From assembly GCA_046765795.1 (NCBI GenBank), contig JBKPRH010000150.1, forward strand, positions 1 through 50,136: a stretch of DNA of 50,136 nucleotides. Reading direction: 5' to 3'. This document shows, piece after piece, positions 1-50,136 of the stretch. The stretch comes from Acidobacteriota bacterium. Lineage in GTDB: Bacteria; Acidobacteriota; Vicinamibacteria; Vicinamibacterales; UBA2999. The notes beneath the pieces were generated by a model. It searched no databases. It was given only the letters and a program-made list of their open reading frames with translations, and was not told where the DNA came from. Every line of letters begins with the position of its first letter. Within the stretch, counting starts at the first letter, position 1. A program made the position numbers and the translations under genes.

Positions 1-1
1 C

Positions 2-409
2 GAGAACCTCTATCAGGATGGCCGTGTCGTAAAGCAGGTGAACCGATTTCCAGACGACGATAAGCCGTACGTGTTCCAGTTCACGTGGATGATGACCGCT
101 GGACGCGTGGCCGAGGTCGAGTCGAAGCGGTCCGACGGAACCTGGACGCGCTACACCTATAACGCCGCGCGATACTCTGTCGCAGAGAGCCACGGCGCAT
201 CAGGGATGCGCTCCCTCACATTCGAGTACACACGTGACCCGGTCAGTAACGTGGTCACGTCCATGGTGGTGACATGCCCCGGCCGCACGGGCGCGATGCT
301 ACGACACGCCACCCATGTGAGGCCCGGCTACGAGGAGTGGATCAAGCGGGACATGGTTCGAACGCACTGTGCCTCTTCGCGTGAAGACTGGTCCCTTCCG
401 GCCCAGTAA
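2..409 (+). CDS. 3' end of an ORF entering from upstream of the window; YD/RHS-repeat-like fragment (hypothetical)
   Basis: Frame of ORF 38..409 stays open back to base 2 (ENLYQDGRVVKQV...). Aromatic-rich repeat-like motifs (YTYNAARY, FEYTRDP). No clear start context. Confidence 0.35.
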   Translation, partial: ENLYQDGRVVKQVNRFPDDDKPYVFQFTWMMTAGRVAEVESKRSDGTWTRYTYNAARYSVAESHGASGMRSLTFEYTRDPVSNVVTSMVVTCPGRTGAMLRHATHVRPGYEEWIKRDMVRTHCASSREDWSLPAQ

Positions 410-429
410 GGCAGTTCCGACCAGACCCC

Positions 430-1698
430 GTGAACCCATCGAACTTAACCCTCGGAACCCCCGAAACGCTGAACCCACGGAACCAGCATTGGCGACGCAA
501 TCAAATCGCCGTCGTCGCCGCGACCTTCGTTGGCTTCACCGGCTTCACGCTGGTGATGCCGTTTCTCTCACGCTATATCCAGGAACTCGGCGTCACTGAT
601 ACCGGCGAGGTCGCGCTGTGGACCGGTATCACGCTCGGCATCACACCGGGCGTCGTCGCGATCTGCGCGCCCCTGTGGGGCCGCGTCGCCGATCGCTTCG
701 GCAATAAGCTGCTGGTGCAGCGCTCCCTCTTCAGCTGCGTCATTGTCATGGCCCTTATGGCGAAGGCGACCGAGCCGTGGCAGCTCTTCGCGCTCCGTGC
801 CGCGCAGGGCTTGCTCGCCGGCTACGGCTCGCTGACGTTGACCATGGCCGCGAGATCGGCGCCCCCCGAGCAAATGGCTGCGGCAATCGGTGCGGTGCAG
901 ACCGCGCAGCGTTTCGGCCCGGCGATCGGGCCGGCGATCGGCGGAGTGCTCGCATCCGCCGTTGGCTTGCGCAACGCATTCCTTGTGTCATCGCTTGTCT
1001 ACGTCATCGCGTTCGTCATGCTCACGGTGATGTACAAGGAACGACGAGACGAGGTCGTCGAGCCGCCCGCGCCAGAGGAGCGCGTGAGCTTTTCCAACGT
1101 GCTGGCGTTCGAGAACTTCCTGTTGCTGATGCTGGTGATCTTTGCGTTGCAAGTCGTCGATCGCAGCTTCGGGCCAGTGTTGCTCCTGCACGTCACGCAG
1201 ATCGGCTACGCACCGGGACGGGCGGAATTGCTCGTCGGCGTGCTGTTCTCAGCCCTTGCTCTGTCAGCGGTGGTTGGCCATCAGCTCGCCGCGGTGGTGC
1301 TTCGTCGAACGACCGCCCGCGCAGTGATCGTGGTGGCTCTGGTCGGGGCCGCGCTGTCGCTGCTGATGTTCGCTCTGGTGGAATCCGCGGCGCTCATGTT
1401 CGTGGCGATGGCGGCGTTTGGCGTCGCAGCGGGAACCGCACTGACGACGGCGTTTACTGCGGCGGGGGCCGTCGTCCCACGCCACGCACACGGTGTGGGC
1501 TTCGGCTTTCTGACTGGGGCAGGCCTTATCGGGTCCGCGATCAGTCCGGCCCTGAGCGGACTGCTCGCCGCGCGCAGCATCAATGCGGTGTTTCTCACTG
1601 GCGCCGCCGTGCTGATGCTGCTGGTCTTCCTGGTTCGGCGATTGATGGCTGAGCGCGATCTGCCGGTCGAATCTGCGCCGGCGGTGGACGAAACCTAG
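430..1698 (+). CDS. MFS transporter (DHA1-like efflux permease)
   Basis: About 12 hydrophobic segments. MFS loop motif GRVADRFGNK between predicted TM2 and TM3. GTG start. Confidence 0.85.
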   Translation: MNPSNLTLGTPETLNPRNQHWRRNQIAVVAATFVGFTGFTLVMPFLSRYIQELGVTDTGEVALWTGITLGITPGVVAICAPLWGRVADRFGNKLLVQRSLFSCVIVMALMAKATEPWQLFALRAAQGLLAGYGSLTLTMAARSAPPEQMAAAIGAVQTAQRFGPAIGPAIGGVLASAVGLRNAFLVSSLVYVIAFVMLTVMYKERRDEVVEPPAPEERVSFSNVLAFENFLLLMLVIFALQVVDRSFGPVLLLHVTQIGYAPGRAELLVGVLFSALALSAVVGHQLAAVVLRRTTARAVIVVALVGAALSLLMFALVESAALMFVAMAAFGVAAGTALTTAFTAAGAVVPRHAHGVGFGFLTGAGLIGSAISPALSGLLAARSINAVFLTGAAVLMLLVFLVRRLMAERDLPVESAPAVDET

Positions 1699-1716
1699 GG
1701 TTCGTCCACCTTTTTG
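1683..1716 (+). terminator. Intrinsic terminator overlapping the last codons of the MFS gene
   Basis: Perfect 10-bp stem GGTGGACGAA/TTCGTCCACC (1683-1692 / 1701-1710) with an 8-nt loop containing the TAG stop, followed by TTTTTGTG. Confidence 0.6.
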
Positions 1717-1884
1717 TGCTTGCGTCGGCGCCACGGGCGCTTCGTCTTGTCCTCGTGAACGCCGCCGGTCTGTCGTGGAAGCGGAACGCGCGGACGGGAA
1801 GGACGCTTCGGTTGTTTCGACGAGGATCGGCGCATGCGTTCCGTTCAAGGCGAGGCGGAAGACCCGCCTCTACAGGCGTGAAAA

Positions 1885-3174
1885 TTGTACGATAGGGCCG
1901 TGCCCGAACGCGCTGCGCTCGTCGGCCTCGTGACTGGATCCGCGCGTCGCGTGGATGCCGATCAATCGCTCGAGGAGTTGGCCGGTCTTGCTGACGCCGC
2001 CGGTGGGGTCGTCGTGTTGCGCGTGCTGCAGGAGCGCCCCAAGCCCGATCCGGCGACGTTCATTGGCAGCGGCAAGCTGACAGGATTAGCCGCAACGTGC
2101 GCCGAGCTCGATGTCGATGTGGTGATCTTCGACAACGAACTCTCACCCGCGCAATTGCGGCAGCTCGAAGCCAAACTCGAGCGGAAGGTCATCGATCGCA
2201 CCCAATTGATTCTCGATATCTTTGCGCGCCGCGCGCGGACGCGGGAAGGCAAGTGGCAGGTTGAACTGGCGCAACTGAAGTACCTGCTGCCCAGACTGGT
2301 CGGGTCCTCGACCGCGTTGTCGCGTCTCGGCGGCGGCATCGGAACTCGCGGCCCTGGTGAAACCAAGCTCGAAACCGATCGCCGGCGGATTCGTGTGCGC
2401 ATCCAGTCGATTCAACGTGAGATCGACCAGGTGCGTCAGCGTCGATCGCAGCTTCGCGAACGCCGGCACAAACAGTCGGTCCCAACCGTCGCGCTCGTCG
2501 GCTACACGAACGCCGGCAAGACAACGCTGTTCAATCGAATGACGAATGAGACAGCGGTGGCGTCCGATGCGTTGTTCGTGACACTCGATCCGTTGGTGCG
2601 ACAGGTACGGCTGCCGGATCGGCGCGAATTGCTCGTCTCCGACACGGTGGGATTCATCGATCGCCTGCCGCATGCTCTGGTCGCGGCGTTCCGTGCCACG
2701 CTCGAGGAAGTGGCCGAAGCCGATCTCGCGCTTCACGTGATCGATGCGGCCAACCCCGAGCGGGAGCGACAGGTCGCCGCGGTGCGTCGCGTCCTCGACG
2801 AGGTCGGTGCCAACGATGTGCCGACGATCGACGTTTACAACAAGACCGATGCGATCACGGCGGACGAGCAACGGCGGCTGCGGGATGCGGACCCGGCGTG
2901 TGCACTGATCTCGGCCAAGACGGGCGACGGCGTAGACGAGCTTTTGCAGATGGTCGCCTCGCGACTCGCGCTCGACACACGACGAATCACCATCACCTTC
3001 GACAGCGGCAAGGATTTCGATCGTCAGCAGATCGCGCGGATGTATCGTGTCGCGCGGGTGATCAGCCACGTCGCGACCAACGGGAAAGTGGTCATCGAAG
3101 CCGATGTGCCACGACGCTTCATCGAGCGGCTCACCACGCCGATGCGGCAGGAGCAGGAGTCGCATGCAGACTAA
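1885..3174 (+). CDS. hflX: GTPase HflX
   Basis: HflX N-domain signature (LDIFARRARTREGKWQVELAQLKYLLPRL, GGGIGTRGPGETKLETDRR). G1 motif GYTNAGKTTLFN and G3 motif DTVGF. TTG start at 1885; GTG at 1900 is an alternative. Confidence 0.9.
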   Translation: MYDRAVPERAALVGLVTGSARRVDADQSLEELAGLADAAGGVVVLRVLQERPKPDPATFIGSGKLTGLAATCAELDVDVVIFDNELSPAQLRQLEAKLERKVIDRTQLILDIFARRARTREGKWQVELAQLKYLLPRLVGSSTALSRLGGGIGTRGPGETKLETDRRRIRVRIQSIQREIDQVRQRRSQLRERRHKQSVPTVALVGYTNAGKTTLFNRMTNETAVASDALFVTLDPLVRQVRLPDRRELLVSDTVGFIDRLPHALVAAFRATLEEVAEADLALHVIDAANPERERQVAAVRRVLDEVGANDVPTIDVYNKTDAITADEQRRLRDADPACALISAKTGDGVDELLQMVASRLALDTRRITITFDSGKDFDRQQIARMYRVARVISHVATNGKVVIEADVPRRFIERLTTPMRQEQESHAD

Positions 3175-4522
3175 GCGCGTCGTCGCCACGCTCATGCTGC
3201 TGCTGACGGCCGCGTGTGCCTCGAAGAAAGTGCCTGCCGCGCCCGTCAGTCTGGCTCATCCTGATTTCCTCTATCCGACTGTTCCCGCCGCGATGCAGCG
3301 GTCGTTTGCCGCCGAGCACGTGGACCTGGGTTGGAAGTATCTGCAGATCGACGATCTGCGCGGTGCCGATCGCGAGTTCGCCGCGGCACTCAAGAGCAGT
3401 TCGCAAATGTATCCCGCGCACGCCGGTCAGGGCCTGGTCGCACTGGCGCGGCGCGACTTCGACCGTGCGGTCACTTCGTTCGATGCCGCACTCCGCGCGT
3501 CACCTGCGTATGTGCCGGCGCTCGTCGGTCGCGGTCAGGCGTTGCTCGCCTTGAAACGGGAAGGGGAAGCGCTGGCGTCCTTCGATGCGGCGCTCAAGGC
3601 TGATCCGTCGCTGACCGACATCCGCCAGCGCGCTGAAGTCTTGCGCTTCCGCGGAGTGCAGGACCTCATCGAGACTGCCCGTGCGGCCGCCAAGTCAGGT
3701 CGCGTCCCTGAGGCGAGAGCGGCGTACGAGCAGGCGATTGCGGGATCTCCTGAGAGTGCGTTCCTTTATCGCGAGCTGGGCGTACTGGAGCGCCGGGCCG
3801 GGAACGACGAGCAGGCGTTATCGCGCCTGCGTCGCGCGACCGAGCTTGATCCCCTCGACGCAACCGCATTCATCCAGCTTGCCGAGCTGCTCGAGTCGAG
3901 GCAGGACGCTGCCGGCGCTGAAGCCGCGTATCGAAAGGCGCTCGATCTCGATCCCTCGCCGGAGCTCGAAGCGAAGCTGGCGACCGTCACCAAGAACCTG
4001 CGCGAGGCGCAATTGCCGCCCGAGTACAAGGCAACGTTGAGCGCCGCCCAGATCACCCGCGGCGATCTTGCCGCCCTGATCGGCGTGCGTCTCGAGTCGG
4101 TCGTCAAGGCTGCGCCGACGCGTCAGGTGGTGATGACGGACGTTCGCGGCCACTGGGCCGCGACGTGGATCGCGCGAGTGGCGGAAGCGGGTATCATGCC
4201 ACCGTTCGAAAATCACACATTTCAGCCGAATGCAGTCGTGCGTCGCGGTGATCTCGCCGTGGCGATCAGCCGTCTGCTCACGCTGCTCTCATCGAACGAT
4301 GCCGCTCTTCGCTCCCGTCTCGCGCAGCGTCCAGCGATTGGTGACATGAATCGCGGGCACGTGCAGTACACGGCGGCGGCCGCCGCCGTGGCATCAGGCG
4401 TCATGCCGTTGCTCGAGGGCGATCGTTTTCTCGTCGGACGGCCGGTCGCAGGCAGCGAGGCGGTCGAGACGCTCGACAGAGTCAGCGCCCTCTCGGCGCA
4501 AACGGCCAACGCAGGCCTTTGA
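3164..4522 (+). CDS. TPR-repeat lipoprotein with C-terminal SLH-like domain
   Basis: Start chosen at MQTKRVVATLMLLLTAAC (lipobox LTAAC). Several TPR-like A/L/Y repeats. C-terminal DVRGHWAATWIARVAEAGIM...FQPNAVVRRGDLAVAISRLL resembles an S-layer homology domain. Overlaps the hflX stop by 11 nt. Confidence 0.7.
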   Translation: MQTKRVVATLMLLLTAACASKKVPAAPVSLAHPDFLYPTVPAAMQRSFAAEHVDLGWKYLQIDDLRGADREFAAALKSSSQMYPAHAGQGLVALARRDFDRAVTSFDAALRASPAYVPALVGRGQALLALKREGEALASFDAALKADPSLTDIRQRAEVLRFRGVQDLIETARAAAKSGRVPEARAAYEQAIAGSPESAFLYRELGVLERRAGNDEQALSRLRRATELDPLDATAFIQLAELLESRQDAAGAEAAYRKALDLDPSPELEAKLATVTKNLREAQLPPEYKATLSAAQITRGDLAALIGVRLESVVKAAPTRQVVMTDVRGHWAATWIARVAEAGIMPPFENHTFQPNAVVRRGDLAVAISRLLTLLSSNDAALRSRLAQRPAIGDMNRGHVQYTAAAAAVASGVMPLLEGDRFLVGRPVAGSEAVETLDRVSALSAQTANAGL

Positions 4523-4540
4523 CACGCAGGACGTCGTGAC

Positions 4541-5113
4541 GTGGGCAATCTGACCCTCGCCAACCAACTGACGATCCTGCGGATCATGCTGATCCCGGCG
4601 TTCGTGCTCCTGCTCGTGGACGGCCGCCTCGGTGCCGCGCTCCTGGTGTTCGCGTTTGCTGGAATCACCGACGCTCTCGACGGACTGATCGCGCGTAAGG
4701 CCGGACAGCGCACGAGCCTTGGCGCGTGGCTCGATCCGATGGCCGACAAGCTGCTGCTCGTCACCACCTTCATCGTCCTGACGATCCCCTCGATCCCGCT
4801 GACCAACCATCTGCCGCTGTGGCTGACGGTCAGCGTGATCAGTCGCGACGTCGTCATCATTGGGGTGGTGGCCATCGTCAACCTGGCGGTCGGACCGCGC
4901 ACGTTTCGGCCGTCGATCTGGGGAAAGATGACGACCGCCGCGCTGATTCTGACCAGCGTGATCGTGATGTTCTTCAACTATCGCAACGAGAGGTCCCTGC
5001 TGGTGGACGCGGCGATCTGGATTTCGTTTGCGCTGACGGCGATTTCGGCGGCGGATTACTTCCTGCGTTTGCGGCTGCTGATCAACGAGCCTCCGCCGCC
5101 AGCTTCGACTTGA
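4541..5113 (+). CDS. pgsA: CDP-alcohol phosphatidyltransferase (phosphatidylglycerophosphate synthase-like)
   Basis: Motif [24 protein letters not shown], i.e. DG(x2)AR(x8)G(x3)D(x3)D. About 190 aa with multiple TM segments. GTG start. Confidence 0.8.
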
Positions 5114-6026
5114 AGTAGCCGACGGTCTTCGCCAGCCCTTCTTCGAGCTCCACCTGGGGCTGCCAACTCAGAAGCGTCTGGGCCCGAGTGATATCGGGTT
5201 GGCGTTGCTTCGGATCGTCCTGAGGCAGCGGCCGATACACGATGCGACTGGTCGAGCCGACCAACGAGATGATCGTGCGGGCAATCTGCTCGATCGTCAC
5301 TTCGTGCGGGTTGCCGATGTTCACCGGATCGTGTGTATCCGATTCCATCAAACGCAGGATGCCGTCCACGAGATCGCTGACGAAGCAGAAGCTGCGGGTC
5401 TGCGTGCCGTCACCGAATACGGTCACGTCCTCATTGCGCAGCGCCTGCGACATGAACGCCGGCACGGCGCGGCCGTCGTGAAGTCGCATGCGCGGACCGT
5501 AGGTGTTGAAGATGCGCACGATCTTCGTGTCCACGCCGTGGGCGCGGTGATAGGCGAGCGTGATCGCTTCGGCGAAACGCTTGGCCTCGTCGTACACCCC
5601 GCGGGGACCGATCGGATTGACGTTGCCCCAGTACGTCTCGCGTTGCGGGTGCTCGAGAGGATCGCCGTAGACTTCCGACGTCGAGGCGAGCACGAAGCGC
5701 GCGTTCTTGGCCTTGGCCAGGCCGAGTGCGTTGTGAGTGCCAAGCGCTCCGACTTTCAGTGTCTGGATCGGGAGTAGCAGGTAGTCAATCGGACTGGCTG
5801 GACTCGCCCAGTGCAGCACGCAATCGACCGGACCATCGATGTCGATGTACTGCGTCACGTCGTGTCGAATGAACTGAAAATCTTGATCGCGAAGGTGAGC
5901 GATGTTGGCGAGGTCGCCGGTGATCAGGTTATCGACGCCAATGACGGAGTGACCGCGCTTCAGCAGCGCTTCAGAGAGATGTGAGCCGATGAAACCGGCG
6001 GCGCCGGTGACGACCGTTCTGGGCAA
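5082..6026 (-). CDS. uxs: UDP-glucuronate decarboxylase (UDP-xylose synthase)
   Basis: Extended SDR: [36 protein letters not shown]-terminal [10 protein letters not shown], all closely like UXS1-type enzymes. Start placed at TTG 6026 (GGAG 5 nt upstream, 20 nt after the upstream stop). The maximal ORF extends to ATG 6095. Confidence 0.85.
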
Positions 6027-6046
6027 GACGACTCCGCTCGTGGACC

Positions 6047-7489
6047 TTAATATGCTACGCCGCGCTGGAAGAGGCCGCGGACGAGCGTCAGCCACATGAT
6101 CTTGAGGTCAAGCGTGACCGACCAGTTTTCGATGTAGTAGAGGTCGTACTCGATGCGCTTTTCGAGGGATGTGTTGCCACGCCAGCCATTGACCTGAGCC
6201 CAACCGGTGATCCCGGCTTTGACTTTGTGGCGCAGCATGTATTGGGGGATGCGGTGCTTGAACTGCTCGACGAAGAACGGACGCTCCGGCCGCGGACCAA
6301 CGATCGACATGTCACCCTTCAACACATTCCAGAACTGCGGCAGCTCGTCGAGATCCAGTTTTCTCAGCCAGCGGCCCACCGATGTCGCACGCGGATCGTC
6401 ATCACCCGCCCACACCGGGCCGGTGTCCTCCTCGGCGTCCTGGTGCATCGATCGAAACTTGAAGACGGTGAAGGCCTTGCCGTCGAGTCCCATGCGTTCC
6501 TGCTTGTAGAAGACCGGACCCTGCGACGTGAATTTCACCAGCGCGGCGATGATCGCGAAGGGAATCGCCAGCAGCACCATGGCCGCCGTGGACAGCACCA
6601 TGTCGAGACCGCGCTTCACCCAGGCGTTGAACCCCTGCAGCGGAATCTCATTGATGTTGATGACCGGCAACCCGTCGAGATCCTCGAGGCGCGCTCGCAG
6701 CGCGATGAACTGCAGGATGTCGGGCACGACCTTGACGTCAATGAACTCGCGGCTGGTGACCTCCATCAGGTCGAGCAGCTTGGCATGTTCTTCAAGCGGC
6801 AGCGTGACGTAGAGATGATCGACGCGCTCACGCTGTGCGATCTCGACCACCTCAGACAGCGTGCCGAGCAGCGGGAGGCCGCGATAGCCGATGTGATCGC
6901 CGCCAGCGCGATCGTCGATGAATCCAACGACCTGGTAGCCAAGCTCGCGATGCTGCAGGATGCGATCGGCCACCATGCGGCCGAGATCGCCGGCGCCGGC
7001 GATGAGAATCCGTTTCAGGCCGATCCCTGCGCGCCAGCGGCGTTCGAGCAGTTCGCGTACTGCCTCGCGCGAGGCGTAGGTAAACATCACCGACAGCGCG
7101 AGGTACAGACCCCAGACGATCTGCGAAACCTGGAACGCTCCCTGGGCGCGCGATGTTTCTGAGGCGTAATACGCGCCGACGTACAACGTCGAGAGGACGC
7201 AGAACACCACCGCGAGGATGCTGCCGATCAGCACCGCGAAGAAGTCGTCCACGCGGGATCGACCGCGACGCAGCCGATAGACGCCCTGCAACCAGAAGGC
7301 GATCGGCGTCAGCACCGCCACAAACGGCAGCAGATTGAGGTACTGCTCGAGCGGCGGATAGCCGCGGGTTACCGGAATCAGTCCGCTTTCGAAGCGGATG
7401 CCGAATGCGAGGACGAAGGCCCACATCGCCAGCACCGCGTCGCTGACGACGTAGAGCGCCACGAGCAGACGGTTATGCCGTCTTACCAT
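6047..7489 (-). CDS. Polyprenyl-phosphate sugar-phosphate transferase (WcaJ/WbaP-type initiating transferase)
   Basis: N-terminal TM helices, a central Rossmann-like segment ([10 protein letters not shown]) and a C-terminal bacterial sugar transferase domain ([22 protein letters not shown]...[21 protein letters not shown]). Confidence 0.85.
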
Positions 7490-8595
7490 TGGGTTCCCAT
7501 CGGCGCGGCCAGTGTGTCGTCGATGACTCCCTGCATGGCGCTGGCATGGCGATCGCGGGAGAACCGTTCGGCGCTGGCACGGATGCGGGCTGACTCGAAC
7601 GACAGCCTATCCATTCGTCGCAACGCGTCGGCGAGCGACTCGGGCGTCGCCTCCGCGAAGAGGACGCCGGTCTCACCGTCGGTCACGGTTTCGAGGGCGC
7701 CGCCTCGAGCGAGTGCCACGACAGGCCGCCCGCATGCCTGAGCTTCGACTGGCACGATCCCGAAGTCTTCCTCACCCGGCATGATGAGCGCACGGGCGCG
7801 CTGATACTCGCTGCGCAATTGCTCGTCGGGCAATGCACCAAGAAACGTCACGTCGGATCCCGACATGCGCTGCAGTCGCTCGCGATCGGGACCGTCGCCG
7901 ACGATGCGGAGCGGCGCACCGATACGGCGGCACGCATCAATCGCGATTTCAATGCGCTTATACGGGACGAATGCGGACACGATCAAAAAGTGGCTCTCGG
8001 GTGAAACGGCGGAGGGCTGATAGAAGACCGTGTCAACGGGCGGATACACGATCGTAGTCTCGCGATTATAGTATCGCCGGATCCGCGCAGCAACGTGTCG
8101 CGAGTTGGCGATAAACCTGTGCACGCGATGCGCGGTTGCCGCGTCCCATCGCGCCAACCGTGAAAGTACTGGCCGGTAGAGCCATCGGCTCGCCACAGCG
8201 CCCACCCGTTCCGGCCCGAAATACGCGTCGAACTGATCCCACGCATATCGCATCGGCGAATGGCAATAGCACACATGGCGCGCACGCCCTGGCGCGACGA
8301 CCCCTTTCGCGGCGCAGTGGCTCGAGCTGATGACGAGATCGCACCCGTCGAGATCGAACTGTTCGATGGCCATCGGGAACAGCGGCAGGTATCGACGGTA
8401 CTGCGAGCGGGCCAGCGGCATGTGCTGCAGAAACGAGGTGTGGATCCGGTGCCGTTCGATCGCCGCTGACACCGACCCGCGCCAGTGGAAAAGGGTGTGG
8501 ATGTCGGCGTCGGGATACAGCCCACATACCACTTCGAGTACTTTCTCGCCGCCGCGCATCCCGGTCAGCCAATCGTGGACGAGCGCGACTTTCAT
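7483..8595 (-). CDS. Glycosyltransferase, GT-B fold (GT4-like)
   Basis: [20 protein letters not shown]-terminus. C-terminal E-x7-E region (PGEEDFGIVPVEAQACGRPV). Overlaps the downstream gene by 7 nt. Confidence 0.8.
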   Translation of the reverse strand: MKVALVHDWLTGMRGGEKVLEVVCGLYPDADIHTLFHWRGSVSAAIERHRIHTSFLQHMPLARSQYRRYLPLFPMAIEQFDLDGCDLVISSSHCAAKGVVAPGRARHVCYCHSPMRYAWDQFDAYFGPERVGAVASRWLYRPVLSRLARWDAATAHRVHRFIANSRHVAARIRRYYNRETTIVYPPVDTVFYQPSAVSPESHFLIVSAFVPYKRIEIAIDACRRIGAPLRIVGDGPDRERLQRMSGSDVTFLGALPDEQLRSEYQRARALIMPGEEDFGIVPVEAQACGRPVVALARGGALETVTDGETGVLFAEATPESLADALRRMDRLSFESARIRASAERFSRDRHASAMQGVIDDTLAAPMGTQW

Positions 8596-9722
8596 ACGGT
8601 GGCAACTGCGAGCGGCGCGCCGATGCGCTTATAGACCTCCAGCGTGCGAGCGACAGACCGTTCCCACGAGAACTCGCGCGAGCGTTCGAGACCTTTACGA
8701 CGCATCTCGTCGGCGCGTGCAGGGTTCGTCAGCACGCATCGCAGGCCGTCCACGATTGAGTCGATGTCGTGCGGATCCACCAGCACGGCGGCATCGCCGA
8801 CGACCTCAGGCAGCGACGACACGTTCGAGACGACGACCGGTGTGCCACTGGCCATGGCTTCGAGCGGCGGCAGACCGAAGCCCTCGTAGAGCGACGGGAA
8901 GACAAAGACGGCGGCGAGCCGATACAGCACGGCGAGTTGATCGTCGGGCACGTAACCGAGGAAGCGCACGTGCTTGTGCAGTTTGTGGCGATGCACCGCG
9001 TGCCGCAAGGCCGGCAGCTTGGAGATCTCGTCACCGATGATGAGCAGCTTCAGATCTTCGAGGTCGCCCGTCCGCAGCTCGCTGAACGCCTCAATCAGCC
9101 TGACCAGGTTTTTATGCGGCTTGATGTTGCCGACGTACAACAGAAACCGGTGATCGAGTTGATAGCGCTCACGCACGCGCGCCACGGCATCCGGGTGCGG
9201 CGTCACCGAGAAGTGCGCGTCGATCGCGTTGTACACGACGACGATCTTCTCGGGCGGGATGTTGAACAGGTGCAGGATGTCGCGCTTCGACGCGTCGGAC
9301 ACCGTCAGGATGCAATCGGACCTGTGCGCCGCCGTCCACATCTGCGCCCGTGCGTAGGCATAGGCCATGCGGTTCGGCAGATACTGCGGAAACATCAGGT
9401 GAATGCAGTCGTGGATCGTGACAACCGAGTTGCAGTGAATCGCCGCCGGTAGCACGTAGTGTGGTGCGTGGAAGAGATCCGGTCGCTCACGGCGCAGCAC
9501 CCAGGGCACGTGGATCTGCTCGCGAATGGAGTAGTTCGGCGCGGGCTCGAGCACTGAGCGGAAGTTGGGCCCGAGCTGAGCTGCGACGCCCAGGTCAGCC
9601 TCGGTGCACAGCAGGACAAACTCCGTGTCGTGGTCGATTCGCGCAAGATGCCGCAGCAGATTGCGGATGTACGTACCGATGCCGAAGTCGTGGAGCTTGC
9701 GCGCATCGATCGCGACTCGCAT
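8592..9722 (-). CDS. Glycosyltransferase family 4-like
   Basis: [10 protein letters not shown] start. [22 protein letters not shown] motif. ATGA overlap with the next gene. Confidence 0.8.
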
Positions 9723-9740
9723 GTCGCCAGAGATTTTACT

Positions 9741-9796
9741 GGCTTTGGGCGTTGGACTTTAGGCTTTGGGAGTTGGGACTTGGGAGTCGGGAATTG
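9741..9796. repeat. Degenerate tandem G/T-rich repeat (about 21-nt unit, GGCTTTGGGnGTTGGnACTT); C/A-rich on the transcribed minus strand
   Basis: Unit 1 is 9741-9761, unit 2 is 9762-9782, then a partial third unit. A related copy (TTGGGCGT..TGGGAGTTGGGAGTTGAATTG) lies at 33537-33572. Confidence 0.5.
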
Positions 9797-9798
9797 CG

Positions 9799-11166
9799 TT
9801 ACCGATCCCAACCCGGCCAGTTCATCCGATGGCGGCGGCGGATGTCTCGCAGTACGCCTGGATAGACGCCACTTTGACGCGCGGCCTCGCCAGCCGTGTC
9901 GACGGCCGCCCGAATTGGCGCAGCGTTGCTATACAACGAGTCGACCCAACCCTGACAATTCAGCGTCGACGCCCCATTGAGGCGGATACCGTTTGTCTCG
10001 AAGACCGAGAACCACGGCCGGTCGCCGCTCCGCGACGAGGACAATACACAGGAGCCCGCGTACTTGTCCCAATACGCGTCGAGCTGTGCGCCGTTCTTAT
10101 CGGCCCACTCGATCACTTGCGCATATGTCTGCTCACCCTTGGCTCGCGCCGAATCGGTCTCGCTCGGGCCGCCCATCGCCTTGGTCAGCGCCGTGAGCGG
10201 CGTTTGAGAGGTATTGCCACTCACTTGGCCATCCAGCAGATCCATGGCGTGATCGATCGCCACTGCGAAGGCGAGGCCTTGACCGGCCTGTGCGGCAACG
10301 GCCAATGAATTCACCCCGATGACCGAGCCGGACCGATCGACGAGTGGCCCGCCGCTGTTGCCCGGATTGATCGCCGCGTCCGTCTGGATGAGCGTGATGT
10401 TGCCAATCTGCCGCACCGCGCTGACGATGCCGCGTGTCACGGTATTCGAGAGCACACCGAGCGCTGACCCGACGGCGATGACCTCCTGGCCGACACGGGC
10501 GTGTGTCACCGAGCCCATCGTCAACACCGGCTGACTCGGGTTCGCACCGTACACCTGAAGCAACGCGAGATCGCTGCCGGTCGAAACCGTCTGCACGCGT
10601 GCGTTGTACGTCGCGGTGCCCACCTGCAGCGTCACCGACGTTTGACCCTGGATGACGTGCGCGTTGGTCAGCACTTGATCGGGCTTGATGAAGAAGCCGG
10701 TCCCGCGCGACGGTCCCGCAGTGATCGACGCGACGGCCGGAAGGATACGGCTGACGACGTCTTCGAGAGACGCGGTCGGGGGCGGGTCTGGTGTGGTCGG
10801 CGTGGACTCCGTTGGTGTGTCCACCAGCGCCGGCGCCGCGTCGGCGACAGGCAATGAGACTTGCGCTGCCGGACCGGCGGCGGTCGCCGCTGCTTTCGCG
10901 GGGACGGGTGCGCTCTCGCGAAGCAGATACAGGGCGACGATTCCGCCAGCGACGATCACCAGCAAGCTCAGAAACACGATGCGGCTCGAGTCCTGCCGCG
11001 GTTGTGCGGGCGGCGGCGGTGCGGACGGCGCCGGTGCGCTGATCGGCGCGTCAGCTGGCGTTTCCGCATGCTGAAACCCGCATCTGCACTCGTCAACACG
11101 TCTCGGCACACGACGGCCGCACGACGGACACGTCCAGGAGACGTTGGTTGAGCCGGGCTGCTTCAT
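9799..11166 (-). CDS. Membrane-anchored trypsin-like serine protease (S1C/HtrA-like catalytic domain) with N-terminal zinc ribbon and no PDZ domain
   Basis: CPSCGRRVPRRVDECRCG zinc-ribbon motif, one TM helix (IVFLSLLVIVAGGIVALYLL) and a P/A-rich linker. Catalytic motifs TNAHV, SDLALL, GNSGGPLV. The C-terminal roughly 130 aa is not recognisable. Confidence 0.8.
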   Translation of the reverse strand: MKQPGSTNVSWTCPSCGRRVPRRVDECRCGFQHAETPADAPISAPAPSAPPPPAQPRQDSSRIVFLSLLVIVAGGIVALYLLRESAPVPAKAAATAAGPAAQVSLPVADAAPALVDTPTESTPTTPDPPPTASLEDVVSRILPAVASITAGPSRGTGFFIKPDQVLTNAHVIQGQTSVTLQVGTATYNARVQTVSTGSDLALLQVYGANPSQPVLTMGSVTHARVGQEVIAVGSALGVLSNTVTRGIVSAVRQIGNITLIQTDAAINPGNSGGPLVDRSGSVIGVNSLAVAAQAGQGLAFAVAIDHAMDLLDGQVSGNTSQTPLTALTKAMGGPSETDSARAKGEQTYAQVIEWADKNGAQLDAYWDKYAGSCVLSSSRSGDRPWFSVFETNGIRLNGASTLNCQGWVDSLYSNAAPIRAAVDTAGEAARQSGVYPGVLRDIRRRHRMNWPGWDR

Positions 11167-11210
11167 GAGTCGCTTGCGGAGACCGGGGCTCGCGAGAGAC
11201 CGACCTCCGT

Positions 11211-12038
11211 CTACGAGTTATCGGGTAGTTCGCCGCGGACCTTCAGGTAAGCGCGGAGCCACGGCAGCCATGCTGGATGATGTTTGGCGTAGAAGGCGAG
11301 CTGACTGCGACGATATGCCGCGGCGGTCGTCGCGCCGGCGGATCGCCCGCGCAGGTGCTGGATTTCGACGTCAGCGACGAAGAGCACTTTTCGCCCACGC
11401 GTGCGCACCGATGCACAGAGATCCACATCCTCGGTGTAGAGAAAGAAGCGTTCGTCGAGGAGTCCAGCGGCTTCGAGATCGGCGCGACGAATCAGCAGGC
11501 ACGCGCCGCTGACCCAATCGACCGCGTGCGTGTGCCGCGTCATGCGATCGACCATCGTGACGATCGGTCGCACGCCTCGGTCGTTGCCGACCACGAGCGC
11601 CTTCTGTCTCAACTCCGTCAGCGGTGCAATCATCGACCCAAACGACAGCTCGGCTCGCCCCTCGCCATCCACGATCCGCGGCCCGACGATCGCGGCCTCG
11701 CGACGCGCATCGAGATGCGCCACCAATCGATCGATGGCTCCCGGCGGAACACTCGTATCGGGATTGAGCAGTAACACGAGCTCCGACGAGGACTCACGAA
11801 TGCCGCGATTGTTGGCGGCGGCGAATCCCAGATTGCTGCGCGACGCGATCAGCCTGACGCCAGGCCAGGATGTACGAATGCGCGTGACCGTGTCGTCGGT
11901 GGAGGCGTTGTCCACGATGACAATCTCGTGCGTGGTCGCCGGAGGCGGGTCGGTGAGCGACCGCAACACGCGGTCGATGTCGCGTGCCGAGTTGTAGGTG
12001 ACGATGACGATGGTGACGCGCGGAGCAGCAGTCGTCAT
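11211..12038 (-). CDS. Glycosyltransferase family 2
   Basis: VTIVIVTYNSARDI, DNASTDDT and a DxD-like EDVDL. Start set at ATG 12038, which forms an ATGA overlap with the upstream stop. The maximal ORF reaches 12089. Confidence 0.8.
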   Translation of the reverse strand: MTTAAPRVTIVIVTYNSARDIDRVLRSLTDPPPATTHEIVIVDNASTDDTVTRIRTSWPGVRLIASRSNLGFAAANNRGIRESSSELVLLLNPDTSVPPGAIDRLVAHLDARREAAIVGPRIVDGEGRAELSFGSMIAPLTELRQKALVVGNDRGVRPIVTMVDRMTRHTHAVDWVSGACLLIRRADLEAAGLLDERFFLYTEDVDLCASVRTRGRKVLFVADVEIQHLRGRSAGATTAAAYRRSQLAFYAKHHPAWLPWLRAYLKVRGELPDNS

Positions 12039-13105
12039 TTCGCGCACGCCAACAGCACCTGCAACGTGCGCCGCGCGCACTCGTCCCACGAATATCGCTC
12101 GACCTGCGCTTTGCCCGCTTCGACAAGACGCTGTCGCACGATCTGGTCTTCGAGGACCCGTTCGAGGGCGGTGGCAATCATCGATGGCTCGGGTTGTGCG
12201 ACGTACTCCGCCGCCGGGCCATAGATCTCGCGACCAATTTCGGTATCGAGCACGACCACCGGGATTCCACCGGCCATCGCTTCGAGCGGAGTGAGCCCGA
12301 AACCCTCATACTCCGACAGAAAGGCAAACGCCGATGCCCGTGCGTATAGCGACGAGAGCTCGGCGTCGGAGACGTATTGCCGTGCCCGAATCCGATCACG
12401 AGCCTCCGAGCGCGCGATGAGCGCATCGACATCGATCGCCGGCAGCGTGCGATTGTCGCCGACAATCTCGAGCCGCGCAGTGGGGTGGTGTGCTGCCAGT
12501 TGGGAAAACCCCTCGATCAATTCCGGGACGTGGCGACGATTGAACAACGAACCGACGTAGAGCACGAGCGGCTCACGCGTGGCTTGCGTCCGCAGCGTCG
12601 TCGTCCCCAGATAGATCACGTCCACGCGCGATTGATCCAGGCCGAGATAGCGAACGGCTTCGCGTTTGGTGAAGTCCGACTGCGTGAGGACACGGGCCGC
12701 GCGTTTGGCGCTGGCTTTTGTCAATACTCGACGACGGACGCCTTCACGCCAGGAAAACCATTCGGGATGCGCGACGAACGAGACGTCGTGCACCGTCAGC
12801 ACGACGGGCACAGGACTCGTCAGCGGTGCGGTGTAGGCGGGAGCGAACAGAACGTCGGCGCGCGCTTGTCTGATCAGACCAGGTAGCACCAGCTGCTCCC
12901 ACATCGTCCCGTGTCCACTGGCCGAAAGGCGCGATACGGTAAGCGGTGCCCAGCCCGCATCGGAATGTTGGTCGGGGGAACAGAGGATGAATTCGTGAGC
13001 GGTCGCGCCGGGGAGCTTGGTCCAGGCCGAAAGAATCTGAGACAAATATCGGCCGACGCCGGTCGGCTTGCCGGCGAGCTCGCGCGCATCGATGGCGATT
13101 CGCAT
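12035..13105 (-). CDS. Glycosyltransferase family 4-like
   Basis: MRIAIDARELAGKPTGVGRY start at 13105. LSEYEGFGLTPLEAMAGGIPVV motif. The upstream ORF extension to 13213 overlaps the preceding gene and is rejected. Confidence 0.8.
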   Translation of the reverse strand: MRIAIDARELAGKPTGVGRYLSQILSAWTKLPGATAHEFILCSPDQHSDAGWAPLTVSRLSASGHGTMWEQLVLPGLIRQARADVLFAPAYTAPLTSPVPVVLTVHDVSFVAHPEWFSWREGVRRRVLTKASAKRAARVLTQSDFTKREAVRYLGLDQSRVDVIYLGTTTLRTQATREPLVLYVGSLFNRRHVPELIEGFSQLAAHHPTARLEIVGDNRTLPAIDVDALIARSEARDRIRARQYVSDAELSSLYARASAFAFLSEYEGFGLTPLEAMAGGIPVVVLDTEIGREIYGPAAEYVAQPEPSMIATALERVLEDQIVRQRLVEAGKAQVERYSWDECARRTLQVLLACAK

Positions 13106-13110
13106 CGTGA

Positions 13111-14223
13111 TTAGCGCGCTCCTCGACGGGCAACGGCATCCCGGTAGGCCTGTGCGAGTGTGGCGGCCGTCCCTTCCCACGTGAACGCTTTTGCCCGATC
13201 GAGACCCGCGCACGCCAGGTCGCGCGCCATAACGTCATCACCCGCGAGGCGATCGATGACCGACGCCCACTGGTCAGTGTCGTGGGGTTCGATGAGGAGT
13301 CCACCCTTTGCGACGACTTCTGGCAACGAGCCGCGATTGGAAGCGACTAGCGGCACGCCGGCCGACATGGCTTCAAGTGCTGTCAACCCGAAGCCCTCAT
13401 CGAGCGACGGGAGCAAGAGCATCCGCGCCCCTGCAAACAGCGCTTCACGCCGCTCGTCGGTGACGTAGCCGACATATTCAACGGCGTCTTTGAGTGGGGG
13501 CTGCGCGATGCGCGCGAGCCACTCCTTCGCGTCGGCGGTGGCGCTTCCGGCGATCACGAGTTTCGGCCTCTGCCCTGACTGAGCCAATCGCGTGAAGGCA
13601 TCGAGGACCACGCCGACGTTCTTACGTGCTTCGAGCGTGCCCAAGAGCAGTGCGTATCCCTTGGACGGCACATTCGGGCCACGGCCGAGCGTCATCCAGG
13701 CCGGCGCGCCGGGCGGGCAGCAGTAGACGCGATCCTGCGCAACTCCGAAGCGCTCAACGATCTGGCGGTGCGTGCGAACCGACGACGTAATGATGGCGTC
13801 GGCGCGCCGCGCATGCTCGGGCGCCAATTCCGGATAGTCGCGCCGGATCTCGTCGCGCACGCGTTCCGGATGATCGAGGAAGAAGAGGTCGTGAATCGTG
13901 ACGATCTGGGCTGCATGCCGCGATGGAATCAGCAGCGGATGCGCTGCATGGACGACGTCCACGCGTCCAGCCAACAGTTCGACCGGCGGCCATTCTCGGC
14001 GATGCCAGAAGTAGTTGAGGACTGATACCGGAACCCGGCGATCGACGACGGCGGCTCGAAGCTCAGCACCGAGTGTCGGTGCGGGCCGATCCTTCCAGGA
14101 ACTTGTGAAGAGCGCGAGGTCGTCGCGATGAGTGACCGTGTACGCCTGCACGAGACGCCGGATGTACTCGCCGACACCTGTGCGTGCGCGTAAGGCCGGT
14201 CGGTAGTCCACGAGAATCCGCAT
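13111..14223 (-). CDS. Glycosyltransferase family 4-like
   Basis: MRILVDYRPALRARTGVGEY start at 14223. PSLDEGFGLTALEAMSAGVPLV motif. Confidence 0.8.
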   Translation of the reverse strand: MRILVDYRPALRARTGVGEYIRRLVQAYTVTHRDDLALFTSSWKDRPAPTLGAELRAAVVDRRVPVSVLNYFWHRREWPPVELLAGRVDVVHAAHPLLIPSRHAAQIVTIHDLFFLDHPERVRDEIRRDYPELAPEHARRADAIITSSVRTHRQIVERFGVAQDRVYCCPPGAPAWMTLGRGPNVPSKGYALLLGTLEARKNVGVVLDAFTRLAQSGQRPKLVIAGSATADAKEWLARIAQPPLKDAVEYVGYVTDERREALFAGARMLLLPSLDEGFGLTALEAMSAGVPLVASNRGSLPEVVAKGGLLIEPHDTDQWASVIDRLAGDDVMARDLACAGLDRAKAFTWEGTAATLAQAYRDAVARRGAR

Positions 14224-14287
14224 CCGCCGGTATGATAGCCTCTGCTGTTTTTTTACATGTGGCGCGTGGCGCACACGCGGGAGGCTC

Positions 14288-15586
14288 ATGCGAATCGCCG
14301 TCGTGGGGACTGGGTATGTAGGACTGGTAGCGGGCGCGTGTTTCGCCGAATCAGGCAACGATGTCGTCTGCGTGGACAAGGACGAGACCAAGATTCGAAC
14401 GCTCAAGCGCGGCAAGATGCCCATCTACGAGCCGGGTCTCGAGGAGTTGGTTCGCCGCAATCGCAGCGAGGGACGGCTGACATTCACGACCACCTTGCCG
14501 AAGGCCGTGCGTGATTCGCAGGTGGTCTTCATTGCGGTCGGGACCCCGCAAGGCGAGGACGGTTCCGCAGACCTGAAGCACGTGCTCGGCGTGGCCGGCG
14601 AGATTGCCAAGGCGATGAACGGCTACAAGGTGATCGTGGACAAGAGCACCGTGCCGGTCGGGACGAGCCTGAAAGTCCGCGAAGTGATCCGCCGGAACAC
14701 GACCCACCCGTTCAGCGTGGTCAGCAACCCGGAGTTTCTGAAGCAGGGCGCGGCGATTGACGACTTCATGAAGCCGGATCGCGTCGTGATCGGCGCCGAG
14801 GATGCGCGCGCGCAGGAGATCATGCTGGAGCTCTACAGCCCGTTCACGCGCACGGGCGCGCCGATCATGGTGATGGACTGTGCCAGCGCCGAGCTCGCGA
14901 AGTATGCGGCCAACGCGATGCTCGCGTCGCGCATCTCGTTCATGAACGAAGTGGCCAACGTCTGCGAGCTCGTTGGTGCCGACGTCGATCAAGTGCGCCG
15001 GGCCATTGGCTCCGATCGCCGCATCGGCAACGCGTTTTTGTTTCCCGGCGTCGGCTACGGCGGCAGCTGCTTTCCCAAGGACGTGCAGGCGATGATTCGT
15101 TTCGCCTCCGATCAGAACTACGAGTTCAAGATTCTCGAGGCGGTCGAACGCGTCAACCAACTCCAGAAGGGACGTCTCTTCACCAAGATCAAAAAGCACT
15201 TCGGGAATCTGAAGGGCAAGACCGTCGCGGTCTGGGGGTTGTCGTTCAAGCCCAAGACCGACGATATGCGTGAGGCGCCGGCGATTCCTCTGATCGAATC
15301 CTTGATCAGCGCTGGGGCGACCGTGCAGGTGCACGATCCGGAGGCCATGAAGGTCGCGCGCGGCCTCTTCGGATCGAAAATCACCTATGCCACAAACAAC
15401 TACGATGCGCTCAAGGGCGCGGACTGCCTGGCCATCGTGACCGAATGGAACGAGTTCCGCCGGCCTGATTTCGAGCGGATGCGATCGCTGATGCGGTCGC
15501 CGGTCATCTTTGATGGCCGCAACCTGTTCACTCCCGACCAGATGAAGCAAAGCCGATTCACCTATTACTCCATTGGCCGCAACTGA
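14288..15586 (+). CDS. ugd: UDP-glucose 6-dehydrogenase
   Basis: MRIAVVGTGYVGLV NAD-binding fold. Catalytic GGSCFPKD. GGGAGG Shine-Dalgarno (SD) sequence upstream. Confidence 0.9.
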   Translation: MRIAVVGTGYVGLVAGACFAESGNDVVCVDKDETKIRTLKRGKMPIYEPGLEELVRRNRSEGRLTFTTTLPKAVRDSQVVFIAVGTPQGEDGSADLKHVLGVAGEIAKAMNGYKVIVDKSTVPVGTSLKVREVIRRNTTHPFSVVSNPEFLKQGAAIDDFMKPDRVVIGAEDARAQEIMLELYSPFTRTGAPIMVMDCASAELAKYAANAMLASRISFMNEVANVCELVGADVDQVRRAIGSDRRIGNAFLFPGVGYGGSCFPKDVQAMIRFASDQNYEFKILEAVERVNQLQKGRLFTKIKKHFGNLKGKTVAVWGLSFKPKTDDMREAPAIPLIESLISAGATVQVHDPEAMKVARGLFGSKITYATNNYDALKGADCLAIVTEWNEFRRPDFERMRSLMRSPVIFDGRNLFTPDQMKQSRFTYYSIGRN

Positions 15587-16580
15587 TCTGCCAGCCGTCC
15601 TCGTCACCGGCGGCGCCGGGTACATTGGCAGTCACGCTGCCAAGGCGCTTCGGCGTGCCGGTCACCGCGTCGTCATCTACGACAATTTCTCCGCCGGGCA
15701 TCGCGGTGCCGCGCTCGACGCGCCCGTGATCGAAGGCGACATCGGCGACGTCGCCGCAGTGCGGCGTGCGATTCGCGAGAGCGGGGCGACGGCCGTCATG
15801 CATTTCGCCGCATGGCTCTCGGTGCCCGATTCGGTGCGCGACCCAAGCGGGTATTACCGCAACAACGTGGTCGGGACCCTCGCGACGCTCGAGGCGATGG
15901 CAGCGGAGGGGTGCCGCCATTTCGTGTTCTCCTCGACCTGCGCTGTGTACGGCGAGCCGATCGAAACGCCACTGAGCGAGACGCATCCGACCGCGCCAAT
16001 CAACGCCTACGGCCAGACAAAGCTGGCGGTCGAGCACGCGCTGCCGCACTTCGAACGCGCCTATGGGATTAGGTCGATCCGGCTGCGGTACTTCAATGCC
16101 GCCGGCGCCGACCCCGACGGCGAACTGGGTGAGGATCACTCGCCGGAGATTCACGTGATCCCGCGCGCGCTCGAAGCCGCGGCAACCGGCCAGCCGATCG
16201 ACATCTTCGGAGAGGATTACCCGACACCCGACGGGACCTGTCTTCGCGACTACATTCACGTCGCCGATCTGGCGGATGCCCACATTCGGGCGCTTGCGCG
16301 TTTGTCGCAGGGCGGAGCGTCGGCCAGCTACAACGTCGGCACCGAAAAACCCTCGTCAGTGAAAGATGTGATTGCCGCGGTCGAGCGGGTCACTGGCAAG
16401 ACGTTGACGCGGCGCTCGGCGCCGCGGCGTCCCGGCGACCCGGCCGTGCTGTACGCATCGGCACAGCGGATTCGGCAGGACCTGGGCTGGACGCCGAAAC
16501 ACGCCGATCTCGACTCCATCGTGCGCGATGCCTGGCGCTGGCACAGCGCACATCCGCACGGATTCGGGGATCGTTCCTGA
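15573..16580 (+). CDS. galE: UDP-glucose 4-epimerase
   Basis: VTGGAGYIGSH, SSTCAVYG, YGQTKL (YxxxK), DGTCLRDYIHVADLA. Overlaps ugd by 14 nt; TTG start is uncertain. Confidence 0.9.
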   Translation: MAATDLPAVLVTGGAGYIGSHAAKALRRAGHRVVIYDNFSAGHRGAALDAPVIEGDIGDVAAVRRAIRESGATAVMHFAAWLSVPDSVRDPSGYYRNNVVGTLATLEAMAAEGCRHFVFSSTCAVYGEPIETPLSETHPTAPINAYGQTKLAVEHALPHFERAYGIRSIRLRYFNAAGADPDGELGEDHSPEIHVIPRALEAAATGQPIDIFGEDYPTPDGTCLRDYIHVADLADAHIRALARLSQGGASASYNVGTEKPSSVKDVIAAVERVTGKTLTRRSAPRRPGDPAVLYASAQRIRQDLGWTPKHADLDSIVRDAWRWHSAHPHGFGDRS

Positions 16581-16700
16581 CCGGTGGTATGTCTTTCGTG
16601 GATGACTACCGGGCGCTCCGTTCTCGCGGCCGGATAATCTTCGTCGAAGGCCTGTTGTGACTGTTACTCCTTCAGCGTATACGGACCACAGGTTGACCCG

Positions 16701-18440
16701 GTGAGCTCGCTTTACCGTCTTCTCGCGTATGCGCGGCCACATCGGGCGCGGCTCGCGGGGGCGCTGGTGGCGATGGTCATCTACGCCGCGGCATCGGCCA
16801 AGCTGGCGACGCTCGTCAAACCGATCTTCGACAGCGTGCTGCCTGCGCGCGAGCGGCTGGTCTCGACCATTGTCTCGATCCTCATCGTGTACGCCGCCAA
16901 GGGCATTGGCGCGTATCTCTCGCAGTATTTGATGACGGATGTCGGGCAGCGCGTCGTCCGCGACCTGCGCAATCGGATGTTCCGCCACATGATTGGACAG
17001 TCGGCGGCATTTTTCACGACTCAGACCACTGGCCGCCTCATGTCGCGCATCACCAACGATGTGTCGCTGGTGCAGCGCGTCGTGTCGGACACGATCGGTG
17101 ATCTGGCGCGCGAATCGTTGACGCTGATCGGCTATCTGGCCGTGTTGATCTATTACGACGCCCGGCTGACGGTCGTCTGTCTGACGAGCGCGCCGCTGAT
17201 CGTGTATCCGCTCGTGCGGCTCGGTCAGCGAGTACGGCGTACGACGCGGCGCACGCAGGAGGCCCAGGAGCAGATGGCTCACGTCAGCGCCGAAGCGCTG
17301 ACTGGTCATCGCATCGTCAAGGCGTTCGGCGCGGAAGCGCGCGAGGCGGCGAAGTTCGAGAAGTCATCCGAGCGGTTCTATCGCACGAGCATGCGTGTGA
17401 CGAGCGTGCTCTCGATGCTGCCGCCGCTGATGGAAATGATCGGCGGCGTGGCGTTCGCGACCGCGCTGTGGGTCGGCAGCCAGGAAATCGCTGCGAAGCG
17501 GCTGACTACCGGCGAGTTCGTCGTGTTCATCACCGCGTTGTTCCTGATGTACGCGCCGGCTCGCAAGTTGAGCCGCGTCAACGCGGATCTGCAGCAGGCA
17601 GCGGCAGCCTCCGAGCGCATCTTCGAGATCCTCGACACGCACAGCGAAGTCCAGGAGCGGCCCGATGCCGCCGTGATGCCCCGGTTCTCGCGGGCTATCG
17701 AGTTTCGTGATGTCTACTTCAAGTACGGCGAAGGCTATGACCCCACGCTGCAGGGCGTGACGTTGACGATTGGTTCGGGTCAGATGCTCGCTATCGTCGG
17801 CCGCAGCGGCGCCGGCAAGACGACGATGGTCAATCTGCTGCCGCGGTTCTATGACGTGACGACCGGCGCGATTCTGATTGACGGCCGCGACGTCCGCGAC
17901 GTGACGCTCGCATCGTTGCGCTCGCAGATCGGTCTCGTCACACAGGAGACCGTCCTTTTCGATGACACCGTGGCCGGGAACATCGCCTACGGTGTACCTC
18001 AGGCGACGCGGGACACGATCGAGGCGGCCGCTCGGGCGGCGCATGCCCACGAGTTCATCCTCGGGCTCGATCACGGCTACGAGACCATGATCGGCGAGCG
18101 GGGCAACCGGCTGTCGGGCGGTCAGCGTCAGCGGCTCGCGATCGCCCGCGCCATCCTGCGCGATTCACCGATTCTGATTCTGGATGAGGCCACCTCGTCC
18201 CTCGACACCGAATCGGAGGCGCTGGTGCAGGACGCCCTGGTGGCGCTGATGCGGAACCGTACGTCGTTCGTCATCGCCCATCGGCTCTCCACCGTCCGGC
18301 GCGCCGACGCGATCGTCGTGCTGGAGAAGGGGCGCATCGTCGAGTGCGGCACGCACGATGAACTGATGGCGCGACGAGGCGCCTATGCGAAACTCTACGA
18401 ACTGCAGTTCGTAGACGAATCACCGGAGATAGAAACGTAG
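16701..18440 (+). CDS. ABC exporter, fused permease-ATPase (MsbA/PglK-type lipid or lipid-linked glycan flippase)
   Basis: Six-TM exporter domain followed by an NBD: Walker A GRSGAGKTT, signature LSGGQRQR, Walker B ILILDEATS. Confidence 0.85.
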   Translation: MSSLYRLLAYARPHRARLAGALVAMVIYAAASAKLATLVKPIFDSVLPARERLVSTIVSILIVYAAKGIGAYLSQYLMTDVGQRVVRDLRNRMFRHMIGQSAAFFTTQTTGRLMSRITNDVSLVQRVVSDTIGDLARESLTLIGYLAVLIYYDARLTVVCLTSAPLIVYPLVRLGQRVRRTTRRTQEAQEQMAHVSAEALTGHRIVKAFGAEAREAAKFEKSSERFYRTSMRVTSVLSMLPPLMEMIGGVAFATALWVGSQEIAAKRLTTGEFVVFITALFLMYAPARKLSRVNADLQQAAAASERIFEILDTHSEVQERPDAAVMPRFSRAIEFRDVYFKYGEGYDPTLQGVTLTIGSGQMLAIVGRSGAGKTTMVNLLPRFYDVTTGAILIDGRDVRDVTLASLRSQIGLVTQETVLFDDTVAGNIAYGVPQATRDTIEAAARAAHAHEFILGLDHGYETMIGERGNRLSGGQRQRLAIARAILRDSPILILDEATSSLDTESEALVQDALVALMRNRTSFVIAHRLSTVRRADAIVVLEKGRIVECGTHDELMARRGAYAKLYELQFVDESPEIET

Positions 18441-19333
18441 TGATTAAGTCCATGACCGGCTTCGCCTCGCTGACGCACGAGGACGAGCGCGCCACGATCG
18501 CGGTCACGCTGCGAGCGGTGAACCATCGCTTTCTGGACTTGCAGCTCCGGTTGCCCCAATCGTTTGCTGACGTCGAGCCGCGGGTGCGATCGCTGCTGCA
18601 GAAGCGGCTCGCACGCGGCCGCGTCGAGCTGGGGATCAGCGTCCAGGTGCGCAACAACACGACACCCAGCGTCGAGTTGAACGAGGAGTTCGCCAGCGCA
18701 CTCAATGCCGCCATTGAACAGGCACGCAGTCGCGGGTTGGTCTCAGGCACCTTGTCGCCCGGGGATCTGCTGCGTCTGCCGCAGGCGCTCACCGTTCGTG
18801 AGCGGCCGTCTGAAGCCGATCCCGCAGGAGAGGCGCGTCTCGCGAGCAGCATCGAGTCTGCTGTCGAGCAGGCACTCGCCGATCTGGATGCGATGCGTGT
18901 GCGAGAGGGTGGGCACCTGCGGACCGACCTCGATGGCCGTCAACAGGCGCTGGCCATGTTGATCGAGGGGTTGCGAGTGGCGGCCGAAGACGGACGGGTG
19001 GAACTCGAGCGGCGTCTGCGCGAGCGGGTCGACGAGATCACGCTGGAGTTGCCCGTCGATCAGGCGATGATTGCGCAGGAGATCGTCCGCGCCGCACAGC
19101 GATCCGATATCAGCGAAGAGGTAACCAGGTTCCGGGCGCACCTGGCGCACTGGACCGCGCTCGTGGACGGCGACGAGCCGTGCGGACGCAAGCTGGATTT
19201 TCTGCTCCAGGAGATGAACCGGGAGATCAACACCATCGGCGCCAAGGCCGACGGCCTGGGCGTGTCGGAACTCATCATCAACGCCAAGGCGGAGCTCGAG
19301 CGGATGCGCGAGCAGGTCCAGAATGTCGAATAG
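18440..19333 (+). CDS. yicC: YicC family protein (stress-induced endoribonuclease family)
   Basis: MIKSMTGFA N-terminus and C-terminal REINTIGAKA motif typical of YicC. GTG start shares 1 nt with the upstream stop. Confidence 0.85.
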   Translation: MIKSMTGFASLTHEDERATIAVTLRAVNHRFLDLQLRLPQSFADVEPRVRSLLQKRLARGRVELGISVQVRNNTTPSVELNEEFASALNAAIEQARSRGLVSGTLSPGDLLRLPQALTVRERPSEADPAGEARLASSIESAVEQALADLDAMRVREGGHLRTDLDGRQQALAMLIEGLRVAAEDGRVELERRLRERVDEITLELPVDQAMIAQEIVRAAQRSDISEEVTRFRAHLAHWTALVDGDEPCGRKLDFLLQEMNREINTIGAKADGLGVSELIINAKAELERMREQVQNVE

Positions 19334-19967
19334 CCCGTCGCCGGGCCGCGTGCGCGGCGGAGGCGGGCTGCTGTTCATCGTCTCGGCCCCGTCGGGCACG
19401 GGCAAGACAACGATTGTCGAGCGGCTCGTGCAACGGGTGCCCAATTTGCGCATGTCGCGCTCGTATACGTCACGGGCGGCACGAGCCGGGGAGAAGGACG
19501 GCGTCGACTATAATTTCATTAGTCGGGAACGCTTCGAGGCCATGATCGGGGATCAGGCTTTCCTCGAGTGGGCCGATGTGTTTGGCAGCTATTACGGCAC
19601 GTCGGCTGCGGACACGGAAGCGGCATTGGCGAATGGCGAGGACGTCGTGCTCGTGATCGACGTCCAGGGCGCCCGTCAGATACGAGGCCGGGGTTGTGAG
19701 GCCGTCAGCATCTTCGTGCTGCCTCCATCCTCGGCGATTCTCGAGCGGCGGTTACGCGGCCGCAGCAAGGACAGCGACGAACAGATTGCGCGGCGGCTCG
19801 CGGTCGCCCGCAGCGAGGTTGACGAGTACTCGCAGTACGACTATCTCGTCATCAACGACGAACTGGAGACGGCGGTCGCGCGACTGGAAGCTATCGTCGC
19901 GGCCGAACGCGCACGGACACAACGCATGCGGCCGAAGGCCGAAGGCATCATAGGAACATTCGAATGA
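19323..19967 (+). CDS. gmk: Guanylate kinase
   Basis: P-loop SAPSGTGKTT, SRSYTSRAARAGEKDGVDYNF. Conserved yicC-gmk-rpoZ-coaBC order. Confidence 0.9.
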   Translation: MSNSPSPGRVRGGGGLLFIVSAPSGTGKTTIVERLVQRVPNLRMSRSYTSRAARAGEKDGVDYNFISRERFEAMIGDQAFLEWADVFGSYYGTSAADTEAALANGEDVVLVIDVQGARQIRGRGCEAVSIFVLPPSSAILERRLRGRSKDSDEQIARRLAVARSEVDEYSQYDYLVINDELETAVARLEAIVAAERARTQRMRPKAEGIIGTFE

Positions 19968-20134
19968 AGGCAAGTCCCAAAGAGAATCGGTTCGAATTCG
20001 TAGTCATGGCCAGCGCGCGTGCGCGACAGCTCCTGGCGGGCGCTGTGCCTCGCGAGGAGGGTGACAAGAAGGTCACCATCGCGCAACGTGAAGTCCTTCG
20101 CAGGAAAGTCGAGAAGGTCGAAGACGAGGTCTAA
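19964..20134 (+). CDS. rpoZ: DNA-directed RNA polymerase subunit omega (56 aa; absent from the ORF track because it is under 60 aa)
   Basis: My own translation: MKASPKENRFEFVVMASARARQLLAGAVPREEGDKKVTIAQREVLRRKVEKVEDEV. It has the NRFE..ARARQL omega signature. ATGA overlap with the gmk stop, and it sits directly after gmk. Confidence 0.75.
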   Translation: MKASPKENRFEFVVMASARARQLLAGAVPREEGDKKVTIAQREVLRRKVEKVEDEV

Positions 20135-20137
20135 CTG

Positions 20138-21364
20138 GTGGCTGTGATCGCTTTAGGCGTGACCGGCGGAGTCGGGGCGTATAAAGCGGTCGAGGTGTGC
20201 CGGGGCCTGCAGAAGCGCGGCCACGACGTCGTCGCGGTCATGACGCGGGCGGCGGCGCGGTTCGTCGGGCCGGTCACGTTCGAAGCGATCACGCGACGTC
20301 CGGTGATCACGTCGCAGTGGCGGCCCGGCATGAATGCCGATATCGAGCACATCGCGATCGCCGATGGCATCGCGCTGCTGCTCGTCGCGCCGTGCACGGC
20401 CAACGTCATCGGCAAGTTTGCCAATGGCATTGCGGACGATTTCCTGACGTCGCTGTATCTGGCGACGAAAGCCCCGGTGCTCATCGCGCCGGCGATGAAC
20501 GTGAACATGCTGGCGCACGAAGCGGTGCAGCGCAATCTACAGACGCTCACCGCGCGCGGCGTGCGGTTCGTCGAGCCGGGCGAGGGGTATCTGGCCTGCG
20601 GCTGGATCGGGAAGGGCAGACTGGCCGAACCTGCCGAGATCGTCGAGGCTGCCGCCGCGATCGTCGAGCCGGCGGCAACATCGCTCAACGGCATTCGCGT
20701 GGTCGTCACTGCAGGGCCCACCTACGAAGACATCGACCCGGTGCGTTACGTCGGCAACCGCTCGAGCGGTCGCATGGGCTTTGCGCTTGCCGCAGAGGCG
20801 CAGCGACGTGGTGCCGAGGTGACGCTCATCGCGGGTCCAACCACAGTGACGCCGCCCAGCGTAGACGCGACGATCGCCGTACGGAGTGCCGCGGACATGC
20901 ATGAGGCCGTGATGCGCGTCGCATCGAATGCCGACGTCGTGATCATGGCTGCTGCTGTCGCTGACTACGCGCCGGCTGCGCCGGCGGCGCAGAAGGTCAC
21001 CAAGACGGATGGTCCGCTCACGCTGACGCTGCAGCGGACCAAGGACATTCTCAGCGACCTCGGATCGATGCGAGCCGGTCTTGGCGGCGGGCGCCCGATT
21101 CTGGTTGGATTCGCCGCCGAAACCGAGGACCTGCTCGCCAGGGCACGTGAGAAGCGCGTCCGCAAGAAGGTGGATCTGATCGTCGCCAACGACGTGTCGA
21201 GGCCGGATCAAGGATTCGATGCCGACACGAATGCCGTGACGATCATCGGCGAAAGCGACGAGCAGGTTGTGCCGCTCCAGAGCAAAGCCCGCGTCGCGGC
21301 GGTCATCCTCGATCGTGTCGAACATCTCCTCCGGTCGCGGACCGGCAAGCTTGCCTCGCGCTGA
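20138..21364 (+). CDS. coaBC: Bifunctional phosphopantothenoylcysteine decarboxylase / phosphopantothenate-cysteine ligase
   Basis: Flavoprotein N-domain (GVTGGVGAYKAVE, PAMNVNM) and DFP C-domain (VVVTAGPTYEDIDPVRYVGNRSSGRMG, AAVADY). Confidence 0.9.
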   Translation: MAVIALGVTGGVGAYKAVEVCRGLQKRGHDVVAVMTRAAARFVGPVTFEAITRRPVITSQWRPGMNADIEHIAIADGIALLLVAPCTANVIGKFANGIADDFLTSLYLATKAPVLIAPAMNVNMLAHEAVQRNLQTLTARGVRFVEPGEGYLACGWIGKGRLAEPAEIVEAAAAIVEPAATSLNGIRVVVTAGPTYEDIDPVRYVGNRSSGRMGFALAAEAQRRGAEVTLIAGPTTVTPPSVDATIAVRSAADMHEAVMRVASNADVVIMAAAVADYAPAAPAAQKVTKTDGPLTLTLQRTKDILSDLGSMRAGLGGGRPILVGFAAETEDLLARAREKRVRKKVDLIVANDVSRPDQGFDADTNAVTIIGESDEQVVPLQSKARVAAVILDRVEHLLRSRTGKLASR

Positions 21365-21366
21365 TC

Positions 21367-22146
21367 GTGTCCGCTGATCAGCTCCGCGCACATCTCGAGT
21401 TCTTTGGCGAGCTTGGTGTCGATGGCTTCCGCCGCGAATCCGAATGGCGCACACGCAAAACCGTCGAACAGGAACCCATTGCACCGGAACCCACAGAACC
21501 AGAACCCCCAGAACCCAAGGAACGTCAACCTTCTGAACCCTTGGAACCCTCGGAACCTTTGGAACCAGTGAAAGTGTTCGCCTCTCAAGCGGAGGCCTTG
21601 CAGGCGATCAAGATCGACATCGGTCCAGATTGTTCCCGCTGCAAGCTGCACACCCTCGGCCGTCGTCAGGTGGTGTTCGGCGTGGGGAATCCAAACGCGG
21701 ATCTGATGTTTGTTGGCGAAGCGCCAGGCGCTGACGAAGACATTCAGGGCGAGCCGTTTGTTGGCCGCGCCGGTCAGCTGCTGACCAAGATCATCGAGGC
21801 GATCAATATGCGGCGCGAGGATGTCTACATCGCCAACGTGATCAAGTGCCGGCCGCCGCAGAACCGGAATCCCGAGCCCGACGAAGTGGACCAGTGCGAG
21901 CCATTCCTGTTCAGGCAGATCGAGACGATCAAGCCGAAAGTGATCGTGGCGCTAGGGAAGTTCGCCGCGCAGTCGCTGCTCAAGACCACCGAGCCGATCA
22001 CGCGGATTCGCGGTCGCGAGTACAAGTATCGCGACGCGATTCTGATGCCGACCTATCACCCGGCCTACCTGCTGCGGAATCCCTCGTCCAAGCGCGAGGT
22101 GTGGGAAGACATGAAGCGAGTGCGCGCGATACTATCGGGCGAGTAG
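21367..22146 (+). CDS. Uracil-DNA glycosylase family 4 with an E/P-rich N-terminal extension
   Basis: CSRCKL...FGVGNPNADLMFVGEAPGADED...GEPFVGRAGQLL...IANVIKCRPP...HPAYLLRNP. GTG start. Confidence 0.85.
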   Translation: MSADQLRAHLEFFGELGVDGFRRESEWRTRKTVEQEPIAPEPTEPEPPEPKERQPSEPLEPSEPLEPVKVFASQAEALQAIKIDIGPDCSRCKLHTLGRRQVVFGVGNPNADLMFVGEAPGADEDIQGEPFVGRAGQLLTKIIEAINMRREDVYIANVIKCRPPQNRNPEPDEVDQCEPFLFRQIETIKPKVIVALGKFAAQSLLKTTEPITRIRGREYKYRDAILMPTYHPAYLLRNPSSKREVWEDMKRVRAILSGE

Positions 22147-24398
22147 TGCGTCTCGTCTCAGTCGCGGTTCCCGTTCCTTTTCTCGACCGGCTCACTTACA
22201 ACGTTCCCGATCATCTCGAGCTGCCCCTTGTCGGTGCTCGGGTGCGCGTGCCGATAGGCTCGCGCATCGTGACCGGATGCGTCGTTCAGCAGAGTGCGGA
22301 TGGATCTGATCCCGAGGCGGTGAAGGACATCGTCGAGGTGTTGGACCGCGAGCCGTTTCTGCCACCGGGCGTCGTGAAGTTGTGCGAGTGGGTGGCTGAG
22401 TACTACCTCGCTGGAATCGGCGACGCGATTGCCGTCGCGATGCCGCCTGGCGCGCGTGCCAGGGCCTCGTCATTCAAGACCCGCCAGGTCGCCAGAATCA
22501 CCGCCCACGGCCTTGCCCTGAGCAATGCCCTGAGCAATGCCCTGGGCACGGCCCTGGACGGAGTCGAACGGGTGACCCCGAAGCAGCGTGCGGCGCTGGA
22601 TATCCTCGCGGCGGCGGGTGTCGGCCTGCCGGTCGGGGAGTTGCGCGATCGCGGCGTTACGAGGGACGTGCTGGCCAGACTCGCTGCGCAAGGCCTCGTG
22701 ACGCTGCAAGCCGAAGCTGAAGAGCGCGATCCGTTCGAGCGCGCGGCGATGCCTGAACGCGCGCCAGATTCGTCGCGTGACCTGACGCCAGAACAGCGCA
22801 CCGCCTTCGAACAGCTCGCGGCGCTCGTCGAGGGGGGAGGCTTTCGGACCGCGCTGTTGCACGGCGTCACCGGCAGCGGCAAGACCGAGATCTATCTGCG
22901 ACTATCGCAGGCGGTCCAGCGCGCCGGCCGTCAGGTCCTGCTGCTGGTTCCGGAAATCGCATTGACGCCGTCGGTGACCGCGCTGTTTCGCGGCGCCTTT
23001 GGTGATCGCGTGGCCATCCAGCACAGCGCGCTCTCTGACGGCGAACGCCACGATCAATGGCATCGCATCCGCCGCGGCGATGTGGATCTCGTGATCGGCA
23101 CGCGGTCCGCCGTGTTCGCACCGCTCACTCGGCTCGGCCTCATCGTCGTAGACGAGGAGCACGACACGTCCTACAAACAGGAAGAAGCTCCGCGCTATCA
23201 CGGACGCGACGTCGCGATCGTGCGCGCCACGTATGAAGGCGCACTCGTCGTGCTTGGATCGGCGACGCCGTCGATGGAGTCGTATCAGAACGCGCTGTCC
23301 GGCAAATACGCCCAGGCGACCCTGGAGCGCCGTGTGCTCGACCGTCCGCTGGCCGCGGTGAGGATCGTCAACATGCGCGCCGAGTACGCGGAACAGGGGC
23401 CGGACGCGATCATCAGTCGCGATCTCGCGGCCGCTGTCGCCGATCGACTCGCCCGTCGTGAACAGGTCCTCGTGCTCCTGAATCGCCGTGGGTATGCGAC
23501 GGCTGTCTTCTGCCGTCAGTGCGGCGACACCTTCGAGTGCCCGAATTGCACCATCTCGTTGACCGTGCATCGGGCGCGAAACGGCTGGCGTGCCCGTTGC
23601 CATTACTGCAACTACTCGATGATGGTGCCGAAGGCCTGCCGGAAGTGCGCCGCGCCCTATCTCGAACGTGCCGGGTTCGGCACCGAGAAAGTGGAAGAGC
23701 AGCTTGCCGAGGCGTTCCCGAATGCCCGAATCGGGCGCGTCGATCGCGATTCGGTCCGCCGCAAAGGGGCGTTGGCATCACTCCTCGGCCGCTTTGCGGC
23801 CGGTGAGCTCGACATCCTCGTCGGCACACAGATGATCGCCAAAGGCCATGACTTCCCGCGCGTGACACTCGTGGGCGTCGTGTCGGCAGATGTCGGGCTG
23901 GGACTCGCCGACTTCCGCGCCGCCGAGCGCACGTTTCAGTTGCTGACGCAGGTGGCAGGCAGAGCGGGGCGTGGTGAGCGCACCGGTGAAGCGATCGTCC
24001 AGACGCTGTATCCCGACCACTACAGCATTCAGCTGGCCTGTCGTCAGGACTACCGTGCGTTCTTCGATCGCGAGTTCGCGTATCGACGCGGGATGCGCTA
24101 CCCACCGATGGTGGCGCTGATCAACACGATCGTGCGCGGCCGTACGTTCGAGGAGGCCATGCAGACGGCGACAGAGATCGTCCGTCGCATCGAGCCGGCC
24201 ACGGCGACGGCAGGCTTGACCATACTCGGTCCCGCGCCTGCGCCGCTTGTTCGACTGCGCGGCGAGCATCGCGTGCAGTTTCTCGTGAAGGGCACGCGCC
24301 GCGCCGAGATGCGTCGCGCGCTTCAAGCGGCACTCGCCGACATGCCGCAGGTGCGCCGCCGCGTCACCGTGGACGTTGACCCGTTGACGGTGTTGTAA
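22146..24398 (+). CDS. priA: Primosomal protein N' (replication restart helicase PriA)
   Basis: Start set at GTG 22146 (VRLVSVAVPVPFLDRLTY), 1 nt overlap with the UDG stop. Walker A GVTGSGKTE, DEEHD box, Cys-rich zinc region CRQCG..CPNC..CHYC..CRKC. The ORF track start at 21846 lies inside the UDG gene. Confidence 0.9.
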   Translation: MRLVSVAVPVPFLDRLTYNVPDHLELPLVGARVRVPIGSRIVTGCVVQQSADGSDPEAVKDIVEVLDREPFLPPGVVKLCEWVAEYYLAGIGDAIAVAMPPGARARASSFKTRQVARITAHGLALSNALSNALGTALDGVERVTPKQRAALDILAAAGVGLPVGELRDRGVTRDVLARLAAQGLVTLQAEAEERDPFERAAMPERAPDSSRDLTPEQRTAFEQLAALVEGGGFRTALLHGVTGSGKTEIYLRLSQAVQRAGRQVLLLVPEIALTPSVTALFRGAFGDRVAIQHSALSDGERHDQWHRIRRGDVDLVIGTRSAVFAPLTRLGLIVVDEEHDTSYKQEEAPRYHGRDVAIVRATYEGALVVLGSATPSMESYQNALSGKYAQATLERRVLDRPLAAVRIVNMRAEYAEQGPDAIISRDLAAAVADRLARREQVLVLLNRRGYATAVFCRQCGDTFECPNCTISLTVHRARNGWRARCHYCNYSMMVPKACRKCAAPYLERAGFGTEKVEEQLAEAFPNARIGRVDRDSVRRKGALASLLGRFAAGELDILVGTQMIAKGHDFPRVTLVGVVSADVGLGLADFRAAERTFQLLTQVAGRAGRGERTGEAIVQTLYPDHYSIQLACRQDYRAFFDREFAYRRGMRYPPMVALINTIVRGRTFEEAMQTATEIVRRIEPATATAGLTILGPAPAPLVRLRGEHRVQFLVKGTRRAEMRRALQAALADMPQVRRRVTVDVDPLTVL

Positions 24399-24409
24399 CG
24401 AAGCGCTTG

Positions 24410-25387
24410 TCAGCGGGGGAACGGAAACGGCGTAAAGGACAGGATCAGAATCGCCGCCGCGAATCCCGCGAGTAACAGACGCGGGGGATCGAGAGGCTCA
24501 GCTTCATCCGGCGTGCGCGGATGGTGAGGCCCCATCACATACAGCATCACGACGACGAGCACGGTCCACAGCAAGTACGCGCCTGAGTAGATGGTCAGCG
24601 CGACCATTGCGGCCGTGACGACGAACGTGATGATCGTCGAGACGCGTCCGAACACGGCATAGCTGATGTGACCGCCATCAAGCTGACTGACCGGGCACAG
24701 ATTCAGCGCAGTGGCCAGCAGGCCAAACCACGCCGCCCACGCAAACGGATGGTAGTTGATGGCCTGCCCGGCTGGCGGCGTTCCGTGAAACAGCTTCGAT
24801 ACCAGGTGGAACAGCAGCGGCTCACCAAGCTCGGAGCCACTGAAGTCGGACGGGAGCTGGACGACCCGCGACAGACTGACACCGATGACGAGCAGCGGCA
24901 CAAGCACGAGAAACCCGGCGATGGGTCCGGCGATGCCGATATCGAAGAACTGACGCTTCGTGGCGATCGGTTGGCGGATGCGAATCACCGCGCCGAAGGT
25001 ACCGGGCAGAGGCAGGTTCGCAGGCAGCCAGAAGGGAATGAAGTAGGGAAGCGACGCGTCAACGCCGTAGTATCGACACGCGAAGTAGTGTCCGAATTCA
25101 TGAGCCCCGAGGATCGCGACCACGCCGAAGCTGTACAACGTGCCGTGCAGCATCAGCGACGTCATCGACGCATCGAGCTTCACGTTGCCCAGCTCCGAGG
25201 CGTACGACGCGTAGAAGTTCATGCCGGCGAGGGTCGTCGAGACGACCGTCAGGATGAACAGGACGACGTGCCGGGTGACAGGCGCCGGCCGTCGTGACGC
25301 CGGCATCACATACGGCGCCGGTGTGGAATCGTTTCCCAGACGGATCCCGGGATCAGCAGAGTGAAAAGTCGAGCCCATGCGGGCCAA
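24410..25387 (-). CDS. M50 family (site-2 protease type) membrane metalloprotease
   Basis: HEFGHYFACRYYG (HExxH in a TM helix), a second motif region LNLCPVSQLDGGH, and multiple TM helices. Confidence 0.8.
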   Translation of the reverse strand: MARMGSTFHSADPGIRLGNDSTPAPYVMPASRRPAPVTRHVVLFILTVVSTTLAGMNFYASYASELGNVKLDASMTSLMLHGTLYSFGVVAILGAHEFGHYFACRYYGVDASLPYFIPFWLPANLPLPGTFGAVIRIRQPIATKRQFFDIGIAGPIAGFLVLVPLLVIGVSLSRVVQLPSDFSGSELGEPLLFHLVSKLFHGTPPAGQAINYHPFAWAAWFGLLATALNLCPVSQLDGGHISYAVFGRVSTIITFVVTAAMVALTIYSGAYLLWTVLVVVMLYVMGPHHPRTPDEAEPLDPPRLLLAGFAAAILILSFTPFPFPR

Positions 25388-25657
25388 TTACCCGATATTC
25401 TGGAGGTCTTTGCCCGGCTTGAACCGGATGGTCCGGCCCGGAGGAATGCGAACTTCCTTACCGGTCCGCGGATTGCGGCCGATGCCGCGCTTTCGAGGTT
25501 TCACTTGGAACACGCCAAATCCACGCAGTTCAATGCGATCGCCGCGCTGCATCGACAGCCGCATCGCATCAAAGACCGCATCGACCGCCACCTCAGCCTT
25601 GACTTTGGTGATGTCGGCGATCTTCGAAACCTCGTTGACGATATCGACCTTGATCAT
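25388..25657 (-). CDS. HU/IHF family DNA-binding protein
   Basis: Start at MIKVDIVNEV (25657). GFGVFQVKPRKRGIGRNPRTGKEVRIPPGRTIRFKPGKDL arm motif. The longer ORF to 25870 is an artefactual extension over the der 5' end. Confidence 0.85.
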   Translation of the reverse strand: MIKVDIVNEVSKIADITKVKAEVAVDAVFDAMRLSMQRGDRIELRGFGVFQVKPRKRGIGRNPRTGKEVRIPPGRTIRFKPGKDLQNIG

Positions 25658-25690
25658 GGGGTAGGTGCCTAGAAGGCAAATACTGTAACT

Positions 25691-25719
25691 ACTATAAAAA
25701 GAAACACTTAGCCTGTCAA
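25691..25719 (-). promoter_or_regulatory. Near-consensus sigma70-type promoter for the HU/IHF gene
   Basis: Minus strand reads TTGACA (25719-25714), a 17-nt spacer, then TATAGT (25696-25691). It lies about 34 nt upstream of the ATG in the only AT-rich stretch of the region. Confidence 0.45.
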
Positions 25720-25730
25720 CAGAGCCAATT

Positions 25731-27107
25731 TTGGCCCCACAATCCCAGCCCTCAGTCGTCCTTGTCGGCCGCCCCAACGTGGGGAAGTCGACGCTCTTCA
25801 ACCGCCTCACACGGTCGAGGCGTGCCATCGTCACGTCCATTCCGGGCACGACGCGCGACGTCATTGCCAAGTCGATGGAGTGGCGTGGCTCTCATTTCGA
25901 GGTGACAGACACTGGAGGTATGTTCGGCGCGAGCGAGGATCCACTGCATGCCCTCGTGCTCGAACGTGGACGCCGCGCCATCGCGGACGCCGATCTCCTT
26001 GTGCTCGTGACGGATGGACGCGAAGGCCTGGTGCCCGGCGACGAGCAAATCACCAAGGTGATTCGCGAATCGGGCAAACCCGCGCTGCTCGCGATCAACA
26101 AGACCGACGATCGTCGATCGCGCAATGGCGTACTCGAGCTCTATGAGCTCGGGTTCGATCCGGTGTACGAGATTGCAGCCGAGCACGGAGAGGGCATCGG
26201 CGATCTGCTCGATGCGATTGTCGAGCGACTGCCTCGTGGCAGGTCTGCCTCGCCGGAGAAACCCGTCGAGGTCTCGATCGCGATCGTCGGACGGCCGAAT
26301 GCGGGCAAGTCTTCGCTGGTCAATCGGTTGCTCCGCGAGGAGCGAATGATCGTGAGCGAGATGCCCGGCACGACGCGGGATTCCGTGGACACGGTCATGA
26401 CCTGGCACCGCAGGATGTTCCGTATCGTCGATACGGCGGGCATTCGGAAGCCGGGGCGAGTCGCGCGGTCGGGACAAGTGGAATCGGTCAGTGTGTTGCT
26501 GGCCAGGCGATCGATCGAGTCGGCGGATATCGTCGTGCTCGTGGTGGATGCCAACGTCGGCGCGACCGATCAGGATGCTGCGATTGCCGGGGAGGCCGAT
26601 CGGCTAGGCCGCGGCGTGATCATCGCGGCGAACAAGTGGGACCTGATGAAGGACCGCGGGCCCGAGTTCGTGAAGACGTTCGACGAGAACCTGCGCGAGC
26701 AGCTCAAGTTTCTGGACTACGCGAAGATCCTCCACATCTCGGCATCGACCGGCGAGCGAACGCCGCGTCTGCTCGAAACCATCGATCGCGTCACCGAGTC
26801 GCGACGCAAACGAATCAAGACGAGCGAGCTGAACGCGTTCGTCGAGCGCGTCTCGGCTGAGCATCCGCCGGCCAGTCCCGGGCGCCGGCACGTTCGCATC
26901 CTCTATGCCGCGCAGACCGGCGTCGCGCCTCCGACGTTTGTGTTCTTCACCAACGTGGCGACGACGTTTCACTTTTCCTATCAGCGGTATCTCGAGAACC
27001 GGCTTCGAGAGGAGTTCGGGTTTGAAGGTACGCCGATACGCCTGCACGTGCGCGCGAGACGCGGCAAGGCGGAGAAGTCCGAAGGATCTAAAGGTAAAAA
27101 ACGCTAA
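25731..27107 (+). CDS. der: Ribosome-biogenesis GTPase Der (EngA)
   Basis: Two tandem G domains (GRPNVGKSTLFN and GRPNAGKSSLVN; DTGG and DTAG; NKTD and NKWD) plus a KH-like C-terminus. TTG start. Confidence 0.9.
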   Translation: MAPQSQPSVVLVGRPNVGKSTLFNRLTRSRRAIVTSIPGTTRDVIAKSMEWRGSHFEVTDTGGMFGASEDPLHALVLERGRRAIADADLLVLVTDGREGLVPGDEQITKVIRESGKPALLAINKTDDRRSRNGVLELYELGFDPVYEIAAEHGEGIGDLLDAIVERLPRGRSASPEKPVEVSIAIVGRPNAGKSSLVNRLLREERMIVSEMPGTTRDSVDTVMTWHRRMFRIVDTAGIRKPGRVARSGQVESVSVLLARRSIESADIVVLVVDANVGATDQDAAIAGEADRLGRGVIIAANKWDLMKDRGPEFVKTFDENLREQLKFLDYAKILHISASTGERTPRLLETIDRVTESRRKRIKTSELNAFVERVSAEHPPASPGRRHVRILYAAQTGVAPPTFVFFTNVATTFHFSYQRYLENRLREEFGFEGTPIRLHVRARRGKAEKSEGSKGKKR

Positions 27108-27131
27108 ACCCTTGCTATACTGAGCGCTGAA

Positions 27132-27671
27132 ATGACCCAGAAGTGGTTCAAAGCGGCGGACGTCTGTGAGATGGCCGAGCTCCAACCCTACGTTCTGCGG
27201 TCTTGGGAGAAGGAGTTCCCCGGCATCGGGGTGCAGAAATCGGCCGACAGCCCGCGGCTCTATCGGCAGTCGGACATCGAGCAGGTCAAGAAGATCAAGC
27301 AGCTGGTGTTTGGCGAAGGCCTGACGCTGGCTGGTGCGCGCCGGCGTCTCGAAGAGAGCGCGCCTCACGTCGGCGCCGCGGACAAGGACGTCGAGGAAGT
27401 GCTCGAAGCGCTCGCGTCGGATGCGCGGACGCGCATCGCGAGCGTGCGCGATGGTCTTCGTTCGATTCTCAGACTGCTCTCGAGCGCGCCGGGCACGGTC
27501 GTCGTCGTTGACGACTATCGTCTCGAGCCGCCGTCGGCACCGTCACTCGTGAAGGGCGCACGGCGATCGATTGCCGCGCGATCGAAGCCAACTGTGGCAT
27601 CGAAGCGCGTCACTGCCGCCGCACAGAAGCCTGCGCGCCCCGCCAAGCGTAATAAGCGCGCGTCGGCGTAG
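27132..27671 (+). CDS. MerR-family HTH protein with a basic A/K/R-rich C-terminal tail
   Basis: FKAADVCEMAELQPYVLRSWEKEFPGI...RLYRQSDIEQVKKIKQLVFGEGLTLAGARRRL is a MerR-type wHTH. No recognisable effector domain. Tail is AARSKPTVASKRVTAAAQKPARPAKRNKRASA. Confidence 0.7.
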   Translation: MTQKWFKAADVCEMAELQPYVLRSWEKEFPGIGVQKSADSPRLYRQSDIEQVKKIKQLVFGEGLTLAGARRRLEESAPHVGAADKDVEEVLEALASDARTRIASVRDGLRSILRLLSSAPGTVVVVDDYRLEPPSAPSLVKGARRSIAARSKPTVASKRVTAAAQKPARPAKRNKRASA

Positions 27672-27679
27672 AATTCACA

Positions 27680-27731
27680 TGTAGCGTCCGGCTTCAGCCG
27701 GACGAAGTAGTGTCCGGCTTTAGCCGGACCA
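27680..27731. repeat. Two tandem 26-nt hairpin units (GTAGyGTCCGGCTTyAGCCGGACsAA)
   Basis: Unit 1 is 27680-27705 and unit 2 is 27706-27731. Each holds an 8-bp inverted repeat GTCCGGCT/AGCCGGAC with a 2-nt loop. They lie between the MerR-like stop and tRNA-Pro. Confidence 0.65.
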
Positions 27732-27742
27732 ACCAATTAGTT

Positions 27743-27819
<77 letters not shown>

Positions 27820-27858
27820 ACTTTTCAGTTGGTCACTGGTACATCGGTGGCACAAATC

Positions 27859-27896
27859 GGGCGGACCGCACCGGCAGGTCCGCCCGTTGTGCTTCT
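27859..27896. terminator. GC-rich hairpin downstream of tRNA-Pro (possible bidirectional terminator)
   Basis: GGGCGGACC/GGTCCGCCC 9-bp stem (27859-27867 / 27877-27885) with a 9-nt loop, followed by GTTGTGCTTCT. On the other strand it follows the convergent ORF. Confidence 0.45.
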
Positions 27897-27930
27897 GGCC
27901 CGCTTTCCTTCAGACACCCGCCTTGTGACG

Positions 27931-28887
27931 TCAATACGGATACGGAAAGACACCGAGTCGCTCTGATTGCTCTGAGTCCAAGCGCAGTAACAAACGTGCG
28001 CGTTCGGAGGACAGGCGAGTTCGGATCGGAACGAGGAGCATGCTGTTGACAGGCTCGACGAGAAGCATCTGACTGATGGGACATCGAAGCAGCGGCCGCT
28101 CCTGATCCCCAACCATCGGCGGCTCGTCCCAGTACGTCAGGTCCGCGCTGCCATGACGAATGTCGAGAAATGTCTCGATGATGGCACCCTCCCAAGTCGG
28201 AAAGTCGAACTTCAGTAGGACACCGTCGGCTCGCCCCTCGAAAGCATCCACCGCGCGGCGCAGCCATCGGCGTCGAACGGCCTCGGCGGCCCTCCTCTCT
28301 GACGGCGACAGGACGAGCTCATTGGGAAACCAGAGCTTGTGGTCGAATGCAAAGAACGACGGCCCTTGCTGCCGCGTCGGCGATGGCAGTGTACCGTCTA
28401 CACAGAGCGGCCTGGGCGGAGCACCCAATCGTCGTACTCTGCCTCGCTGGAAGCGGAGGACCATGCCGTCAGGTGACTGATCGTCCGTGTGCAGCTCCAG
28501 CGTTTGTCCTGACAGGACCGCGCGATCAAAGGCAGTCCCAAACGCGAATGACTCGAAGATGTCACAGTAGTCGTCGGGGTCTACCGTGTCGAATCTGAGC
28601 CAGCCCTCGGCCGTTAATTCCACCGTGCCCTCGCAGACGCTGGGATCCTCCAAGTCGACGCGGTAGTAGCTTCGAAATCCGGACGGCGTAAACTCCAACT
28701 CCAGTACGTAAAGATGCTGTTCGTCGTGTTCCGGATGATCGATACCAGTCAGATGCCACACGCCGACGAGTTGTTGTAAGAGGCCCACGCGCTGGACGGC
28801 CTTCACATTCGTGAGCGCGCTCAAAACGATGACGAAACCCAAAGCGAGCGATCGCATCACCAGTCTATCGGCGTGACCCATTAACAC
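27931..28887 (-). CDS. Hypothetical secreted protein (orphan)
   Basis: Signal-peptide-like MRSLALGFVIVLSALTNVKA. Possible starts are GTG 28887, ATG 28881 and ATG 28857. The GVWHLTG... region suggests a lipocalin-like beta domain. The last roughly 60 aa are low complexity, so the 3' end is uncertain. Confidence 0.5.
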   Translation of the reverse strand: MLMGHADRLVMRSLALGFVIVLSALTNVKAVQRVGLLQQLVGVWHLTGIDHPEHDEQHLYVLELEFTPSGFRSYYRVDLEDPSVCEGTVELTAEGWLRFDTVDPDDYCDIFESFAFGTAFDRAVLSGQTLELHTDDQSPDGMVLRFQRGRVRRLGAPPRPLCVDGTLPSPTRQQGPSFFAFDHKLWFPNELVLSPSERRAAEAVRRRWLRRAVDAFEGRADGVLLKFDFPTWEGAIIETFLDIRHGSADLTYWDEPPMVGDQERPLLRCPISQMLLVEPVNSMLLVPIRTRLSSERARLLLRLDSEQSERLGVFPYPY

Positions 28888-28923
28888 CGTCAGCAGCGGA
28901 GAGTGCAGACGTCGACCCGCTGC

Positions 28924-29139
28924 TCATCGTTTCGTCGTCGCTTTCCGGTTTGCCGTCCGCTTGCGTTTCGTCGACGAGGTTGATGCCTGCTTTGTCGTCG
29001 ATCGTTTTCGAGTGACACGTTCCGGAAGCCGCTTCGCTCCTGTCTCGCGATTCCACTCCTCGAATGTCTCGTTCGAGATCTTGCCTTCCACAAGAAGCTG
29101 CGCGAACTTGCGACGCTGCGCCTGACTCTTGAACGGCAT
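28924..29139 (-). CDS. Small basic protein, DUF3008-like
   Basis: MPFKSQAQRRKFAQLL...EEWNRETGAKRLPERV resembles the KSKAQ..F...LPE pattern I recall for DUF3008. AGGAGG lies 5 nt upstream of ATG 29139. Confidence 0.6.
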   Translation of the reverse strand: MPFKSQAQRRKFAQLLVEGKISNETFEEWNRETGAKRLPERVTRKRSTTKQASTSSTKRKRTANRKATTKR

Positions 29140-29331
29140 CACGTCCTCCTGAGGCCGCGGACTCGCACTCGATTTCTTCTCACGATTTCCTTACAAGTCG
29201 GCGCGGGCGCAGACAAGAGTGTCACGCTACGGCGAATGCGGTTTTGCTGCGATCAAATACGCGTTTTGCCCTTCGTCAGCGTGCGTGTGATGGCCTATAG
29301 TACTGGCTTCACCTCACGATAATTTCCCCGA

Positions 29332-31167
29332 ATGTTGGAACCAGGTACGCAGGTCGGCAGGTACGAAATTCAGCGGCGCCTTGGTCGCGGCGGCATGGGC
29401 ACCGTGTACGTCGCGCACGATCCCGTACTCGGTCGAATGGTCGCGATCAAGATGTTCGCGGGCGACCTCGACGTACCCGATGCCCGCGAGCGCTTCGCGC
29501 GCGAGGCGCGTGCCTCGGCCGCGCTGAGCCATCCCAACATCGTCACGATCTTCGACTTCGGCGAGTTCGCCTCGCAGCCGTACATCGTCATGGAGTACGT
29601 GCCCGGCGAGACGATGGCCAATCTGATCCGCCGCAAGACGCCGATCACGATTGCCGACAAGCTGCGCTGGATGGAAGACCTGTGCGCCGGCGCCGGCTAC
29701 GCACACCAGATGTCGGTCGTGCATCGCGATATCAAGCCCGCGAACCTGATGATCGACCGATCGGGCCGGCTGAAGATCCTGGACTTTGGCATCGCGCGCA
29801 TGTTGGGGATTGCGTCGAACACCGCGGTGATGATCGGCACTCCGGGCTATATGGCGCCGGAGCAGATCACTGGAGAGCCGGTCGATCATCGCTCGGATCA
29901 ATTCTCGATTGGCGTCGTCTTCTACGAACTGCTCGCCTACAGTGAGCCGTTCCCGGGCGACACCCTGCCGATGATCACGCATCGCATCGTGCATGAGGAG
30001 CCGACGCCGCTCGAGCAACTGGTGCCCGAGGTCAGCCCTGACATCATCGCGATTGTGCGCCAAACGATGCGCAAGCGCAGCGCAGAGCGGTTCAAAGATG
30101 CCGAGGCACTGCGGATCGCAATCGCACGCGTGCGCCGTCAATACGAATCCGACGACGACTTCAGTCGTCCGACGCGGCCGGTCGGCTTCGATACGACAAC
30201 GCTGAGTGGCACCAATCGCGGCACCGGCTCGTCACGGCGGCGATCGAACGACGCTGTCGGCGTCGCGCAGATGACACCGCCACCGGATCCGCGGCGAAGC
30301 GAAGTGCTCGCCAAGCGACGGACGACGCAAGTCGAAGCCGCGATCACGCTGGCGCGCACACTGCTCGGACAGCGGAAGCTGGAGGAGGCACTCGACGCCT
30401 GCCAGCAGGCACTCACGCTCGATGAGACGCATGTCGGCGCACTCGAACTCGAAGAGGAGATCCAGACCGCACTCCGTATCGAGGAGGGCGTGGAGATTGC
30501 CGCCGATGACTCGATTGACTCCGCGCTGACGACCGCTGCAGATCCCTCGTCACTGTCTGGTCTCATGGCATCGCGGCTCCTTGATTCGCAGGCAGTCACG
30601 CGCGTGCACGAACAAGCGTTCGTCGTCACCGGCTTGCCGCCCGGTTCGTCTGAACGGCCGCTCACAGGTCCAGTGCCGTCGACGTCGGTTGCGCCAGTGG
30701 CGGTCCCTGTATCGACGGGAACGCTGCCCGCACCCACCGTGACAGCGCCTGCAGTGCCGCAAACGGCACCTGGCGTGTCCGAACGACGCGCGTTCGCGCC
30801 GACGAAATGGGTTGGTGCCGGTATCGCAGCGATTGCCGCTGCTGCGGTTGCCGCGTTCATGATGACAGGCGGTGCTACCGCGACAGGCACTGCGGTGATC
30901 GACGCAGCGCCCTGGGCGAACATCACTGAGATTCGCAACGAGGCCGGGGTGTTGCAGCCGCTGCCGGCACAGGCGTCCACGCCGGTGTCACTGACATTGC
31001 CCACCGGCACCTATCAGATCTCGCTCGTAGGTCCACCGCCGCAATCGAAGAAGGAAACTGTCACGCTGCGTGTGAACGACGGACAGACCAGCGTCGCGCC
31101 TGTCACGCGCTTCCAGTCGCTGACGGTCGAAGAGTACTTCGACGAGTATCTCGGAGGTGGGCAGTGA
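29332..31167 (+). CDS. Transmembrane Ser/Thr protein kinase (Hanks type) with an extracytoplasmic beta-rich domain
   Basis: GRGGMGTVY, AIK, HRDIKPANL, DFGIA, GTPGYMAPE. TM helix WVGAGIAAIAAAAVAAFMM. C-terminal roughly 110 aa lie outside the membrane. Confidence 0.9.
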   Translation: MLEPGTQVGRYEIQRRLGRGGMGTVYVAHDPVLGRMVAIKMFAGDLDVPDARERFAREARASAALSHPNIVTIFDFGEFASQPYIVMEYVPGETMANLIRRKTPITIADKLRWMEDLCAGAGYAHQMSVVHRDIKPANLMIDRSGRLKILDFGIARMLGIASNTAVMIGTPGYMAPEQITGEPVDHRSDQFSIGVVFYELLAYSEPFPGDTLPMITHRIVHEEPTPLEQLVPEVSPDIIAIVRQTMRKRSAERFKDAEALRIAIARVRRQYESDDDFSRPTRPVGFDTTTLSGTNRGTGSSRRRSNDAVGVAQMTPPPDPRRSEVLAKRRTTQVEAAITLARTLLGQRKLEEALDACQQALTLDETHVGALELEEEIQTALRIEEGVEIAADDSIDSALTTAADPSSLSGLMASRLLDSQAVTRVHEQAFVVTGLPPGSSERPLTGPVPSTSVAPVAVPVSTGTLPAPTVTAPAVPQTAPGVSERRAFAPTKWVGAGIAAIAAAAVAAFMMTGGATATGTAVIDAAPWANITEIRNEAGVLQPLPAQASTPVSLTLPTGTYQISLVGPPPQSKKETVTLRVNDGQTSVAPVTRFQSLTVEEYFDEYLGGGQ

Positions 31168-32720
31168 ACCGCGCATCCGTGATACTCGCGCTCGCCTGTG
31201 CGTGCGCGATCCCGTCGCTCGCCGCGGCGCAAGATGATGCGTTCAAGCAAGGGCTGCAGGCGCGAGGCGATAAGAAGTGGGCGGATGTCGTCCGTCACAT
31301 GCAGAACGCCGTGAAAGCTGACGCGCAGGAATCCACACGTAAGGTGGGTTCGCGGCTGGGTGTGGGTGGCACTGAGTACTTGCCGCACTTCTTCCTCGGC
31401 GAGGCCTATTACAACCAGCAGGACTGCGGCGGCGCGGTGACCGAATGGTCGATCTCCGAGCAGCAGGGCGCGATCAAGGGCAAGCCCGAGTTCCTCGGTG
31501 TGATGAAGGCGGGCGTGTCCGCGTGCGCGGCAAAGGGCGTGCTGCTCGCCGCGGACTACAACCCCCTCTATCAGGCGACGAGCAAGGCCTACGCCGATGC
31601 TGCTGCGCTCAGCAAGCGGATCTCCGATATCGGCACGACGAATCGCGAGGTCTGGCGTCCGGAGGTGGACGAACAATTCGCTCGCGCCAAGAAAGAGCTC
31701 GAGACATCGTTCGCGCGGTTGAATGCAGGACAGCGCTCACGGCTCGCGGTCGACTTCAACGATGCGAAGGCGGCTTCGGAGCGCGCGACCGCGATCCTTC
31801 GTCCGCTCGAGACGTCACTCAATACAGCGGTTGAAGCGCTCAACTCGGTGCAGCGGCAGGCGAAAGAAGTCGAGCAGATTCTCACGGCTGCGGATACCAC
31901 GGACCAGACGCTGGAGACGCTGAAGGATTCGCTCACCGAGCCGATGCAGGCCGCTCGCAAGACTGGCAAGCAACAACTCGCGCAAGCGCGCGATCGGTTG
32001 ACGGCCGGACAGAAGACGCAGAACGCAACGGCCGTCGGCGACGCGCTCAAATACGCGCAGTCGGCGTCGGCGACGTTGACGCAGATCCTCGAACAGGTGC
32101 AGAAGGCCGCGCGCGGCGTCCTCGAGCAGCAGCTCGGCGACGCGATTCGAGTGGCGGACGACGCCTTTTCCCGCGTCTCGGGCGCGATGAGCCTGCTCGA
32201 TCGCCGCATCGCACAGAAGCCAGACGTCGTGAATCCAAAGCTGACCGCGGATCGTGCTACGTACGTGAAGCAGGTGGATGCGTTGCGTCGCCGCTTCGAA
32301 CGTGCGCGCAAGGCCGAAGATCTCGCCGCTCTCGCTGAGACCACGCGTCTCACGCTGGAGGCGCAGAAAGGCCTCACCGGACTCATCACCACGTTCGGCC
32401 CGATCACGTTGCGCGAGCGCGGCGTGCACGAATCACTGGAAGAGGGCGTCCGGTTGTACTTGAATGGCGAGTATCAGCAGGCGCTCAGCGCGCTCGAGCC
32501 GCTCACGTCGCAAACCGACATGGCGATGCAGGTACACGCGCACGTGTTCCGTGCCGCGGCTCTCTATGCGCTGTTCGTGCGATCGGGTGAGTCCAACGCG
32601 CAGCTGCGGAACGATGCGTTAGCCGAGATCGCGCAGACCAAACAGCTGAACGCGTCGTTCCAGCCGAGTCCCCGGGCGTTTTCGCCCAGGTTCCTCAGCC
32701 TCTATCAAACCGGCCGCTAA
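31164..32720 (+). CDS. Secreted coiled-coil/TPR-like protein of unknown function, translationally coupled to the kinase
   Basis: GTGA stop/start overlap with the kinase gene, with GGAGG 6 nt upstream. Signal peptide MNRASVILALACACAIPSLAAAQ. Long A/Q/K/E-rich helical region. Confidence 0.7.
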   Translation: MNRASVILALACACAIPSLAAAQDDAFKQGLQARGDKKWADVVRHMQNAVKADAQESTRKVGSRLGVGGTEYLPHFFLGEAYYNQQDCGGAVTEWSISEQQGAIKGKPEFLGVMKAGVSACAAKGVLLAADYNPLYQATSKAYADAAALSKRISDIGTTNREVWRPEVDEQFARAKKELETSFARLNAGQRSRLAVDFNDAKAASERATAILRPLETSLNTAVEALNSVQRQAKEVEQILTAADTTDQTLETLKDSLTEPMQAARKTGKQQLAQARDRLTAGQKTQNATAVGDALKYAQSASATLTQILEQVQKAARGVLEQQLGDAIRVADDAFSRVSGAMSLLDRRIAQKPDVVNPKLTADRATYVKQVDALRRRFERARKAEDLAALAETTRLTLEAQKGLTGLITTFGPITLRERGVHESLEEGVRLYLNGEYQQALSALEPLTSQTDMAMQVHAHVFRAAALYALFVRSGESNAQLRNDALAEIAQTKQLNASFQPSPRAFSPRFLSLYQTGR

Positions 32721-32729
32721 CGACGGACC

Positions 32730-33386
32730 TTAGTCGCGGCCGCGGCCCTTGCCGTGACCCTTCGAGCCTTTGCCCTTGCCTTGCGAGTTTCCGTCCTCGT
32801 CGTCGCGGCCCTTGCCGCCGCCACCGCCGCCACGAAATTCGGCGTTGATGGCCACGAAGTCTCTGTCGCGGCCACGCATCTCGATGATGCGCTCCGGCGC
32901 GACGTGGTAGTGCTCGCTGAGGAACTGTAGTTCCACCAGGTTGACCATGTCAGCGTCGCTCAGGACGATGGTGCTCCACTGCTTACGATGCTTGTTCTTG
33001 TAGTGACCGAGCGCGCGGCCATACGGCGGCCCACTCACGACTGTGACCGGGACGTAATAGACGTCCGGCTGAACCCCTAGGCGCACCGAGATGTTCCACC
33101 ACGAATCGCCGCGCAGGCGCATGTCCACGACGCGGCCCCAGGGCACACCCGCGTGCCGCGCGATGAACAGCGCGACCGGGATCTCGTCGTCGGGGATCCG
33201 ACGCTCGCGAATCACGATCACCTCGCGCTCGGGAACCTGGTAGTAGTTGGCCACCGCGACATGGAAGTTGCCGATATTGGCCGACACGCTGTACGCCGTT
33301 TGCGCGAACGCGCGATCGGCGCCGATGAAGGGTGTCAACGTCACGAATGACGAGACGAGCACGATCGTGAACATGGATATGCGCAT
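32730..33386 (-). CDS. Hypothetical secreted protein with a G/K-rich tail
   Basis: Signal peptide MRISMFTIVLVSSFVTLTPFIGADRAFAQ. Two similar internal segments (YYQVPEREVIVIRER / HYHVAPERIIEMRGR). Tail is GGGGGGKGRDDEDGNSQGKGKGSKGHGKGRGRD. Confidence 0.6.
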   Translation of the reverse strand: MRISMFTIVLVSSFVTLTPFIGADRAFAQTAYSVSANIGNFHVAVANYYQVPEREVIVIRERRIPDDEIPVALFIARHAGVPWGRVVDMRLRGDSWWNISVRLGVQPDVYYVPVTVVSGPPYGRALGHYKNKHRKQWSTIVLSDADMVNLVELQFLSEHYHVAPERIIEMRGRDRDFVAINAEFRGGGGGGKGRDDEDGNSQGKGKGSKGHGKGRGRD

Positions 33387-33536
33387 AGTTGTTCTCTCGC
33401 TCTAAGGAAGAGCAAGGGAATCGCCATGTCGCGATATCCGTTGTTTGCCGCGGTTTAACGCGGCTTTCCCGTGAATCAGAGGCGCTGCTCGGGCCACATA
33501 TCCGTCATCGCATTACAGCGCTCGTAATCGCCCTTG

Positions 33537-33641
33537 GTAGTTGGGCGTGTGGGAGTTGGGAGTTGAATTGGACCCCAACCGCTTCGCTTCAGGCACACGC
33601 AGAAGCGAAGCGGTCAGGGTGTGGGGAGGAGGGGCGCCCCT
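33537..33641. repeat. Composite non-coding element: G/T-rich repeat, a 12-bp perfect hairpin and a GC palindrome
   Basis: 33537-33572 is GGTAGTTGGGCGTGTGGGAGTTGGGAGTTGAATTGG, related to 9741-9796. Hairpin CCGCTTCGCTTC (33579-33590) / GAAGCGAAGCGG (33602-33613). Palindrome AGGGGCGCCCCT at 33630-33641. Confidence 0.55.
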
Positions 33642-33832
33642 TTCAGGAGGGGCAGCCGTGACGCGGTATGGCGAGCGACGTCAACGAGACTCTGAAATCG
33701 CAACCCACATGCCCACTCGGAACTGCACGCGTCCTCCCACGCTCGCATCCGATTCGGCCCACAAGGTCCGCGGCCAGCAGACTTTGTTTCCACTTCCTTG
33801 ACTGGCCCGGACTCGGTCTATCATCCGCCTCT

Positions 33833-35161
33833 ATGACTCATCGCCTGATCCGAACGCTGATTCCTGTTGTCGTAGCCTGCTTCGTCTTCACCCTACAGCT
33901 CCAGGCCGGCACTATCGTCGCCGGTAAGCCTGAGGACCTCGGGTTCTCGCCTGAGCGCCTCGCCCGTATTCACGAGGCCGTGCAGCGTCACATTGACGCG
34001 AAGTCCCTGGCGGGCGCGGTCACGATGGTGGTCCGCAACGGACGCATCGCCCACCTCGAGGGTCACGGCCTGATCGATCTCGAAACCAATCGGCCAATGC
34101 CGAAGGATGCGATCTTCCGGTTGGCGTCGATGTCGAAGCCGGTGACCGCTGTCGCCGTGATGATGATGCTCGAGGAGGGCAAGCTGCGCCTCACCGATCC
34201 GGTGTCGCGCTTCATTCCCGAGTTCAAGACCATGAAGGTCGCGGTGCCGAAGCCGGGATCCGAGGCTGCCGCGGCAGCGGCGGGCGGTCGTGGCGGACGT
34301 GGCGCAGCGCCGGTGGACATCGATTTGGTGCCTGCGTCTCGCGAGATCACAGTCCGTGATCTGCTGACGCATGGTTCCGGTTTGATGAGTGGCGGTCTCG
34401 GTCAGCGCGCATCTGCATCGCTCGCGCAGCGCGCGCCCGACGACACGTTGGCGACCTACATCCCGAAGCTCGGCGGAGCAGTTCTCGATTTCCAGCCCGG
34501 TACGTTGTGGCGCTACAGCGGGCTCGCAGGCTTCGATGTCCTCGGACGCATTGTCGAGATCACCTCGGGTCAGCCATTCGATCGCTTCCTCAAGCAGCGA
34601 CTCTTCGATCCGCTCGGCATGAAGGACACGGGATTCACGCTGCTTCCCGATCGCGCGTCGCGCATCGTGCCTCTCTACCGTCGCGCCGCCGGCGAGTCCG
34701 CACGCGCGGCGGGCCAGAACGGATTAGAAAAGCTGCCCGATCAGAACGGCTTGAGCAGCGCGACGTATTTCTCTGGCGCCGGTGGTTTGGTCACCACGGC
34801 AGAGGACTACGCGCAGTTTGCGACGATGCTCGTGAATGGTGGTGAGTTGAATGGCAAGCGCTACCTCAGCCCGCGAACGATCGAGCTGATGGCGTCGAAT
34901 CACACGGGAGAAATGGCCGGCGGACAGATGGGCATGTCGCCGCGCGGTATCGGCTTCGGTCTCGGCGTGCAGGTTGTCGAGGATCCTGTCGCGGCGGATC
35001 GCCGTGTCTCAAAGGGCGCATGGGGATGGGCGGGCGCGTATGGCACGAACGTCCACATCGAGCCGCAAGAGAAGATGGTGACGATCATCCTCATGCAGAC
35101 ATCAACGCCGGCGCTGCAGCGCGACTTCGAGAACGCGGTCTTTCAAGCGATCGTGAAGTAG
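33833..35161 (+). CDS. Serine hydrolase, beta-lactamase/PBP4-like (class C fold)
   Basis: Start placed at MTHRLIRTLIPVVVACFVFTLQLQAG (signal peptide). SxxK motif ASMSKPVTA. YSG (YxN-like) motif region. The upstream ORF extension to 33668 has no signal peptide logic. Confidence 0.85.
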   Translation: MTHRLIRTLIPVVVACFVFTLQLQAGTIVAGKPEDLGFSPERLARIHEAVQRHIDAKSLAGAVTMVVRNGRIAHLEGHGLIDLETNRPMPKDAIFRLASMSKPVTAVAVMMMLEEGKLRLTDPVSRFIPEFKTMKVAVPKPGSEAAAAAAGGRGGRGAAPVDIDLVPASREITVRDLLTHGSGLMSGGLGQRASASLAQRAPDDTLATYIPKLGGAVLDFQPGTLWRYSGLAGFDVLGRIVEITSGQPFDRFLKQRLFDPLGMKDTGFTLLPDRASRIVPLYRRAAGESARAAGQNGLEKLPDQNGLSSATYFSGAGGLVTTAEDYAQFATMLVNGGELNGKRYLSPRTIELMASNHTGEMAGGQMGMSPRGIGFGLGVQVVEDPVAADRRVSKGAWGWAGAYGTNVHIEPQEKMVTIILMQTSTPALQRDFENAVFQAIVK

Positions 35162-35285
35162 GAGACTGTCCGCTCGCGGGAATTCTGTTCGGAATCGAAC
35201 GAAGCACTTGTAACGAGAAGACTTACCTGATCTGGGCATGAACCGATCGCCGGTTCGTGCCGTCAAACTACCAACAAACAACGGC

Positions 35286-35401
35286 GGGGCACCGGCGCGC
35301 GGCAACGCGCCGGCACCCCTGATCGCAACCCGCAGGAGTGAGCTGCGGGCCGGACTTGCCTCAGTATAGGTGAGGGCCAGCCCGCATCAGGAGGGCTGGC
35401 C
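35286..35401 (+). promoter_or_regulatory. Structured GC-rich leader (three consecutive hairpins) ending at the start codon of the HExxH ORF
   Basis: Hairpins at 35286-35319 (4+8 bp), 35329-35349 (7 bp) and 35375-35401 (9 bp GGCCAGCCC/GGGCTGGCC). The last one pairs the 3' half of the SD AGGAGGG and abuts the ATG. Confidence 0.4.
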
Positions 35402-35857
35402 ATGTGGACCGCCGCATCGGTGGTGGCGTGTGCCTTGGCGGTACTCGGTCGCAGCGAGCGGAGCATGCCGCGCATCGAGTTGATCGACATCGCGCCGCCG
35501 AGCGTGTCAGTTGGTGCCGAAGCCTTTGTTCGTCCGGGCAGCGGCGCCATCTACCTGATCACCTCGTCATTTGTTTTTCAAACGGCGTTGAAGGCCCGCA
35601 TGCACTGCACGGAGTCGATGGCCATGCGGAAGCTCGCCAGCATTCTCGCGCACGAAGAGTGGCACATCCGTCATGGCTCCGATGAGCGGGGGGCGTACCA
35701 GCAGCAGCTCATCACGCTCATTCGCCTCGGGCAGCAGCCGGGGTCCGGCTTGTATCGCGAAGTGCAGCTCTCAATGCTGAAGGTGATCGAAGCACGCAAG
35801 CGAAACAAGCCTGACAAGCCCGAGTTTCTGCTGGCCGGTCTCAACACAGTGTTCTGA
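35402..35857 (+). CDS. Small exported HExxH-motif protein (putative minimal zinc metallopeptidase), unknown family
   Basis: GGAGG lies 7 nt upstream. Hydrophobic N-terminus MWTAASVVACALAVLG. Motif ILAHEEWHIRHGSDE. 151 aa. Confidence 0.55.
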   Translation: MWTAASVVACALAVLGRSERSMPRIELIDIAPPSVSVGAEAFVRPGSGAIYLITSSFVFQTALKARMHCTESMAMRKLASILAHEEWHIRHGSDERGAYQQQLITLIRLGQQPGSGLYREVQLSMLKVIEARKRNKPDKPEFLLAGLNTVF

Positions 35858-36074
35858 TCGATCACTGCAGTCGCGTGTATTTGACGCGACTCGGCGATCG
35901 GCGTAGCGTACGTCGTACGCCTAAGACGCCGGCAAGCGGCGTCGCGGGGGACCCAGTATCTGGCAAAACGCCTTAGCGGCGTTTCGCCATGGGGCGAATC
36001 TCGAATCCTTCGAGTAGAGGACTTCCAACCTCGAGCCCGTCAGCTAACCCCGTCGGCGTGATTGGAGGCTTGCC

Positions 36075-37040
36075 ATGTCGGCGTTCCCTGTCACGTGGTT
36101 CGACGGTCGTCGTGTGTCTGATGGTTCGGCTCGCGCATTCTCGATGATCGTGTTCGGCCTTGCGGCGCTCGTCGCAGGGTTCATCTGGCTCCTGGGATCG
36201 ACAAACCCGTACACACCTGCCGGCTATGTCGGATACCTCACGCGCGGCGCGGTGTTCGGCAAGTCCACCTTCTACGGCGTGCAGCGTGGGCCAACGTCCG
36301 CGGGCCGGACGTGGCTCCTCGACGTCACCAATGTCAGCATCACACCGTACACCTACAACGAGGACTTCACTGGCAACGAAACGGTGCTGAGCCGCGACAA
36401 CTTGAAGATCTCGTTTCGGGTCCACACCGTGTGGCGCGTGGACGAGACGCAGATCCCGTTGTTCATGGAACGCTACAGCACGACGGTGACCAATCATCGC
36501 GACACCGAACGCGCGCCGGACTCGATCGTCGAGGTCGCCTACAGCAACTTTGTGAAGGAGCCGCTTCGCACGTACGCGCGCGATGAAGTGCAGCGCCGCA
36601 ACGGGCTCGAGGTCAAGGACGCGCTCATTCCGATTGGCGACGCAGTGCTCTCGCGCATTCGTGCCTATGCTGCCGGCAGTCCGTTCATCGTCAGCAGCGT
36701 GGTCGTTGGCAACGTGCAGTATCCGTCGGAAGTCGCCGACGCAGTGTCGAAGAAGCTGGCCGCGACACAGGACCTGCAGCGCAAGGACACAGAGATCGAG
36801 ATCGAGCGGAAGGAACGCACGAAGCGGGAAGTGCAGGCGCAGGGCATTGCGAATGCGATGCAGATCATCCGCGGGCAGTTGAGCACGATGTACATCCAGC
36901 ACGAAGCCATCGAAGCGCAAAAGCAGATGGTGAACTCGCCCAACCACACGGTGGTGTACATCCCGGTCGGTCCGATGGGTGTTCCGCTCGCGGCAACAAT
37001 GCCCGCAGTACCGCAAACGGCGGAAGCGACCACGCGCTAG
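36075..37040 (+). CDS. SPFH/band-7 (prohibitin/HflC-like) membrane protein
   Basis: N-terminal TM (FSMIVFGLAALVAGFIWLL), SPFH core, and a C-terminal coiled coil EVADAVSKKLAATQDLQRKDTEIEIERKERTKREVQAQGIANA. GGAGG SD. Confidence 0.8.
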   Translation: MSAFPVTWFDGRRVSDGSARAFSMIVFGLAALVAGFIWLLGSTNPYTPAGYVGYLTRGAVFGKSTFYGVQRGPTSAGRTWLLDVTNVSITPYTYNEDFTGNETVLSRDNLKISFRVHTVWRVDETQIPLFMERYSTTVTNHRDTERAPDSIVEVAYSNFVKEPLRTYARDEVQRRNGLEVKDALIPIGDAVLSRIRAYAAGSPFIVSSVVVGNVQYPSEVADAVSKKLAATQDLQRKDTEIEIERKERTKREVQAQGIANAMQIIRGQLSTMYIQHEAIEAQKQMVNSPNHTVVYIPVGPMGVPLAATMPAVPQTAEATTR

Positions 37041-38558
37041 TTACTGCTTCACGGCAGCGACGGCTTTGACGAGCTCGGCGTGAGGACCGACGCCACCGTG
37101 TCCACCGACGTGGGTGGTGACCGGTAGTTTGAGCGCGTTGATCGTCTGCAGCAGATGAACGGCTTCGGGGCCCGCCGGGGCTCCGAGGCCGGGGAACCAG
37201 AGGTCGCTCTGGAAGAGAGCCCGAGCGCTCGGCACGTAGACGAGCACCATGGGCTCGACGTGCGGATTGCCGCTGACCGGATAAAGCTCCAGCGTTTGCT
37301 TGCCGTCGCTCAGTACTTTCTTCCCGTCGAAGGTCTCGAGCGTACCCGCTTTCCCGGCCTTCCTCGCATTCTCGAGCGCGTCCGGCGGGTTGGTGTGCGG
37401 CGTCTCGACGATCATCCGCACCGCCGGTTCGTGTCCCTTCTCAGCGAGGATCGTCGCGCCAACCGCAGCCAGGCCACGCACGCCGCCGGTGTGATCATAG
37501 TGATGATGCGTGACCACGGCATACCGAATCGGCTTGCCGGGGAATTGCTCGTTCAGCACGCGAGCCAGCGTCGCGCTCTGCGCCTCGGTATACGCGGCCT
37601 CGACGACGGCAAGCCACGAGGGGAACTCGACCACCATGCTGTTGTGCGAGTAGGCGCGCGCGAAGTACACGCCGTCGGCGATCTTGGTGATCGTGATGGG
37701 TGAGTAGTCGGCCGCGGTCACCGCCTTCTTCACCTCGTCGTTCGCGGACGATGGAATCGCAAACGTCGCCTCGGCTCCTTTGTCGTTCACCACTGCGGAT
37801 GCGTACTGCACCTCCGAGTAGGGCTGACCGAGCTTGCGAATCGTGATCTTGTGCGGCAGCTTCAGGCCGCCCACGTCCTTGTAGTCGGCGAACACATACT
37901 GCGACGGCGCATCTCCGAGCATCGACTCGGTGTCGAGTGCATCGAAGCCGGCGATTAACTTGGAATCAGGATCGAAGTAGACGGTGATCGCTTCGCCTGA
38001 CGGCAGCTTCGCGACCGCCGCCTTCATCGTCCGGTCCTCGAAGGTCTTGTCCTGCGGTGACTCGTTTGACGAAGACTGTGCCGCGGCCAGCGCGATCGCG
38101 ATCGCGTTGCGCTTCAACAGGAACTCGGGATGGTTCTGTGTGCCCCAGCTGAAGAGCCCTGACGAGGACATCACGGCGAGTGGGCGACCGGCCACGTCCT
38201 CGAGTCCTACCGTACGTCCGTCGGCTGTCTTGGTCAGAATCTCGCGGCGATGCTGGCTGAACGGGCCGATCTGTATCTCGTAGTCGAGCGCGGCGCGACC
38301 GTTGACACGATCGAACGTCTCGATCACGTTCTTCAGCATGCCGGCTGGTTCGGCGTCGCCAACCTTGACCGATTGTCCGTGGCGGTATCTCGTCCCGACG
38401 CCGCCCTTCATCGTCAAGGTGTTCACGCGCTTGACGCGCTCGGCTCCGCCCATCGCGTCGATGGCGTCCTGGCCGAGCTGACGCGAGGTTGGCGCGCTCG
38501 AACATGCCGTCAGGGTGACGGCGATTCCGACAAGGCAGAGTACGCGCGCAATGGACAT
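37041..38558 (-). CDS. Lipoprotein with a C-terminal metallo-beta-lactamase-fold hydrolase domain
   Basis: Lipobox LTACSS. HHHYDHTGG (HxHxDH). An N-terminal roughly 260-aa domain is not recognised. Confidence 0.8.
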   Translation of the reverse strand: MSIARVLCLVGIAVTLTACSSAPTSRQLGQDAIDAMGGAERVKRVNTLTMKGGVGTRYRHGQSVKVGDAEPAGMLKNVIETFDRVNGRAALDYEIQIGPFSQHRREILTKTADGRTVGLEDVAGRPLAVMSSSGLFSWGTQNHPEFLLKRNAIAIALAAAQSSSNESPQDKTFEDRTMKAAVAKLPSGEAITVYFDPDSKLIAGFDALDTESMLGDAPSQYVFADYKDVGGLKLPHKITIRKLGQPYSEVQYASAVVNDKGAEATFAIPSSANDEVKKAVTAADYSPITITKIADGVYFARAYSHNSMVVEFPSWLAVVEAAYTEAQSATLARVLNEQFPGKPIRYAVVTHHHYDHTGGVRGLAAVGATILAEKGHEPAVRMIVETPHTNPPDALENARKAGKAGTLETFDGKKVLSDGKQTLELYPVSGNPHVEPMVLVYVPSARALFQSDLWFPGLGAPAGPEAVHLLQTINALKLPVTTHVGGHGGVGPHAELVKAVAAVKQ

Positions 38559-38595
38559 CGAATCCTCCAGCGCGCGTAAATTTAGCAGAGGGTGG

Positions 38596-39267
38596 CTAGA
38601 ATCTCATTCCGACGCCGACCGTGAACTGCGAGAACGAGAAGGACTCGACGTGGAATACCTCTCGGTAGCGGTAGCCCACATCCACGTAGGTCCGCCCGGC
38701 GGCGATTCCTACACCGGCGACAACCTCAGCCATCGGTCGAAACGTACTGTTCCTGTCCGTGTCGATGAAGCCATCGGGCGCGCCGAATGTCTCGAGCACA
38801 GAATCGGTGATGTCGCCGAGTGACGGCTCGGTAATCTTTCGAAAAATGTTCAGTATCCCTGGTCCTCCCCCGATGTAGGGGCGGAAGGCGGGCCCGCGCA
38901 ACAGGAGGTAGCGCGCGCCGCCACTGAATGCCAGGCCGCGGTCATGGCCCTGAAGCACCCACGGCCTGCCGGTGGCAATGGTCAGGTAGTTCGAGAGGTT
39001 GTTCAAATTGCTGGCGGCTTGATCGTTGAACACGTCGTCGAAGTAGTGAAACGCTGCGTACGCCTGGACCCTCGAGTTGATCCGTTCGCCGATTTCAACG
39101 CCGAATGTTGCCGCACGCGCGTCACTGAAAGAGGCGCCCGCGGCCGCGGTCATGTATCCGTTCTCCAGAGGGCCTTTCGAAGCGACACGTGCTTGCTGGG
39201 CCTCGGCCATGGTCGCTGTCAGCAGGACGAGACAGGGCACCAGCGACGCAAACCTGAACGCAGTCAT
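38596..39267 (-). CDS. Small outer-membrane beta-barrel protein (OmpW/OmpA-N-like)
   Basis: Start at MTAFRFASLVPCLVLLTATMAEAQQ (GGAG 6 nt upstream). Alternating hydrophobic beta strands. C-terminal aromatic residue ...VGVGMRF. Confidence 0.7.
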   Translation of the reverse strand: MTAFRFASLVPCLVLLTATMAEAQQARVASKGPLENGYMTAAAGASFSDARAATFGVEIGERINSRVQAYAAFHYFDDVFNDQAASNLNNLSNYLTIATGRPWVLQGHDRGLAFSGGARYLLLRGPAFRPYIGGGPGILNIFRKITEPSLGDITDSVLETFGAPDGFIDTDRNSTFRPMAEVVAGVGIAAGRTYVDVGYRYREVFHVESFSFSQFTVGVGMRF

Positions 39268-39305
39268 GCGTAACTCCAATAAGAGTGATCCCGAACTGCA
39301 GGCGC

Positions 39306-39875
39306 TCACCGGCGTGTGGCGGTGAAGTCGTGTGTGGCCACCAGCGAGCCGACACCGATCGGAGGAATGTCGGTCGTCGTGAAAACGTTATACGTGCTCG
39401 TCACTCTGCCAAAAATCTGAGTGCCGTTCCACGACGCGGTGACACTCGAACCCAGGAGTTTCAATTCACGCGGAACTCCGTTGGCACATATCACGACGAG
39501 GCCGGTCCGATCGCAGGATGTCGCGTTCAGAGCGACAGTCGAACCCGACGCGGTTCCCGTGTACCGACACGCCAGTCCACTGCTCTCCGTCGTGATTGTG
39601 GCGTTCAGCGTGTCGCCGTTTGGCGATAGCGTGAACGTAGCGGTATCCAGGGTAGGAAGGAAGGTCGGGATGACGTCGCCGACCACACACTCGCCGCCGC
39701 TTGTGCCGAGCAGCGTCATCGGCCCGCTCCAGATGCCTTGCACGCTGGGGGTGAACAGCGAAGCGGCGGCCGGGTTCGGCTGGCGCAGGTCATTGCAGCC
39801 GGTGGCTACCACAGTGAAAAGGATCATCACGACGCGGACGACACCCCTTGTGTTCATGCCGATCGCTTTGTGCAA
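39306..39875 (-). CDS. Hypothetical lipoprotein (beta-rich, 4 Cys)
   Basis: Lipobox VVATGC. T/S/G-rich beta-type sequence. TTG 39875 (GAGGTG upstream) or ATG 39857 as start. The stop overlaps the maximal downstream ORF. Confidence 0.6.
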   Translation of the reverse strand: MHKAIGMNTRGVVRVVMILFTVVATGCNDLRQPNPAAASLFTPSVQGIWSGPMTLLGTSGGECVVGDVIPTFLPTLDTATFTLSPNGDTLNATITTESSGLACRYTGTASGSTVALNATSCDRTGLVVICANGVPRELKLLGSSVTASWNGTQIFGRVTSTYNVFTTTDIPPIGVGSLVATHDFTATRR

Positions 39876-39972
39876 GAAACGTGCACCTCAAAATTCCATG
39901 CGGATTCGATTGCACCGCAACTGAAGTCTGGGTGAACCATGAAATCACTCTGGCGGAAGGTGGAGAACAGGA

Positions 39973-41382
39973 TCACTCGGAGCGCTCGAACACGATCCGC
40001 TGATCGTCGGCGTAGGTGCGCAACATTGCACGGTCGTTTTCGAGACGATGGGCGAGTGGTGAATCAGTCGCGACCACCGCACAACGGATTCCGTACTCGC
40101 GAAACACCTTCAGATACTCGCCGTGCAGGTCGGCCTCGCGACTCTGTTTGAGCAGATCGAGCGGATACGCATTCATCCGGCTATCGACGAATATTGGCCG
40201 AGAGGGAAGAGCCCACATTAGATAGCCACCGTCTTCGAGCCGGTTGAACAGACGGTCGGGACACTTGCGAACGGCTTCAATCAATGACGGCGACAGCGGT
40301 TGCCATCCCAATCGTTCGCCGCCGTCTTGCCAGCGTGCCCGAACGACCAGTACCGCGACAGCGACCGCGAGCGCGAGCATCACGTACGCCAAGCGACCGA
40401 CGGGCCGCAGCCTGCGCTGAGTGGCCTCTTGCCAGGTGCACAGACGTGACAGCACCGGCGCGGCGATTACGGCGAAGAACGCAACGTTTCGGGACGCGCC
40501 GACCGATGCTGCAGCCAGCAGCAGCGCAGCGACGAGGAGAGCGCGATCGGCACGGCTCCAATCACGCAGCGTGTCACGTCGTGCCCAGGTCATGACGACC
40601 AGCGTCACGGCGGCGATCCAGAACGGGAGACTCGCGGCGTCGAGCGGCGCTCGGTATTCGTGTAACTCGAGTGCTCTGGAGATCGACACGGTGTTCACCG
40701 CTTCGGTCCAGTAATACCAGCCGCCCGGAGACACCATCACAGCTGCTGCACACGCCACGGCAATGAGCACGTCGCGCACCGCGCGCGCTCTCGACCAGAC
40801 GATCGCCTCGAGGGCAACAGCTCCAGCGAGAAGTACACCGAAGACCACCTGCGGATGTGCGTTCGCCCACACGACGCAGAGCAGCGGCAGCCACGCCGTG
40901 CGATCGTGCACGACGAGGTACGACGCAAGCACCATGAGCGCAAGGCTGATGACCTGCGGGCGGACCGCCCACTCGGGCGCGGTCGCGATCATGAGAAACA
41001 GCAGGAGAACGAGGCGGGCTTCCCAGGGACCTCGAATGAGACGCCACGATCCGTAGACCGCAATGAAGCCGCACGCGCCAGCGAAGACGGTGAGCAGCAG
41101 CGGGCCTCCCCACGTGAACAACGCGTAGAACGTGAGTTGGCTCAGCCACCAGTAATTGCGAAACTCACGGCCGAGGGCCGTGTGCGAGAAAGGTTCGGCG
41201 GTGAGAAATGAGCCGGTCTCCCACATGGCCTGCCCTGACCGAAGGTGCCACCATGTGTCGTTCTGCGCCGGCGTCAACCAGACGAATGCTGCGAGGCCGA
41301 TAAAGAGGAGCAGGGAAACAAATGTCTCGTCGGTCAGGACGGACCGTCGTGAGATGGAGGCGATCACGGGAACCCGGACCAC
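39973..41382 (-). CDS. Polytopic inner-membrane protein, GT-C / O-antigen-polymerase-like topology (function unknown)
   Basis: At least 10 hydrophobic helices. An early loop with NDTWWHLRSGQ, and a soluble C-terminal roughly 110 aa. No STT3 WWDYG motif seen. Confidence 0.6.
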   Translation of the reverse strand: MVRVPVIASISRRSVLTDETFVSLLLFIGLAAFVWLTPAQNDTWWHLRSGQAMWETGSFLTAEPFSHTALGREFRNYWWLSQLTFYALFTWGGPLLLTVFAGACGFIAVYGSWRLIRGPWEARLVLLLFLMIATAPEWAVRPQVISLALMVLASYLVVHDRTAWLPLLCVVWANAHPQVVFGVLLAGAVALEAIVWSRARAVRDVLIAVACAAAVMVSPGGWYYWTEAVNTVSISRALELHEYRAPLDAASLPFWIAAVTLVVMTWARRDTLRDWSRADRALLVAALLLAAASVGASRNVAFFAVIAAPVLSRLCTWQEATQRRLRPVGRLAYVMLALAVAVAVLVVRARWQDGGERLGWQPLSPSLIEAVRKCPDRLFNRLEDGGYLMWALPSRPIFVDSRMNAYPLDLLKQSREADLHGEYLKVFREYGIRCAVVATDSPLAHRLENDRAMLRTYADDQRIVFERSE

Positions 41383-42656
41383 GTGACGATGGTGCGATAG
41401 CGGACCGCCTCACCGTTCCTGGTTGCCGGACTGAATCTCCATAACTTTGCGCCGCTCAACAGCATCATGTCGGGCATACGCGTCGGACCGTTGACGAGAC
41501 GCACGCGTTCGACAGTGCCATCGGCGGCGACGACCAACTCCATTCGGTTGATGACGGTCACATCCGCATTCCTGGCCACGAAGACGGTTGGCGGCAGAGA
41601 CGGGTACAGCATGACCGGCGGCTGCACGTCGGCGTCTGCGGCGGAGTAGATCGTCGTGGTCGCGCCCTCGTGCGGTGCCACCACGTACTCGCGCGTCGCC
41701 GCAACCAGTGGACCGGTTGCTTTCGTCGTCTCGCGTGTCGGTGTTTCCGGTACCTGCGGTCGCGCTTCAGACGCGCGAATGGCTGACGGATCGAATAAGG
41801 GCGCCGGGGTCTGAGCCAGAACATCTGCGCGTGGCGTGCGGTCCCGTGGAGTCGATTGCGCGCGAGCGCTTGCGCTCTGTGCCGGCCCCCGTTCGGCGAC
41901 AGTCGATTTCGACGTTTGCCGCTTACCGTTCGTCGGTGTTGGACTCGCGTCCTTCGCTGTTGCCGGCGCCTCAGCGGTCGCCGCCGCAGCATTCGTCGGC
42001 GCGACTCCGGATGCAGCGGCGTTGCCGCCGCCGCCGAGCACGCCAAACCAGATCACAGCCGCGAGACTCACCACGCAGACGGCGACTGCCGCCGGCATGA
42101 GCCATTGCGGTGTGCCGCGTCGGTCCTCGGGAAACTCGTCGCCTCGGGCCGGGTTGTTTGGAAGCGGCGGGGGAGTCGTCGACCGTACCGATGTCGACGA
42201 CGCCTGCGCTAACGGAGCGATACTTCGATGGCGCTCGTAAAGGGCGCGAATCATGTCGCTGCGTCCAGGCTTGCCGAAGTAGGCGAGCGCGTCTGTGAAC
42301 GCCTTGAGCGATTTGTGGGTCTCAGGTGCGTTCGCCTGGGTGACAAAGAGCCGGAGGGGCAGTGGGACGTCGGCGGTTGCGAGCAGCGTATGCAGCGCTC
42401 GCCCGGCGGCGACAGGGCCGCGTTCCCCGCGGCGCGCGGCGTTGATTCTCACCGCGCCCTGGTCGTCAATCAGGACGTCTTCGAACGCCGGAATCGGTGC
42501 GTCCCCCCCGCCGCCTGCAGTGATCGTTTCCAGGATCTCCTGCAGCAGAGCGACTGCCTCGTCCCAGCGAATGGGGACCCCACGCGCCAAGATGTCGCTT
42601 ACACGCACAGGCCCATCCTGTTCAGAGGCGAACTCATTGAGGAACTCGGTGCTCAC
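41364..42656 (-). CDS. Bitopic protein: cytoplasmic N-domain, TM helix, P/A-rich linker, TonB-C-like domain
   Basis: TM WLMPAAVAVCVVSLAAVIWFGVL. C-terminus ELVVAADGTVERVRLVNGP...AKLWRFSPATRNGEAVRY resembles the TonB C-terminal fold. The N-terminal 150 aa is unassigned. Confidence 0.6.
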   Translation of the reverse strand: MSTEFLNEFASEQDGPVRVSDILARGVPIRWDEAVALLQEILETITAGGGGDAPIPAFEDVLIDDQGAVRINAARRGERGPVAAGRALHTLLATADVPLPLRLFVTQANAPETHKSLKAFTDALAYFGKPGRSDMIRALYERHRSIAPLAQASSTSVRSTTPPPLPNNPARGDEFPEDRRGTPQWLMPAAVAVCVVSLAAVIWFGVLGGGGNAAASGVAPTNAAAATAEAPATAKDASPTPTNGKRQTSKSTVAERGPAQSASARAQSTPRDRTPRADVLAQTPAPLFDPSAIRASEARPQVPETPTRETTKATGPLVAATREYVVAPHEGATTTIYSAADADVQPPVMLYPSLPPTVFVARNADVTVINRMELVVAADGTVERVRLVNGPTRMPDMMLLSGAKLWRFSPATRNGEAVRYRTIVTWSGFP

Positions 42657-42770
42657 CGGCGAACTCCAGACGACTGTCTGCTCCGGCCCAGACAGTTAAT
42701 GCCATATGGTCCAGTAACGGCCGATTCGGGGGCCACCATCGGGGAATACGGTTTGCTCCCTCTAGCGGCC

Positions 42771-43460
42771 ATGACCATTGCTCCCCGACATCTCTCCCGA
42801 CTGACCAACGGGATTGGCTTCACTGTTTTTGCCGTCTGGGCCGCAGTGACCCTGAGCAAGATGCCTGCCGTGGGCATCATGCTGGCGCCCACGTTTTTGA
42901 TGGAAGTGGCCGTCGCGATCTCGTTCCTCATCCGGGACGAACCCAAAGCGGTGACCAAGACACTGCGTGCCCGCGTAAGTGCCTATGGCGGCTCGTTCTT
43001 CGCGCTCGTCTTTCTCCAAATCGGACAGCGGTGGCATCCCGAATGGTTCGCGCCTCAGTTCACGCCATTTACGCCAATCGCAATCGTCCTGTGGCTGGGG
43101 GGCACACTCTTGACGGTCTACGCGGTCTGGCATCTGCGCTATGCGTTCAGCATCGAACCCGCTGCGCGCCGGCTCGTGACCTCGGGTCCGTACACCTTCG
43201 CGCGGCATCCTGTGTATACGGGCTACTTCGCCCAGTATCTCGGCATGCTGATCACGCTTCCCTCGGTACCCTTCGCGCTGGCCCTGACGCTGTGGGCCGC
43301 AGCGATGATCGACCGGATGTACCTGGAGGAAGCGGTCCTGCGTGAAGCCTTCCCGGAGTACGTCGACTACAAGCGTCGCGTCGGGGCACTCTTCCCGCGG
43401 CCCGTGCGCCGTGCCGCTCGAGCCGCCACTGCACAGCAGCCTGACGTCGCCAGCGTTTGA
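42771..43460 (+). CDS. Isoprenylcysteine carboxyl / phospholipid methyltransferase family membrane protein
   Basis: Start at MTIAPRHLS. LVTSGPYTFARHPVYTGYF motif and multiple TM helices. The ORF track start at 42228 is antisense to the TonB-like gene and is rejected. Confidence 0.75.
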   Translation: MTIAPRHLSRLTNGIGFTVFAVWAAVTLSKMPAVGIMLAPTFLMEVAVAISFLIRDEPKAVTKTLRARVSAYGGSFFALVFLQIGQRWHPEWFAPQFTPFTPIAIVLWLGGTLLTVYAVWHLRYAFSIEPAARRLVTSGPYTFARHPVYTGYFAQYLGMLITLPSVPFALALTLWAAAMIDRMYLEEAVLREAFPEYVDYKRRVGALFPRPVRRAARAATAQQPDVASV

Positions 43461-43481
43461 CATCACGTGCCTTTCAAGGGG

Positions 43482-45482
43482 CTACTGCAACGGCGAGTAG
43501 TAGCCGCCCCTGCTCCTGATCTCGATGTCGCGCGTTCGCGGTCGAATCTCGACCGTTCGCCACTGACCATCACGTTTGCGATTGGTCGACTGGTAGCCGA
43601 GCACGTAACGCCGGCGCAATTCATCGAGAATCTTCTGGTAGTCACTCGCCAGCGTGGTGACATCGCTCGGAAAGTACGCGGCACCGCCTGAGCGCTGGGC
43701 AAGCAGACGCAAGCGGTCGTGCTCGACGCGGCTGCCGATGCCTACCGCATACACCGTCGCATCCGTCTGCGCCAGCTTGTCGAGGACTTCGTCCCAACTG
43801 CGAAGGCTTCCGGGTCCGTTCGAGGTGGCGTTCTCGTCAATGCCGTCGGTCACGACGACGAGGACGCGGCGCGTGTCGCGCGCTTTCGCCAACTGCACCA
43901 GCGAGTCGTACAACGCGTCGTAGAGAGCGGTGCCTCCATCGGCCACGTAGTTGTCGATCGCGGCGCGCGTCGCCTCGCGCTTGTCCGTGGGTGCCTCAAT
44001 CGCTTCGGCCTTGGTGGCGAACATCATCAAGCCGACCTGATCTTCGGGCCGCATCGCGTCGATGAATTCGCGGGCCGCCTCCTGGGCACGTGCGGCGCTC
44101 TTCTTCATGCTGCCGCTGGCATCCAGCGCCATCATGAACGTCACCGGCTGCACCGCCTCCTGGAATACATCCATCTCCTGCTTCACGCCGTCCTCGAAGA
44201 CATCGATATCTTCGCGAGTGAGCGCCGCGGGTACTTGTCCGGTGCCGACGCCCGTGAACTCGATCGAGGCGCGGACCGGCGGCGGGATGGGTGCGGTGTA
44301 ACCCTTCCTGGCGCGCACGCGGTAGGTCTCATTGGCCGTTTTGACCTCGATGGCCCGCCACGTGCCGTCGCGATCCTGGTTCTTGGGTGTGTAGCCGAGC
44401 AGGTAATGGTTACGGACCTCGTTGGCGATCGCGTCATACGCGACGACGAGATCGCGCTCATCGCGAGGAAACCAGGCGCGACCGCCGGTGTCCTCGGCCA
44501 ATCCCTTGAGGAGCTTCTCGCCCTTCAGCGAAATACCCGCGATCCCGCCAAGTCCGACGACATAGAGCGTGATGCCGCTACTTTTCAATGCAGCAGTCGC
44601 CTGATCGATTTTCGAGTCACTGTTTTCATCGTAGCCATCGGTGATCAGCACGACGGCCTTGCGCCGTGTGGACGATGTCAACGTACTCGCGGCCTGGCCA
44701 AGCGCGTCGAGGATCGCGGTTCCGCCCTTGTGATGGATGGCGCTTATCGCGTCGAGCACCGTAGCTCGGTCGGTGGTCGGCCCAGTGACCGCGCCGATCG
44801 TTTTGGTGAATGGTGCGACCACGATCTCATCCGCCGCACCGAGCGGCTCGATCAACCGAGACGCCGCAGCACGCACGGCGTCCGAACGAATCGCCATGCT
44901 CTGGCTGCTGTCGACGAGCAGTGCGAAGAGGGCCGGGTCGCGATCCTGGCGAAGATAGTCGAGCTTCTGTGATTCGCCGTTTTCGAACAGGCTGAATTCC
45001 TTGTCGGTCAGGTCTTTGACGTAGTGCCCCTTCTCGTCCACCACCACGGCATCGACCGACACGCTCGACACCGAGGTCGCTTCTTCCACCTCCAGCGGCT
45101 TCAAAACCATGGTGTCGCGGATCATCGCTCCGGACGGGAGCTCCGCTTCGACCATCAGCTCGCGCGCTTCGAACGGGTTCTCATCCGACCACAACGCGTC
45201 GTAGGGTGGGCCGTCGGTATCGGCTGACAGGAACAGCTTGTCCACGTAAAACTGCACGTGCACCGGCTGCGGGCCGTCAACTCTGGCGACAATGCGGATC
45301 GTTCCCGGCAAACCAGTACGGCCAAGGGGAGAGGTGATGCGGATCGACGGATCGGCACCGCGCGCAGACGTAGCGACACCCATCGCGAGCGCTGCACCAA
45401 CCACCAGCGCGACGAGGGAGGCGCGACCGATCACACGAAGACCGGCGCCGGCTCGTGATCGTCGACGAAGTAACTGGCGCAT
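43482..45482 (-). CDS. Secreted protein with two tandem VWA modules (VWFA-related acidobacterial type)
   Basis: Signal peptide. Two repeats of the same architecture: V.V.V.D..G..V.DLT..DF.(V/L)FE(D/N)G, MIDAS LVDSSQSM / ALDASGSM, GGTA(I/L)(L/Y)DAL, ITDG/VTDG, and a tail YLLGYTPKNQDRDGTWR / YVLGYQSTNRKRDGQWR. ATG 45482 has GGAGG 4 nt upstream; GTG 45434 (GTGA overlap) is an alternative. Confidence 0.85.
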   Translation of the reverse strand: MRQLLRRRSRAGAGLRVIGRASLVALVVGAALAMGVATSARGADPSIRITSPLGRTGLPGTIRIVARVDGPQPVHVQFYVDKLFLSADTDGPPYDALWSDENPFEARELMVEAELPSGAMIRDTMVLKPLEVEEATSVSSVSVDAVVVDEKGHYVKDLTDKEFSLFENGESQKLDYLRQDRDPALFALLVDSSQSMAIRSDAVRAAASRLIEPLGAADEIVVAPFTKTIGAVTGPTTDRATVLDAISAIHHKGGTAILDALGQAASTLTSSTRRKAVVLITDGYDENSDSKIDQATAALKSSGITLYVVGLGGIAGISLKGEKLLKGLAEDTGGRAWFPRDERDLVVAYDAIANEVRNHYLLGYTPKNQDRDGTWRAIEVKTANETYRVRARKGYTAPIPPPVRASIEFTGVGTGQVPAALTREDIDVFEDGVKQEMDVFQEAVQPVTFMMALDASGSMKKSAARAQEAAREFIDAMRPEDQVGLMMFATKAEAIEAPTDKREATRAAIDNYVADGGTALYDALYDSLVQLAKARDTRRVLVVVTDGIDENATSNGPGSLRSWDEVLDKLAQTDATVYAVGIGSRVEHDRLRLLAQRSGGAAYFPSDVTTLASDYQKILDELRRRYVLGYQSTNRKRDGQWRTVEIRPRTRDIEIRSRGGYYSPLQ

Positions 45483-46783
45483 GCCGCCTCCAGCAGTTCA
45501 GAGGTAAGCCGTCGTTCCTCGCCGAGATATGACGCCTGGGCCAGCGCCTGATCGAGCAAGTCGCGAGGATGGCAGCCGCGGAGCGCGAGCTTGCGCGGAC
45601 GGTAATAGGTTTGAAGCAGCCCGTCGATGAGCGCCTCGTCGTACTCGATGCGCCGTTCGGCACAGCACTTGGCGAAGATTTCCTTGAAGTCAGCGATCGT
45701 CGGGCTTTCGCAGAACACCTTGTAGTGAATGCGTCGCAGGAAGGCTTCGTCAACGAGCTCCGACGGTCGGATGTTCGTGGCGAACACGACCAGCAGGAGG
45801 AAGGGCAGCTCGAACTTCTGTCCGTTGTTCAGAGTCAGGAAGTCGACGCGGCTCTCGAGCGGTACGATCCAACGATTCAAGAGCTCGCGCGCTGAACACC
45901 GCTGCCGGCCGAAGTCGTCGATCACGAGCACGCCGCCATTGGAGACGGCCTGAATCGGTGCCGTGTAGAAACCGGTCGTCTTCGAGTACGAGAGCTCGAG
46001 CGACTCCAGAGTCAATTCGCCACCGACCATCACGAGTGGGCGTTTGCAGCGCACCCATCGCCGATCGTGACCCGCGTCCCGCGCCAGGCTCAGCGTGTCT
46101 GTCCGTGTCGAAGACTCGAGTGGCTCGTGATTGACGGGATCGAAGAGGCGGATGATGTTGCCTTCGACTTCGAGCGCGTGGGGAACCGCCAGCTCGCCGT
46201 CGAGCAGACCGCGGATCGCTTGCGCAATCACGGTCTTGCCGTTGCCGGGAGGTCCATACACGAACATCGAGTGGGCGGCGCCGATCGCAGGACCCACTTG
46301 ATCGAGGACACGCTCACTCAAGACCAGATGCGAAAACGCGTCGCGCACGCGCGACCGGGTAATCGATCGCGGCACGGCATTGCGATACGCCTCGAGATAC
46401 GCGACGTACTGCGTCAGCGGCACCGGAGCGACGCCGACGTACTGATTGCCCTCGAGGAACAGCATCGCCCGCTGGCGTCCGCTATCGGTAATCCGATAGC
46501 GAAACGTCGGGCCGCCGATCCCACCGCCGCCGATGATTTCGCATTGATGCAGACGCTTGATGAAATCGAGTGCGGGATCGACGACGGAGAATTCGACGCC
46601 GAGGCGGCGGGCGATTTCGATGCCGGTCAGCTCGCCGGAGAAATGCAGTTGCTTGAGTACGAGTTGGACAAACAGGTCCAGGCTCAGTCCGGTCGCTTCC
46701 CGAGTGGTCGGGCTCGGTGGCAGGAGCGCCGCCGTGCGATCGGTAGCGTCCCGTGCGTCATCCGCCAGCACACGCGTCATCAT
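45431..46783 (-). CDS. AAA+ ATPase with an N-terminal winged-helix-like domain
   Basis: Walker A GPPGNGKT. Walker B GGVLVIDDFG. Sensor region VFATNIRPSELVDEAFLRRI. The N-terminal ELTGIEIARRLGV...FRYRITDSGRQ looks like a wHTH. ATGA overlap with the upstream TPR gene. Confidence 0.8.
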   Translation of the reverse strand: MMTRVLADDARDATDRTAALLPPSPTTREATGLSLDLFVQLVLKQLHFSGELTGIEIARRLGVEFSVVDPALDFIKRLHQCEIIGGGGIGGPTFRYRITDSGRQRAMLFLEGNQYVGVAPVPLTQYVAYLEAYRNAVPRSITRSRVRDAFSHLVLSERVLDQVGPAIGAAHSMFVYGPPGNGKTVIAQAIRGLLDGELAVPHALEVEGNIIRLFDPVNHEPLESSTRTDTLSLARDAGHDRRWVRCKRPLVMVGGELTLESLELSYSKTTGFYTAPIQAVSNGGVLVIDDFGRQRCSARELLNRWIVPLESRVDFLTLNNGQKFELPFLLLVVFATNIRPSELVDEAFLRRIHYKVFCESPTIADFKEIFAKCCAERRIEYDEALIDGLLQTYYRPRKLALRGCHPRDLLDQALAQASYLGEERRLTSELLEAACASYFVDDHEPAPVFV

Positions 46784-47697
46784 GGTTGGTTCCCTTCGTG
46801 CAGGTGGGCACGCACCTGCCGGGCAATCGCCTCGGCCTCACGAAATCGGGGTCGCTCGGCGCGCGCGACGTCGAACGACTGCAGCGCGTCGCGATACTCG
46901 CGTCGCGCCAGGTGGAGCAGACCTTTGTTATAGGCGGCTCGCGCCGCGTCGGTGGATGCGGCGAGCGTGGCGAGCGCGGAGGATAGATCGCCTGCGGCTT
47001 CGTAGGCGAGCGCAAGGTTGTTTCGAGCGGGCTCGAGCCCGGGCTGGAGTTGCAGCGCCTGACGGCACGCATCAGCAGCTTTTGAGGCGTTGCCTTCGAG
47101 TCTCCACGCGTAACACAGATTGCTCAGCGCGTACGCCGCGGTGACGTCGAGCGCGAGCGCCTGTTCGAACTGCGCTCTCGCGGCCGCGCGTTGACCGAGG
47201 GCCTGCAGCACAGTGCCGAGCGTGTTATGCACCGTGGGTGAGTCCGGCGCGTAGTAGAGGGCTCGATACGCATCCGACAGCGCAAGGTGCGGAAATCCCC
47301 AATCCCGCCAGATGCGGGCCAGCCCGTCCCACGAGGCGGCATCCGTCTGATCGAGTGCCACCGCCGCGCTGAAATGCTCGTGGGCCTGGTCGAGGACGCC
47401 GAGTTGGACATACCGTGCGGCCACAGTGCGATGGGCAACAGCGGTGGGCTGAATCTTTATCGCGGCGAGCGCTTCCGCGAGCGACGGATCGGATATCTCG
47501 ATCGTCGTCACGCGATTGACGGGTGGACGCGCTCGTTCCGACTTGGCGCGCACCTTGTCCATGTAGACGGTCAGCGAGTCGTCCGGCGGCCTTTGTGTAG
47601 GGGCCGCCGGAGCGGACTTGACCGAATGGGGCACGGTTCGGGTTGCACACCCGACCGTCCCTGCAACCAGGGCAAGGCACACGAAGAGCCGGTACAT
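46780..47697 (-). CDS. TPR-repeat lipoprotein (TadD-like position and architecture)
   Basis: MYRLFVCLALVAGTVGC lipobox-like signal. Several TPR units (AHEHFSAAVALDQTDAASWDGLARIW..., YYAPDSPTVHNTLGTVL...). AGGTG lies 5 nt upstream of ATG 47697. Confidence 0.7.
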   Translation of the reverse strand: MYRLFVCLALVAGTVGCATRTVPHSVKSAPAAPTQRPPDDSLTVYMDKVRAKSERARPPVNRVTTIEISDPSLAEALAAIKIQPTAVAHRTVAARYVQLGVLDQAHEHFSAAVALDQTDAASWDGLARIWRDWGFPHLALSDAYRALYYAPDSPTVHNTLGTVLQALGQRAAARAQFEQALALDVTAAYALSNLCYAWRLEGNASKAADACRQALQLQPGLEPARNNLALAYEAAGDLSSALATLAASTDAARAAYNKGLLHLARREYRDALQSFDVARAERPRFREAEAIARQVRAHLHEGNQP

Positions 47698-47725
47698 CAA
47701 ATCACCTGGGTCCTTTGGTGTGCGC

Positions 47726-47830
47726 CTAGTAGGTGTCGTTGCCTTCTTCGGCGCGGAGACGTGCTCGGCGCTTCAGAACGTAGAGCACAAGGCAAACGGC
47801 TCCGAGGGCGGCGAGAATGACCGTACTCAT
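47726..47830 (-). CDS. Candidate 34-aa single-pass membrane micro-protein (not in the ORF track)
   Basis: My own translation: MSTVILAALGAVCLVLYVLKRRARLRAEEGNDTY. ATGA overlap with the tadC stop. GGAGG lies 6 nt upstream, inside the last tadC codons. Confidence 0.5.
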   Translation of the reverse strand: MSTVILAALGAVCLVLYVLKRRARLRAEEGNDTY

Positions 47831-48756
47831 TTCTGTCCTCCAATTTGCATGTTGCTGAACACTTCGACCAACTTGATGACCCCAGGTCCAAGGGCGACGA
47901 CGAAAAATGCGGGAAGCAAGAGAAAGACGAGCGGAAAGATCAGCTTGACCGACAGCTTCGCCGCGCGCTCTTCGGCGCGTTGACGTCGCTTGACGCGCGA
48001 TTCTTCGGCGTGCGTGCGAAGCGCCTGGGCGACGCTGGTACCGAACCGATCGGTTTGCACGAGCATCGCGACGAGTGCGCGCACGTCGTCAACCTGCGTG
48101 CGTTTCGCAAAGTTCTTGAGCGCTTCCACACGCGGTTTCCCGGCCCGTGTTTCGGTGTTCACGAACTGCAGTTCCTCGGAGAGCGCCGGGTAGGCGATCA
48201 CGAGTTCTTCGGAGCACTTGAGGATCGCCTGGTCCAGAGCCAGCCCGGCTTCCAGGCTGACGATCAGCAGATCGAGTGCGTCGGGCAGACCGTTTTGAAT
48301 CTGCTTCTTGCGCTGACGGATACGTCTTGCCACGATGTACCCGGGAATCACGTAGCCGAAGATGGCGCCGGCGAGGCCAAAGAGCCATCCCGTGCGGAAT
48401 CCCATCACGAAGAACACGATGACGAAGCCGCCGACCGCACCAATCACTTCCGCGAGGGAGTAGATCAGGACGGGCGTGAAGCCGTGGAATCCGGCGGTGG
48501 CGAGCCGTCGTCGCAGCCGCCCCATTTCCTTCGGCGACTTCGGGATATACGACGCGATCTTTTGTTGCTCGGGCGTCGGCATTTCCGAGAGCCGCTGGCC
48601 GCCGTCCACGAACACGCCGGTGCGCGACTGGCCGTCGGTGGCAAGCAGGCGACGCCGGCCGGGGGCCTGGCGCGCGAGCAGGGCATTGGTCGCCGTGCCG
48701 GCGATTAACGCCAGTGATGCAAACAGCGCGAGTAGCGCAATGGTGAGTTCCGACAT
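47827..48756 (-). CDS. tadC: Tad/Flp pilus assembly inner-membrane protein TadC (T2SS-F domain)
   Basis: N-terminal TM, then a T2SSF-type helical domain (LPDALDLLIVSLEAGLALDQAI...) and C-terminal TM pair. Position is directly after tadB. Confidence 0.85.
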   Translation of the reverse strand: MSELTIALLALFASLALIAGTATNALLARQAPGRRRLLATDGQSRTGVFVDGGQRLSEMPTPEQQKIASYIPKSPKEMGRLRRRLATAGFHGFTPVLIYSLAEVIGAVGGFVIVFFVMGFRTGWLFGLAGAIFGYVIPGYIVARRIRQRKKQIQNGLPDALDLLIVSLEAGLALDQAILKCSEELVIAYPALSEELQFVNTETRAGKPRVEALKNFAKRTQVDDVRALVAMLVQTDRFGTSVAQALRTHAEESRVKRRQRAEERAAKLSVKLIFPLVFLLLPAFFVVALGPGVIKLVEVFSNMQIGGQK

Positions 48757-48757
48757 C

Positions 48758-49720
48758 TCAGTACTCGAGCTTGACCATCTTGCGGATGATCAGTGACCCA
48801 CTCACTTGCATGATGATCGCGGCGTAGATCATGCGCATCCCGAGTGGTGACCCCGTCAGCGTCTTGACGTGATCGGGGTTGAGCAGGAACAACATGAACG
48901 CCAGTGTCGGAGGCACGCCGACGAGCACGAAGCCGGTCATGCGCGCATGCGCCGAGATGACGCGAATCTGACGCTTGACCCGGAACCGGTCGCGGATGAC
49001 TGTTGCGATGTTGTCGAGAATCTCTGACAGGTTACCGCCCGATTCGCGCTGGATCATCACGGCGGTAACGAAGAAACGCGCATCGAGCAGCCACACGCGC
49101 CGCGCGAATTCCTTCAAGGCGTCAGGCAGCGGCATACCGTAGTTCTGCTGGTCGTAGAGCAGCTTGAACTCCGGTCCGATCGGTGCCGGCATTTCCTCCG
49201 CCACCATCGCCAGTCCGGTGGTGAACGTATGGCCAGCTTTGAGCGCGCGCGAGATGAGCGCCAGTGCCTCGGGGAACTGCTCTTCGAATTTCAGCATCCG
49301 TCTCGTGCGCATAAACCGCAGGATGCTCGTCGGGATTGTCGCAGTGAGCGCCCCAGCCCCAAGTCCCAGCCAGAAGAGCCCCGTGAGTTGATTGATGATG
49401 TACAACGTGGCCAGCCCGCACGTCGCCGACAACAGCAGGAACGTGGAGACCGTCATTCGGTTGCCCGATTGTTCGATCAGGAGTTCGATCGGCTTGAGCG
49501 CCTTTTCCCCGCGTCGGAGAGTGGCGTCGAGTGACGGCAGCGAGCTGAGCTGCTGCGCCTGTTTCAACAGCTTCGAACGCACTTCCCGCGACGGTGCCTT
49601 GACCTTCAACCGCCGCCAGAACGCTCGTTCGGCGTGAGCCTCTGGCCGGACGACGAACAGCCAGTACACACCGAGAATGCCGGTCAGGAGGACGACGAAC
49701 GAGACGACCACGATCCCCAT
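48758..49720 (-). CDS. tadB: Tad/Flp pilus assembly inner-membrane protein TadB (T2SS-F domain)
   Basis: Start set at [22 protein letters not shown] (49720, 1-nt overlap with the cpaF stop). FPEALALISRALKAGHTF T2SSF motif. Confidence 0.85.
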   Translation of the reverse strand: MGIVVVSFVVLLTGILGVYWLFVVRPEAHAERAFWRRLKVKAPSREVRSKLLKQAQQLSSLPSLDATLRRGEKALKPIELLIEQSGNRMTVSTFLLLSATCGLATLYIINQLTGLFWLGLGAGALTATIPTSILRFMRTRRMLKFEEQFPEALALISRALKAGHTFTTGLAMVAEEMPAPIGPEFKLLYDQQNYGMPLPDALKEFARRVWLLDARFFVTAVMIQRESGGNLSEILDNIATVIRDRFRVKRQIRVISAHARMTGFVLVGVPPTLAFMLFLLNPDHVKTLTGSPLGMRMIYAAIIMQVSGSLIIRKMVKLEY

Positions 49721-50136
49721 CAGAATCTCCGTTCGTGACGTACCTGGTTGACGGGATGCGCGTGTGAAAACATGTCCATCGGCAGTTGCCGGCCGGTCGC
49801 TGCGATACGGTCGGCGCACTTCGGCCGGACGCCCGTCGCGCGGAAGCCGCCGACCACTTTCCCAGCCTCGTTGATCCCGCTCTGGTGGAACTGGAAGATC
49901 TCCTGCATGGCGATCACGTCCTGCTCCATGCCCGTGATTTCGGAGATCGACGTCACGCGACGGCTGCCGTCGGTGAGACGTGTCACCTGAATCACGAGGT
50001 TCACCGCCGAGGCGACCTGCTGCCGCACGGCGCGGTCAGGAATGTTCAGATTGGCCATGGCGATCATCGTGTCGAGGCGATACAACGCGTCGCGTGGGCT
50101 GTTCGCGTGGATGGTCGTCAACGACCCGTCGTGGCC
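49720..50136 (-). CDS. cpaF: CpaF/TadA secretion ATPase, C-terminal part (gene continues beyond the window)
   Basis: [24 protein letters not shown]...[25 protein letters not shown] is typical of the VirB11/CpaF C-terminal domain. Confidence 0.9.

Follow-up and report, generated by a model that had tools for sequence, protein, structure and literature searches.

A Vicinamibacteria-type Tad pilus operon with a wHTH-AAA+ ATPase and an exported double-VWA protein as candidate accessory parts

Introduction

Tad/Flp pili (type IVc) are the closest described relatives of the locus analyzed here and are represented by the tad locus of A. actinomycetemcomitans, the cpa locus of Caulobacter, and the rcp-tad locus of P. 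aeruginosa. In classical loci of this type, tadE and tadG are positioned after tadD. Some type IV filament machines are secretion systems, and the VWA proteins that match the TIGR03436 model form a large paralogous family in Acidobacteria. MIDAS-bearing VWA proteins are also encoded in other type IV pilus operons, namely as tip proteins of the TadG/CpaL and PilY1 type, and VWA domains at pilus tips are involved in adhesion and mechanosensing (PMC12607857). Further points of reference are the MoxR/VWA pairs (RavA-ViaA, NorQ-NorD, CbbQ-CbbO), with an AAA+ gene followed by the gene of a cytoplasmic VWA partner, and the Bat-type modules, which combine MoxR, DUF58, the VWA proteins BatA/BatB, and the TPR protein BatC.

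The present work follows up a first-pass annotation of a Tad-pilus operon from soil Acidobacteria (Vicinamibacterales), in which a wHTH-AAA+ ATPase gene and a double-VWA gene accompany the tad genes. With moderate confidence, we interpret the locus as a Vicinamibacteria-type Tad (type IVc) operon whose ATPase and exported VWA protein are co-expressed accessory parts and not a MoxR-type pair. No description of such a Tad module was found in the literature searched and, if this reading is true, the module comprises previously unrecognised accessory parts of the Tad pilus machine.

Results and Discussion

The window, i.e., the complete stretch of 50,136 nucleotides that was analyzed, ends in seven minus-strand genes that represent the distal half of the operon. 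The 3′ part of cpaF/tadA (49720..50136), assigned to the Tad secretion ATPase by its translation, continues past the window end; a full-length orthologue in L004 matches Pfam T2SSE at 2.5e-59. It is followed by tadB (48758..49720; ATG at 49720, GGAG upstream) and tadC (47827..48756), which encode an inner-membrane platform protein and a second platform protein of the T2SSF family (Pfam T2SSF 2.4e-20 and 1e-17, respectively). Next are the genes of a 34-aa single-pass membrane microprotein (MSTVILAALGAVCLVLYVLKRRARLRAEEGNDTY; 47726..47830) and of a TadD-like TPR lipoprotein (46780..47697 with an ATG start, 46780..47700 with a TTG start). The last two encode a cytoplasmic wHTH-AAA+ ATPase of 450 aa from an unnamed family (45431..46783), assigned by its Walker motifs and predicted fold, and an exported protein of 666 aa with an Ig-like domain and two VWA (TIGR03436) domains (43482..45482), assigned by a predicted signal peptide and HMM matches. 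A convergent plus-strand gene for a PEMT/ICMT-like membrane methyltransferase (42765..43460; Pfam PEMT 4.7e-10, ICMT 1.1e-7) stops 21 nt short of the end of the VWA gene; it bounds the operon and lies outside the module in this window.

The genes are tightly joined. The cpaF stop codon (TGA, 49720-49722) overlaps the tadB ATG by 1 nt (TGATG), tadB and tadC are separated by 1 nt, and ATGA overlaps connect tadC with the microprotein gene and the TPR gene with the ATPase gene. Between the microprotein and TPR genes, the 28 nt given in the first-pass annotation were seen for the ATG start, while the TTG start leaves 25 nt. The 52-nt overlap reported for the ATPase and VWA genes, with GGAGG 4 nt ahead of the VWA ATG, was likewise found for that ATG, but it is uncertain because orthologues mostly start at −4 to +31 nt relative to the ATPase stop; an in-frame GTG at 45434 would instead give a 4-nt GTGA overlap. 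In a scan of positions 42500-50136, neither strand showed a sigma-70-like promoter and the coding strand showed no terminator-like site, in agreement with the earlier remark that no hairpin or promoter-like gap was seen between the genes. Re-examination confirmed the gene order and its tight junctions as given in the first-pass annotation, along with the Walker motifs, the signal peptide, and both MIDAS motifs.

Synteny was read in the genomes of 80 related species, each of them Vicinamibacteria-like, with denominators that vary by gene. The ATPase gene is preceded by both tadB and tadC in 68 of 70 loci and by a detected TPR gene in 63 of 70; in 68 of 71, the interval from tadC to the TPR gene encodes a membrane microprotein of approximately 30 aa. 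Downstream, the double-VWA gene follows in 72 of 76 loci, at a distance of at most 500 bp in 67 of them. In 63/68 loci, the ATPase frame has a start codon between −17 and +31 nt relative to the TPR stop, most commonly at −4. The gene order holds down to 53% ATPase identity (approximately 70 species genomes), and since each of the seven genes keeps its order in dozens of species, these are not chance ORFs. Across the class Vicinamibacteria, the Tad operon includes the ATPase and VWA genes as conserved and closely spaced members, and this strongly conserved co-occurrence in related genomes backs the initial view that they are not unrelated neighbors of the tad genes.

The window does not reach the upstream half of the operon (pilin, peptidase, secretin), which was read in orthologous loci only. 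There, the full operon reads TadE-CpaB-CpaC-TadG-TadZ-CpaF-TadB-TadC-microprotein-TPR-AAA-VWA; the same order, with the microprotein left aside, is complete in 18 loci, and truncated or sub-threshold versions occur in most others. The AAA+/VWA genes had initially been placed where tadE/F/G normally sit, which does not hold, as TadE-like and TadG-like (PF13400) genes are found upstream in orthologous operons. A replacement of tadE and tadG by the AAA+/VWA genes is thereby not supported.

The microprotein has no Pfam or NCBIfam match. Its orthologues share a hydrophobic stretch, Y/F, and an RRRxRLxxED-like tail, and it would be a single-pass protein of the inner membrane whose basic tail should face the cytoplasm. 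The TPR protein matches Pfam TPR_2 (3e-18) and TPR_1 (2e-14), and an NCBIfam search gave a weak, sub-threshold PilW match. Its N-terminus bears a lipobox-like signal (LVAGTVGC), and a lipobox-like ...[GAS]C is found in at least 47 of 65 orthologues. The TadD-like TPR lipoprotein is likely the secretin pilotin.

The ATPase contains a Walker A (GPPGNGKT) and a Walker B motif (VLVIDDF), sensor-1 N337, R350/R351, and R407, and its sequence revealed no signal or membrane segment. In an AF2 model (pLDDT 80.7, pTM 0.77), a winged helix at approximately residues 28-112 is accompanied by an AAA+ core with a large insert (197-272), a beta-hairpin (313-327), and a lid. The winged helix could bind DNA, which counts against reading the protein as a machine component. 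Foldseek ranked an uncharacterised archaeal protein first, ahead of RuvB, spastin, and FtsH. No family-level match was obtained from Pfam or NCBIfam, and the ATPase belongs to no family with an established unrelated role, a point on which the first-pass annotation had made its proposal depend. Its own family comprises 3437 clusters at 50% identity (E ≤ 1e-3). Some relatives carry N-terminal FHA or HDOD domains, others adjoin Ser/Thr kinases or a PilZ protein, and the Walker B pattern hhhhDD is kept in every aligned member; together, these features are hints of a regulatory character.

As the winged helix is predicted with high confidence, the protein might not be a component of the machine but bind DNA and regulate, in an ATP-dependent manner, the transcription of the tad operon or the pilin gene. 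Some sources name homologues as MarR/PadR-type regulators, the FHA and HDOD domains would serve as signalling inputs, and the basic residues R97, R103, and R105 are conserved in the wing and the next helix. However, the winged-helix domain is acidic family-wide, with medians of 5.4 for pI and −2 for net charge, and the putative recognition helix has a median net charge of 0 across the family. The gene is also buried in a structural operon, where its translation seems coupled to that of flanking genes for exported proteins, a position that is unusual for a regulator though not excluding. A regulator of this kind is thus considered unlikely.

For the VWA protein, the proposed HMM search confirmed both TIGR03436 (4e-88, 296 bits, cutoff 81) and Pfam VWA (2.3e-29), each over two stretches, next to a weak Ig-like match (Big_7); the only DUF58 match in the operon lies inside the second VWA module. 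The MIDAS motifs read DSSQS...T...D and DASGS...T...D, and a pair of DxSxS motifs was retained by 59 of 63 orthologues. In all orthologues, a hydrophobic signal peptide at the N-terminus precedes the sequence (V/I)RITSPLGRTG. The signal peptide was assigned by eye and by conservation, and because it is conserved and has a positively charged N-terminus, the VWA domains should be outside the cytoplasm. No pilin-like N-terminus, PF13400/TadE match, or G/A-X4-F/E prepilin site was found in the protein.

ATPase homologues of 45-50% identity lie directly after tadC, with 4-8 nt overlap, in a second (type-2) locus with the order Flp-A24 peptidase-CpaB-CpaC-TadZ-CpaF-TadB-TadC-AAA-PEMT/ICMT-DUF192. 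The TPR and VWA genes are absent from these type-2 Tad loci, and the microprotein is missing both there and from stand-alone cassettes. In a neighbor-joining tree, the ATPases of the two locus types form sister clades, with two further Tad-linked ATPases (L163 and L095) placed elsewhere. Since type-2 loci have the ATPase after tadC without a VWA gene, the link between ATPase and Tad is independent of the latter. In a metagenome sample of distant clades, tad genes were nearby in only 5 of 80 ATPase loci, and both Chloroflexota-type contexts examined, Thermoflexus and a metagenome contig clustering with it, are stand-alone. The wider family is mostly not Tad-linked, hence its basic activity is not Tad-specific.

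These data bear on the pairing logic of the first-pass annotation, by which a MoxR-class ATPase would physically remodel, or help to mature, its VWA partner or a target bound by that partner, for the Tad machine. In favor of such a chaperone pair, the two genes are adjacent and usually abutting, and two genomes keep them with no tadB/tadC nearby (TPR-AAA-VWA in L057, AAA-VWA in L059), which argues for some AAA-VWA coupling. A weak similarity to the MoxR/Mg-chelatase superclade was seen as well: Mg_chelatase was the only Pfam model at cutoff (24.7 vs 20.3 bits, 39 of 207 model positions), and hhalign gave 91% over 62 columns with RavA and 88% over 134 columns with E. coli YifB. However, MoxR-type HMMs were sub-threshold (AAA_5 18.8 vs 22 bits, bpMoxR 17.6 vs 27) or without a match (AAA_3), no MoxR structure (RavA, CbbQ, NorQ) was among the top 50 Foldseek matches, and a PDB-sequence profile search favored classical AAA proteins. 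Moreover, the conserved signal peptide should separate the VWA domains from the cytoplasmic ATPase, and sister-clade ATPases occur in Tad loci that have no VWA gene. The pairing logic is therefore not upheld, and a MoxR-class pair is regarded as even less likely than a regulator.

It is decidedly improbable that the Tad machine of this lineage also serves to secrete the double-VWA protein, with the ATPase as a cytoplasmic export factor that, e.g., keeps cargo or pilins export-competent. While secretion systems do exist among type IV filament machines, the VWA protein is predicted to be exported and co-transcribed at the operon end, and the conserved membrane microprotein could couple both compartments, the protein has an ordinary Sec-type signal peptide in place of a pilin-like N-terminus, and type-2 loci retain the ATPase without the VWA cargo gene. 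Least probable of all are functionally unrelated passengers fixed at the operon end in this lineage, for although the ATPase family is mostly not Tad-linked elsewhere and a member of the large TIGR03436 family could land anywhere, the gene order is widely kept, the ATPase is separately tied to tadC in type-2 loci and two further lineages, and start and stop codons overlap.

With the ATPase and the VWA protein taken as accessory parts of the Tad operon, the lineage would have extended this operon by four genes after tadC, i.e., those of the microprotein, the TadD-like TPR protein, the wHTH-AAA+ ATPase, and the double-VWA protein. From synteny and domain content, we infer a role of the ATPase in the Tad machine, probably as a lineage-specific cytoplasmic regulatory or remodelling ATPase with an exported, adhesin-like VWA partner. 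It may act on the cytoplasmic face of the machine, with the TadB/TadC platform, CpaF, TadZ, or the prepilin as its target, and could be an ATP-dependent switch or remodelling factor governing assembly or activity. The Sec-exported VWA protein would be produced along with the pilus and act outside the cytoplasm, as a metal-dependent adhesin or as a binding protein associated with the envelope or the pilus, and the ATPase would not directly grip it, unlike a MoxR-type protein with a cytoplasmic VWA partner.

Comparison with Described Systems

By combining TPR, AAA+, and VWA genes, the locus recalls the Bat-type modules; however, the NCBIfam matches are far sub-threshold (BatA 69 vs cutoff 380, BatC 15.8 vs 175), a separate DUF58 gene is absent from the operon, and its TPR protein, a lipoprotein, occupies the place of TadD. 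Among Mg-chelatase-like AAA+ proteins (YifB/ComM, ChlI/BchI), which supply the only Pfam model reaching cutoff, YifB gave the only hhalign comparison that extends from Walker A across Walker B as far as sensor 1, and BchI ranked 18 in Foldseek. TM-scores were around 0.3-0.45, though, and the ATPase has a different N-terminal domain and no Lon-like or chelatase-specific domains. With the MoxR pairs, the locus shares the AAA+ gene followed by a MIDAS-bearing VWA gene, a weak similarity in the Walker A region and, in the model, the beta-hairpin before sensor 1. It differs in the GPPGNGKT Walker A, the DD of Walker B, the extra N-terminal winged helix, the export of the VWA protein, and the presence of the ATPase at VWA-less Tad loci.

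Like TadG/CpaL and PilY1-type tip proteins, the VWA protein is MIDAS-bearing and stems from a type IV pilus operon, but it combines a Sec-type signal peptide and an Ig domain with two tandem TIGR03436 modules, and orthologous operons contain a distinct TadG-like gene besides it. Compared with classical Tad loci, the TadE-like and TadG-like genes are located upstream instead of after tadD, and three conserved genes, for the microprotein, the wHTH-AAA+ ATPase, and the exported double-VWA protein, are without classical counterparts. With Tad/Flp systems, the window shares CpaF/TadA, TadB, TadC, and the TadD-like TPR lipoprotein, and the orthologous operons share TadE-like, CpaB/RcpC, CpaC secretin, TadG-like, and TadZ proteins.

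Organization of the gene cluster

The seven genes at 43482-50136 are all encoded on the minus strand, as the first-pass annotation had described. The window enters the cluster with the 3′ end of cpaF (49720-50136); the full-length orthologue of this gene in L004, a related locus, gave a T2SSE match in Pfam (2.5e-59). It is followed by tadB (48758-49720) and tadC (47827-48756), both matching the Pfam T2SSF model, and thus CpaF/TadA and the two T2SSF platform proteins (TadB, TadC) by which a Tad locus is recognized are found together in the window. Next come a 34-aa ORF (47726-47830), a gene for a TPR protein (46780 to 47697 or 47700), the gene for the 450-aa AAA+ protein (45431-46783) with GPPGNGKT as Walker A and VLVIDDF as Walker B, and the gene for the 666-aa double-VWA protein (43482-45482), which carries the patterns DSSQS...T...D and DASGS...T...D. 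All of these motifs, together with the hydrophobic signal peptide of the VWA protein, had been read correctly at first pass. The operon is closed by a gene for a PEMT/ICMT-like membrane methyltransferase on the plus strand (42765-43460), which converges on the VWA gene.

The tight junctions were likewise reproduced, with a caveat on the start of the VWA gene. The cpaF/tadB junction reads TGATG, a single nucleotide separates tadB from tadC, tadC and the 34-aa ORF meet in ATGA, 25 or 28 nt precede the TPR gene, and the TPR/AAA+ junction is again ATGA. The VWA gene overlaps the ATPase gene by 52 nt if translation begins at the ATG at 45482, with GGAGG four bases before it; starting instead at an in-frame GTG at 45434 would turn the junction with the ATPase stop into a GTGA overlap, which leaves the start ambiguous. 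Among orthologues, the VWA starts lie mostly between -4 and +31 nt relative to the ATPase stop. A longer VWA N-terminus is kept in some orthologues, and this may simply be a by-product of the ATPase C-terminus being conserved in its own, different frame. When the module region was scanned for patterns, neither strand showed a promoter-like site, and the coding strand showed no terminator-like one. The genes are packed as if co-transcribed, and the arrangement is deeply conserved.

Conservation of the locus in related genomes

Relatives of the ATPase were collected by scanning one genome per species, which yielded 325 sequences. The best 80 of these 325 were used; nearly all are labelled Vicinamibacteria or Acidobacteriota, and the closest among them, L001, has an ATPase identity of 94%, which places the window in a Vicinamibacterales bacterium. 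With the window proteins as tblastn queries, tadB and tadC were found upstream on the same strand at 68 of the 70 loci with enough flanking sequence, and the TPR gene upstream of the AAA+ gene at 63 of 70. A VWA gene lies downstream of the AAA+ gene at 72 of 76 loci, in 67 of the 72 within 500 bp. At 63 of 68 loci, translation in the ATPase frame can start between -17 and +31 nt from the TPR stop, the commonest position of the start codon being -4. The suggestion that the ATPase and the VWA protein form an accessory module of the Tad machine is therefore backed by synteny.

The full gene order was drawn from Pfam annotation of the 10 kb upstream in L004, followed by tblastn over all loci, and reads TadE-like, CpaB/RcpC, CpaC secretin, TadG-like (PF13400), TadZ, CpaF, TadB, TadC, TPR, AAA+, VWA. 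CpaB/RcpC, the CpaC/RcpA secretin, TadZ and the TadE/TadG-like genes are located outside the window and occur at orthologous loci, L001 among them. Since the orthologous operons carry TadE-like and TadG-like genes, pseudopilin-type genes are present upstream instead of after tadD, and the reading that the ATPase and VWA genes replace tadE/F/G is not supported. A Flp pilin and an A24 prepilin peptidase were not found in the 10 kb upstream in L004, and the window ends before that region.

Two loci carry the distal genes with no tadB or tadC within 9-10 kb, namely L057 (TPR-AAA-VWA, 8999-13370) and L059 (AAA-VWA, 9412-12727), which indicates that the cassette is separable from the pilus genes. 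Upstream of the L057 cassette lie genes for a metallo-beta-lactamase-fold protein, HupE and a HAD hydrolase. Five loci with ATPase identities of 59-67% (L017, L053, L060, L063, L031) come from records titled 'uncultured Bifidobacteriaceae' or 'Deltaproteobacteria'; their gene content is Vicinamibacteria-like, and the metagenome bins were probably given the wrong label.

The 34-aa ORF represents a genuine gene. An ORF of about 30 aa lies between tadC and the TPR gene at 68 of 71 loci, with a shared design of a short N-terminus, approximately 17 hydrophobic residues, Y/F and an RRRxRLxxED-like tail. The microprotein is predicted to be an inner-membrane protein whose basic tail faces the cytoplasm. 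The next gene has the features of tadD, with TPR matches, a kept position after tadC and a lipobox-like signal that the window protein shares with at least 47 of 65 orthologues. TadD binds the RcpA/CpaC secretin and is required for secretin assembly (PMC10499894). With its kept lipobox-like signal, the TPR protein would fit a TadD-type pilotin lipoprotein, and it is predicted to reside outside the cytoplasm.

The ATPase belongs to a large unnamed family

Walker A and B, sensor 1, arginine finger(s), sensor 2 and a core-plus-lid fold place the ATPase in the AAA+ superfamily, and its structural model gave more than 1300 AAA+ matches in the PDB by Foldseek. No Pfam or NCBIfam family covering the protein was found, and no close solved structure; the sole Pfam model above its cutoff was Mg_chelatase (24.7 vs 20.3 bits), over only 39 of 207 positions. 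The family comprises 3437 clusters at 50% identity with E <= 1e-3, and 779 at 1e-30. In the aligned members K183, D289, D290, N337, R350, R351 and R407 are invariant, and Walker B takes the form hhhhDD in every one, the usual catalytic Glu being replaced by Asp. This DD pair suggests slow hydrolysis or switch-like behavior.

An AF2 model from a shallow alignment of 18 close homologues reached a pLDDT of 52, and one from 67 more diverse sequences a pLDDT of 80.7 with a pTM of 0.77. In the latter model, a winged helix is predicted with confidence at about residues 28-112. Besides it there are an AAA+ core, into which a large and in part disordered segment (197-272) is inserted, a beta-hairpin (313-327) ahead of the sensor-1 strand and a helical lid. 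The top Foldseek match in the PDB was 8p49, an uncharacterized P. furiosus hexamer (TM 0.45) for which the only literature found is a homo-oligomer atlas. Spastin, RuvB, Rix7 and FtsH followed, and BchI appeared at rank 18. A profile search against PDB sequences favored classical AAA proteins (Cdc48, Vps4, spastin) with matches limited to Walker A and the sensor-1/arginine-finger segments, and phmmer matched PDB sequences around Walker A only. Alignment with single E. coli proteins by hhalign gave no confident clade placement: RavA reached a probability of 91% over just 62 columns around Walker A, with the RuvB and FtsH controls at 82% each, and YifB scored 88% over 134 columns as the sole alignment running from Walker A to sensor 1. 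The ATPase is a divergent AAA+ protein, possibly nearest the Mg-chelatase/YifB/MoxR superclade, and it is predicted to be cytoplasmic.

MoxR-type models stayed below their curated thresholds (AAA_5, 18.8 vs 22 bits; bpMoxR, 17.6 vs 27), with matches that lie wholly or mainly in the Walker A region, and no match to the AAA_3 model was reported. The MoxR structures RavA, CbbQ and NorQ were absent from the top 50 Foldseek matches, and the protein is not demonstrably a MoxR ATPase. A defense-system assignment was also considered and is unsupported, since PADLOC gave only IetA and TRIP13 matches, both confined to the Walker A region.

The exported double-VWA protein

The profile search that left the ATPase without a family model assigned the VWA protein to TIGR03436, the acidobacterial VWA domain, with 296 bits against a cutoff of 81.25 in two stretches. 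It begins with a Sec-type signal peptide, behind which comes an Ig domain, and at the loci examined the orthologues uniformly open with a signal peptide and then (V/I)RITSPLGRTG, the start of the Ig domain. Two DxSxS motifs are kept in 59 of 63 orthologues. No match to PDB sequences was obtained with phmmer. The protein is predicted to lie outside the cytoplasm.

What follows the VWA gene varies from locus to locus, with one recurrent type of gene. In the window, this is a gene for a 430-aa protein (41364-42656, minus strand) whose N-domain is cytoplasmic and which also has one membrane segment, a linker rich in Pro, Ala and Thr and a weak match to TonB_C. A TonB_C-like gene follows the VWA gene at 8 or more of 42 related loci, and in L019 it lies directly 3′ of the ATPase gene, in the place of the VWA gene. 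The TonB_C-like protein may also belong to the module, though loosely attached to it.

A second type of Tad locus and the wider family

On long contigs, some labelled Vicinamibacterales, ATPase homologues at 45-50% identity directly follow tadC with an overlap of 4-8 nt. These type-2 loci (L083, L084, L088, L089, L153, L161, L164, L165) are ordered Flp, A24 peptidase, CpaB, CpaC, (TadG), TadZ, CpaF, TadB, TadC, AAA+, PEMT/ICMT-like, DUF192, with the Flp pilin and the A24 peptidase at their head. The TPR, VWA and microprotein genes are absent from them. The PEMT/ICMT-like and DUF192 genes run in the same direction as the ATPase gene (L084, 9383-10084; L088, 9363-9983 and 10061-10438). A link between the PEMT/ICMT-like gene of these loci and the convergent PEMT/ICMT gene of the window is regarded as unproven, because no such gene was found in the 80 loci of the first kind (type 1).

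In a neighbor-joining tree, the type-1 and type-2 ATPases form sister clades, adjoined by a stand-alone Chloroflexota-type clade. Only 5 of 80 loci in a metagenome sample centered on a distant clade have tad genes near the ATPase gene; three fall in the type-2 clade (L153, L164, L165) and two are separate lineages (L163, L095). Elsewhere the downstream neighbors are heterogeneous and include GDPD, tubulin-like, Ser/Thr kinase and PilZ genes (L091, L108, L111, L117). Some distant members carry an N-terminal FHA (P0155, P0161) or HDOD (P0193) domain, on contigs too short for their context to be informative. These fusions and neighbors point to signaling roles outside Tad. The family was sampled through 80 genomes, 80 metagenome loci and 9 look-ups, and profile searches for distant clades returned mostly consensus-like Chloroflexota and Vicinamibacterales members. 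From the stand-alone, recurrent and VWA-less contexts it can be concluded that the basic activity of the family is not Tad-specific, that Tad loci have recruited it repeatedly and, within Vicinamibacteria, almost universally, and that the link of the ATPase to Tad is independent of the VWA gene, yet the AAA+ and VWA genes tend to remain paired as well.

Proposed role of the module

Tad pili, the most widespread of the type IV filaments, are not known to need more than CpaF and TadZ on their cytoplasmic side. We propose that the ATPase would act on the Tad machine from the cytoplasm, as a remodeling factor or switch that depends on ATP, a regulatory switch being favored by the DD Walker B and the signaling fusions in relatives. 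More specifically, and with less than an even chance, it may be an unrecognized third cytoplasmic Tad ATPase beside CpaF and TadZ, which docks at the TadB/TadC platform, possibly via the basic tail of the microprotein, and gates pilus assembly, retraction or the deployment of the VWA adhesin. The exported Ig-VWA-VWA protein, made with the pilus, could serve as a metal-dependent adhesin or as an envelope- or pilus-associated binder.

Less probably, the winged helix might bind DNA and make the ATPase a regulator; family-wide, the domain is acidic, with a median pI of 5.4, which argues weakly against this. It is unlikely that the ATPase is a helper in the export of the VWA cargo, given type-2 loci that keep the ATPase with no VWA gene. 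It is likewise unlikely that the AAA+ and VWA genes are unrelated passengers of the pilus operon; most other sampled members of the ATPase family lie away from tad genes, but the kept gene order and the second type of Tad locus speak against this. The MoxR/VWA pairing put forward at first pass is unsupported and unlikely on topology, as the models remain below threshold, a MoxR partner would share the cytoplasm whereas the VWA orthologues carry signal peptides and the ATPase none, and a direct MoxR-like grip on the VWA protein is both topologically unlikely and, given Tad loci with the ATPase and no VWA gene, unnecessary.

The literature searched contained no description of an AAA+/VWA module in Tad loci, of a function for TIGR03436 or of the ATPase family; the 'AAA ATPase' named in a 2026 Bdellovibrio preprint means TadA/TadZ. 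An extra AAA+ ATPase, a microprotein and an exported double-VWA protein would widen the Tad parts list in an abundant soil lineage and offer an entry point to the attachment of Acidobacteria to soil particles or roots. The large AAA+ family would gain a genomic context and a testable hypothesis, and should the ATPase prove to be a third Tad ATPase, its more than 3,400 clusters (50% identity) would for the first time include a member with a functional lead. For the biology of Tad pili in a dominant soil phylum, and for this large orphan AAA+ family, the module is a well-supported and testable lead, with a putative function proposed from sequence and synteny.

Comparison with known systems

The Bat module (BatA-E) combines the VWA protein BatA, the TPR protein BatC and a DUF58 gene. 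The window operon differs from it in that its proteins fall below the respective cutoffs (BatA-type, 69.3 vs 380 bits; BatC-type, 15.8 vs 175) and in that it contains no separate DUF58 gene. VWA domains in TadG/CpaL and PilY1-type proteins have an adhesin or binding role (PMC12607857). The window protein is VWA-bearing like these, but has no pilin module of the TadG/CpaL type, as neither a Tad (PF13400) nor a TadE match was obtained. By its gene content, the system is a Tad pilus system, a known kind, extended by conserved and so far undescribed accessory genes.
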